DNA of 64,000 nucleotides from Anthoceros angustus. Its lineage: Eukaryota > Plantae > Anthocerotophyta. Shown here one piece after another: positions 1-64,000 of this stretch. The notes under the pieces are model-generated. The model was not told the origin of the DNA and ran no database searches. It saw only the letters and a program-made list of their open reading frames with translations. Numbering within the stretch: the first letter of the stretch is position 1; each line of letters starts with the position of its first letter. The DNA is taken from the NCBI GenBank assembly GCA_010909165.1, contig VJWM01000187.1, positions 372,001 through 436,000 on the forward strand, in the 5' to 3' direction. Made by a program: the position numbers and the translations under genes.

Positions 1-923
1 TGGAGCTTGAAATGACAACTTGCATGCAGAGAAGGAAGTCAACCAAGAACAACCTTTAGACTAAACCACATCCTTGTAGAGGCGGTGAAAACCAAGCGTG
101 GGATGAAAACAATCACTACTATTCAAGTTTTGAAAAGGGTGGAGACCCCATTAAAAGCGTTGAGCGTTTTTAGAGGACTTAACTTTCTGAAGGAGAAGCT
201 CTTTTGCCCACCAAAATTTTCAAACCTCCTAGGAGCAAAGATTTGCATAGTACTAAATTGCAATCAAGAATGTAGGTCGCTAGAATGAAGGTGGCGAGAT
301 AGTCTAAAATCTTATGTGAAACGAGTCATGTCCATGCACACGATGTTTGATTTAACGTAAGCAAAAATCTTGTCACTAAAGGGCGTGGAAAGGTATTTTT
401 CAATCCATGAAGTCCATCGGCAAACCTTTAACTTGCATGGTCGGAGTGTGCATGAGTGTAAGTGTTGGGAATGCGTGTTGACGATGCCGACCGTGGAATG
501 CGATGCGGATGTATGGATGGGCGCGGTCGGATGCATAGGATTCAAACATTGATTAATGGAGGAGTCTGTCACGGCATATATGTCGACTATGTGCGACGCG
601 ACATACTCCTCACATCATTCTTGGCACCGGGACAAACATTTGACCCCTTGCTTGCAAGCATAACAAATTGGCCGTCATAATGCACATCTATTGATACATT
701 TAATTTTACGTAGTGAGAAAAAGTCATGACCATCTGCATGCTAGTATGTGAGCTCAGCACACAGTGAGCTATTTGATTGAAGGCAAGTTCACAAGATAAT
801 CTAAGGCTCAATTCTGAGCTCTTCCAAACAAAAATTCCACTTTGCAAAAACCATGCTTGCATTTTATAACGGATGCATGCGGACGCAAAAATCGGTAAGT
901 GCTCTTGGCGTACTCACCGCCAC
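1..923. repeat. Partial ~2.4 kb TFIIB-bearing tandem unit (U0)
   Basis: The opening sequence TGGAGCTTGAAATGACAACTTGC... recurs at ~11698, ~23697, ~45375 and ~59748. The unit breaks at 923 where YR element copy 1 begins. Confidence 0.9.
808..923 (-). pseudogene. TFIIB: 3' end of TFIIB-like gene (U0), interrupted by YR element copy 1
   Basis: Encodes ...RPHASVI..QAWFLQSG, matching the C-terminus of the copies at 22258 and 24503. Confidence 0.7.
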
Positions 924-1499
924 GTAGTCGCTGCTGCAGGGGCCTCTCGACGCGCCCAGCTTGAATTTTTTCTGGTAGTGCAGTGAATTTTAGAGAGAAT
1001 TGACCTTTTGGTCATTGTTTTACCAGAGTAAAATTCATTACAATATAGTAGAAAATCATCTACCATCAAGGTACAAAACAATGAACCATCCAAGTGGGTA
1101 AAATCATCTACCATCAAGGTAGAAAATAGAGCACTAGAGTAGAAAACATGACGACCAAGTGAATACCAGGTCTAGAAGCTCATTCTAGAAATCCCACCAA
1201 AATCGCTAATCGACAAAACATTTTCATTAAATAATATTCATGCGGATCCGGGATATACAAAAACCAACAAAGAAACCTTTTCTTTGCGAGTTTCTGTATA
1301 TCCGTAATGGCATGAACAAATTCAACTAATGAAGAGTAAATACCAATAGATTGAACTCTGCTAGATTGAACTCTACTTCAACAACAATGGAACCTACAAA
1401 CAAAACGAAAACAGCACACAAACCGTGATTAGGCTGATACTAGAAAACACTGGAAATAATCATAGCAAATACTTAAGAAATGATACTCACCTTATTTAG

Positions 1500-4400
1500 G
1501 GAAATTTACTGTACAATTATACAGATTGAAAACGTAATTTTCACGACCACTTGGCTTGATTGGCACTTGTACAAAGATCATCATTCGGCAACCAATTGAT
1601 GAAGGCGAGGACTTGGACGAAATTGTCCCTCTTCCCGCAAGGTGACAACCTAATAAAATACAACCATTGATTTTCAATGTATGATTAATAAAGAGCATAA
1701 GAAAACTTACCAATCACGGATTTTCGCGAGATAGCGGCAAATATCTCGAGGCACATTTCCTCGCTCTGTTCTCTTTCCACGCAGCCTTGAACCTCTTGCT
1801 CTATCTGCTGCGCTTGATTTCTCTTGATGCTTAATGTGCTCTTGTCTCCTCTCCACATTTCTCCGCCTCAATCTCAAGGGCTTTCTCTCTTTTGCTTAGA
1901 GACTCGTAATTCAAGCGCTTTACGCCTCTCTATAAGAGCCTCCAAATCCTTTTGCCTGAAACTCCAATTGCTTCATCATCATACTCCAATTCCCGCGATC
2001 TCAAGAAGCTCAAAGCCACTTCCATTTCCATCACAGTCGCAATACGATATCGAGGTGCTACCACGGCCACATTTACATCTGGTTAACTTCGATGACCGAT
2101 CACACTCACTATGCACAATGCCCTCCAACGGAGGGACCATCGCATCCACTTCCCTCGAGTGTATCAATGTTGAAATGAGGGATGAAGGTCGCTTACACTA
2201 GTCGCAGGATTCACAACCGCCAAGATAAACATAATCGAAACTCCAAAAGAAGTGAAAACAAACAATGAAAGAATCAACCTTGTCAACATATGGAATTTCA
2301 CTAGAACACCCTGTTGGTCCGTTATCCATCCGGATGCCTTGGCCACCGCTGGGAGGTATGTTTGCAACCAAAACACCAGCCTCCCACCATAACAAAAACC
2401 AGATGATTAAAACAGATCCAACATGGCGATCGCAACCAAGGAACGACAATACCAACACGAACTTGACAATGGACCACATGGTGCAGAAAAACTCAGTTCG
2501 GTGCTGACATTGTTCAGAGGTCTGCTTTCATGATGAACAACAAGAGTGGCCACAGAGACCTAACACACAAAAAACAAGTCAGGACACAGGATTTTGATAA
2601 GTCCCTACAAACTTGCAACAAATCTCAAACACTTACATTGTTAACCTGTTGCACTCGCAAGGGGCGCTGATCTTCAGGCTGACTAGAAAATACAATTTCA
2701 GGAGTCACATTGAGGACTGATTTGGAAGAACACCCTTAAATCATCGCATCCGAAGTTCTTCGTTCAAAAGCTCGATAGGATCCGCTCACCGTGAACAAGG
2801 ACTCTTCTGCTGTTTTGCTTGACTGCACGGTCATATCGCAAACCATATCGAACGCCGAAGGAACATACAAAGGACTCAAATGTCACAAGCTTTCAAAACA
2901 TATTACCTTGAGAATCCAGCATCCGTTTATGGCGGTCACACTTCTCCCAAAGATGAAGGCACCGAGCCATCGTCAACGTGTAATCATTGTTACACGGCAG
3001 CTCTTATTGGTGTAATAGCCCAGGTATGCTTCAGCCATGGTCTTCATGAACCTTGACAACATTCCTTTTGAAACACGAGTTTTGCATACCAAGCCTAGCC
3101 AAAAACAAGCAGTTAGTAAATACAAACCACAAAACTTAAGCCCAAATAACAACAAACTTACATTTGATCTTGGGTTATCAATCGTTGAATTGAACAAAAC
3201 CCCGAATTGTGATTTTTGTCGCTTGCACCACTTGGGAGAGTGTTCAATAACAAAGTTTAAAAAGTTTCGATAACAATTTTTGAAATGCTCCGTAATTCTT
3301 CATGTCCACGCAATGAAATTTAGCTTAATACAAGACATCAAACGTCAAAGATACAATGAACAAACAAAACAACCAAAGGTACAAATGCCATCAGACTTGA
3401 GAGTTATGTAACTTTATGTAACTCCAAACTGGTCATGCAAAAATATGCACACCGCAAACAATAGAGGCATAAGGCCTGTGTTTAAGACCATAAATGAACA
3501 ATCAAAGTGCACCCCTAAACCAACAATATTACCTTTTTGAGCCCCGCCCAAATGAGCATTGATGATCTCGTGTGAAAGAATCCGCCATCATCATCGAAAT
3601 CAACTTCACCTCTTTTCGACATGACACAATCCCAAGGTCCTTGCTGATTTTCATGGACGCAACCAACCGCTCGGGACCCATGGAAAATTCCATGAAACAT
3701 GTTGATCACCAGAACATCAGAACCAAGCCGGCTTTGGTTCAGATGCACTTCCTTGTTAAAATTCGGTTAAAACCACGAAAGAAAGACATCAACTGCACAA
3801 GAGAGATCAAATCGTCATGTGAAAGGAAAGTCGAACTATCAAAATCAACAAGTAAAAAACATCACTACTTTTTCGGAGAAAATCTCTGTCCTTGATTCGA
3901 ACTTGATGGAAAAAGGATATCGAATAAGATTTAGATCCTTGTGAGGGATATCCTCAACAGCAGTATCCCATCCCCTGACCCCACTCACTTTCATAAAGGC
4001 CCTGAGACGACTTCGACACTAGTTATTCTTCCGTTTGGACCTATCCTCCCCACCACTCAAAGCATCATTCACAGCTCCCTCTGGGACTATTGGGTCAAAT
4101 CCGCCTCCAAAATTGCTTCATCATCAATTTCCTCCATACCCATGGCAAAGTCATCTTCGGGACCATCACACTTTAGCCTCTCAAACATATCGAGCACTTC
4201 TTGATCGGGGATGACTCGGTCGGGAACCACAACAGTATGGAATCCACCAAAGAAGCATCTGCTCAACGGCAGCACACAAATCTCTAGACTCTGTGACAGG
4301 CAAGACTCACAACCATGGGATCGTCGGTTATCAAGAAATCATTCTCCCCACAACCGGACCCCTCTCTCATTAATCGACATAGTTAGTAATCTCTGCAAGA

Positions 4401-4650
4401 GGACCTTCAACCAATGCCAGTCGAGTGTCCACCCTTCTCCTCTTCCACAAAACTCGGCACGCCGTCATCCTTCTTGGATGAGAAGTGCCCGGTTTAGGAA
4501 TGTCTTTTGGGAACTAAATAAGTTCCTTCACTGCACCAAGACACCATCAACTTTACCATCATCCTGCGGTGGATGGGTTGCGATGAAGAAGCGGACACAC
4601 TGTCAGTGTATATGGCTTAGCCATGACTTGACCAAGGACCCTTGCTTTTT
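1500..4650 (-). pseudogene. Intron-containing Crypton/DUF3504-like tyrosine recombinase, copy 1
   Basis: MLSRFMKTMAEA..GYYTNKSCRVTMITR (~2973-3065), then H-K..DAGFSR^YDRAVK across an intron. The RGGEE motif at ~3400-3425 is replaced by a short duplication. Confidence 0.75.
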
Positions 4651-6894
4651 CCAGTCGAAGGCCCAGGGTTTCTTTTAGGAGCCATCGCAAAGCCAAAAAG
4701 AATTAGAGTGGACAAGGAACACAACCATCCTAAAGGAGAACTTCACAAACAAAATCAAAACCAAAAACACTTACGTGGTGTTCGAACTTCCAAAACGAAC
4801 TTCTCAAGGGTCTAACAGATGATTATAAAACAATCCAAGACAAAGAGAGGTGGGGACATGGCACGTAATACATTCATTGAATCTACACATTGTTAAATTT
4901 AGTGATCCTTTCCACTTTATGTTAGTGAGAGAAGAGCACTCCTTTCCCAAAATACCCACATACTTCATAATTAGACCTATTTGCCAAATAATAAGAAAAA
5001 CAAAAAAAAGTAGCCCCAGCAGTAAAAAAGAGCATAACGCATCCGAACATTCAATCGTGACTAATCAAGCAAGAAGAGGTTATCACGATTCACGTATGCA
5101 CTGTAATGAACACGCAAACAGTAAGCCTACACAAAAATTTGAATTAAATAACTTATAAGTGGTACCAAAGCAAACTCTTACCACGGTGACCAAACAATGA
5201 CGAAAATGACAAAGACCATCGGTCAATACATACATAATCATACCATATCAAGGATAACACCATAAACAAAACTTCAACTTCATCAAAAGCTTGTCCAAGA
5301 AAGCTTGTCCGCACACAAAACCAATAAGAAAGAGAAGCACGTTTTGCACCGACAAACAAACAAACGATCTGAAATTATAACATTTGAAGCAGGAAAAAGT
5401 AAACCACAAGGACAAATGTAACTCAAGTCACGCACATCGTTAACCAACACTCTCTTACATTAAAAATCTTGCGGAATTACTTCCTGCGTCTCGAAGAATA
5501 CAAAACAATTAAAAATGCTGCTCAACATAAAGAACAATGCATCGAAAACAAGATAAGATAGCATTTTAACAACAACATATCGTAAAGCGAGTAACAAAAG
5601 ACGCTTTCACGTACCAAACAAGGTCCCAAATGTGTCCGCTTACATCCAAACCTTGATCGCATCAAAAGCGAGAGAGTAAGATCACACGAGGAAGGCGAAC
5701 GCTCTCCGAGAAAGAACAAAAAGGCAAGCTTTGCAGACTGACAAAACAAACAAACGATACAGAACCATGACAGCAGGCTGCTATGATGCAGCAGGCTGAT
5801 GTAGGCACAGGACAAACTGCTGTCACAGCTTGCAAAGGCTGTTAACCAACCTCTCTTACGTCCAACAACCTCTTGCAGCCGATTACTCCCTGCGTTTCAA
5901 ACAAGAATAGAAGACAATAAGAACAAAATATTGCTCAACATTATGAACAATGCAAGCTACTGAAGAGAAGATAACATACATTTTCCAACAGCAACATATG
6001 CGTAAACGCAGAGTAACCAGTTGACACAAAAGACATTTGATGACTTACCAAAGTGGTCCCGATCTGTGACCGCCACTTCAAACGAAAACTTGACTGCATC
6101 AAAACACAGCGGGAGAGGGTTACAACACACGAGCAAAGCGAAAACCAATAAGAACAAAGACTTGAGAGCTAGCCGCTTTAAACGACACATTTTAAACCAA
6201 ACAAAACTACACGAAGACACAAGAATGAAACCTAAATAACAAACGATCGTGTGATAGAGACAAGAAGACGGGCAAGACAAAAGAAATGATACCAAGCCAT
6301 GGAACCACGACAACAAGCGGCGGATAAAGGGACACTTCCAACAACAACAAACAAGCAATACGAGATTTTGCGAGAAAGAACACAAGTATCACACATGCAA
6401 CAGGACTGAACAAAAGTAAGCCTAGCTACAACCACAGAAGCTCGAAAGCTCCAAGTCGAAGAGCACGTTTACATGAGAGGAAGTAACACCATAAACAAAA
6501 CCGCACAAAACAACAAGACACAAAACAACAACAAAACCGCACAAAAGAACGAGAAATCAGATAGAAACAAAGAGCACTAGGGACATACAAATCAGATAAC
6601 ATCTTAGCAGGTCTTTCCCTAAGAAATATAAACAATCACGCACAAGCAAAGAACAACATCAACAACAGGACGAAATACACAAAACATCCTACGATATATA
6701 TAGAAACTTGAATACACTACCACCATAGCGGTAGACAAAACACCAAACCAATAGACTAGAAAACAAGAATGAAACAAAACCAAAGCGCCAAATACACAAA
6801 ACAACAACAACAAAACCGCACAAAACAACAAGACACAAAACAACAAGACACAAAACAACGTGAACGCAGATGGACGACTTCAAATGGGAGCAAA

Positions 6895-7345
6895 AGGCCT
6901 TAACCTTTAACAAACCTTGGCCTTGGTACCAAACAACCTTGGCCTTGGACTAAGCAAGCACATGGACCTTAGAGGCAAGACACCTTGGCCTTGAACATGG
7001 GAACCCCTTGGCCTTCGGAAAAGAACCTTCAAAACAGAGCAGCAAAACCTTGGCCTTCGAAACAAATTTTACAGAGACCTTGGCCTTCGAACGAAGGCTG
7101 AGAAAGGCCTTAACCATTGGAAAGGGCCTGAAAGAAACCTTGGCCCAAAAACTTAAAAGACCTTAGCCTAGCGAACCTAGAACACCTTGGCCTTCGAATG
7201 AGCTACAAACCAGACCTTAGCCTTCGGAGCAGAACCAGAAAGACGTTGGCCTGCGAAACTAGAACTAGACAGCTCCTTCCCCGAAACAGAGGAAGGAAGA
7301 CCTTGGCCTACGAAACTAAACACAGAGCAAAACACCTAAGCCTTG
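6895..7345. repeat. Irregular array of CCTTGGCC(T) motifs in the YR element leader
   Basis: More than a dozen CCTTGGCC/CCTTAGCC copies. Sparser equivalents at ~17745-18270 and ~37140-37860. Confidence 0.8.
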
Positions 7346-7417
7346 GCGCCAGAGACTAGACCACCTCGGACTTGAAAAGACAGAATGACAAAAGAACTCG
7401 CGCTCTGAGGGAAGCCA

Positions 7418-7442
7418 TTTATATAGGCCAGCAAACCCTAAA
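7418..7442 (-). promoter_or_regulatory. Putative TATA box with adjacent telo-box (AAACCCTA), copy 1
   Basis: TTTATATAGG..AAACCCTA at the compositional switch point. Conserved at ~18582 and ~38019. Confidence 0.5.
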
Positions 7443-7829
7443 CATTCTCACTCTGGCGGCGCCGCCGTTCTCTCTCTACCAAGCTGGTTTGAATTTACCG
7501 AACCTAACATTCCGAGCCCAATTCCAAACCAACGTAGGTTTGCCATTCGCTGCCGCCGCCGCGCTGTTCAACCAAACCTAGATTCAATTTTCCAAACCTA
7601 GCCTAACGGCACCAAACCTAATCTCCGAACCCCGGCGTGAGCGAACCCGCTACCGCCAACCACGATCGCCACGCACACCATCGAACCATCTAGAACCCTA
7701 ACTTTCGATTAAACAAGATGCACATAGGGTTATCTTCGCCCAACACGCCAGTCGCAGGGCCGCGCGGTCGGCGGTCCGCATTTCGATCACTGCCGTCGCC
7801 AGAGTGACCTCTTGCTCACAGTTTGGCTG

Positions 7830-9280
7830 GTGTCCTCGGAGAAGGTCTGGCGCAATCGGCTCCTTCCTTTCATCTAGGTACTGCCCACTACATGCGTCTG
7901 ATGCACTTCTTTCTTCAGTCGCCGTTTCTTAGTTCCAGGATCTAGGTGGGTATGCCAAATTGCGCTCTCTGATTCTGCTGCAAACCATCTGATCACGTCC
8001 CTTGCAGCCCACACCGGTGCTCCAGCTTGCGCTCATCTCCTGCCACCGCCAACACGACATCAAGAAGTCTCGACTGGCGTCCTCTGTGGGTACGACGTCA
8101 AGCACACTTGTCTCTTCTTTTGTTTTCGTTGCAGACCAATTGCCAACGCCACCGCTGGCTTTTGCTTCCGCCGCCTCGGTAGCCTGTAATCGCTCGTGAG
8201 TTTGCTTTCAAGCGCCTTGCTTATCAAGTGATTTAATTTGCGAAGTCTCGAGACATAGGCTCAAAACCTCGACGGCGCCCTCCGTGTACGTCACACACTT
8301 ACGTGTCGGTTCTCTTTTGTTTTCGTTGCAGCCCAATTGCCAACGCCCACTGCCTCATGGCTTTTGCTTTTCGCCCTGGATATGTTATCGCATCGTGGAG
8401 TTTGCGCTTCAACCGCCTTGCTTATCAAGTGATTTATTCTGCGAAGTCTCGAGACATAGCGCACAAAACCACTTGAGTGGTCCAATGTAAGAAGTAATGT
8501 GAACGATTAAGCCTCTGTGTCGCCAAACCGACCTTACTTCCATTTGCTTGTTTCCTTTTTCAAAGTCCAGCCATCAAGAATAAGTGTGTCCTCGGAGAAG
8601 GTGCGCAATCGGCTCCTTCCTTTCATCTATCACGCCCACTACATCGATGCACTTCTTGTTGCCATTTCTTAGTTCCGGGATCTAGGTGGGTATGCGCGCT
8701 CTCTCAAAACCATCGATCCGTCCTTGCAGCCCACACGGTGGTCCAGCTTCGCTCATCTCCACCCCCGCGACATCAAGAAGTCTCGTGGCGTCCTCCGTGA
8801 TCTGACGTCAAGCACACTTACGTCTCTTCTCTTTTGTTTTCGTTGCAGCCCAATTGCGCCTTGTCTCGCTTTTGCTTCCGATCTTGCTCTGGATAGCACT
8901 GTATCGCTCGTGAGTTCTTTGCTTTCAAGCGCCTTGCTTATCAAGTGATTTATTCTGCGAAGTCTCGAGACATAGGCTCAAAACCCTCTGGCGTCCTCAG
9001 GTGAGTGCGTTGTCAAACACTTACGTCGTGTCTTCTCTTTTGTTTTCGTTGCAGCCCAGCGCCGGTATCTCATGAGCTTTTGCTTCGATCTTGCTCTGGA
9101 TAACTTTGTATCGCTCGTGAGTTCTTTGCTTTCAATTGCTTATCAAGTGATTTATTCTGCGAAGTCTCGAGACATAGCACAAAACCACTTGAGGTCCAGT
9201 AATGTAATTAATCGACGATTACCAAGCCTACAGTCATGTGACCTTACTTCCATTTGGTTGTTTCCTTTTTCAAAGTCCAT
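7830..9280. repeat. ~755 bp tandem duplication, each unit containing two ~215 bp sub-repeats
   Basis: GTCCTCGGAGAAGGT...CAATCGGCTCCTTCC at ~7832 and ~8588. CTTATCAAGTGATTTA..GCGAAGTCTCGAGACATAG occurs four times. Confidence 0.85.
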
Positions 9281-9766
9281 TCTGGCGATCGGTAATGTGA
9301 GGTCCTCGATAGTGTTGTCTCGACCGCTTGACCATGCATCGGCTTAATCTTCGCTGCCTTGCACCTAGATCACACCGAAACACGTGGCCTTAGAGTGGTG
9401 TGCGAGGTCCAACCACACGAAAAACCTAGTAAGTCACCCTACTTTTGCTTTTTGAAGCTTGTATCACGCATGCAGTAGTTATAGAAGCATGCCTGTCAGC
9501 TTTTGTCGCGGGCATGGTAGTTGCAGGAGCATGCACTTGCGCTTGTTCGCTGACGCAGCGTTAGTGGCGGCATGCCGCAACACGCGCGGTGGACGCCACC
9601 GCATGCTTGGGACCGCAAGAACGCCTTGGCTCTCAGCGCCGCCGTCTCTCGACTTCCTTGGCTCTCGACTTCAATTGCAGAGCCTTTGCAGAGCCAAAGT
9701 GTCACGAACGACACACGCACATCACAACAATGTGTCGAGTCAGCGTCTAGTAGATGCATAAATAGG

Positions 9767-10028
9767 CATGCGCAACACGCGGCGTTGAGTGGTATGCCGC
9801 AACACGCGGCGCTGAGTGGCGGCATGCCGCAACACGCGGCGTTGAGTGGCGCGCCGCAACACGCGGCGTTAGTGGCGGCATGCCGCAACACGCGGCGTTG
9901 AGTGGCGGCATGCCGCAACACGCGGCGTTGAGTGGCGTACGCCGCAACACGCGGCGTTGAGTGGCGGCCGCAACACGCGGCGTTGAGTGGCGGCATGCCG
10001 CAACACGCGGCGTTGAGCGGCGGCATGC
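9767..10028. repeat. 30-bp GC-rich minisatellite (GGCATGCCGCAACACGCGGCGTTGAGTGGC), ~9 units
   Basis: Directly visible tandem units. One detached partial unit at ~9555-9590. Confidence 0.95.
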
Positions 10029-10060
10029 ATGGGCTTGCTGCTGCAGCTTTGGGATGCGGC

Positions 10061-10985
10061 AGATTAGAACGGACGCGGGACGAGAACGGCCGAGGCCGTG
10101 AGGCCGAGACCGTTAGCCGCGGCGCCCGACGCGCCGTCGCCTCGGCGTGGAGCGGCCGAGTCTCTGGGCCGAGACGCGCCCAACTCGATCGCATCATATG
10201 AGCCGAGGTCTCGGATCTTGTTTAGACCGGGTGCCTATACCACCCGGCTTATATGTCATTTCTCTCTCTTAAGAATTTCTACCATCAGATTATTTTTCGC
10301 TTTTTCAACTTTTACACAATAAAAGGATTATCTCAGTAATTAGGCTCTAATCAAAATAGTTTTGGTTAAATCACACATATTCTATTGGAGTAGATGGAGT
10401 GTAATATGGTTCCGTCGCCCGCCTCTTCGAATAGTACTTTTGAGTCTGATTGTATGGTCCGGATAAATGTATTATCATTTCAAATATTTCATCAGCGAGA
10501 ATATTTCTAATTTAAACCATTGTCGAATTCATATATAAAACTTATCTATTTTTTAACTTTAGTACTCACCTCAAAGAGTGAAAACAACTCGTTTTGATTC
10601 TCCGATAACTACAAACAAAAGTAAAAGTAATTAGTCATTTACCTCCATTTCAATTCGGAGAAGATCTTTCTTTGCATATACCTTTTCGACAAGCGTTAAA
10701 CACGTCGTGAAGATTCCCCACATGCTGAAATGTGATCGTATGTTACGAAGAAACATAAACATTAGAATTTTTTGGAATGCAAGCGGATATTACCTTACCT
10801 TCAAACGATGTACCTTTTGAATGTTTTAGTTGTCTCGGTTCTTCCATGAGAGACAACAAGTCTGCTTTCAACTCCTTATTTTCAATTGCTGCCCTATCTG
10901 CATTCAATGCATGAATTAGAATACATAGAATTATATGTAATGAAAATAATAGTGAAAAGAGAAGTTATCGCAGCTTACTTGCTTG
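10061..10985 (-). mobile_element. Inverted right end of a YR element (GC-rich terminus plus 3' exons of the cargo gene)
   Basis: 10061-10220 is the reverse complement of ~22090-22242. 10560-10740 is a diverged reverse complement of ~21610-21780 with the same intron donor. Confidence 0.8.
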
Positions 10986-10989
10986 GATT

Positions 10990-12484
10990 TGTTAACCCAC
11001 GAGGGCTTTGGACAATGAGTGACTAAGCACAATGATTGTTTTTCAACGGTAAAGGATTCCACAGTGACCTTGAACCTTGACACCTTACGAGGGGCTTGTC
11101 CAATGTTATGAATATATGTAAGTCGCATCCCTCATTTATATACCCAAGTTTTCCTTGGCCCTTGGGAATCTTCGTGGAATTTTGCATCCCGAAACCCCTA
11201 ATTACCATGGGCCAAGGAACAATCATCCTTGATTTCGTCATCCCCTTTTTTTAAATTCGCCCACTTCCTTGAGGTTGATTCCGTCCTTGGACTTTGGCCT
11301 CACAAATTTTTCCACAAAGTTCTTCTTTCGAGCACGGACGCCAAGAGTCCGCTAGCCTACTTGCGCCCTCGGGACGGAGTCTGCCTATTGGCGCACTCGG
11401 CACACCCGAGGCCAAGATGCAGTCCGTCGGCCTACCACGATCGAGCCTCCCACTCCCCAATGCGACGTTCTCTCGGCCCACGGTTTAGGGTTATCGGGCC
11501 TACCACTCCCGAGTCGCGTCCTTTCGGCCCTCCCGTGAGACTTCTCACGGTGAGTGCACGATGGCGTCGTGCAATCCGACCACATGTGGTGAAGCTTGAG
11601 AAACCGTTTTAATTTTTTGAAAAGTGTTTCGTAGAAAGGGCCTATGTAAATTAGCCTACTTGTACCAAATATCAAAGGCTATCGCATCAAGCTATGTTGG
11701 AGCTTGAAATGACAACTTGCATGCAGAGAAGGCAAGTCAACCAAGAACAACCTTTAGACTAAACCACATCCTTGTAGGCGGTGAAAACCAAGCGTGGGAT
11801 GAAAACAATCACTACTATTCAAGTTTTGAAAAGGGTGGAGACCCCATTAAAAGCGTTGAGCGTTTTTAGAGGACTTAACTTTCTCAAGGAGAAGCTCTTT
11901 GCCCACCAAAATTTTCAAACCTCCTAGGAGCAAAGATTTGCATAGTACTAAATTGCAATCAAGAATGTAGGTCGCTAGAATGAAGGTGGCGATAGTCTAA
12001 AATCTTATGTGAAACGAGTCATGTCCATGCACACGATGTTTGATTTAACGTAAGCAAAAATCTTGTCACTAAAGGACGTGACGAAGGTCTTTTTCCAATC
12101 CATGAAGTCCATCGGCAAACCTTTAACTTTGCATGGTCGGGAGTGTGCATGAGTGTAAGTGTTGGAATGCGTGTTGGCGATGTGCCGTGGAATGCGATGC
12201 GGATGTATGGATGGGCGCGGGTCGGATGCATAGGATTCAAACATTGACAGTTGGAGGAGTCTCACGGTCGCAGCTATATGACTATGCGACGACATACTCC
12301 TCACATCATTCTTGGCACCGGGACAAACATTTGACCCCTTTCAAAGCATAACAAATTGGCTCATAATGCACACGATCTATTGATACATTTAATTTTACGT
12401 AGTGAGAAAAAGTCGACCATGCATGCTAGTATGTGAGCTCAAGCACACATGAGCTATTTGATTGAAGGCAAGTTCACGGTATCT
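10990..12484. repeat. TFIIB tandem unit U1, spacer part (continues at 22246)
   Basis: Begins GTTAACCCACGAGGGCTTTGGACAATG as at ~44672 (shorter match at ~23005). Resumes at TAATCTAAGGCTC after YR copy 2. Confidence 0.9.
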
Positions 12485-12999
12485 AAAAAGTCACGGCCTT
12501 CAAACAGGACCTCATGCGCCCGGTAGTTTTCGGGGTAGTGCGGTGAATTTTAGAGAGAATCGACCTTTTGGCCATTATTTTACAGAATGTAAAATTCATT
12601 ACAATATAGTAGAAAACATGCCAAGTGGGGTGAATATGATCTACCATCAAGGTGGAAAACAGAGCACTAGAGTAGAAAACATGGCGACCAAGTGAATACC
12701 AGTGCGTCTAGTAGAAGCTCATTCTAGAAATCCCACCAAAATCGCTAATCGACAAAACATTTTCTTAAATAATATTCATGCGGATCCGGGATATACAAAA
12801 CCAACAAAGAACCCTTTTCTTTGCGAGTTTCCAGATATCCGAATTGCATGAAATCTAATTCAACTAATGAAGAGTAAATACCAGATAGAGTGAACTCGCT
12901 TCAACAAGAAACCTACAAACAAAACCAAAATTAGCACCCAAACCGTAATTACGCTGCTACTAGTAAACACTAAAAATAAAACATTGATACTCACCTTAT

Positions 13000-15900
13000 T
13001 TTGGGAAATTTCTACAATTATCTGATTGAAAATGTAACACGACCACTTGGCTTGATTGGTACTTTACATTATCATAATTGGCAACCAATTGATGAAGAGG
13101 ACTTGGCGAAATTGACCATCTTCCGCAAGGTCACAACCTAAAACAACACAACCATTAATTTTCAATCTAGTAAACTGATTAATAAAAGCATAAAGCTTCG
13201 ATCCGGATTTTCGCGAGATCGATTGCATATCTCGAGGCATACACTCCGTTGTCTTTCCCACGTAATCTCCGAACCTCTTGCTCTTTCTGCTGCGCTTGAT
13301 TTCTCTTGATGCTTAATATGCTCTTGTCTCCTCTCGCATTTCTCCCTCTGAATCTCAAGGGCTTTCTCTCTTTGCTTAGAGACTCGTAATTCAAGCTTTC
13401 GCCTCTGTCTCTCTATAAGTGCCTCCAAATCCTTTTTGCTGAAACTCCATTTCCTGTTTCAATTTGTCATTCTCCAATTCCGTTCTCGGGAGATCGGCAA
13501 GCCATTGCTCAAAGCCACATTTCCATTTGATCCACAGTGCAATATATCAGGTGCTACCACCACATACATCTGGTTAACTTCGGATGAATCACACTCACTG
13601 CACAATGCCCTCCAACGGAGGGCCACCGCATCCACTTCCCTCTGTGTCAATGTTGAAATGAGGGATGAAAGCCCACTAGTCGAAGGATTTACAATCTGCC
13701 AAGAAGAACACAATCAGGAAACTCCAAAATGAATGAAAACAACCAAAGAACAGCCAAAGAATCAACCTTGTCAACATATGGAATTTGAGTAGAACACCCT
13801 GTCGTTGGTGCTAGTGTCCATCTGGATGCCTTGGCAACAGCTTTCAGAAGGTGCCTGCCAATAAAAACAAGAACCAGTATGATTAAAAAAAACTAACATG
13901 GCCAGACTACAACAAAGCAACTTCACAATACTAACCTGAACTTCAAGACACAGTGGACCACATGGTGCAGAAAAACTCAGTTCAGTCCCAACATTGTTCA
14001 GGGGTCTGCTTTCATGATGAATAACAGGAGTGGCCACGAGGAGACGACAAATCGAAACAAGTCGGGACACGAGATTTTGACACACAATCCCTACTTGATA
14101 CAAATCTCAAACACTTACATTACTAACGTGTTGCACTTGCAAGGGGCCGATCTTGGTGACTAAAATACTATTTCGAGTTACATTCAACACATTGACGGAA
14201 GAACACCCTTAAATCATCCCGCATCCGATTGAGTTCTTCATTTAAAAGCTCGATAAGATCGTCGTTCACGAGAACAAGAACTCTTCGGTACTTTTTTGCT
14301 TGACCGAGCGGTCATATCTGCAAAACATATGAGAACGTTAGGAACGAGCATACAAAGACTCAAATGTCACAAGCTTTCACAACATATTACCTTGAAAATC
14401 CAAATCCGTTTTATGGCGGTCACACTTCTCCCGGCCGAGGGCACGAGCCATCGTCAAGCGTGTAATCATCGTTACAGCAGCTCTTATTGGTGTAGTAGCC
14501 AACAAGCCCAGCTGCTTCAGCCATGGTCTTCATAAATCTTGACAGCATTCCTTTTGAAACACGAAGTTTTGCATACCAAGCCTGAACAAAAAAACAAACA
14601 GTTAGTAAATAGAAACCACAAAACTCAAGCCCAATAAACCAAAAACTTACATTGGATCTTGGGTTATCAATGGTTGAATTGAAGAGAAACCCCTGAATTG
14701 ACAAATTCTTGTCATGTGCAGACCACTTGGGAGAGTGATCAATATGACTTTAAAGGTTTCGATGGCGTCCTTTTCGTAGATCTTTGACCTTTTGAAATGC
14801 TCACTCTGGTAGTTCTTCATATCCACTTTGTAATTTTTGAATGCCGTTCTTCATACACGCAAATGAAGGCGAGCTCATCTGATACATCAAAACATCAAAC
14901 AAACGGAAACAAAAGACTACCTCTTGAACAAAAGGTCCACTTTGAATCGATGCAAATGAGAAGTCCCTAATGAGCGGGTTATGTAACTCTTCACCACCTC
15001 GAACCCCAAACTGGTCATGCAAAAATATGCACACGCAAACAATATAAGCATAAGGGCTCGTTTAAGACCATAAATGAACAATCAAAGTGCACCCCAAAAC
15101 CAACAATATTACCTTTTAAGCCCCAAATGAGCATTGATGATCTCTGTGAAAGAATCATCGCTCATCATCATCAAACCTCTTTTCGACATGACACAATCCC
15201 AAGGTCCTTGCTGATTTTCATGGGCAATAGGCACCCATGGAAAATTCCATGAAACAAGTTGATCGAACATCGAGAACCAAGCCGGCTTTGGTTCGGGATG
15301 CACTTGTTAAAATCCGGTTAAACCCACGAAAGAAAGACATCACCGCGTGAAGATCGGATCACCATGTGAGGAAAGTCGAACTATCAAAATCAACAAGTAA
15401 GAAAACATCACTACTTACGTTTACGGAGAAAATCTCCTGTCCTTGATTCGAACTTGATGGAAAAAGGGTATCGAATAAGATTTAGATCCTTGTAAGGAAT
15501 ATCCTCAAGATATCCCATCCCCTCACTTTCATAAAGGCCACGAGGCGACTTGACACGCTTATTACGCTTTGACCTATCCTCCCCACCACTCAAAGCATCA
15601 TTCACAGCTCCCTCGGGGACAAATCACTGCTCTCGAAAATTTCTTCATCATCAATTTCCTCCATACCCATGGCAAAGTCATCTTGGGACCCGGACACTTT
15701 AGCCTCTCAAACATATCGAGCACTTCTTGATCGGGATGACTCGGTCGGGGAACCACAGCATGGAAAAGCGCCTGTAAAGCATCCTGTTCAAGCACACAAA
15801 TCTCTAGACTCTAGGCAGGCTTTGGCGGTCACAACCATGGGATCCTCGTTATCAAGAAATCATTCTCCCCACAAATGGACCCCTCTCGAGACCGGGACAT

Positions 15901-16200
15901 AGTTAGTAATCTCCGCAAGAGGACCTTCAACCAATGCCACAGTCGTGTCAACCCTTCTCTCTTTCTGCACAAACTCAAGCGTCGAGCATCCTTCTTGGAT
16001 GAGAAGTGCCTTGGGTTTAGGAATGCCTTTTTGGAACTAAATATGTTCCTTCACATGCACAACACCATCAACTTTACCATCATCCTGCAGTGGATGAGTT
16101 GCGAGGAGACGGTGACTTGACTGTGTCTAGTGTGCCATGACTTGAGGACCCTTGCTTCTTTCCCGGTCCAGGAGTGGGTTTCCTTTTGGGTGCCATCTGC
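13000..16200 (-). CDS. Crypton/DUF3504-like tyrosine recombinase, copy 2 (multi-exon; ends approximate)
   Basis: EDIPYKDLN, MKISKDLG, FGVRGGEELHN (~14980-15010), GT-AG intron 14582-14650, AWYAKLRVSKGMLSRFMKTMAEAAGLVGYYTNKSC, H-K motif, GT-AG intron 14318-14390, then YDRSVK. Confidence 0.82.
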
Positions 16201-18581
16201 AAAAGCACCGGTGATCAAAACACAAAAAAACATTTGAACCAGTTAATGAACTTGCAAAAACCAACATGAAAAGACTTACATGGAGATGAATGCTTTCAAA
16301 TGAGAACTGCTGAAGGGTCTAAAGTTGATTATACCACAATCGAAAAGAAGGGAGTGTGGGAGATATTGCAGAGACACATCCTTTGATCTATACTGTTAGA
16401 TTTTGCGATCCCTCCATTTTAAGTTAGAGAAACTTCCATTTTAACAAACCCACATACTTCAAACACTCTTTTGCCAATAATATTGATAGACATTAGCCCA
16501 AGCGAGCCTTGATCACCGACCAGAAACACAATTTCACACTCGGGCAAATAGTTATCCCGAGACAGACAGACAATTAGAATGTTGGAAGAGCACCTTTGAC
16601 AAATTTACCGAAAGCAAGTTTAGTGAGGTGGATATTATGAATGTCAAGAACATAAAGCAAAAAAAAGGAAAGTGTAAACATCTTACTAAAATCCGAATTC
16701 ACCCTAAGAATTTTCGCGTGGGTGATGCACAACAAAAGGAGAAAAAGTTAACAACCCGGCATCGATGAAACAAACATAGCGCAAAAGAACCACGATTGAC
16801 AACACCAACCATGACCAAGATACAAACCACGAGACATAATGCAATAAACAAGAACAAAAGTCGACATAAAACACGAAACTAAACACATCATTAGACAAAC
16901 ACGAAAGTGACTAACAAGCGTGCACACGTTGGTGACGATGCAAAGACAATTCTGCGATGCGACGGTGGCGAAGTGATCTACCTTCCAATCGCGGACAAAG
17001 CGATGGCGCGCATCACAAAAGCAACGACAACGGCGCATGTGAACAACTTCAAAAGACAAATACCTTTAAAATGTTTTGCCCAAAGGCGGCGATGCATGGA
17101 ACAAGCTCTTCGCATGAAAAATAAGAGCATAAGTACAGAAGCGTAAGAACACCACACGAGTTAAGGGCGCAACACTTTAGAGAGAAAAGTACAAAAGCTG
17201 CGTGATTACAAATCGAGTCGAAGCAACGCTCACATGCCTTCGTATCCGAGATACAGAACAATGTTTATACTTCACAAAGAAGAACATGCAGATATAAAAT
17301 CGGACACGCGCGACACATCGGTGATAAACAAACGGACACGCTAAACGAGATAAACACCAAGCGAAAACAAACTTATTAACAAGAGCATATATAGAAAATG
17401 AAAGCAGAGACGATGAAAACACAAGACCGACAAGACATTACACACATCTCAAAGGCACTTCACGTGCGTCTTGAGCGTAAAATAACGCTGTGAACAAGCG
17501 GACAACACATTAACATGTAAGGCAATACCACAAAAGCAGTCAAGATCTGCGAGCAACATAGTCACACAAAACAAGACTCCAAGTCGGTGGAAGTGATGAT
17601 GACAAAGCAACAACCAGCGAGAAGAGCAAAATGAGAACACGAGCAAAGCAGACACAAAAGCACACCGTCCAGCAAGATAAAGCGAAGAGGCAAGTGAGAA
17701 CAAAGCAGTCTAACAACTTATAGTCGAGCATGAGAGGTTAAAAGACACCTTGGCCTTGACAGCGACAAGACGCAAAACCCTTGGCCTCGAACAAAACAAC
17801 AATAAAAGAAACCTCGAATAACAAAGAAGACCTTGGCCCGGACGAGCATAAAGCGTAAACATAAAAACACTGAGCTAAGTCAGACAACAACAAGACAAGC
17901 TAACACAACAGAATCACGACATGATGCAAACCACAAGGCAGGCGCAAAGAAAGCTAAACATCTAAAACAAGCTAGGGCGAAATGGACCGACAAAGCGCGC
18001 GAGCACCACCTGGACCCAAGAAAAACCAACCGCCTTGGCCCTCGGACAAAAGCATGAAAGAACTTAAAACGAACAACAAATCGGACGTAAAAGCGTGCGT
18101 GGGGACATAGAAAAAGAAGGGAGAGGGCCTTAACCTAAAGGAATCCTGGAAGGTCAAGCAAAACCCTTGGCCTCGACAAAACAACAATGAGAAACCTCGA
18201 ACAACAAAGAAGACCAGGCCCGGACCAAAGCATAACGTCATAAAAGAACCAAGGAACAACACAACCCTTGGCCTGAAAGCACATCAAAATACAATGAGAA
18301 CGGACTGAGACTATGAACTAACAAGCAAATCACCATGATGCAAGCACTACAAGGCCGAAAGCTAAGGCAACTAAAAAGCGCTAGGAGCTGGAGAAGCGCC
18401 TTGGCGCAGCGAGCACCTGGACCGCAACAAGTGAGAAACCAACCCTTGGCTCGGACAAAAGCTGAAACAAAGCTACAACCTTGGAAAGGACGTCAACCGA
18501 GGGACTAGAAAAGAGGAGTAGAAAACGCAGCAAGAATACCGGAAGGTCCCACCGAAAAACACTGAAAGACCTCCGTGAACC

Positions 18582-18606
18582 CTTATATAGACCCCAAACC
18601 CTAACC
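18582..18606 (-). promoter_or_regulatory. Putative TATA box plus telo-box between the divergent genes of YR copy 2
   Basis: CTTATATAG followed by AAACCCTAACC. Position conserved in all three copies. Confidence 0.5.
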
Positions 18607-19899
18607 CTTCTCTCTCTGCGCCGCCACTCTCTCTCTAGAACCAAATTTGAAAATACCAAACCTACTCGAGCCGGACACCCAACAACCTAGGTCGCCATTC
18701 GTTGCCGCGCCCTCCTCAAACCTAGTCTTGTTCCAAACCTAGCCATAACCTAACCTAATTTCCGAACCTCTTCGTGCGTCGAACCTCCTGAACACCAGCC
18801 ACGGCTCTTGAGCATCCGAACCCTAATTCATGTCTTGAGCACTCACGCCTCGGACTCACTTCTATCGCCCACCAGTCGCTGCTCCCGCCCGCCCACGCCG
18901 CCCTGTGTCACTCGCCCTCAGCTCCGCTAGTTCCCTTGTTCCATCCTCGAGTGTTCCTCCCACCTCCCTACCGCCCTGCCACAGCTGCCTCTTTCTCCAC
19001 GTCCCTTGCTCACCTCGTGAGGCTGCGTCTTCACCTATGAACGCCTTTCGCCCGCAACGCGTTTCTCTTTTCGTAGTGAATAGCGAGTTTCTCTCATCCG
19101 AGCCCGAGCGCTCAACACACTCTGCTGGCTTCTCCCTTTGGTTCCAGGCGGTGCAAGCAATACCTCATCATCATTGGCGGCCTCAGGTGAAGAGCACGTG
19201 AAGACGTTTGCGATTGGCAAGGTGAAACTTACGCCGAGAGTTTGTTTTGCCTTTGAAATTGTTTGTTGTCTTTTGCTTTGTGCCTATGCTCATGCTTGAC
19301 TCTACCGAGATACCACAAGAAGGTTCGAACGGCGAGAGTTGGCTCCGCAAGAAAATGCCGATTTTCCCGACGGGCCCTTTCCACTCACCCTGCTTGCCGC
19401 TCACCGCAGCGCCAAGGAGACAAAAGAGGTCTCCCTTGGCGTCCTCCGTGGGTACGACAACACTCTTGCGTGTGTGCGTCTTTTATTCTTTTCTTCGCCT
19501 CTAACACCCGGCGTCTCGCTCTTGCCTCAGTCTTTGCTTGTGAATAGCTTATCGCTGCTATGTTTGCTTGCGCTTTCTTACCTTGAATGTTGCTGCGAGA
19601 AAACCTGACTCCTCTACACACGGCCTTGAGTCCAACATGCAGAAGACATCGAGCAGTAACAAGCCTACGGTGCGAACTTATCTTTCTACGCTTCGTTTGT
19701 TTTCAAAGTCGCTACTCGACCGAAAACGCTAGCAAGTCTTGATAGTTCTCGATGCTTGGCGTTTCTCACTCTCTTTATTCTCGCTTAATCTCGGTTAATC
19801 CTCCGGACGTAACCCGTTCAGTAGTGACTCCGCGCGCGGTGCGGGCCACACACATGCAAGAGCAGCGCGCTCTGTCTCAACCTATAGAGGCTGCAGTCG

Positions 19900-21990
19900 C
19901 ATGCAGCCTTTCCTTAGGCATACAGTTGTCCTTAAAACTCAGGTTCAAACTGTAGCTAGAGTCAGCATTGGTCATTCAGCAATGTTTGAGTCAACATCGC
20001 GTCGTGACAACAACTTGTCAACTTTATGCCGGTATAGCATGGGAACATGCGCTGTTGGTGGCATGCATCGGCGTTTGCAACTTGATATTGGATCACTCGA
20101 CGAAGTTCAAAAGTCCGTAATCATATTTTATTTCTAACCGTGTTTTCCTAACTATTCGTTGGAAGTGAAATTGCATGTCCGAATATCTTAACGAGACATG
20201 AAAACCGGTTTGAGCGTAAGTCATATAGTCTTTGTGTTGCCGTAGTATATTTTATCAGCTGAAAGTCGCGGCATGCGACAACTTGCACCGAACGACAACT
20301 GCGGAGATGGCGCAAACACGTGCATTTTAAAAGTTCAAGTTATTCATTGGCACGGCTGCTTTTATTCTAATGGCATCCGAGAATGAGAAACAGCGATGAA
20401 ATGGTCGACATCCAAGAAGGTAATGATCATTTACGCCTATAAATCCATTTTTGGTTGACTCATGGTGATTTTTCCGTAAGTGACAATAGTAAAGACCCAA
20501 CAAACCTTAACTGGCGATCAACAACAATGTTCCCACCCATGGGGATCCAGGATATGATGACTGAAGTTCAAATCCTCTCATTGAGATACGAAGATAGTTG
20601 AGAAAGGTAATACATTTCAATTAAACTAATTGAATCTCCATGAACATTTCTAACTCGATATCTTTGATAGATTACTACGGAGCACACTATGTTCACATCA
20701 ATGGACAAAAAGGACTTGCTCCTTTGCCGGTGCAATTGGAAAAAATTAAAAAGGTAAAGACTTGGTTCGCAACTTTCTAGGGACAATATGTATCGCAACT
20801 CACTTTAGTTGTATATGGTTACAGGATATTAAGAAGAATCTCAACAACTCAATTAGAGTTGGAAACAATGACTACGGGGAGGTTTAATGGACAAGATCTC
20901 AATTCATCGATTTTGGAGGTAAACAACTACACTATTATGTGTATTTATTTGTAATAAATACTAATTTCCTTGTTCTGATCTTCTTGAACAAGTTGCAGCT
21001 AAGGAAATTAAGGAGAAAATTGAAGCAATGGATGACAAAATCAACAACACGACCATCTTTCATCGTAATTGCTGTTGTATGTTTGTAATTAATAATTAGT
21101 ATATTTGTAAGTAGTATATAATACAATCTTTTCAAAAGGACAAAAGAGGAAAAAGGAGTCAAGATAATGCACCAACGTATGGACCATCGAAGAATTTGCG
21201 ATTTTGGAAAATGGATGGATAACTTTCGTATCCACAAGTCTTCCAAGATTTTAAATAGATATGTTCCCATTTGGGAACATAGCCTCAAAGATCCACAATC
21301 GCAATGAAGATGGGTCGTGAACCCTAGAAGACATGGAGATCCAAAAAGTAAGTGTTATCGGTTTATGTTATTCTTAGTATAGTTTATTTGAATCGGTTTA
21401 TGTAGTACTAATGAAATTTTGAGTTTTGGTAGAAATATCGCCATTGAAAATAAGGAGCTAAAACCATGCACTTGTTGACTCGATGGAAGATCCGAAACTA
21501 CAAAAACATTCAAAAGGTTAGTTCAGTAACAATTTATTTATGTAAACAAGGAAAATTGATATTCGTATTTTTTAAATATGTAAATTCTAACGTTGATACC
21601 TCTTTGCGAGCATCACATTTCCGTAGTGTGGGAAATCTTCACAGCCATTGCCTCACATTAGTGAGAAAGGTATTCGAGCAAGATCTTCTTGACTTGAGAT
21701 GGGTAAAATATTAACTGCATTTTTGTTTGTAGTTATCGAAGAATCAAAAGGAGTTGTTTGCACTATTTGAGGTTAGTACATCATATTTACAGGTGAAATT
21801 GAATATGTACGATATCTAACATTTACCATTGCCGCTTATTCCGTTTGACGAAATTTTGAAATGATTAACTTTCTTCTGGACCGTATAATGAACAAAGAAA
21901 GAAGTATTATTCAAGACGAGCGGATCCGAAATCGCGGTGTACACCCCTTCAACGCCCGAGAAGAAAGTTAGAAAGGATAAATCGTAAAAG
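19900..21990 (+). CDS. Multi-exon cargo gene of the YR element; possible Myb/SANT-like motif; function unknown
   Basis: Repeated short GT..AG introns. Exon peptides WTIEEFAILENGWITF (~21180), LVRKVFEQDLL and LSKNQKELFALFE. Conserved in copy 3 and in the inverted fragment. Confidence 0.55.
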
Positions 21991-22257
21991 CGAAAGGCAA
22001 ACGTAACAGCGTGAAAGTGAAAAACTCAAGTGCGAAAGTGGCTGAAGAGAGAGAAAAAGACTTTTAAAGTGGTTGCACAAACAGCGATTCTAAAGATCTT
22101 GAGACCTCCGCCTCGGTGGTCGAGTGGGAGGCGTCTCGGCCCCCGGCTCCGCCGCCGAGAGGCAGGCGCTCGTCGGGCGCCCGGCCTACGGTCTCGGCCT
22201 CGGCCTCGGCCGTTCTCGCGTAGCCCGGCGTCCGTTCTAATAATATAATCTAAGGCT

Positions 22258-22965
22258 CAATTCACGAGCTCTTCCAAACAAAAATTCCCACTTTGCAAAA
22301 ACCATGCATCTATAACGGATGCATGCGGACGCAAAATCGGTAAGTGCTCTTGAGCGTACTCACCGCCACATTACATCGTCGGCAATGCTCTTGGCCGGCA
22401 GTTCCTCGAGATCTTGAGACCATGTATATAACTCCGGTGGCCGGAGCGGATGTAATTTTGTTTTCGAGGCACTCCACTTGAAAAAGCTCTCGCACTTTCC
22501 TTGCATTTCGAACTGGAACAAAAGTCTGCAAAATCCTTGGGCGGATAGCTTTGGGCCAGCGCGGATTTCCTCGGGTCGTGACTCGTCATGACCCTCATTT
22601 CTAGGAGGTCCACCAACTTCCCAACAACCCCTGGTCAAGGCTATAGCTGCAGTACCCAAAGCCTCGTAGATTTCTTGCATTGAGGTCCTTTCTTCTTTAC
22701 AAGCCACGTACATAGCGGCGCCACATCGTCTTCACAACTCCCTTTTCTCAAGACCCTCGCCTTCTTGTACAAGGAACTTGCCAATACACGTGTTGTGCAC
22801 AATTCTCATTCTTCTGCGAGCTCAAATCCTATCAAAGCGGATGTCATTGCCGTGAGTGGGAACCCGTGCATTCGTGTTCCGCGTGTGGATGCAACCCATT
22901 TTCCTTTGCGCTTTGTAGTGCGGATGCAAGTGGTTAGGCCAGCATGGTCGAGCAAGTCATCCGTG
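22258..22965 (-). pseudogene. TFIIB: TFIIB-like gene U1 (cyclin-fold repeats; 5' zinc ribbon deleted)
   Basis: MYVACKEERTSMQEIYEALG...GVIYMVSRS...NVAVSTLKSTY...AWFLQSG resembles the TFIIB core (YIACRQE..RTVKEI; VIYI..; GVAEGTIRNSY..AWY). Confidence 0.8.
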
Positions 22966-23004
22966 TATCGTGGGGCGTCCCTGCTATCTGCTCCATCAAT
23001 AAAT

Positions 23005-24884
23005 CCACGAGGGCTTTGGACAATGAGTGACTAACACAATGATTGTTTTCTCAAGCAGAGTAAAGAATTCCCGCGGCTTTGGACAACCTTGACACCTTAC
23101 GAGGGCTTGTCCGTTTATGAATATATGTAAGTCGCATCCCTCATTTATATACCCAAGTTTTCCTTGGCCCTTGGGAATCTTCGTGGAATTTTGCATCCGA
23201 AACCCCTAATTACCATGGGCCAAGGAACAATCATCCTTGGATTTCGTCATCCCTTTTTTTACTTCCTTGAGGTTGATTCCGTCCTTGGACTTTGGCCTCA
23301 CAAATTTTTCCACAAAGTTCTTCTTTCTCGAGCAGGGCCTTGAGTCCGCTAGCCTATGCGCCTCGGGGACGCCGGAGTCTGCCGTCCTATTGGCGCACTC
23401 CGGCACACCCGCTGAGCCAAGATGCAGTCCGTCGGCCTACCCGCAGATCGAGCCTCCCACTCCCCAATCGACGTTCTCTACGGTTTAGGGTTATCGGGCC
23501 TACCACTCCAGTCGCCGTCCTTTCGGCCCTCCTGAGACTTCTCACGGTGAGTGCACGATGGCGGTGTCGTGCAATCCCGACCACATGCGGTGAAGCTTGA
23601 GAAACCGTTTTAATTTTTGAAAGTGTTTCGTAGAAAGGGCCTATGTAAATTAGCCTACTTGTACCAAATATCAAAGGCTATCGCGTCAAGCTATGTTGGA
23701 GCTTGAAATGACAACTTGCATGCGAGAAGGAAGCGAAGTCAACCAAGAACAACCTTTAGACTAAACCACATCCTTGTAGGCGGTGAAAACCAAGCGTGGG
23801 ATGAAAACAATCACTACTATTGAAGTTTTGAAAAGGGTGGAGACCCCATTAAAAGCGTTGAGCGTTTTTAGAGGACTTAACTTTCTGAAGAGAAGCTCTT
23901 TTGCCACCAAAATTTTCAAACCTCCTAGGAGCAAAGATTTGCATAGTACTAAATTGCAATCAAGAATGTAGGTCGCTAGAATGAAGGTGGCGAGATAGTC
24001 TAAAATCTTATGTGAAGCAGTCATGTCCATGCACACGATGTTTGATTTAACGTAAGCAAAAATCTTGTCACTAAGGGCGTGGGACGGCGAGTCTTTCAAT
24101 CCATGAAGTCCATCGGCAAACCTTTAACTTGCATGGTCGAGTGTGCATGAGTGTAAGTGTTGTTGGGAATGCGTGTTGGATCTTGGTGGAATGCGATGCG
24201 GATGTATGGATGGGCGGGTCGGATGCATAGGATTCAAACATTGGATTAATGGAGAGTCTCAGTCACGGCGGCTATATCGACTATGTGCGGCGACATACTC
24301 CTCACATCATTCTTGGCACCGGGGACAAACATTTGACCCCTTGGCAAGCATAACAAATTTGGCGTCATAATGCACCAGTCTATTGATACATTTAATTTTA
24401 CGTAGTGAGAAAAAGTCACGACCATCTTGCATGCTAGTATGTGAGCGCACACACACTGAGCTATTTGATTGAAGGCAAGTTCACGGTAGCATAATCTAAG
24501 GCTCAATTCCACGAGCTCTTCCAAACAAAAATTCCCACTTTGCAAAACCATGCGGTACTATAACGGATGCATGCGGACGCAAAAATCGGTAAGTGCTCTT
24601 GGCGTACTCACGCCACATTACATGCGTCGGCAATGCTCTTGAGCGAGGCAGTTCCCTCGAGATCTTCTGGACCATGTATATAACTCAGCGGTGGCCGTGG
24701 GGAGCTTCGGATGTAATTTTTGTTTTCCGAGGCACTCACGGCTTGAAAGACTCTCGCACTTTCCTTGCGCATTTCGAGCACAGAACAAAGCAGTCTTTGC
24801 AAAAATCCTTGGGCGGATAGCTTTGGGCCAGCGGATTTCCTCGGTCTGTGACTCGTCATGCAGCCCTCATTTCTAGGAGGTCCA
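23005..24884. repeat. TFIIB tandem unit U2 (continues at 44106)
   Basis: Head-to-tail after U1. Near identical to 10990-12484 plus 22246-22615. Confidence 0.9.
24503..24884 (-). pseudogene. TFIIB: TFIIB-like gene U2, 3' half (split by Gypsy insertion)
   Basis: KSIADACNVA and the same C-terminus as U1. Joins 44106 across a TCCA duplication. Confidence 0.78.
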
Positions 24885-25075
24885 GGTCCAGCGCAAGCAG
24901 CGTGACCTCGCAATTTGCCTACCAGCCCTGCTTACAAAGCTAAGTCACTAAACACACTGCGATCTCCTTGGCCTTGGCCGGGAGCAACAATCCTAGCCTT
25001 AATTGTCCTTGGCCTATGACCAAGGGCAAGGCTACAAAAGGTGGGTCACTTTAAGAGGCAGGCCCGAGGCACGGG
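24885..25075. repeat. Repeat A1 of Gypsy 1 (duplicate of ~25706-25870)
   Basis: TACAAAGCTAAGTCACTAAACAC...CCTATGACCAAGGGCAAGGCTA occurs on both sides of the left B repeat. Confidence 0.85.
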
Positions 25076-25077
25076 CA

Positions 25078-25710
25078 GGTGAATCAAGCTGGAAAATTCT
25101 CCCAACGACAATGCAAGCGAACCACAAGAACCTCTAGGAGACAAAGACACGGCGGGGACAGTATGGTGTCTATTAGAACAAGACAAACATCAACAATCCA
25201 GAGAATCCATGGTGCCTACATATATAGGCAAAACCCAGAGTTCTCGATGAAGTGTCCACCGTGTCGATGGTGGGCACTTTATAATCCTACTTTCCTTGGC
25301 CTTGAAATAATAATATTTTATGTTTATGACCTATTCGTCCTTTTCCTTGATTTATGATTTTTATGTATTTTCTAATATAAATCTATCTATATATCGTCAT
25401 TAACCGCGCCTTACATGCATACCATGCATAGATAGCATGCCATGACACATCACACACATGTCCACATACATCACATGTCATCCTTCATCTCCATACGTAT
25501 GCATACATGGCACACATGCATACATGGCATACATGTCATGTGCAGGCCATCCATGGGCCATGTACATGACATCATCAAGCACTTGACGCCGGGGCTTATG
25601 CGAGATGCTCGATCGATATCTAGTCATTTGATTGGGGCTTATGCCGGGATGCTCTAGTATATCCGGTCATAGAGTCTTAGGTGCTCTGTTTCCCATACGA
25701 CATGGTGTCA
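25078..25710 (-). repeat. LTR-like repeat B1 of Gypsy 1
   Basis: ~630 bp match to 43468-44105; ends in CA. Confidence 0.88.
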
Positions 25711-25949
25711 GCGCGCCCGTATGCATGCCTACCTGCTCTACAAAGCTAAGTCACTAAACACCGCACACTGCGATCTCCTTGGCCTTGGCCGGGGCAACAA
25801 TCTAGCCATAAATTGTCCTTGGCCTATGACCAAGGGCAAGGCTAAAAAGTGCCTAAGAGAGGCCGGGGCCAGCAACCCACAGGAAACTTGGAGGCCTAGC
25901 CACCGGTTTCCCACAAATTGTCTAGACCATCTTGGCCTAGAAAACAAAC

Positions 25950-27500
25950 AACTACTTACCACGTCCCCACCAGCGAGCGTAGCTTGTCCAACAGCGGTGG
26001 TTACGCGAGGAGGAATGGCGTCATCTTGAGATCCTCATCATCGATGGGTCTTCTTGTGCCTCACCTTAATCGTAATCTCGGCGGCTTGAATCCAGAGAGA
26101 TCAACTGTTCTTCCACAAAGCGCTTACATGCATCGATGAAAGGGATGCCATCACATCCGGCATCCATGTCTCATAAGCTTCGTGTTGGATAATTGTAACT
26201 TCGAAGTGTAGATGTCTGTGGCGAGCCTCACGAGCAGTTGAAAGCATTCTTCTCCTCTCGAGTCCAAGCCGGATCAACATGAGGGGTCCTCAATTTGTTG
26301 GTCGAATGTAGCTGAGGCCACCTACCACATGATGCCTGTCCGGATGGTGGAAAACTCGAAACCACTCTTTGAGAAAAATCAAGCGGCGAGGGTATGTGTC
26401 CCCGTCAACGAATTCTGGCAACCTCATCCCATCAAACCATTGATGCATTTGGAAGTGATGCTGCAACTTCCTCCATGCACCCTCGCTTGTCGGGCCAGTG
26501 GCGCTTGTGACCCGGTGGAGCTCAAACAAATCCGGTGTTCCTGGGATAATGCTCCACCCTACTTTCATGATGCTCCTCAACTGATGAAGATGTGAAGCTC
26601 ATCATAACTTCCTGGAATACCGTTCGGTCATCTTGGCGGAGTAGAAGATGCTCCACTTACGCATCTTCATCATCCACGAGGTCCCATGCCTCACAAACCT
26701 TGCTTGAGTTGGCGGTCACACACACGGAGGCACGTTCCAGACCTCCTCGCTTGTTGAGACCTCCTCCATGGCTGAGAAAAGGTGCAACCACAGAATTTTT
26801 TCACGGCGTCTGGCGACAATCATGGTGTACAGGCGCTGCGCTCCTTGCTCAGTGGGCGGTTGCTCACTGCTCACGTGCGAGGCGTGGTGCTCTGCTGCAT
26901 CGACCACCGCTCCTTGATTGGGACCTTTCTCCCAAACTCTTGCGGCTTTCCATGTTCGTAGGATGCTTGCGTGATCGTCCCCTCTTGCGCTTGATTGGTG
27001 GCACTTCCTCTTGGCCTTCACCTTGAATGTGGATAGGGCAAGACTTTTCGCCTTCTCCTATGCACGTGTGACGGACCAGGCGCTCCCCATCCGCTCAAGC
27101 AAAACCACCTTTAGAAACACGGTGAGGAATTCTCAACAGCTTGGTTCTGTGCATGCATCGATATCCTTCGTAGCTCTACCCGCTCCTTGTTTCGGTCGAA
27201 TTAGACCCTTGTCGAAATCGATCCTACATGCCTCATAATCCTCTCTTCACAATTCCTTGCACATGAAACGGCTTCTCAACAACTCTGTCGCCCCTTAGCA
27301 TGTGCGATCCCATGAATTTGGCCCCAAGCATCTTGTGTCCTTCTTCAACTGCTGCACATCAGCTTCTTTGACTTCCAACGTGTGTGAATTTAAGACAACC
27401 ATCGGTACCACCTTCAAAGAGCCACGTTCACACTTAGCACATTACGGTGCTCACATAGCCATTCTCCTTCGGAACCCGTCTTGGTTTGAGGCAAAGCAGA
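25950..27500 (-). other. Extra ORF-like region 3' of the integrase in Gypsy 1
   Basis: ~1.5 kb with coding-like fragments (WFDGMRLPEFVDGDTYPRRLIFLKEWFRVFHHP). No domain recognised. Confidence 0.35.
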
Positions 27501-27599
27501 TGGTAACCACGTTACACATAGCAACATGAATTCTTAAATGGGTTGTGTGCCCACACTCCTCCGGCAACTGCTGGTGGCGTCAGTCGAGGCATTCGTGTA

Positions 27600-30500
27600 T
27601 CCGGTCGGGCAAATGGCATGGAGCCAAATGCTTCATGTGTTCCTTGCACCTTCGCCATCTCTTCCTTCAAGTTCAACCACACCTTGCTCACCAACACAAC
27701 TCTCGATAAGCCTCCTGTCAACATCTAACGTGCTTGCGGGCTGTCTTTGCAAGTACGTAATCTCGGATGCAAACTTGCGGGCTTTGGGCTTCCACGAGCC
27801 CCAGCGTATAGCATACCTGGTCCGATCTTTGGGCCAAATTGTCCATAGCCATGGGAAGAATTCTTTGAAATACTTACGCTCGGCTTGAACTGTCCAAGCA
27901 CACATTTGCATCTTTGCTCCATCAAGGATGGAGTAAGTGTCCTTCACCACATTCGGCAACACTGCGTTGCGTCCGAATAACAAAAGTATGGACTGAAACT
28001 TCCAAGAGGCTTGCACACCCACGTGACCCCAACACGATGTAAGGAGCAATTCATCCCAACACTTGGGCTCCACTGTCGGATTTCCTTAGTGCATCCTTGA
28101 AGGTTTGCACTAGCCTTTCGCGGGCCATCGGCTGTGGATGATCCTCGATGTCCTCCACAGTGATCAATGAGACTCTGCCAGCAAGGTCTGAATTCACCTC
28201 GAAACTCGTTACCACAGTGCATGAGCACCTCTGCGGCTCCCAAATCGGTGAGCACACTGCAAAAGCTCTGCGGTGTATGCGAGGTTCTCAGTAACGCCAC
28301 TTCAACCCACTTAGAGAAATGCTCAATCATGACCATGCAATGTCGGTTACCTTGCTTTGTGAGGAAGCTCGGCATAAGGTCGACCATCTAAAAATAGCCC
28401 CACGATTGGTAGGGGTGCAACACCACATCACAGGTGTTAAATCTGCTTTGAGCATCACATGCAGCACTTAGCCACCACCTTCTCGACATCGCATACATCC
28501 ACGGCCGCGTACTCTTCAACATGTGGTGTGTCCTCTTCACACCAAAGTGGCCAAGGGTTTCGTGCACCTTGGTCACTATGCCCACTCTTTCCTCGGGACT
28601 TGGTACTTTCCTTACGAGTTCTCCTTGTGATGTGCTCACCATCTTCCCATGAGTATCGGCCGCGCCTTGAGTTTAGCCAAGCTGCTTGATCATTCCGGCC
28701 TGCCTTCCTTGACAAGCAGGCTTGAGGATGTCTCCAAACATCCAGCGGACTCTGTCGGCACATGTCCTTCTTCATGATCATCTATCACGGCCATGAGTGC
28801 CATGAAGCTGGGTGCACCATCTGTGCCCCTCATCTCGAGCTCTGTGACATCCTTGTCACTTTCCGGATTTATACGCATTGTGATGTACCTTGCACGCCCT
28901 GCACGATCTCCATATCGTACTCGAGATGGCGGCCGCCCCAGCTAGCTTACCACTCAACTTCATGTTGGTCATGATAATGAAGTGGCTGTGATCTGTGACC
29001 GATTAAAACGCCTTCCATACAGATAGACCACGAAATGCGAATCGCCCATACTGACAAGACACTCTCCCTCATATGAGGAGTAGTTCACTTGAGTTGTTAG
29101 ATCGGCTTGCATAAGCTATCACTCGCTCAACACCATCGCACCATGTTGTGACAACACGCTCCAATTCCGATGCTCCTGCATGAAAGGGTGATCAAAATTC
29201 GGCTGGCCAACATAGGCTTCTCGCCAGCGGTCCAAGATCTTGCCAAGCCAACTCTCGGTCTTGGTCCCATTTCCACATGTCTTTCTTCAGCTCATACAGA
29301 GGTTTACATGTGGGCGAGGTCCTTCATAAACCTAATAGTTCACCAAACCCGGAAGGCTCTAAGAGCAGCTACATCCTTTGGTCTAGGCATTTGCATCACT
29401 GCACCTTAGGTGAGGCATGATGCCTCCTGGTACTATCATGCCAGATCGTCTGGGAAAGCAAACTTGCATTTCTTAGGATGAGCTTTCAAACCCGAGGACC
29501 TCGTAGCAATATCTCTAGATGCTCCATATGTTCTTGATTGTCTCATGAAGACCGGATATCATCTATGTAGCAACGCACAAATGGCGACCTCGATCATTCT
29601 TTGGAAATATATAGAAGCATTTTCTTCAGCATTCTCCCACTCCCAAAGCTGGTCCTTCCCCAGGTGTCTTGCACTTGTCCGCTCTTCAATCACAATTTGG
29701 TTGAAGCAGCGAAGTCCAAGGCGTAAAGAACTTTGCCTTACCTATGGCATCGAAAATCTCGTCAGTAGGCATGGGCGTCCATAGGAGTCACCTCGTTTAG
29801 AGGTCGGTAGTCGCCACACATCCTCCTGTCCTTCCATTCACCGTTCTCATCCTTCTTGAGGTAGGGGCCAGTCCGACATATTGAGAGCTTGATTTTCTTA
29901 TCAACCCGCTCAACAACTCTTGACGTTTGTCAACAATCTCCCATTCTGCGAGCGGCGTGCCTCCTTGAAGACGGCTCTTCATGAGTCGTCACTACTTGAA
30001 CTTGATCTTCTCATACCTACCCTCCTTCCAACGAATGCAAAAGCACCCTTGTGTTTTTCTCAAGCATGTTGATGATTTTCTTATCTTCCGGCTCACATCT
30101 TACGCAATGTGCCATACATGAACCTCTTCGTCACACTCTTGGTGGGCGATTCGGTATCCACGGCCATCTTGAATCTCTCCCTGACTCATCTTCCTCTGCC
30201 TTAGGAACCTCTTTATCCTGTAGTTGGAGGAAGGCTTTCGCTTCCCTTGCACGCAAGTTGGAATAAACTGTGCTTACCACACCTCGGGTAAGTCAAATGC
30301 ATCCAAGCATCCCTTGCAGTTACATGCCCATGGTGCGAGTGTCCTTCTTGGCAAAGCCCATCGCTTGCTCGCGTTCCTCAACATTGAGCTCTCAAGCTCA
30401 TTCCCTTCAAATCCGAATCACACCATCTCCTCCCGTGCGAAGGCATAAGATTGCGGTGTGCTCACGAGTTGGCCATGCCCTTCGGCTTCCCCTACTCGAT

Positions 30501-30800
30501 TCACGGGGTAAAATGGCAACTTGTCCATCCTCTTCACTGAGCACCTTCCCAACTCTAGGATATCATCCACAACCTTCCGGAGTTGTCAAATTCTGTCTTT
30601 GTCGAGCACCTCCGGTCCAGCCACATTTGTCCGATGCTTCTGCTGTGTGCATATGAGCCACGCGTCCATGATCAACTCATTGCGAACCACGCCCGAATCT
30701 CTTCATACAGGCCCTAACGTTTGTCCATGGACACACATTCTCCGAATGTACCAACATCGTGGATTCGCAATCTGGACTTCTCGCGTGATTAAATGCGAGC
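27600..30800 (-). pseudogene. pol: Gypsy 1 pol (RT, RNase H, integrase), frameshifted
   Basis: PMPTDEIFDAIGKAKFFT (~29730-29775), CYIDDI (~29560), HETLGHFGVKRT, IEHFSKWVEV and post-integrase HLAPCHLPD. Confidence 0.88.
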
Positions 30801-30899
30801 TCGGCCAACACGCCTTCACCTTTGCCTCACTGCTGTCGAAAATGTCTTGCATTCCCATCCGCGATCGGATATCCACGGGCTTGACAAGGCTTCTAGCGC

Positions 30900-31910
30900 G
30901 CTTCCCCAGCGAGTTCACGCAGGCAGCTGCTCGGCGCCTCGGCGCTTCCGCTCGGTAGTGTTGGATCTTGCGAACACGAATTCGACCCTAGCGCGGAATC
31001 TTCTCATCCTTTTCCACGCAGTATATTGCCGTATCTTGACGCCACGCAACACCGCTTCGCCACTGCGATTCTGGCGAGCTCCAACAAATGGATGCCTTGA
31101 CCCACCTTCCATCGTACTGAGCCGTCGATCGTCGATCTCCGACTTGGCGGGCCTCATACAGGATCGACCTCTCGGGACATGTGTCATGAGATTCCATCGA
31201 TCCTCCTTCCTTTGGTTCTCTCGAACCTCTCGCTTGATCCAAATATTACGGCGCACAACCTTAAGCACACCTTACGCTCTCTTGGCATCTCCGGAGAGGA
31301 TAACTCCCGTTTCCTCCACATCTCATGTCGATGCTCACGAGACCGTGGCAATCATGGCGGCCCGTCATCCTCGTCTGCTCTTGCCACCACTCCTATTCAT
31401 CCTTAGAGGAATTGTGCAACATCGTGAAATCTCCTCTCCACCGAATGGTCAGCAGAAAGCGTGCAAGGGATCAACCCCATGGCGGGACGGTGAGTTCCGT
31501 CACCCCAAGACATCATATGTCTTTGCGTGACCAAACATCTCACTTCAACGATGCCGGCATCCTTCGTGTGCTTCAATTCAATCTTCACGGGCCTCCTCGT
31601 CATTCCCGGTACATTCCTTGGTACTGCGGAGGTGGTGATGTTCACGCGTCGCTCGGAGCGAGCTTGTGTCCATCTGACTTTAGTGCCTCCTGCACCGTGC
31701 TCCCAGTGATTGGATCCGCTCCACGTGTCTACAAGTCGTTCTTTGCATAGCCATCAAAGGTCACGTCCGTGTTATCAATCATGGCAACACCTCCTTCACC
31801 GCTCCTCGCATCGATGCTCGCCACACAACCGCCATACTAGGGAGAGATCCCGCGATTCAAGCTCCTTTCGCCATTCTCGCATGATGTTTTGAAGGTTTTC
31901 ACTCCAAGCC
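30900..31910 (-). pseudogene. Gypsy 1 gag-pol linker, portion left of YR copy 3
   Basis: Removing copy 3 restores the reading frame KNGSAEEDYLGVKTFKTSCENGER across 41806/31910. Confidence 0.55.
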
Positions 31911-32449
31911 ATCAGAAGTCGCTCTGCCTGGGGCCTCTCGACGCCCATTGGTTTTTTTCGGTAGTGTGTGAATTTTAAGAAAGAGAATCAACTTTGGCCA
32001 TTATTTTACAGATAGTAAATTCATTACAATATAGTAGAAAACATGCCAAGTGGGTGAATATGATCTACCATCAAGGTGGAAAAGAGCACTAGAGTAGAAA
32101 ACATGGCGACCAAGTGAATACCAAAAGGCCTAGTAAAATCGCTTCTAGTAATCCCACCAAAATCGCTAACTGACAAAAACATTTTCGTTAAATAATATTC
32201 ATGCGGATCCGTGATATACAAAACCAACAAAGAACCCTTTTCTTTGCGAGTGATATCCGTAATTGCATGAAATAAATTCAACTAATGAAGAGTAAATACC
32301 AGATAGAGTGAACTCGCTCAACAAGAAACCTACAAACAAAACCAAAATTAGCACCCAAACCGTAATTACGCTGCTACTAGTAAACACTAAAATAAAAACA
32401 TTGATACTCACCTTATTTTGGGAAATTTATCGTACAATTATATTGAAAA

Positions 32450-35400
32450 TGTAATTTTCACACCACTTGGCTTGATTGGTACTTGTACATTATCATAATT
32501 GGCAACCAATTGATGAAGCCGAGGACTTGGACGAAATTGACCATCTTCCCAAGGTCACAACCTAAAACAACACAACCATTAATTTTCAATCTAGTAAACC
32601 GATTAATAAAAGCATAAAGCTTACCGATCCCGACGGATTTTCGCAGATAGCAGCTTGAAATATCTCGAGGCACATCCTTCTCGCCTGTGTCTTTCCCACC
32701 GTAATCTCCGAACCTCTTGCCGCTCTTTCCGCCGCTTGCTTGATGCTTAATATGCTCTTGTCTCCTCCGCATTTCTCCGCCTCAATCTCAAGGGCTTTCT
32801 CTGCTTAGAGACTCGTAATTCAACCGCCGCCTGCTCTCTATAAGTGCCTCCAAATCCTTTTGAACTCCATTTCGTTTCAATTTGTCATTCTCCACCCCTG
32901 CTTGGAGATCCGTGCTCAAAGCCACTTACATTTCCATTTGCAGTCACAGGCTGCAATATATCCAGAGGTGCTACCACAGCCACACTTCTGTCCTGGTTAA
33001 CTTCAGATGACTGATCACACTCACTCTGCACAATGCCCTCCAACAGAGGGGCCACTGCATCAACTTCCCTCAGGGCTGTATCAATGTTGAAATGAGGGAC
33101 AGTAAGCCTGCTTACACTAGTCGAAGGATTCACAATCTGCCAAGAAGAACACAATCAGGAAACTCCAAAATGAATGAAAACAACAAACAAACAGCCAAAG
33201 AATCAACCTTGTCAACATATGGAATTTGAGAACACCGTTGGTCCGCTAGTATCCATCCGGATGCCTTGGCACTTTAAGGTGCCCGCCAATAAAAACAAGA
33301 ACCAAGATGATTAAAAAACTAACATGGCAGACTACAACAAAGCAACTTCACAATACCAACGAACTTCAAGACACAAGTGGACCACATGGTGCAAAAACTA
33401 GTTCCCCAACATTGTTCGTGGTCCGCTTTCATGATGAATAAGAGGGGCCAGAGGAAAGACCGACAAATCAACAAGTCGACACGTGATTATACACAAGTCC
33501 CTACATACTTGACAAATCTCAAACACTTACATTACTAACGTGTTGCACTTGCAAGGGACGCGATCAGCCGACTAAAATACTATTTCGAGTTACATTCAAC
33601 ATCTGGAAGAACACCCTTAAATCATCCCGCATCCGATTGAGTTCTTCATTTAAAAGCTCGATAAGATCGCTGCTCACTGTGAACAAGAACTCTTTGTACT
33701 GTTTTGCTTGACCGAACGGCCATATCTCGCAAAACATATGAGAACGTTAGGAACGCATACAAAGACTCAAATGTCACAAGCTTTCACAACATATTACCTT
33801 GAAAATCCAAAGATCCGCTTTATGGCCAACACACTTCTCCCAAAGATCGAGGGCACCGAGCCATCGTCAAACGTAATCAATCACGTTACGGCAGCTCTTA
33901 TTGGTGTAGCCAGCCAAGCCAGCCCATGGTCTTCATAAATCTTGACAGCATTCCTTTTGAAACACGAAGTTTTGCATACCAAGCGAACAAAAAACAAGCT
34001 TAGTAAATAGAAACCACAAAACTCAAGCCCAATAAACCAAAAACTTACATTGATCTTGGGTTATCAATGGTTGAATTGAAGAGAAACCCCGAATTGACAA
34101 ATTGTCATGTGCACCACTTGGGAGAGTGATCAATAAAAGGTTTCGATGACGCCCTTTCGTAGATCTTGACCTTTTGACTAAATGCTCACTGGTAGTTCTT
34201 CATGTCCACTTTGTAATTTTTGAATGCCGCTTCATACGCAAATGAAGACGAGCTCAATACATCAAAACATCAAACAAAAAGAAAACAAAAGACTACACCC
34301 ATCGAACAAAAGGTCCACCGAATATGCAAATGAGAAGTCCCTAATGAGCAGTTATGTAACTCTTCACCACCTCGAACCCCAAAACCCGGTCATGCAAAAA
34401 TATGCACACCGAAAACAATATAAGCATAAGGGCTCGTTTAAGAGACCATAAATGAACAATCAAAGTGCACCCCAAAACCAACAATATTACCTTTTGAGCC
34501 CCCGCCCAAATGAGCATTGATGATCTCGTGAAAGAATCACGCTCATCATCGTAAATCAACTTCACCTCTTTTCGACATGACACAATCCCAAGGTCCTTGC
34601 CGATTTTCATGGACGCAACCACGCTCGGGACCCATGGAAAATTCCATGAAACATGTTGATCATCGAACATCGTAACCAAGCCGGCTTTGGTTCAGATGCA
34701 CTTTGTTAAACCGTTAAACCACGAAAGAAAGACATCACCGCACAAGTGAAGATCAAGAATCACCATGTGAAGGAAAGTCGAACTATCAAAATCAACAAGT
34801 AAGAAAACATCACTACTTACGCTTCGGAGAAAATCTCCTGTTGTCCTTGATTCGAACTTGATGGAAAAAGGGTATCGAATAAGATTTAGATCCTTGTGAG
34901 GAATATCCTCAACAGTATCCATCCGACCCACTCACTTTCATAAAGGCCCCGAGACTTGACACCGCTTATTCCGCTTTGACCTATCCTCCCCACCACTCAA
35001 AGCATCATCATTCCCCTCTCGACGACGGTCAAATCCGCTCAAAAATTTCTTCATCATCAATTTCCTCCATACCCATGGCAAAGTCATCTTCGGGACCGCA
35101 CACTTTAGCCTCTCAAACATATCGAGCACTTCTTGATCGTGGATGACTCTGTGGTCGAACCAACAGTATGGAAACGCCACAGAAAGCATCTGCTCAACCA
35201 GACACAAATTTCTAGACTCAGAGCTTTGGCGACTCACAACCATGGGATCGTTATCAAGAAATCATTCTCCCCACAACCGGACCTCTCTCTCGACATCGGG
35301 ACATAGTTAGTAATCTCCAAGAGGACCTTCAACCAATGCCACAGTGTCGAGTGTCCACCCTTCTTCTCTTCTCGACAAACTCACCGCACGTCGAGCATCC

Positions 35401-35650
35401 TTCTTGGATGAGAAGTGCCTTGGGTTTAGGAATGCCTCTTTTGGAACTAAATATGTTCCTTCACTGCACCAAGACACCATCAACTTTACCATCATCCTGC
35501 GGTGGATGAGTTGCAGGAGGACGGCCGACTTGACACTGCCTACAATGCTTAGCCATGACTTCGCCGTGGACCCTTGCTTCTTTCCCGTCCAGAGCCCAGT
35601 GGGTTTCCTTTGCCATCTCGCAAAGAAAAGCACCAGGTGATCAAAACACA
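32450..35650 (-). CDS. Crypton/DUF3504-like tyrosine recombinase, copy 3 (multi-exon; ends approximate)
   Basis: VASMKIGKDLGIVSCRK, RGGEELHN (~34351-34375), YTNKSCR (~33888-33908), GHK (~33820), then an intron followed by Tyr (~33723). Confidence 0.82.
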
Positions 35651-38600
35651 AAAAACATTTGAACGTTAATGAACTTGCAAACCAATATGAAAAGACTTAC
35701 ATGGAGGTGAATGCTTTCAAATGAGAACTCAAGGGTCTAAAAGTTGATTATACCACAATCGAAAAGAAGGATGTGGAGATATTGCAGACACATCCTTTGA
35801 TCTATACATCGTTAGATTTTGATCCCTCCATTTTAAGTTAGAGAAGAAACTTCCATTTTAACAAACCCACATACTTCAAACACTCTTTTAATAAATATTG
35901 ATAGATAGCCCCGACACAACCGAGCCTTGATCATGACACACCAAGAAACACAGAATTTCACACTGTGCAAATAGTTATCCCGAGACAGTATGCACTGAAT
36001 AGAAAAGAAATTTCACACGATGACAAATTTCACCTACAATGAAATGAAGTTTAGTGAGGTGCAGACATTTAATGTCAAGAACAAAACTGAAAACAAGGAA
36101 AAGGTGTAAACATCTCTTACTAAAATCAATTCACCCTAAGAATTTTCATGGGTCTCAAACAAAAGGAGAAAAAGTTAACAACAAAAGATCGAACAAAACA
36201 TAGCAGAAAAGAACCACGATTGGAAGCAACACCAACCATACCGAGATACAAACCACGTAAAACATAATGCAATAAACAAGAACAAAAGTCAAACATAAAC
36301 ACAAACTAACATACATCACAGAAAAGAAAGTGACTACAAGCGACACAAAGATCGATGAAAAGACAATACATGTAAGCAAAGACGACTAAAAGTGATCACC
36401 TTCCAAATACGATATAAACAAGAAGCACATCAAGACAAAAAAGCAACGACAACGATGACAAAACAAATAACTTAACCAAGACAAATACCTTTAAAATGTT
36501 TTGCAAAGGCAGATGCATAGAACAAGCTCTTTCCGCATGAAAAATAAGAGCATAAGTACAATCGAAGAACACACAGTTGACGCAACACTTTAAGAGATGA
36601 AGCATCACAAAGACAGAGATTACAAATCGTCAGAAGAGCTGATGCCTTGTATCACATAACGAACAATGTTTATACACAAAGAAGAACAATCGAGACATAA
36701 GAAAAACAAATACACGCTCGAAAAGACACCCGATAAACAGAAGACACGTGAGCAAACGAGATAAACACAAGTTAAAACAATGACTTATTGAACAAGATAT
36801 ATAGAAAATGAAACAGATGAAAACACAAGACACACAAAGCATAAGACATTACAACGCATCGACTTCATGAGCGTCTGAAAAGTAACGACGCAACAACAAG
36901 CATAACACATTAACATGAAGCAATACCACAAAGAAAAGCAACAAATCAAGAGCAACATAGTCACACAAAACAAAGACTCAACAAGACAACAAGTGATGCA
37001 AAAGCAACACCAAGAGAGCAAAATGAGACAAAGAAATGCATACCAAAAAGACATAAAACGATAGCGAGAGAAACAGCAAGGCAAACAATAAACAAAAGTC
37101 AGAACACTTATAGTCAAACGCATGAGAGGTTACAAGACACCTGCCTTGACAACGACAACGACAGCAAAACCCTTGTCGAACAAAACAACAATAAAAGAAA
37201 CTAATAACAGAAGACCTTGGCCAATAAAGCAAAGCAAATATAAAAGAAAAACACGGCAAAGCAAGATGAACAGATGTCAAGCTAACAAGACAAAACAGAA
37301 TCAACCGAACATGAAACACAACAAGACGAGAAACGCTAAGACATCTAAAACAAAGCGCTAGAGCTGACCTTAAAGCAAAACGCGAGCACCGGCCACGCAA
37401 CAAGTGAAACCAACCGCGGACAAAGCAAGAGAAAAACAAAACAGAAACAACCTAAATAACGTAAAAAGGGACATAGAGAAAGAAGAAGAGAGACCTGACA
37501 AAAATGACCTAAGGTCACAAGCAAAACCCTTGGCCCTAAAAACAACAATGAAAGAAACCTCAACAACAAAGAAGACCTTGGCCTCGGACCGAAAGCATAA
37601 AGCAACATAAAAGAAACCAAGGAACAACGAAACCAGAGCTCCTACCGTCAAAGCACATCAAAATACTTTGAAACGGACTCAAGACTAAAGAATACCGCAA
37701 GCTAACAAGAAAAAGAATCACCGACATGATGCAAACACCACAAGACGGGCGCAAAAGAACGCAAGGCAACTAAAAGGGCCTAGGAGCGGGATGGACCTTA
37801 GAAGCGCCTGACAAGCGAGCACCTTGGCCCGGACCGCAACAAGTGAGAAACCCTTGGCCCTCGGACAAAGCATGAATGAAACTTGAAACCTGGAAATTGG
37901 ACGCCAACGTGCGAGGGACATAGAGAAGGGAGTAGAAGGGAGACGCAGATGAGGAAATGAGAAGACGCATGGAAGGTCCCAAGACCACAGCAAAAGACCA
38001 AAAAGGTCCGTGAACCCGCTTATATAGGCCCCAAAACCCTAACCCTTCTCACTGCGCCGCCACTCTCTACAACCAAATTTGAAAATACCAAACCTACCCA
38101 CCGAGGACACCAACCAACCTAGGGTCGCCATTCGCACGCCACGCCTCAACCGAACCTAGTCACCTTGTTCCAAACCTAGCCATGCAACACCTAACCTAAT
38201 TTCCGAACCTCTCGTAGTGGCGAAACGAACTCACCAATGAACACCGCCACGCACGCTCTTCAAGCATCCGGAACCCTAATTCAAGTCTATTTAAGGAGCA
38301 CTCACGCCTCGACTCACTTTATCGCCCACCACGCCGCTAGGCCGCTCCCCTTCTACGCCCGCCTAGCACGCCGCCAGTGTGTCACTCGCCTACAGCCCCG
38401 CTAGTTCTACGCAGTTCCATCCTCCGCCAGCGCTGGTTCCGCCCTACCCCTACCGCCCACCACGCCAGCCGCTTCTTTCCACGCCTTGCTCACCGCAAGG
38501 CACCTTTTCACCACTCACCACCAACAGCGCCTCTCTTTCTCAGTGAATAGCGAGCCGCCCAGAGCCCGAACGCCGCCCTCGATCAACACCGCCTCGATCG

Positions 38601-39399
38601 CTTGGCTTCCGCCTTTGGTTCCAGCGACGCATACAATAATCATCATCGATCGGTGGCCTAGGTGAAGAGCACGCCAAGGCCTTTAGCGATCAAAGGTGAA
38701 ACTTCGCTGAGTTTGTTTTGCCTTTGAAATTGTTTGTTGCCTTTGCTTTGTGCCTATGCTCATGCTTTGACCGCTCACCGCGGATACCACACAACGCTGG
38801 TTCAAACGAAGAGTTGCTCCTGCAAGAACAGTGCCGATTTTCCGCCGACGCCGGTTTCACTCACCGTCGCTTAAGCCGCTCCGCAAGCGCCAAGGAGACA
38901 AAAGAGGTCTCGCCCTCCGTGTACGAAAAACACTCTACCGTGGTCGCTCTTTATTCTTTTTCTTGCGCCGCTAACACACTGCCTCGCGCACTCTTGCCTC
39001 CGCCTTTGCTGTGAATAGCGCTTATCGCGCTAAGTTTGCTTGCGCCTTTTCTTACCTTGAATGTTGCCGCAGAAAACCTCGTAGACTCCTCTACACACGC
39101 CCTTGAGTCCAACCGCAAGAAGACATCGGGAGCAGTAACAAGCCTCGTAGCGAACTTATCTTTCTACGCTTTCGTTTCCGCTTTCAAAGTCGCGCACGAC
39201 CGCCGAAACGCCAAGTGTCTTCGATCTCGACCGCTTGACGCTTTCTCGCTTAACTCTCTTTATTCTCGCTTAATCTCGGTTAATCATCCGGACGTAACCC
39301 GTGAGTGACTCAAGACGCCGCCGCAGGTGCGTGCCACTGCATGCAAGAGATCGCAGCATCACCGTCTCAACCTATAGAGGCCGCATCGATGCGCCTTTC

Positions 39400-41530
39400 C
39401 TTAGGCATACGCTTGTCTTAAACCTCGTGTTCAAAATGTAGCTAGAGTCGATCATTGGTCAGCGTTTCGAGTCAACATCGCGTCTGACAACAACTTGTCG
39501 AGTCAACTTTATGCCGAGGTATTTATAGCAAATACGCGTGCTGTGGCATGCATCGCACGTAACTTCTTGATATTGGATCACCCGACGAAGTTCAAAAGTC
39601 CGTAAACATATTTTATTTCTAACCGTGTTTTTCCTAACTATTCGCTGGAAGTCAAATTGCATGTCCGAATATCTTAACGAGACGCACAAAAACCATTGAG
39701 CGTAAGTCATATCTTTGCCGTAGTATATTTTATCAGCTGAAAGTACGCGCATGCATAACATGCCGCACGAAGAAACGCAAGAAGAGCAGCACGCCGTGTT
39801 AAAAGTTCAAGTTATTCATTGGCCCGACTTGCTTTTATTACGTAATGGCATCCGAGAATGAGAGCAACGATGAAATGGTCGACATCCAAGAAGGTAATGA
39901 TCTCGCCACAGCCAAATCCATTTTCGGTTGAATCCATGGCTAAATGACTGCTCCGTAAAGTGACAACAATAGTAAAGACCCAACAAACCTTAATAAATGC
40001 GATCAAACAACAATGTTCCCACCCATGGGGATCCAGGATATGATGACAGTCAAGTTCAAATCCTCTCATTGAGATACGAAAGATAGTTGAGAAAGGTAAT
40101 ACATTTCAATTAAATTGAATCCCGTGAACATTTCTAACTCGATATCTTTGATACAAGACTTACGAGCACACTATGTTCACATCAATGGACAAAAGGACTT
40201 GCAGCTCCTTTGCGTGTGTGCCCAACCGGAAAAAATTAAAAAGGTAAAGACTTGGTTCGCAACTTTCAGAACTATAACGATCAGATCGCAACTCACTTTA
40301 GTTGTATATGGTTACAGGATATTAAGAAGAATCTCAACAACAATTTCAATTAGAGTTGGAAACAATGACTGGTCCGAGGTTTAATGGACATGGATCTCAA
40401 TTCACCGATTTTGGAGGTAAACAACTAACACTATATATGTATTTATTTACAGTAATAAATACTAATTTCCTTGAAAGTGTCACGAACAAGTTGTTGCAGC
40501 TAAGGAAATTAAGGAGAAAATTGAAGCAATGGATGATAAAATCAACAACATACCATCTTTCATCGTAATTGTTGTTGTATGTTTGTAATTAATAATTAGT
40601 ATATTTGTAAGTAGTATATATTAATCTGCTTTTTCAAAGGACAAAAGAGGAAAAAGACGAGTCAAGATAATGCACCAACGTATGGACCATCGAAAGAATT
40701 TGCCGATTTTGGAAAATGGATGGATAACTTTCAAGATCCACAAGTCTTCCAAGATTTTAAAATAGATATGTTCCCATTTGGGAACATAGCCTCAAAGATC
40801 CAAAATGACCGCAATGAAGATGGGTCGACAGCAACCCTAGAGCAGTACATGGAGATCCAGAAAAGTAAGTGTTATCGGTTTATATTGTTCTTAGTATAGT
40901 TTACTGAATCAGTTTTTGTAGTACTAATGAAATTTGTGTTTTGGTAATGTAGAAATATCAGCAGCCATTGAAAATAAGGAGCTAAAAACCACAGACTTGT
41001 TGACTCTGATGGAAGATCCAGAAACTACAAAAAACATTCAAAAGGTTAGTTCCAGAATAATTTATGTAAACAAGGAAAATTGATATTCATTTTCAAATAT
41101 GTAAATTCTAACTTGATACTTTGCGTAACGCCAATCACATTTCCGTAGTGTGGGAAATCTTCACAGCCATTGCCTCACATTAGTGAGAAAGGTATTTACC
41201 GAGCAAGATCTTCTTCGACTTGAAATGGAGGTAAAATATTAACTGCTTTTTGTTTGTAGTTATCAAGAATCAAAAGGAGTTGTTTGCACTATTTGAGGTT
41301 AGTACATCATATAAGTGGTGAAATTTAATATGTATATCTAACATTTACCATTGCCTCGCAAATATTCCTGCTTGACGAAATTTTAAAATGATTAACTTTC
41401 TATCCGGACCGTATAATGAACAAAGAAAGAAGTATTATTCTCAAGACGAGCAGATCCGAAATCGCGGTACACCCCTTCAACGCCAGAAGAAAGTTAGAAA
41501 GATAAATCCAAACCGTGAAAAGACAAACGA
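39400..41530 (+). CDS. Multi-exon cargo gene of YR element copy 3
   Basis: Colinear with 19900-21990. Peptides HYVHINGQKD, ISAAIENKELKTTDLLTLMEDPETTKNIQK and VRKVFTEQDLLRLEME, with conserved introns. Confidence 0.55.
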
Positions 41531-41805
41531 ATAAAGCGGAAAGTGAAAACTGGGCGAAGTGAAAACTGTGAAAGAGAGAGAAAAAGATTTTAAAGTGGTT
41601 GCACAAGGCAACAGTTCTAAGATAAAGACAGACCGGCCACCGCCTCGGCCTCAAGTCGAGTGGGAGGCGCGGCCCCGCCCAGACTTACCGCCGCCTTACG
41701 CTGGAACGAACGCCGCTGGCGACGCCAGAACGGTCTCGCCTAACGGCCGACCGCTCGCCGCGGACGCCCCTCCGTGCCCGATCCGCCCCCAATACAAGAT
41801 AATCT

Positions 41806-43300
41806 TCCTCAGCACTTCCATTTTTGTCCAAACGCCAACGCCCTCGACCGGGACCTCGACACCTTCGCATGCCGAGTCTTCTCGACTGCCTGAAACTCTC
41901 CGCATCTTGGCCATTGCCCCGCACTCCTCTTCGCAGGACGCTTTCACCAAAGTCGGCCTTTTCTTTCTTTATGCAGGCCATCATGCCAAACGCCTCATCT
42001 CACTCCAGTCGAGAACAACTGCCTGCTCGGCCATGTTCTATCTCTTTGAGCTCCTCCACTTGCCCGAGGAGAGCCTTGACTTAGGCCCTTGCCCTTCTCC
42101 TTCTCGGTGATGCAAGCTTGGGCTTCATTTCTGGATGAGCTTCCCAACACGCCTCCATGTGACCCCATACACCCACAAGACTTACAGGCTTCTTGCCCTT
42201 GGGCCACGGCTTGTAGCATTGGCATGTGCGCTCCGCATCGCCACACTTCACACTGCATTGTTAGCTGGCCTCTCCTTGCACATGTGGTACTTGCCATGTC
42301 ACGAGGGCCTGCTCCGTCTTGGTATCTTGGGAACACGGAATTCCGTGTCCTCCGGACCCGTCTTTGCGAAGGGCCCTTCACGACTCCAGTGATCCTCCAA
42401 GTAAGCACTTTGCATCTCCTTTGAGCACCTTCTCGGCAATTTGATAGGCGTCTATCAAGCGATATCTCTCCCATCGCTCCATGCGTGAGTCCATCACCTT
42501 CTTTGTCACGGCAATGCGCCATGAAGATCTCGGACCTCCCTCGCCGTCTTGACATCCGTGTCTTCCACGGAACCTTCAATCGAGGTAAGATGCGCAATGT
42601 CGTTAGGCTGAAAGAAAACCTCAGTTCTGGATCTTTTCAGGGCATAGGAAACATGGTGGTTAACTTGGCGAACATCAAGTCCACGGATGCTCGAGCTTGT
42701 CCTCGCTGAGGGGTGCAAACCAGCCCTCTTGGCTGCCTCTGCACCGCTTCTCTCTCCCTGGATCCCTTCTCATCTCGTAATACATTAGAGCCTCACCCGC
42801 AAGGTAGGATGACATCTTCATGAACGCCATCCTCGAGTGAACTCGTCCTTGTATTTCATCTTGTTTTCCGCCATTGCCCAACGAAACTTCTCCTCGAATC
42901 GCAAGAGACATGCTTCCATGTTTTCTGTGAAGACATCGTTCTTTGGTGTGAACTCAAGCTCCATTCTTGCACTCTCCGCCCAATCGCCAACTGCTCTCAG
43001 ACGCGTTGTCTCGTATTGTTCCTGGTGTCCTCTTGAATGGCGAGTAGACGACTTCTCCGATGAAGGCGCAGTGTCCTTTCGCCACCACCGATCTCGGAAC
43101 ACCATCAATGGTTACTTCTCCTATGCCCCGACCACCGCACGGATGTTGTCAAAGGCAAATTGTTTTCCACCGTTAGCCCAACCAGCCGAAAAGTACATCC
43201 ACGCCTCTATCCACAAACGGCTGACGTATGCGTGCTCTTCTCCGCATCGCTAACTCAAGAATCGTGAGACTACCACACCTAAGCGTATAATCAATGGCGA
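41806..43300 (-). pseudogene. gag: Gypsy 1 gag region
   Basis: Lies next to the 5' repeat. Gag-like fragments (FDGTEF at ~43300; SSYLAGEALMYYE). Confidence 0.6.
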
Positions 43301-43457
43301 ATTCTGTCCCATCGAAAAACATCGCCTATCTCTTAGTTGCCTCGCAACACTCAACCTTCTCGGATCGCACTGCCTCGGGTTGGATGGTGGACGACTTCCG
43401 CCTCTTCCTCCAATCCCACTCCTCCAAGATCAGATCTTAGTCCCCAACAAGGTGGAT

Positions 43458-44105
43458 TGTTGATGTGGTGAAATCAAGATGGAAAATTCTCCCAACCCGA
43501 CAATGCAACGAACCACAAGAACCTCTAGGAGACAAAGACACTAGGACGGGTATGGCTGTCTATTAGAACAAGACAAACATCAACAATCCAAGAATCCATG
43601 GTGGTGCCTACATATATAGGCAAAACCCCGAGTTCTCGATGTCCACCCATATCGATGGTGGGCACTTTATAATCCTACTTTCCTTGGCCTTCAAATAATA
43701 ATATTTTATGTGTTTAACAGCCTATTCGTCCTTTTCCTTGATTTTATGATTTTATGTATTTTCTAATATAAATCTTATATATGCCATAGCAGCGCCTTAC
43801 ATGCACAACCATGCATATAGATTGCATGCCATGACACATCACCGCCACATGTCCACATACATCACATGTCATCCTTCATCTCCATACGATGCATACATGG
43901 CACACATGCATACATGAGACATGTATGCATGCAGCCATCCATGGGCCATGTACATGACATCATCACACTTCAAAGATCGTGGCTTATGCCCAGACTTCAA
44001 AGATCTAGTCATTTCAAGATTCGTGGCTTATGCCTGTGATGCTCTAGCCAAGATCCAAATATAGAGTCTTAGGTGCTCGCTTCCATACAAAGAATTCCGG
44101 TGACA
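43458..44105 (-). repeat. LTR-like repeat B2 (5' end) of Gypsy 1
   Basis: TG...CA boundaries; matches 25078-25710. Confidence 0.85.
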
Positions 44106-44619
44106 TCCACCAACTTCCCAACAACCCCTGGTCAAGGCTATATGCAGTACCCAAAGCCTCGTAGATTTCATTGACCGAGAGTCCTTTCTTCTTTACAAGC
44201 CACATAGCGCAGCCACACCGTCTCTTCACAACTCCCTTTTCTCAAGACCCTCGCCTTCTTGTACAAGGAACTTGCCAATACCGCGTTGTACAATTCTCAT
44301 TCTTTCTGCGAGCTCGAAATCCTATCAAAGCGCGTATATCAGTCATGAGTGGGAACCCGTGCATTCGTGTTCCGCAGCGTGGATGCAACCCATTTTTCCT
44401 TTGCGTCAGATGCAAGTGGTTAGCCAGCATGGTCGAGCAAGTCATCCGTAATGAGGACGCCCCACACGCCTCCTTCTCCTCGTGCTCGGTCATTATCGAA
44501 CTTCCTATATTCCAAGGTTTCGCCGACACGACGTTCTAACACTAGACCGCACCACAATGCCGCCTGCACTGTCCTCATAAATCTGCCTTTATCTTGCACT
44601 CTAGACATTTCGACTCCAT
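44106..44619 (-). pseudogene. TFIIB: TFIIB-like gene U2, 5' half (zinc ribbon, B-reader, first cyclin fold)
   Basis: ATG at 44619: MESKCLECKIKADL..EDSAGGIV..CGLVLERRVGETLEYRKFDND, resembling CxxC..GxxVCxxCGLVL..E-W-R-T-F. The two halves total ~895 bp with no introns. Confidence 0.82.
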
Positions 44620-44669
44620 ATTCTCTACTGTCCCGAGATAATTAAAAAGTGGAATGTGTAGCCTTGAAA

Positions 44670-45556
44670 TCGTTAACCCACGAGGGCTTTGGACAATGAG
44701 TGACTAAGCACAATGATTGTTTTTCAAGCGAAAGGATTCCACTGACCTTGAACCTTGACACCTTACGAGGGCTTGTCCAATGTTTATGAATATATGTAAG
44801 TCGCATCCCTCATTTATATACCCAAGTTTTCCTTGGCCCTTGGGAATCTTACGTGGAATTTTGCATCCGAAACCCCTAATTACCATGGGCCAAGGAACAA
44901 TCATCCTTGGATTTCGTCATCCCCTTTTTTTCCCCTTAAATTCGCCCCACTTCCTTCGAGGTTGATTCCGTCCTTGGACTTTGGCCTCACAAATTTTTCC
45001 ACAAAGTTCTTCTTTCGCACGGACGCCAAGAGTCCGCTAGCCTACTTCACTCGCCGGAGTCGCCGTCCTATTGACTCCCGACACCAAGGCCAAGATGCAC
45101 GGAGTCCGGCCTACCCGCACGATCGAGCCTCCCACTCCCCAATGCGACGCTCTCGCCCCACGGTTTAGGGTTATCGGGCCTACCACTCCCGAAAGGCGCC
45201 GTCCTTTCGGCCCTCCGTGAGACTTCTCACCGGTGAGTGCACGATGCCGTGCAATCCCGACCTGAATCGGTGAAGCTTGAGAAACCGCTTTAATTTTTGA
45301 AAGTGTTTCGTAGAAAGGGCCTATGTAAATTAGCCTACTTGTACCAAATATCAAAGGTTATCGCTCAAGCTATGTTGGAGCTTGAAATGACAACTTGCAT
45401 GCAGAGAAGGAAAGTCAACCAAGAACAACCTTTAGACTAAACCACATCCTTGTAGAGTGAAAACCAAGCGTGGGATGAAAACAATCACTACTATTCAAGT
45501 TTTGAAAGGGTGAGACCCCATTAAAAGCGCTTGGAGCCGCTTTTTAGAGGACTCTA
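44670..45556. repeat. TFIIB tandem unit U3, spacer part
   Basis: Matches 10990-11875; broken at GAGGAC by the Gypsy 2 LTR. Confidence 0.9.
44812..44820 (-). promoter_or_regulatory. Putative TATA box of the TFIIB-like gene
   Basis: TATATAAAT ~190 bp upstream of the ATG; also present in U1 and U2. Confidence 0.4.
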
Positions 45557-48154
45557 TGAACGCCAAATTTTGGGTCCACGGTTGGAAGAGGGGCGATGCT
45601 CTTAGTTTTGTTCATATTAGTTAGGTTTTATTTTTCTTTTTTTCTTTTTCTCACCAATGTAATCGACGGAAGACAAAGAACAAGGAGTGGCAAGTGGAGA
45701 AGCGGAGATTTGAGCCCCCGAATCGGATACGTAAAGGAGGAAAACAGATTCAAAACGGGTCCAACGGATGAAGGACGAGGTCCTGGACAGTGAGGTCCGG
45801 AAAGTTTACGCTAGAGGAAGGTTCAAGGCCGAACCTCGCCAAGAAGGAGGGCCGGGTGCAGAGTGGCGGCGGCGCCAGTCACGCCCGCATCCGACATGCA
45901 ATGAGTAAAGTCCTTACTCCAAAAGACCGAGAAGGGTCTTCGCGAAGGACAGCGCGCAATTTCAGACCGAGCGAGCTTGAGGTGGTGCGCGAGCAGACAA
46001 AGTGCCGCGAAAGGAGGAAGAGGCGCAAAGACCAAGGAGGAGCGATGCATGCATATATAGAGAAATCGCCCTGGCGCCGGAGGAAGAAATCAGCCGCCCT
46101 TGGCCTTCTGTGGTTGAGGAATTCCAAACGTCCTGAAGGAAAAGGTCCTGGCCTTCTGGACAGGGAAATTTCGTCCTGGCCTTTGGGGTGTGGAAAATCC
46201 TTCCTCACCCTATATATGTAAGTAGAGGGGAGGCCGAGGTCGCCAAGCCAAGAATGAAGAACTGAGGCCAAACTCAAGGAGCTGGAGGGAGGACAGCCAC
46301 ATGGAGTAAGGAGCGTGAGGGAAGCAAGCAACGGAGGTCGACCAACGGTGGAAGGAAGAGGTAGCCCACCGGAGGAAAATGATGCATCGATGTCGGTCGC
46401 CAGAAGCAACGCCAGCTGATTATGCATGGCGAAGGGATACCGGAGGCATGGAAGAGAGATGCCGAGAATGTCACTTTACGCCTGCTTGAGTGAGGTGACG
46501 CTGAGAGGGATGCGCTATGGTAAGATAGCCTCGTGAGAGTGGCCCGAGGAATTTGATGAGATTTGTTTGAAGGGCCGGAGATGCAGTCCACTTACATGCT
46601 AGGGTCAACAAGTTCGCCAAGGAGATGCGCCTTGTTGACAAGGAAGTTGTTGGGTCCCCACGATGACGACAGGAGATTTTGGAAGAATTGCACCCTCAAC
46701 TTCGAGATCTGGACTTGGAGAGTGAAATGGATGCGTAAGGCTCAATGTGGAGGAGCCAATGGAAGAGGAAGAGATTTCCAGCAGCCGGTAGAGTTGGTGG
46801 GGTGTCTGGCGGCAGAGACCAACACCCAACCGCCTGGAGGTAATAATGGGCAGACAGATGTGGCTGAGAGGCCAAGGCTCTACAAGAGCGCCTGCAAGAG
46901 GGGTGGCCACCGCCTCATGACGCCGAGACAGTGGAGGTTCCCGTCATGACGACGAGTGAAGAGATCCTGACAGGGAGCCCAAGCCAAGAGGAGGAAGACG
47001 GTGGCGCCCGCCATGCCAACACCCAAGAAGAAGTAAAAATAGTTGGTAGGGAGTGAATGGGTCATTAAGACCCTAGGGGTTAGTGGGATTGTTAGGAGGT
47101 AGGTTAAGAACCTTTAAGAGGCCACCTACTTAAAACCGTAAGCAACCCCACCTACCCCACCGACTTAATTAATGCTAGGGTTTGGGGAGCTCCTATAAGA
47201 GGGGAGGAGCTCCCATAATAAAATGTCATGCCTTGCTCTCCGACCTGTGTGTCTTGCTACACAAGCGCATGCGGACTGAGAGGTGCATGGTGTCCGTAGG
47301 GTCTTGAGGTGACTGGTGAGGGCGGGCCCAAACCTTTCTTTCCGGAGGTAGCAGGGTAGCGCTCGAGTGAGGGAGCATTGTGGTTGCGTGCGCAGACTGC
47401 AAAGGGAAGACCCCTAGCAAAATCCAAAGACGGACGCCACTTGCCCAAATGTCCCTAGGTCCGTGAGGGCAATGCCCTATGATCTCGAGGCGCTGGCCGG
47501 GAGGCTGTGAGGGGCGCCTGTACGATAGTTAGCTAGGAAGAGGTAGATTAGAGAAGAGAGGAGAAGAGAGGAGAAAAGAGAGAAAAGAGAAAAGAAAAGA
47601 GAGAGCGAGAGAGTGAGAGCGAGAGAGTGAGAGCGAGAGAGGAAGAGAGGAGCTAGAGAGGATAGGGAGCAAGAGAGGAGAAGGAAGGAGCAAGAGAGAA
47701 AAGAAAAGACAAAAGAGAAGAGAGGAGGAAGAAACCTAGAAAAGAGAGGGAAGGTGAATTTCAAGTGGATAAGAGCTTGAGGGGCGGCCCCAAATTTGTC
47801 ATGAGAAGGGTCTTAGGGAGTGTAGGAACTACCTGGTGGGAGGATTGCCCATCAGACGGTGATTTGGGGTCCTGCCGCTGCATTGGGCGGCTGACGAGGT
47901 CCGCGCCGACGAGTCATCGCGCGAGGGTAGTGTGACTTACGAGGGTGGGTCACCCGTGGCGCCGGTAGGAGGGGCGCTAGTCACCGGGCGCCAGACGGAG
48001 CCGAGAGAGTCGAGAGGTCACCGTGGAGGGCGCACCTCCATCCGCGGGAAGGGCTCCCCACCCTTCGTGGGAACGAAACCCACCGACGAACCGAAGTGGG
48101 ATAAGTGTGGCCGCCATGGCTGAGGGTTCCGGGGTCCCGGAACCTCCCACCACA
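45557..48154 (+). repeat. 5' LTR of Gypsy 2
   Basis: Matches 59919-62539; ends ...CCCACCACA; internal GA-rich tract at ~47535-47760. Confidence 0.88.
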
Positions 48155-48599
48155 TTTTTGGCTCGGGAGTGGGTGTGTGTTTTTCTTTGTTCGAATGGAG
48201 AGTGTGAAGATGTACGCCGATGACCGGAGGACGTGGTGAACGAAGAGCATCCGGAGGAAGGTCATCTCCATATATTTCACCAAGAGAGTTGCGACACGGA
48301 GGAATCAATCATGAAGAAGTCCGAGAGAACGACGCTGAGGGAGGAAGAGGATTTTGTGCCTTCACCGACGCACTTGAAGAAGAAGATTTTGCACTTCACG
48401 TGAAGGTGAAGAGTTGGAAGAACCAAGAAGGGACAAACATGATCCGTGAAGTACGGAGTGCGACACATTGAGAGAGACAACGGAAGTCCTCAAGACAAGA
48501 ATCGCATCTCCGTGAGGCATATACAGTAGGTGTACCAACGGAAGGTCGGCGCACTGCTCGCCAGAGATGACACCTGTGGGTGGTGTCCAGGTCACCATG

Positions 48600-51500
48600 T
48601 TGGGAGCAGCGCAAGCAACACACAACAGGCCCAACATGAGTGGAGTTGGCAGGAGGCACCACGAGGAGGAGGTGGCTCATTGCACCACATAGTCGCAGAT
48701 GTGAAGTTTGGAGACAAGAAGAAGGGAGACGATGCGAGGCTTTTATTCGCACGCTTGAGCATGTCTCTCATGCTAATTTAGAGGATTCGGGACCGCTTGC
48801 GAATTTTTCCGGTTTGTTAAGAGGACACGCACAACGGGTACAAGAGGGACGTATGGGACCACCACCGATGATTGGGAAGACTTCAAATCGTAGTTCCTAA
48901 CAAGGTTTAGAGGGTTGAGTCACGGACATCATACATTGGCGAGATTGAGGACTCTCCGCAGGAGAAAGAAGGAAACGCCAGATGATTACGTGGAGAGGTT
49001 CTACATCTTGGATCTGCCCAAGGTGTAGACCAGCTTGTGAGGTCCTACCACGAGGCTCTATGAGCAGCGTTAGATTGGTTTGTAAGTGGGTTGCCCACTA
49101 AGATGGATGTTTACGTCGGAGAGGAACGACTACGCCGCAAGGAGCATTGAAGTTGGCTGAAGATTACGAGGCATGGAGCTTGGTCGTCAAGGAAGAAGTG
49201 AGGGAGCATGGGAAGCAGGCAGATCCTCCGCCTCCCTCGCCCTCTCATTCTTCGCCTCTTCACACGACACTAACAAGGAAGTGCGCATCGAGTCACCCAC
49301 GGATGAGGAGTCGACAGAGCCTACGAAAGGAGAATGAAGAAGGATTTGGAGAAGATTAAGCGAAGACAAGAAGAGGCCGAGCGCCAAGAGAAAGACAAGA
49401 AGGGTAAAGGAGCTAAGAGAGGAGCAACGCCATGTGGTGGAGGTCTAAACAACCAAATTGAGGCTTTGACAAGGAGATTGATGAATTGGAGGTCAAAGCG
49501 TAATCAGCGCCTAGGAGATCTCCTTCACATAGTGTATTGTTCGATCCGTCACCAATCGTGCCATACGAATCGAGAGTGTCAAAGCGCCAAGACATGCAAC
49601 AACTGTAGAAGCCTACACGTGACTACCGGTATGTTGATGAAGCTTACCAAGTACAAGCGTGTGGAGGACGACCACCGCCAATGAGGCCAACTTACCAACC
49701 GACGCCTTCAGTGGATGCGCTATAGTTCACGACCGCCACCAGACCGTGGAGGCCGGATCCTTCACAACGCCCAATGTCTGCCTCGTGGATGTTGTTTTAA
49801 CTGGAATGCCAGTCACTATGCTGCATCGCCCGAACCTCGACGGTAGGCTATGTGCCCTTCTCGCTGTGTATGCAAAGAATTGGGGCACAAAGTGGGAGAT
49901 CCAAGGTGCCGAGTGTTACGCATCGTGCCTATACGGCCGTGAGTCGAATCACCAACCAAGAACGGAGACAATCCCCATCAACACGAGACCATCGCAGCTA
50001 ACACGCCTGTTGACGGTGGAGGCTAAGAAGAAGAAGAACCACAAGAGGCTTTGCAGGTCTACTCAGGGATTGTGGAAGAAGGATATGCAGGAGAAGTAAG
50101 TGATGGAGAAGATCCCTTGGTGGCTAGGGTCACCACACGATCCGAAAGGCGAGAGAAGGAACGAAGGGTAGACCGACCAAGGAGAAGATGCATAAGAAGA
50201 AGAGGAAGGTGCGCGAGGATTCACCTTGGCCACCGAGACGAGACAAGGGACACCTATCCGGTGTTGGAGGAGGATGACGAGAAGGAGAGTCCAGAGGTTA
50301 CGAGGCGAGAGGAGATCAACCACTCATGAGGGAGGTGGAGACCCACGCTTCCACACATCGCAAGGAAGTCGTGATGTTGGAAGATGAATCGAGGAGGCCG
50401 ACTCACGATCGAAAAGGGTCTCTTTTGCTGAATCTGCAGTGAGTGACCCGTGGAAGACAAGAAGCGCAAGGAGAGGCGCCAAGTGAGGAACAACCAAGAG
50501 AGGGGTTGCGCCACTAGTAGAGACCGCAAGAGGGGTTCTAGCATCAAAGATTTCTAGCTTTGCGATGCGCTACTTGATCAAGAGTTTGTAGTGAGCTTGA
50601 GACCTCTTGGCGGAGTCCAAGATCGAGGAAGATCGTGAAGGAGGCGGGGATACCAGAGCCACTAGAGGTAAGGAGCATGCAAGTGGAAGTTAACGCTGGA
50701 GCTGGTTGATTGTGGAGCCCCGATTGAGATTGAGATAGCAGGTGGTGTTTAGTGCCGATGTCCCTTTGGACACGGATCCGGAGTGAATTTGATGACCAAG
50801 AGACAAGACATCGACTTGGGTTTACAATTCCATTCGTGTCTTCACGAATGGCGGACTGCACCAAGAGAAAGCCTTTGCAGAACATCCCCACGGTGATTGG
50901 AGGTATCACCTTCAACTGACCTACATTGTGATGAGACCCACGGACTTGGGGTACAAGGTACTTCTTGGGAGGCCGTGGTGTATGGGACTTGCATCTTTGA
51001 TTTTGGGAGGCGTGGAGTTACTTGTGTCGAAAGGTGACAGTCCCAAAGACACAGATCGTGGAGCGATCACTCACGAAGGGGAGACCGAGTCTCACGGCTG
51101 TGATACACTGTGGAAGTTCGTCCGGAGTAATTTGGCTTACCAAGGACCAGCCAAAGCAATGATATGGTGTATGGGGGACAGGGATCCCATGTTTTCACCC
51201 GAATCGGAGGAAGAAGATTTGGAGGATGAGGAGCACCGAGAGGGTGCCTTTGAAGGGTCACGCCCACGATCACGACTTTCCAGGAAGGATCAGCACGAGT
51301 GTGGGCGTGAGCCAAGGGAGTTTATGTAGACCGACGCGGAGGACATGGAGTTGAAGCCGCAAAAGTGTGAAAGTTTCCAAGTATCTCACCGACGAGCAAG
51401 AGGAGTTGAAGGCCTTACTAAGGAAGTACATAGATGTATTTGCCTTTAATCGATATGACTGGGATTCCTCAAGAGCTAGGAATCCATCGCATTGACCTCA

Positions 51501-52700
51501 AGGAGGGAAGCACTCGAGTGAAGCAAGACTGCCTCAATCCCAAGTACTCCATGGTTGTGAAGGACCAATTGGACCAAGATTTAGAGGCGGGTGATTTATC
51601 CGGTTCTCACCAAATAGGCGCCCATCGTGGTGGTTCCCAAGAAGCAACAAGGCAAGGTTCGTGTTGTCAAGATTTCGTGGAGGCTCAACGGGAACGAAGA
51701 AGGACCACCATCCACTACCCTTCATGGATAGCGCTTTTGGACACGGTGGCGGGTCATGAAATGTACAGCTTCCTAGATGGCTATTCGTTACAATCAAATC
51801 ACGCCACGCAAGGAGGATCAAGACAAGACCACTTTCACCACGGATTGGGGACGCTTGCTCACGCCAAGCTTCCATTCGACTGCAATGCCCCCAACTTTCC
51901 AACGAGTGGTAAAGATCTTTAGAGATTTTCTTCGCAAGTTCATGGAAGTGTTTCTTGACGATTTTGTGTCTTTGGGAGGCAACACTCACATTGGGAACAT
52001 CCCGGTGTTTTCAACGCTTGAGACCAACCTAAAACTTCACCCAAGTGTTTTTTCGGATGACGGAGGGATTCTCCTCACCATCGAGTTTCAAAGACGAGGA
52101 CTCCAAGTGGACATGGAGAAAGTCAAGGTGATCGCAGAGATGGATGCACCCTACAGCAGTCGAGCTTAGGGTTAGTCGGCTATTACAGGAGATTCACAAA
52201 GATTTTGCAAAGAAGGCAGCCCCTAACCCACTCACAAAGAAGGACGAGCATTTGAGTGGACAATGGAAAGAGAAGAAGCCAACAACTAAAGAGGAGTTTG
52301 GTGGAGGCACCCACCTTGAGACCACCAAATTGGGAACCATTTCACGGTACGTGGATGTTCTGATGCGCTTGGGGCTATTCTCGAGCCGGGACTAAGAGAA
52401 GAGGGATCATCCTATCTTCTACGCGGATTGATGACGCGAGAGAAATTACTCACGATCGAGAGGAGGCGTTGGGAATCATCTACGCATGCAAGAAGTTTCG
52501 CCACTACCTCTTGGCCTCGCAAGGTAACCTTCCACGTTGATCATTTTGTCAAGTACCTAGTGAACAAGCCGGATTTGTCGGGAAGAATTGCTCGATGGAT
52601 TCTTTTGCCGCAAGAGTTTGATTTTGATGTTGAGACGCGAGCGGTAAGAGACACATCAACGGGATTTCATCTCGAGGTTGAGAACAATCGAAAGGTCCGG
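48600..52700 (+). pseudogene. pol: Gypsy 2 gag-pol (frameshifted)
   Basis: GSGVNLM (protease, ~50780), LLDTVAGHEMYSFLDGYS, FMEVFLDDF, YACKKFRHYLL and SGRIARWILL.QEFDF. Confidence 0.9.
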
Positions 52701-52993
52701 AGACGACGATAGGTTTCGACGAGGAGTTGGTCATGACCACCTGTAGGATGAAGAGGAAGTTACAACAAGGGCGATAGTATGTAAGAGCAGCGGGCCGAGG
52801 GTAGGGCAGTGTGGTCCAACACCGGATCCTAATCGCAGAGGAGTTCGATCGACTTCGGACAATGAGAGACGCCTAACGACAGATAGCAGCAGATGCGAGA
52901 ATCGTGAGGACGTGCCATGAGTCCTCAACCAAGATCGCAAGGAGCCGTTTCACAAGGCGCAACGCCGCGCCTTTCGGCGGACAGATACACAAA

Positions 52994-55900
52994 TGATGAG
53001 AATCACATGCTTTAGCAATATGTGTTGCATTACATTCATATAGAAAGTACATGCCTTTATGTAGGCAAGGTAGTTGTAACCAATAAGTGGTTGTAATAAC
53101 TAACCAATTAAATAACTACTAAAAGAAACTACCTAGAGCCCTAAGGACTAAATTAATTATTAAGTCCTAGGTGCCCTAGTGAAGAGTGCCCTAATAGTAA
53201 GCTATTTTATCACTCCCACTCACTATGAACTAGGGGTGATTTTCCCAAAAAGAGGTCTAGGAAAAACTAGTCTAGTAAAAACTAGTCCCTAACTAAACTT
53301 TACTTAAAGGCATAAAACTTAAAAAAACTGAAAGTAATAATCACTATTAAATAACTCCCACTTAAGGAGAACGAGATGAGAAACTAATAACCCAACTTCA
53401 GAAAATAGGTGGAATTAAAACTAATTAAAAGTATTTAAGGGATTTATATATAGGAAAATCCAGAAAATACCTAATTTCCGAAAAGGAAAATCAAAAGGAT
53501 AATGGGTAATACCCTTCTTCCTCAAACTTCACGAAACGCGATCCGACAACTTGGTTGGTACATGTGCGGATGGCGGAGGAGTGGCTACCGCAGCGCCCAA
53601 TCCCCACGGAGGAGGCGCCACGGCGCCATCGCCTGTGTCCGAGCCCCGCGGCCCTCTCGCCGCGCCGCCAGTAGGCGGGCGCCTTCCAATGTCCGGCGTC
53701 CTTGCGCAAGGACGCCACGGGGCGCTCAGGCGCCAAACAAGAAGGAGAGGCCCCTACCGCTGATGCATCGTGTCCTGGTGATGAAGAGTCTCCGCCCATG
53801 ACCTCGCCTTTCGAAAGAAATCTCGCATTTGTCATTGATCGACCTCATCCTCGGAGGATGGCTGAACCAGGAGATGCCTAAGGATCCCACAGGGACGCTC
53901 CAGAAGAGGAAAGCAAGTCCGTATGTAAGATTGCGTCTTCATTTTACCATGTCTTCATTTCCGCCATGTCTTCATTTGTGAAGCAATTCGGATGTGCTCA
54001 CCAAAGGGAAGCGACCTAGGTGATGAGGACGTGCCTTCTCAATGAATGATGCTCGCCGAAAATGCCCACCGCCAAAAGTGTTTGTAGGAAAGATTGCTTG
54101 CCCATCTTATGCTTCTAAGAAGAAGCTATGACACAAGTGGATTACAAGGATGCTAACTTGATGGATAAAGATGACACGATACATGGGTGGAGCGGCATGG
54201 GGAGGATATGACAAGGAAGGGCTGAAAAGAAAGGTGCAATATATTAAATAAGGGTTATCCGATTTAAGCATCCTAATTTCTATATGAGTTTTAGGATCTA
54301 ATAACCTAGCATAAATTTTCTGCTTGATGCGTAAACACATTTTGTTTCCTAAGTGTATTAAAGACAAAAACATGGGCTATTATAAGCAATTCTACCAAAA
54401 GGTGACCAGGAAAATAAAGTATACATACTCACCTTAGGTTTAAGTGAAAAGGAGATGTCGGACTCCTATATATGTGAGGAAACTACCATCCACATGATAA
54501 AATAGCAAGTCTCCCATGTGAGGAATTCAGGACATATCAAACATATTTTCAGAGGTTTTTGGTGCTAAGGGAATTTATTGTTTTAATCACATAAATACTG
54601 CTTAAATATTATTTTTATTTTTAATATAAATATTCCAGGTTCTATGTTGGCTGCCTATGAAGAGGAAGGGGGGATGACCTAAGCTATTTTGAGATAGAAG
54701 AAGAAAAATGTTCAGAAAAATAGTAAGACAATAATTTTTGGGCTAAGATTTTAAGGTTATCTTAAATCGGCCCTAAGCTAGGGGTGAGTATTAGGTTAAA
54801 GGTTTGGACAGTGTCCATTATACCCAAACATTTCATGTGTTTCCTATGTAACTCAATTCCCAATGACTTTGTTAATAAATCAAGACATTGTCTAAAGTTT
54901 GAACATAACTAATATTTATGGTTTGATCTTCTAACTTTTCCCTAGTGTAGTATACTCAACATATATTAGTTCTAGAATGAAAACAGGATTTCGTGCAAGT
55001 GCAATGGCACCGGCTATCACTAAACAAAGATGTAGGCTTAAGTTGAGGATGGTGAAGTTCACTCAAAACTAACGGACCACACTATGTCTTTAGAACCGAG
55101 GTTAGTACCACTATTCGATTGACAAAGCTATAGTAGGTTGTTTCTTACTTGAGGATATTGGTGCTCCCAAGAGTAATACACCGACATGATTGTGTCGGGG
55201 TCACAGATAGTCGGCATCAAGAGATATGCCGTTAGAGTTAATGTGTTGATAGCGTATGCTTGAACATCGTGTACATAGTGCCTTTAAGGTATCTGAATAT
55301 ACGCTTACATCCAAAGGCTCACGGGTTCTCCAAGAATTGTGAGCGAACCGACTTCAAAAGATATATCGGTCTCGTAAAATTGCATAAATATATTAGAGTG
55401 CCAACAGATGTCGATGGAACGACATTTCTAGCTTTTCACTGTTTGGGACTCATATCTCGAGGTGTCAACACCACTTGCAAAAGGTGTGGGTGCGCTGCAT
55501 CCTCAAGTCCAAATTTAGCTAAACTCTCCTTAATATACTTGGTTTGAACTATACTTAGAGTCTTATTACCTCTATTTCAGAGAACACCAAGTGCATATGT
55601 CATTTCTCCTAGATCGGACATCTCAAATAGAGTCCTAAGCCATGCTTTAGTTTCGCTAGGAGTGAGGGAGTTTGTTGCCATAAAACATCATCAACATAAA
55701 GTAGAAGATAAAATATATCATTGCGATATTAGGATGTACATACATCAGGCTTTAAATCCTCTCCCAATAAGTTGTAAGGGGGTTGAATTTGTAGACCTTG
55801 ATACCTTGATGAGCCAATAAATCTTGTACTTGAATGCTTTGATATTTCTAACATACAATGCTGAATAACATATCATGTGGATCAAAATCAGAAGGTGGTC

Positions 55901-58900
55901 ATAGAAGGCTTCTTGCCAATGAATTTTCATATGGAGTCATACCTTGAACTGATGTAGGCAATCGATTCATGAGATAGGTTGTCTTAGGAGGGCCTCAATA
56001 AGCCTTAGATAACTTAGCTTGTACCAATAAGCAACCTGTGATCTCTTGAGGCGTAGATTCTTGTTCTCGCCACGCCATTTTGTTGAGGAGTGTAGACAAT
56101 CAGAAGTTGTTGAGCTATACCGACAAAATCCTCAAATTCGAGATGTAAACTCTCCACCATTGTCGGAACGTAAGGTCTTGAGTTTGTGATCAGAAGTCTC
56201 ACCCATTTCATGTAGTCCTTGAAGAAGTGAAAGGCATCACTCTTGTTTTTGATGTAGGAAAAGACAAACGAGAGAAATCATCCGTGAAGGTCAAAAATAT
56301 CTACTACCACTAAAGGAGGGTGTAGACAAGGGTCCACAAATGTCTGTGCACTATCTCTAAAGGTGACTTGGCCCTTTGTGGAGATTTATTTTGAAAGGCT
56401 CTTGATGTCGCTTTAGTGAGGACACAAGATTCGCACCAAGGTAGGTGTTCAACCTTTGCAAGGCAAGGGGTTCTATATAAAGCTCCCTTAGACATTTGGA
56501 TTAATTTTTGACTATTAGGATGACCAAGGCGACAATGCCAAAGCATGGTTTGGGTAGGTGTGGGTTTGGAATGGCAACATTAGCGTAATGGGTGGCTCCC
56601 ACTTGTACCGACAATCTATAGAGACCATCATCTAAAGTGTCGTGCAGATTGTATAGTTTCTATCACTTATGAAAGAGAGAAGACAACTATCAGATAAAGG
56701 ATCACCGCAGAGTGTGTTCTTGACAAAGACTTGCATGATCTAGATTCTTGCACATTGAAGGAACATGGAGGACTTGATGAAGATGAAGAACGACCGAATC
56801 ACACTTGAATACAATCAACCGACACCCGCTATGGGTAGGTTGTGATCATCTCCGTGAGGATGATCGATGTCCTGGTCGTGAGTAAGACTCAAAAGAGTTT
56901 CGTAACAAATATGTGAAGTAGCTCCAAGTCTAAGTACCATGAGGTATTGGAGGGCTTGGAAGAAGCCAAGCACAGTGAGTAATCGCTGGAGTTGAGGAAG
57001 ATTGTTTCTTCACGCAATGTTAGCTCGTGGGGCCTCCTTCGAGGTTCCCATTCTTCTTCTTACGACAATCCTTTTCCATGTGATTTGGGATGCACCAATT
57101 ACATATAATCCCGCCTTCTTGTTACCTCTGGTGTTGAAGAAGATGCCTCCATCATGGTATGTGCAGGATATGGGGTCGGAAAGTAGAACCTCGGCCTCGC
57201 CCCTCCTCTTCCCTTTGTGAATACATCACCGCTTGTTGGCTGGAGTGATGATGACGTCGCTTGCCTCCTCCCGTAGCAATGCTCCAATAAGTTCGGAAAC
57301 ACGATGTCTCGCTCTTCATTTGGATCTTCATCTGCAGCTTTTCCGACACTAATCACCGCATTTTGAGTTGTAATGAAAGCCCTATAAGAAGGTGGCAATG
57401 AAGATAAGAGAATGACGTAAGCCTCCATCTCGAGATAGGTACGCCATTGAAGATTCCAAATGGGATCGTGCAATCGAAATGCATTAACATGATGTTCGAT
57501 GGTACTCCTTCATTGAGAGGTTATGGTTACGAAGTCAACAATACTCATTACATCTCGAGATGAATATAATTGAGCAAGGTGAGTCCACATATCCTTGAGG
57601 TCTTTGCAGCGACATGTCTCACCATATGTTGAGAAAGTCCACGACCAATAAATCTTGTGCCTTCTCGCCTCGGCCCCTGTGAAGGTTGAAGTTCACGTTC
57701 AAATCCGTGGCCTTGGAATTGATCCATCGACGATGCCCCAAAGGTCTCTTTGCCGCAAAGCTCCTCGCATTCTCAATGACCGATGTCATAATCCCTTCCA
57801 TTGAATCTATCTTTCTTGAAATCGCCACCATAATGATAATGCAATGAAGTGTTAGCATTATCATTACCCAATGGGGAATTAGGAAGTTTGTTCTTCATTA
57901 TTGATCACTCCATTGTAGGTGATTTAGAGGACTAGGCCTCGCGATGACCTCTCATCTTCTATTGCACGCACGAAACTCTTCTCTGCATCATAATCCGATT
58001 CGATGATGATAGCATGCTCTCAAATCGCGCATTATCAACCTTAGAGAGAATAGACAATTTTTGTCCTTAATTCAGATAATTCTCCTTAAGATCAAAGGAT
58101 TGGATTCTAAGAGTTGCTAATTGACTATCAATTTCTTGAAATCTAAGAGTTTCTATGCTATTTTGTCTGACTAGAAGATAAAGGAGTACTAATACCAAAG
58201 ATTCAAATTTGGGATATGTTGGAGAGCTAATTCTAATGCCTTGACGTGAATTGGACTAAAACTTCTAGCAAATCACGCCTAGCTAGCTTGATAAACTTCC
58301 CTTGATCGGTTTAGAAATTAAAATAGATGCAATGAAGTTTGCTATACAAGAGGAGGTTTCTACTATCTCTCCTCTATAGCTTGTTGTCTTCTATTGCTTC
58401 TATGTGTTGGGCTCCTAATTTGTTCTTGTTGTCAGGGACTACTTCTCTTAACTCTATGCCTTCTCCTTCTAAGGGAACACAAATCCATGGAGGAAGAACA
58501 AAGAATTAGTGCATAAAAGCATTGTTAGAAGAGAAAAGCATAAAAGAATGCATGCAAAGATAGCAATTCTAGGATAAACACAATCCATCTAGGCAAATGC
58601 TAGATTAGAAAGTGTCTCCTAGATAAGCTACTTAGATGCATGAGGATGCACAGCAAACAAAGAGCAAGTGTGCTCGATACCATGATGAGAATCATACACA
58701 AGCTCTAGCAATATGTGTTGCATTACATTCATAATAGAAAGTACATGCCTTTATGTAGGCAAGGTAGTTGTAACCAATAAGTGGTTGTAACAACTAACCA
58801 ATTAAATAACTAAAAGAAACTACCTAGAGCCCTAAGGACTAAATTAATTATTAAGTCCTAGGTGCCCTAGTGAAGAGTGCCCTAATAGTAAGCTATTTTA

Positions 58901-58903
58901 TCA
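52994..58903 (-). mobile_element. Ty1/Copia LTR retrotransposon
   Basis: ~220 bp TG..CA LTRs at 52994-53212 and 58683-58903. tRNA-Met-type PBS (TGGTATCGAGC on minus, 58672-58682). PPT-like GAGTGGGAG at ~53213-53221. Confidence 0.92.
54950..57900 (-). pseudogene. pol: Copia gag-pol (gag, protease, integrase, partial RT, RNase H)
   Basis: LLSSLPPSY, zinc knuckle at ~57080, WYLD, LWHCRLGH, YTPQQNGVA, LLYVDD (~55690), FEMSDLG and RPDISF. Confidence 0.88.
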
Positions 58904-59272
58904 TGAGTGCCTCGAAAACAAAAATTGACATCCAAGCCACACCACCGCCGAGTTATATACATGGTCCAGAAGATCTCGAGGGAATCGCAGCTCACCAAGA
59001 GCATTGCCGATTTACGTAATGTGGCGTGAGTACAAGAGCACTTACCGACGGCGATGCATCCAAGTGTACCGGATGGTTTTGCAAAGTGAATTTTTGTTGA
59101 ATAGCTCGTGAATTGAGCCTTGAGATTATGCCGTGAACTTGCTTCAATCAAATAGCTCTTTGTCATATGAAGCAAGATGGTCAAGTGACTTCTCACCACG
59201 TAAAATTAAATGTATCATAGATCGGCATTATGACTGCTTGTTATGCTCAAGCAATCAAATGTTTGTCGGGTG
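58904..59272 (+). pseudogene. TFIIB: Inverted fragment of the TFIIB unit (3' end of gene plus downstream sequence)
   Basis: Reverse complement of ~24320-24735. Confidence 0.8.
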
Positions 59273-59918
59273 ATCCCTCATTTATACTCAAGTTTTGCCC
59301 TTGGGAATCTTACGGGAATTTTGCATCCCGAAAACCCCCATACTATGGGCCAAGGAACACCATCCTTGATTATCTAAGCCTTCACTCCTTCGAGTTGATT
59401 GATGACTGGGATTCTTCTTCTTCTAAGCCGGACGCCGAGTCCGGAGCTTCGGCGCCTTGGGACGCCGGGAGTCTCCATTACGCACTAAGACCCAAGGCCA
59501 AGATGCACGGAGTGCCGGTCACCACGATCGAGCCTACAAGCGAGCTTCTGCCCACTGCTTAGGGTTATTGGGCCTACCACTCCCAAAGGTGCCTCCTAGA
59601 CTTCTCACGGTGAGGCATGATGGCATGGCAATCCCTAACTCAGAATCGTGAAGCTTGAGAAACCGCTTAATTTTTGAAAGTGCTGAGAAAGGGCCTATGT
59701 AAATTAGCCTAATGGTACTAAATATCGGCATTATCGAACAAGCTATGTTGGAGCTTGAAATGACAACTTGCATGCAGAGAAGGAAAAGTCAACCAAGAAC
59801 AACCTTTAGACTAAACCACATCCTTGTAGAGGTGAAAACCAAGCGGGGATGAAAACAATCACTACTATTCAAGTTTTGAAAAGGGTGGAGACCCATTAAA
59901 AGCGCGGAGTAGAGGACT
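59273..59918. repeat. Additional TFIIB unit spacer fragment in array orientation
   Basis: Matches ~44805-45553 and ends at the same LTR junction. Confidence 0.85.
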
Positions 59919-62539
59919 GGCGTGGAACGCCAAATTTTGGGTCCATTGGAAGAGGGGCGATGCCTCTAGTTTTGTTCATATTAGTTAGGTTTTATTTTCT
60001 TTCTTTTTTCTCACCAATGTAACATCGACGGGAAGACAAAGAACAAGGAATGGGCAAGTGGAGAAGTGACAAGATTTATAAATCTCGAATCGGACGGATG
60101 TAAAGGAGGAAAACAGATTCAAAACGGGTCCAACTGATGTAAAGGATTGAGGTCCCGGACAGAGGTCCGGAAAGTTTACGCTACGAGGAAGGTTCTGCTG
60201 AAGGCCGAACCGCCAAGAAGGAGGGGCGTGCCGCCTAGCATGGCGGGCGCCAGTCACGCCCGCCTGCACCCCGACATGCAATGAGAAAGTCCTTACTCCA
60301 CCAGAAGACGCGGCCGAGAAGGGTTCATGAGCTGCGACAGCGCCGCAATTTCTCATTGGCCGAGGTCGAGCTGAGGTGAGGTGAGCCGATGACAGCGCAA
60401 AGGAGGAAGAGGCGCAAGACCAAGGAGGAGCGCATGCATGCATATATAGAGAATCCCTGGCGCCGGAGGAAGAAATCAGGCCTGGCCCTTCGTGGTTGAG
60501 GAATTCCAAACGTCAACAAGGGGAAAGGTCCTTGGCCTTGGACAGGGAAATTTCTGTCCCTGGCCTTTGGGGTGTGGAAAATCCTTCCTCACCCATATAT
60601 ATGTAAGCAGAGGGGGAGGCTGGCCAAGCCAAGAATGAAGAACTGGAGGCCAAACTCAAGGAGCTGGAGGGAGGACGGCCACATGGAGTAAGGAGCGTGA
60701 GGAGCTCATGAAGCAAGCAACGGAGGTCACCAATGGTGGAAGGAAGAGGTAGCCCACCGGAGGAAAATGATGCATCGCATGCCGGTCCGTGAAGCAACGC
60801 CAGTTGATTATGCATGGCGCAAGGGACACCGGAGGCATGGAAGAGAGATGCCGAGAATGTCACTTACGCCTTCGCTTGAGTGAGGTGACGCTGAGAGGAT
60901 GCGCTATGGTAAGATAGCCTCGGAGAGTGGCCCGAGGAATTTGATGAGATTTGTTTGAAGGGCCGTGAGATGCGTGTCCACTTATATGCTAGGTCAACAA
61001 GTTCGCCAAGGAGATGCGCTCCTGTTGACAAGGAAGTTGTTGGGTCCCCACGATGACGACATGGAGATTTTGGAAGAACACCTCAACTTCGAGATCTGTG
61101 GACTTGAGAGTGAAATGGATGCGTAAGGCCCAATGTGGAGGAGCCAATGGAAGAGGAAGAGATTGCCAGCAGCCAGAGTTGGTGGGGTGTCACAGGACAG
61201 ATGTGAGCTGCACCAACACCCAACCGCCTGGAGGTAATTGCATGCTGGCCGCATGATGGTTACAGAGAGGCTCACAAGAGCGCCAAGAGGGGGTGGCGCC
61301 CACCGCCATCACTGGGAAGACAGTGGTGGAGGTTCCCGCGACGATTTAGTGAAGAGATCCCATAGGGACAAATTCCCAAGCCAAGAGGATTGTTAAGACG
61401 GTTAAGGCCCGCCACGCCAACCCAAATAAGAAAATAGTCATAGGGGAGTGAATGGGTCATTAAGACTTTAGGGGTTAGTGGATTGTTAGGAGGTAGGTTA
61501 AGAACCTTTAAGAGGCCACCTACTTAAAACCATAAGCAACCCCACCCACCCCACCGCATTTAATTAATGCTAGGGTTTGGGGAGCTCCTATAAGAGGGGA
61601 GGAGCTCCCATAAAATGTCATGCCTTGCCTCCGACTGTGTGCTTGTCTTGCTACACAAGCGCGGCCGACTGTGAGGGTGCATGGTGTCCGTAGGGTCTTG
61701 AGGTGCGTGACTGTGGTGAGGGCGGGCCCAAACCTTCTTTCCGGAGGTAGCAGCCGGCAGCTCGAGCGCATTGTGGCGAACGGTGCGGCTGCATCGGTAA
61801 AGGGAAGACCCTAGCAAAATCCAAAGACGCTGGACGCCACCAGCCAAATGTCCGCCTAGGTCCGTGAGGGCAATGCCCTATGATCTCGAGGCGCTGCCGG
61901 GAGGCTGTGAGGGCGCCTGTAGATAGTTAGCTAGGAAGAGTGGAAGAGGTAGATTAGAGAAGAGAGGAGAAGAGAGGAGAAAAGAGAGAAAAGAGAAAAG
62001 AAAAGAGAGAGCGAGAGAGAGCGAGAGTGAGAGAGAGACGAGAGGAGCTAGAGAGGATAGGGAGCAAGAGAGGAGAAGGAAGGAGCAAGAGAGAAAAGAC
62101 AAAAAAGACAAAAAGAGAAGAGAGGAGGACGAAACCTAGAAAAGAGAGGAAGGTGAAATTTCAAGGTGGATAAGAGCTGAGGGGCGGCCCCAAATTTGTC
62201 ATGAGAAGGGTCTTAGGAGTGTAGGAATGCTACCGGTGGGAGGATTGCCCACCCATTTATGGGATTTGGGGTCCCTAAGGTCGCTACCAGCATCTCTCGT
62301 AGGTCCGCGCCGCCGACGAGTCATCGCGGCGTAGGGTAGTGTGACTTACCGAGGTGTGGCGCAGGAGGGGCGCTTAGCCGGGCGCCTGCACGGGAGTCAG
62401 AGAGTCGGAGGCCGGCCGTGAGGGCGCACTCCATTCCGGGAAGGGCTCCCCCACCTTCGTGGGAACGAAACCACCGTAGTAAGAAAAGGGACAAGTGTCC
62501 ACAGGTGAGGGTTCCGGGGTCCCGGAACCTCCCACCACA
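59919..62539 (+). repeat. Solo (or duplicated) LTR of the Gypsy 2 family
   Basis: Host unit on both sides (GAGGACT | ... | ATTAACTTTCT versus empty site GAGGACTTAACTTTCT). Confidence 0.85.
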
Positions 62540-63154
62540 ATTAACTTTCTCCTAAGGGATAGTTTTTGCCCACCTTTTCAAACCCAGGAGCAAAGATTTG
62601 CATAGTACTAAATTGCCCAAGAATGTGGTCGCTAGAATGAAGGTAAGGATAGTCTAAAATCTTATGAAAGGAGTCATGTCCATGCACAGATGTTTGATTT
62701 AACGTGAAGTAAAAATCTTGTCACTAAAGGACGGACTCGTACCAATCCATGAAGTCCATGGCCAAACCTTTAACTTTGCATGGTGAGTGTGCATGAGTGT
62801 GTTGGGAATGCATGAATGGATGTGGAATGCGGCGCATGTATGGATGGCGCTCGGATGCATAGGATTCACCGGCGCTTAAGAGAGTCTCGTCACGGCATAT
62901 GTCGCATTATGGGACGGACATACCCTCACATCATTCTCCACGACAAACATTTGACCCCTTGCTCAGCAAGCATAACAAAGGTAGCATCCTCGCCTATTGA
63001 TACATTTAATTTAGGAGAAAAAGTCACCGACCATGTCAATGCAAGTATGTGAGTCAAGCTCAAGCTATTTGATTGAAGGCAAGTTCACGGCGATAATCTA
63101 AGGCTCAATTCCCGAGCTCTTCCAAACAAAAATTCCCACTTTGCAAAAACCATT
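62540..63154. repeat. Continuation of the TFIIB unit, including the last codons of the gene (63105-63153, minus)
   Basis: Matches ~180-855. Confidence 0.85.
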
Positions 63155-64000
63155 TGTGAACGTAAAAGTTTGGGCAACCAACCCAAAAGGCCAAAAGACG
63201 AACAAGTTTGATTTTTTTTGGCTAGAACGATTGAAGAGGAGCATGCCGAAAATTTCGAGAATCTTGAAGCCGGAGTTGTAGGATATTGTTAGGAAGGCAA
63301 GAGGATATCCCAGAAGAAGAACGGGTAACGACCCCAGCGAGGAGGGCACCAAAAGGTTGGTCGACTACCGTAGGTCGCACACCACGTAGGCCGAGTAAGG
63401 GAGCGATCATCATGTAAGCCGCGTATCATCATGTAGGTCACAATCGCCAAAAAGGAAATTTAGAATAGAGGGGGATATCCACTATATATGCTCACCAATA
63501 GGGAATAAATATATAAGTAATTAGAGTTAATTAGGATAGCAGTGATAGGAAAATAGGTAGTTTAGATAGAATTAGGATTTTGGAATGATGAACCAATCTA
63601 GGGTTGTGCGCCAGTGGCGCATATCCAAAGAGGGCAAAGTGCGCTGGGGCCTCCACTTCAAGAGCTAGAACGGAGCGGAGTTGAGCGTAAGACGCAGAAG
63701 GAAGACCATCGCCAAGAGAAGCGCCATCGCGCGAGCAGGCGGAAGGAGGCTCACCGCAACCGCACCGCAGCTTCCTGGCGTCGCCCGAGCCCCGATCCCA
63801 CTTCACAAGGCGGCTAGCAACCGGCCCCATACTAAAGCTAGATTCAAAATCAAGGGTGCACCAAACCGTGGCCAAAAATGAACCCCACTCACTCACCGGT
63901 CAATGACCACTTTCTTGCCGTTTTCACCTCTGAAGGTTAGTTCTCACCTCGCGATTAATTTTCCTACTAGGATTTTTACAGAGTAGACATTTTTCATATT
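63155..64000. mobile_element. Probable LTR of another retroelement inserted in TFIIB (runs off the window)
   Basis: Abrupt break from the unit. Begins TGTGAACG, similar to the Gypsy 2 LTR start; internal TATA. Confidence 0.5.

Follow-up and report, generated by a model that had tools for sequence, protein, structure and literature searches.

Transposon-interrupted tandem copies of a TFIIB-like gene in a 64-kb window of the Anthoceros angustus genome

General transcription factors are, as a rule, encoded by low-copy genes, and canonical plant TFIIB genes contain introns, which are assumed here for the parent gene also. Plants possess an expanded TFIIB-like family with many paralogues, often with reproductive roles (PMC7865254), and the male (V) chromosome of Marchantia polymorpha is repeat-rich and carries the gene ORF162 (PMC9261002). 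A tandem array of TFIIB genes was not found in the literature searched, including the review of plant TFIIB-like factors (PMC7865254). The present analysis concerns a stretch of 64 kb of A. angustus DNA, referred to throughout as the window, which, with a probability of roughly 60%, represents a portion of a genuine tandem-repeat family that transposons have invaded and that is probably silenced.

Layout of the units and of the sequences that interrupt them

Comparison of a 2,424-bp reference unit with the 64-kb window by blastn revealed head-to-tail units of 2,424 bp with seamless junctions, in keeping with the units of approximately 2.4 kb that had been predicted. Four successive units are present in the window, together with one diverged duplicate and one inverted fragment (Table 1). 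The original prediction had placed at least four units within 22258-44619; four successive units do exist, but this interval holds only two of them (U0 and the split U1), the other two being located at 1-12481. The units have a junction sequence in common, which is found at 792/796, 24490/24491 and 63090/63093 and recurs in the inverted fragment. Substitutions between units amount to 1-3.5%, noise included, and the diverged remnants differ from U0 by substitutions at 6-9%. An identical 20-nt TATA-box motif, for which the number of matches expected by chance is 0, is present in three units, approximately 195 bp upstream of the TFIIB-like reading frame. Scanning the window for Rfam families and tRNAs gave no hits, and an exact 24-mer from the unit had no match among metagenome contigs.

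Table 1. Positions of unit parts and inserted elements in the window
Feature	Position	Strand	Details
Unit end (spacer)	1-792	-	Unit 1631-2418; blastn, junction sequence
Start of next unit, TFIIB-like coding 3' end	796-923	-	Unit 1-125; cut off by insertion at 926
Insertion	926-10981	.	Copy of the 9.8-kb element over the first 4 kb; remainder with short tandem repeats
Spacer and promoter of unit beginning at 796	10982-12481	-	Unit 924-2422; TATA motif 11126-11145
9.8-kb repeated mobile element	12485-22244	.	Inserted 5 nt past U0 stop codon
Unit U0	22245-24490	-	Stop TAG 22252-22250; spacer 23002-24490; TATA motif 23135-23154
U0 cyclin repeats 2 and 1, with linker	22266-23021	-	
U1 3' half: cyclin repeat 2, plant-type C-terminal tail	24491-24885	-	TFIIB-like coding 24496-24885; stop codon 24498-24496
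Gypsy-type LTR retrotransposon, ~19.2 kb	24886-44100	-	Splits U1 between its cyclin repeats
Nested 9.8-kb element copy	31917-41676		Inside Gypsy-type element
U1 5' half	44101-45553	-	ATG 44619-44617; TATA motif 44804-44823; spacer to unit position 1811
U1 5' half coding: cyclin repeat 1, linker, B-reader, zinc ribbon	44101-44622	-	
2.6-kb insertion	45553-48157	.	At unit position 1811
Diverged remnants (inverted fragment and unit copy)	58905-63153		
Small TFIIB-like coding fragment	58903-58992		
Inverted fragment across unit junction	58905-59267	minus	Unit 2258-2420, then 1-230
Diverged unit copy, first part	59273-59918	+	Unit 1070-1811
Diverged unit copy, last part	62541-63153	+	Unit 1811-2420 and 1-61

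As anticipated, the units are interrupted by insertions, which can be recognised from empty sites, from a pair of LTRs and from the recurrence of the inserted elements in further copies. The unit at 796-12481 lacks unit positions 126-923, that is, nearly its entire coding region, and the beginning of the sequence inserted in it (926-4967) matches 12534-16461 and 31917-35878. The empty site of the 9.8-kb element can be seen at the U0/U1 junction (24490/24491). The Gypsy-type element has LTRs at ~25081-25713 and 43468-44100 with TG/CA ends, is flanked by a TCCA/GTCCA duplication and includes an extra internal 195-bp fragment at 24886-25080; a Pfam search with 20 long segments taken from the insertions returned one weak integrase match in this element (27947-28387, 14.7 bits) and nothing else. 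In the diverged copy the 2.6-kb insertion recurs at unit position 1811 (59918-62541); neither U0 nor 10982-12481 contains it. In U0, approximately 185 nt are missing between 22963 and 23010, and with them the zinc ribbon and B-reader as well as the ATG and the end of the 5' UTR. Since scattered matching letters persist within this gap, the loss is possibly an assembly dropout, in which case U0 might be whole. As assembled, every copy in the window is structurally broken and none could encode a complete protein.

It is extremely improbable that one or a few copies have been multiplied through misassembly of noisy long reads. The assembly is indeed very noisy, but the units differ in that each has a large insertion or deletion of its own, indicating that the window is not a single locus multiplied in this manner, and the predicted array was upheld in this respect. 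Additionally, word depths on the unit in contigs of sequencing run X1 range from 100 to 1,500, although these depths are without a single-copy baseline and X1 is possibly the source sample itself.

A further reading is that the TFIIB copy is carried by a mobile element such as an LTR retrotransposon, with a 1.5-kb LTR constituting the spacer and the units forming an LTR-internal-LTR-internal chain. The location of the promoter within the spacer would suit such an element, as would the region around unit position 924-936, which is twice a breakpoint (at 10982 and in the U0 deletion). However, the spacer, when read on the gene strand, does not have TG..CA ends, and neither a tRNA-like primer-binding site after the spacer nor a purine tract after the stop codon was found, negatives that are weakened by noise. 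There are no dispersed solo copies within the window, and the inverted fragment crosses a unit junction, as a piece of an array would, all of which renders the cargo reading very unlikely.

The TFIIB-like coding region

Each unit's gene lies on the minus strand, is free of introns and comprises approximately 290 codons of TFIIB-like sequence. Profile positions 16-329 are spanned by 870 nt, which leaves no introns and bears out the prediction of an intronless TFIIB-like gene. The accompanying claim that each unit holds all or part of a TFIIB-like ORF of approximately 300 codons was not sustained, since no copy is open; an ORF of this length was found nowhere, stop-free TFIIB-like pieces reach 123 aa at most, and the largest ORF of the 22-45 kb region (245 aa) is unrelated.

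Homology was assessed with a purpose-written frameshift-tolerant profile aligner and a profile of 341 positions derived from 52 metagenomic TFIIBs, of which 10 had been verified with Pfam; locus L099, from a human oral metagenome and possibly human DNA, was left out of the comparison. A composite U1 reading (44680-44101 plus 24885-24480), employed in this aligner alone, matched profile positions 16-329 of 341 at 82.8 bits and contained no stops, compared with a null of 19.4±3.6 and a maximum of 33. When parts were scored separately, values of 50.5, 43.6 and 43.5 bits were obtained, each significant alone; nulls derived from 300 random window segments were 17.7-19.4±3-3.6, with a maximum of 33. 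A scan of the entire window in 636 sliding windows placed the top seven scores all on the TFIIB-like blocks and on the same strand. The match is colinear and full length, running through ribbon, B-reader, linker and two cyclin repeats, and a plant-type C-terminal tail is matched also. Among 150 TFIIB representatives, the best references were Medicago TFIIB-2 (85.5; null 22.8±3.7, maximum 35.5) and a sequence from the green alga Pyramimonas. These data support a unit gene that is TFIIB-like and of green-plant type. They also render hardly credible the idea that the gene derives from the insertion of a giant virus (NCLDV) rather than from the plant's own TFIIB: nothing was found in favour of a viral origin, whereas the best references are land-plant and green-algal TFIIBs, the C-terminal tail is of plant type and no viral genes are located nearby. 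A scan of viral contigs using a TFIIB alignment was blank, which says little.

The assignment to TFIIB is based on this aligner and its empirical null, and standard tools recognise no TFIIB. The Pfam models PF08271 (zinc ribbon) and PF00382 (TFIIB repeat) gave no match for 10 stop-free pieces, even at E<=10, and searches with stop-free pieces of the PDB, by word and of the ESM Atlas were all blank. The Pfam test was crippled by indel noise, as the control integrase in the same window attained only 14.7 bits. A lack of matches to TFIIB HMMs, which the original prediction had named as grounds for its rejection, was observed with standard tools, whereas the homology itself is recovered in the frameshift-tolerant alignment. 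A two-row tiled profile searched against the PDB produced chance matches only and was abandoned. A word search with the arthropod-like TFIIB L111 retrieved arthropod relatives only and no plant sequences.

The predicted domains were recovered in part. In the U1 composite, the first zinc-ribbon cysteine pair (CLEC, 44607-44596), the EYRKF motif, the linker and both cyclin repeats can be read, whereas the ribbon and B-reader are missing from U0. The region of the second cysteine pair contains three frame breaks, with one or two cysteines readable ahead of GLVL. EYRKF, which aligns with SEWRTF in the B-reader of the profile, comes from a single copy (minus strand, 44512-44498) and might therefore represent a sequencing error. 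A shift of frame is needed at the same place (~22790 and ~44285) in both copies that cover the linker.

Sequence noise and the state of the genes

Differences between copies comprise indels that are 2-6 times commoner than substitutions, with transitions and transversions about equally frequent, and contigs of the high-depth run X1 differ from the window at ~105 indel sites versus 16 substitutions in 3.4 kb. The small frame breaks are indels of 1-3 bp. Indels are enriched at CHG (32% versus 10%) and CG (43% versus 27%) sites, and not at homopolymers. The small frame breaks are therefore attributed mostly to base-calling or long-read noise; from the error pattern alone, we infer that this noise arises at methylated cytosines. 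When one of two copies was selected at every indel to keep the frame free of stops, many paths proved equally stop-free, and the result was discarded. As a practical matter, indel noise at CHG and CG sites in this assembly disguises whether genes are intact or dead, and it blinds standard protein tools.

These observations bear also on whether the units encode a working, multi-copy TFIIB variant expressed at a particular stage of the life cycle, perhaps in gamete-forming tissue, in the manner of sex-chromosome ampliconic genes, with U0 being intact in reality. The exact conservation of the TATA motif in three units, the frame that is free of stops when indel noise is tolerated, the low level of substitution between units (even with noise included) and the scattered matching letters in the U0 gap are all compatible with such a variant, as are the reproductive roles that are frequent among plant TFIIB-like factors (PMC7865254). 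Conversely, the pattern of errors points to dense methylation at CG and CHG sites, transposons lie within and next to the genes, and the frame shift shared by both linker copies could be real. Contigs of a single possible RNA run included none on the stretch, although this is weak evidence. On balance, a working variant seems unlikely. A bolder form of the idea, in which the units constitute a functional TFIIB variant of very high copy number whose B-reader is altered and which serves one cell type (e.g. in sperm-forming tissue) or spreads as a selfish amplicon, and in which they are one of several methylated gene arrays marking a special chromosome (sex or accessory), with the window as a decaying margin, is decidedly doubtful.

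Origin of the array and comparison with known systems

The units may have multiplied through unequal crossing-over, a process suggested by their seamless and identical junctions, and the array may now be heterochromatin that tolerates transposon insertions. The founder might have been a processed (reverse-transcribed) TFIIB mRNA that later gained a promoter. The retrocopy origin that had been predicted has intronlessness as its sole sign, however: there is no poly(A) remnant, the 1.3 kb that follow the stop codon contain no A-rich tract, the sole A7 run is situated upstream of the next TATA box at a distance of 110 bp, and each unit has a TATA box of its own. Nor was a target-site duplication supporting retroposition detected, although survival of one inside an array is not to be expected.

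The window gene resembles canonical plant TFIIB, as represented by Medicago truncatula TFIIB-2 (P0226), in its colinear arrangement of zinc ribbon, B-reader, linker and two cyclin repeats, in an identity of at least 34% at matched codons, noise notwithstanding, and in the shared plant-type C-terminal tail, and the window thereby adds evidence that the array gene is of green-plant type. It differs from canonical plant TFIIB in being without introns and in having EYRKF in the B-reader, and, unlike the dispersed low-copy plant TFIIB genes, it is arranged head to tail in 2.4-kb units with no intact copy in the window. The array is similar to gene-bearing macrosatellites and ampliconic arrays, such as that of ORF162 on the Marchantia V chromosome (PMC9261002), in that each kilobase-scale unit bears a gene with a promoter within a repeat-rich and probably silenced region. 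The window depicts the fate of such an array at a decaying part, where retrotransposon and 9.8-kb element insertions and deletions have accumulated. In contrast to the Marchantia V-chromosome and ampliconic arrays, the cargo here is a general transcription factor; a promoter-bearing TFIIB-like gene in a kilobase-scale array of a bryophyte would extend the plant TFIIB-like expansion in a new structural direction.

Tandem repeat in the window

The window is a decayed, transposon-riddled part of a TFIIB-like tandem array. No ungapped direct repeat of at least 200 bp was found in it; repeats were visible, however, in a gapped self-comparison, and from these a 2,424-bp reference unit was built and mapped back onto the window. 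The resultant map establishes that the 2.4-kb period and head-to-tail order are genuine, with seamless junctions of common sequence between units. The original prediction, which placed at least four units within 22258-44619, was correct as to the head-to-tail repeat of ~2.4 kb but not as to its extent, since only two units lie in that interval and four successive units span 1-45553.

Features of the window located with the 2,424-bp reference unit (+ strand)
Feature	Window positions	Unit positions	Remarks
Unit	1-792	1631-2418
Unit, first part	796-923	1-125
Insertion	from 926		breaks unit begun at 796
Unit, second part	10982-12481	924-2422
9.8-kb mobile element	12485-22244		between unit 10982-12481 and U0
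U0	22245-22964; 23002-24490	1-710; 936-2424
U1 (next unit)	24491-24882; 44106-45553	1-366; 367-1811	split by 19.2-kb insertion; followed by 2.6-kb insertion
Fragment, inverted	58905-59267		across unit junction
Diverged unit	59273-59918; 62541-63153		2.6-kb insertion at same unit position as in U1

The TFIIB-like gene and sequence noise

The TFIIB HMM match anticipated for the minus-strand gene was not obtained with Pfam at E ≤ 10 on stop-free pieces, nor did such pieces match TFIIB by phmmer against PDB, in a word search of 5.8 billion proteins or in the ESM Atlas, failures that are attributable to noise. A control drawn from the window, the Gypsy-type element's integrase, scored no higher than 14.7 bits in Pfam, where a further 19 long pieces of inserted elements had no match. 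Gap events between copies outnumber mismatches 2- to 6-fold; in cyclin repeat 2, for example, 32 against 5 were counted over 403 columns. Gaps are mostly of 1-3 nt, and transitions are about as frequent as transversions. When the window is compared over 3.4 kb with contigs of the public sequencing run X1 whose word depths run to hundreds, ~105 sites differ by an indel but just 16 by a substitution. Among repeated-copy pairs from across the window (e.g. 10994-12481 and 23002-24488, 12527-16000 and 31955-35500), gap events lay near CHG three times as often as random positions did (32% versus 10%) and near CG 1.6 times as often (43% versus 27%), with no tie to homopolymers (21% versus 20%). We infer that the pattern arises from nanopore base-calling, for which it would be expected on methylated plant DNA. 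It is present in the transposons as well as in the TFIIB units.

Reference TFIIB genes were fetched from metagenome contigs by means of a degenerate DNA pattern for EWRTFSND, and a profile was prepared from 52 intron-free ORFs, 10 of which were Pfam-confirmed (with the zinc ribbon, and with TFIIB-repeat E values from 1e-21 to 1e-61); a contig from a human oral metagenome (L099), perhaps human DNA, was left out of the comparison. Alignment to this profile with a purpose-written local aligner, in which frame shifts were allowed at 4 bits each and stops penalised, gave separate scores of 50.5 bits for the 5' half of U1, 43.6 for U0 and 43.5 for the 3' half of U1. When joined for this alignment only, the U1 halves scored 82.8 bits in a match of 274 codons that extends over positions 16-329 of the 341 in the profile and contains 21 frame shifts but no stop, against 17.7-19.4 ± 3.0-3.6 (maximum 33) for 300 random window segments on both strands. 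The top seven of 636 sliding windows in a blind scan all came from 22.0-23.2, 24.2-25.2 and 44.0-45.0 kb of the minus strand, and pieces of these blocks took ranks 1, 2, 4, 5 and 7 in an hmmsearch of 3,356 stop-free pieces, colinear in the profile though none individually significant. Since 314 profile positions are covered by 870 nt, the gene has no intron, and its description as TFIIB-like and intronless is upheld.

The only off-target profile scores near 30, at 6200-7000 and 36200-37400, are probably due to low complexity. A-rich stretches on the + strand (AT skew 0.37-0.57) occur at 6200-7000, 16000-18000 and 36000-37400, respectively inside the 926-10981 insertion and the 9.8-kb copies at 12485-22244 and 31917-41676.

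From the ATG at 44619, U1 reads MESKCLEC, CGLVLE, EYRKF (44512-44498, its sole occurrence in the window), a linker and two TFIIB-cyclin-repeat-like blocks; the TAG stop codon is at 24498-24496 in U1 and 22252-22250 in U0. The predicted ORF of ~300 codons is not open: the reading frame changes every 10-20 codons, and the longest ORF in 22-45 kb, of 245 aa, is unrelated. On the minus strand, between ...AERMR and ...LASSLYKK, the frame must shift by +1 in each of the two copies with linker sequence, at ~22790 in U0 and ~44285 in U1; the cause is a systematic sequencing error, or else a real frameshift that the local copies have in common. Three units have identical copies of a 20-nt TATA-box motif with TATATAAA, at 11126-11145, 23135-23154 and 44804-44823 (chance expectation 0 matches); the motif precedes the ATG by ~195 nt.

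Insertions and losses in the copies

U1 is broken between its two cyclin repeats, its flanks reading …GGAGGTCCA, then 19.2 kb, then TCCACCAACTT…, with the empty site preserved in U0 as …GGAGGTCCACCAACTT…. The 19.2-kb insert has 0.63-kb direct repeats (~25081-25713 and 43468-44100) with a TG start and CA end, a weak integrase match, and a nested copy of the 9.8-kb element at 31917-41676. The left LTR is separated from the flank of U1 by 195 bp (24886-25080) that repeat internal sequence lying immediately inside that LTR, at 25732-25848 (91% identity over 119 bp), and this internal-LTR-internal arrangement suggests a recombinant or tandem Gypsy-type element. Other 9.8-kb copies lie at 926-4967 and 5 nt past the U0 stop codon, the latter with an empty site at the U0/U1 junction. 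U0 has ~40 nt in place of ~225 nt in U1, so that the 5' UTR end, ATG, zinc ribbon and B-reader are missing; assembly dropout could conceivably have produced this gap, in which scattered matching letters persist. Unit positions 126-923, and with them nearly all of the coding region, are absent from the unit at 796-12481. Given these two losses and the split in U1, no copy in the window, as assembled, can encode the full protein, whatever the small-scale noise conceals.

Short tandem repeats (7830-9279, ~200-bp period; 9765-10028, a 30-bp GC-rich unit present nine times) occupy part of the sequence from the first 9.8-kb copy to the unit that follows. Towards its right-hand end, the first insertion contains 0.33 kb (10562-10892) that match 21440-21779 and 40961-41305 of the other copies in inverted orientation; the first copy has therefore undergone rearrangement, unless the element itself includes an inverted segment. 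The 2.6-kb insertion (45553-48157 and 59918-62541) interrupts unit position 1811 in both copies, which are ~5% apart in substitutions, and its longest pieces were blank in Pfam. Its presence both in U1 and in the diverged copy shows that duplication of a segment of 3.3 kb or more followed the insertion.

Origin and affinity

Growth of the array by unequal crossing-over would fit the seamless, identical junctions and the inverted fragment that spans one of them. Repeated mobile-element insertion as the source of the units does not fit these features, and inspection of the sequence around the gene revealed neither LTR-like ends nor a primer-binding site or polypurine tract. The original prediction of an amplified retrocopy, its observation partly confirmed, is partly supported as an interpretation: the gene is intronless and tandem, but only intronlessness points to a retrocopy, no poly(A) remnant was found past the stop codon, and a TATA box of its own is present in each unit. 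The run X2, perhaps RNA and perhaps not, gave no contigs on the stretch, which argues weakly against expression of the units.

For affinity, 150 representatives from an exhaustive search with one metagenomic TFIIB were ranked by frameshift-tolerant score against U1. Medicago truncatula TFIIB-2 was best (85.5; null 22.8 ± 3.7, maximum 35.5), with at least 34% identity over the matched codons, since noise depresses the value, and its plant-type C-terminal tail PH.S.I.P.W..K is also matched in U1; TFIIB from the green alga Pyramimonas was second. These similarities support a probable green-plant origin, at which level the gene is read, rather than within plant TFIIB-like clades, because non-plant references score 72-75, a modest margin below the best. 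No relatives turned up in a scan of viral contigs, a result of little weight.

The Anthoceros genome paper, on nanopore assemblies, limited its tandem-repeat search to periods of up to 2,000 bp (PMC8075897), so that a 2.4-kb unit would escape if the present genome is a comparable case. No tandem TFIIB array was reported in the literature searched, and the word 'tandem' is absent from a review of plant TFIIB-like factors (PMC7865254); in Arabidopsis, the 14-15 TFIIB-like paralogues are dispersed, many having reproductive roles (PMC7865254).
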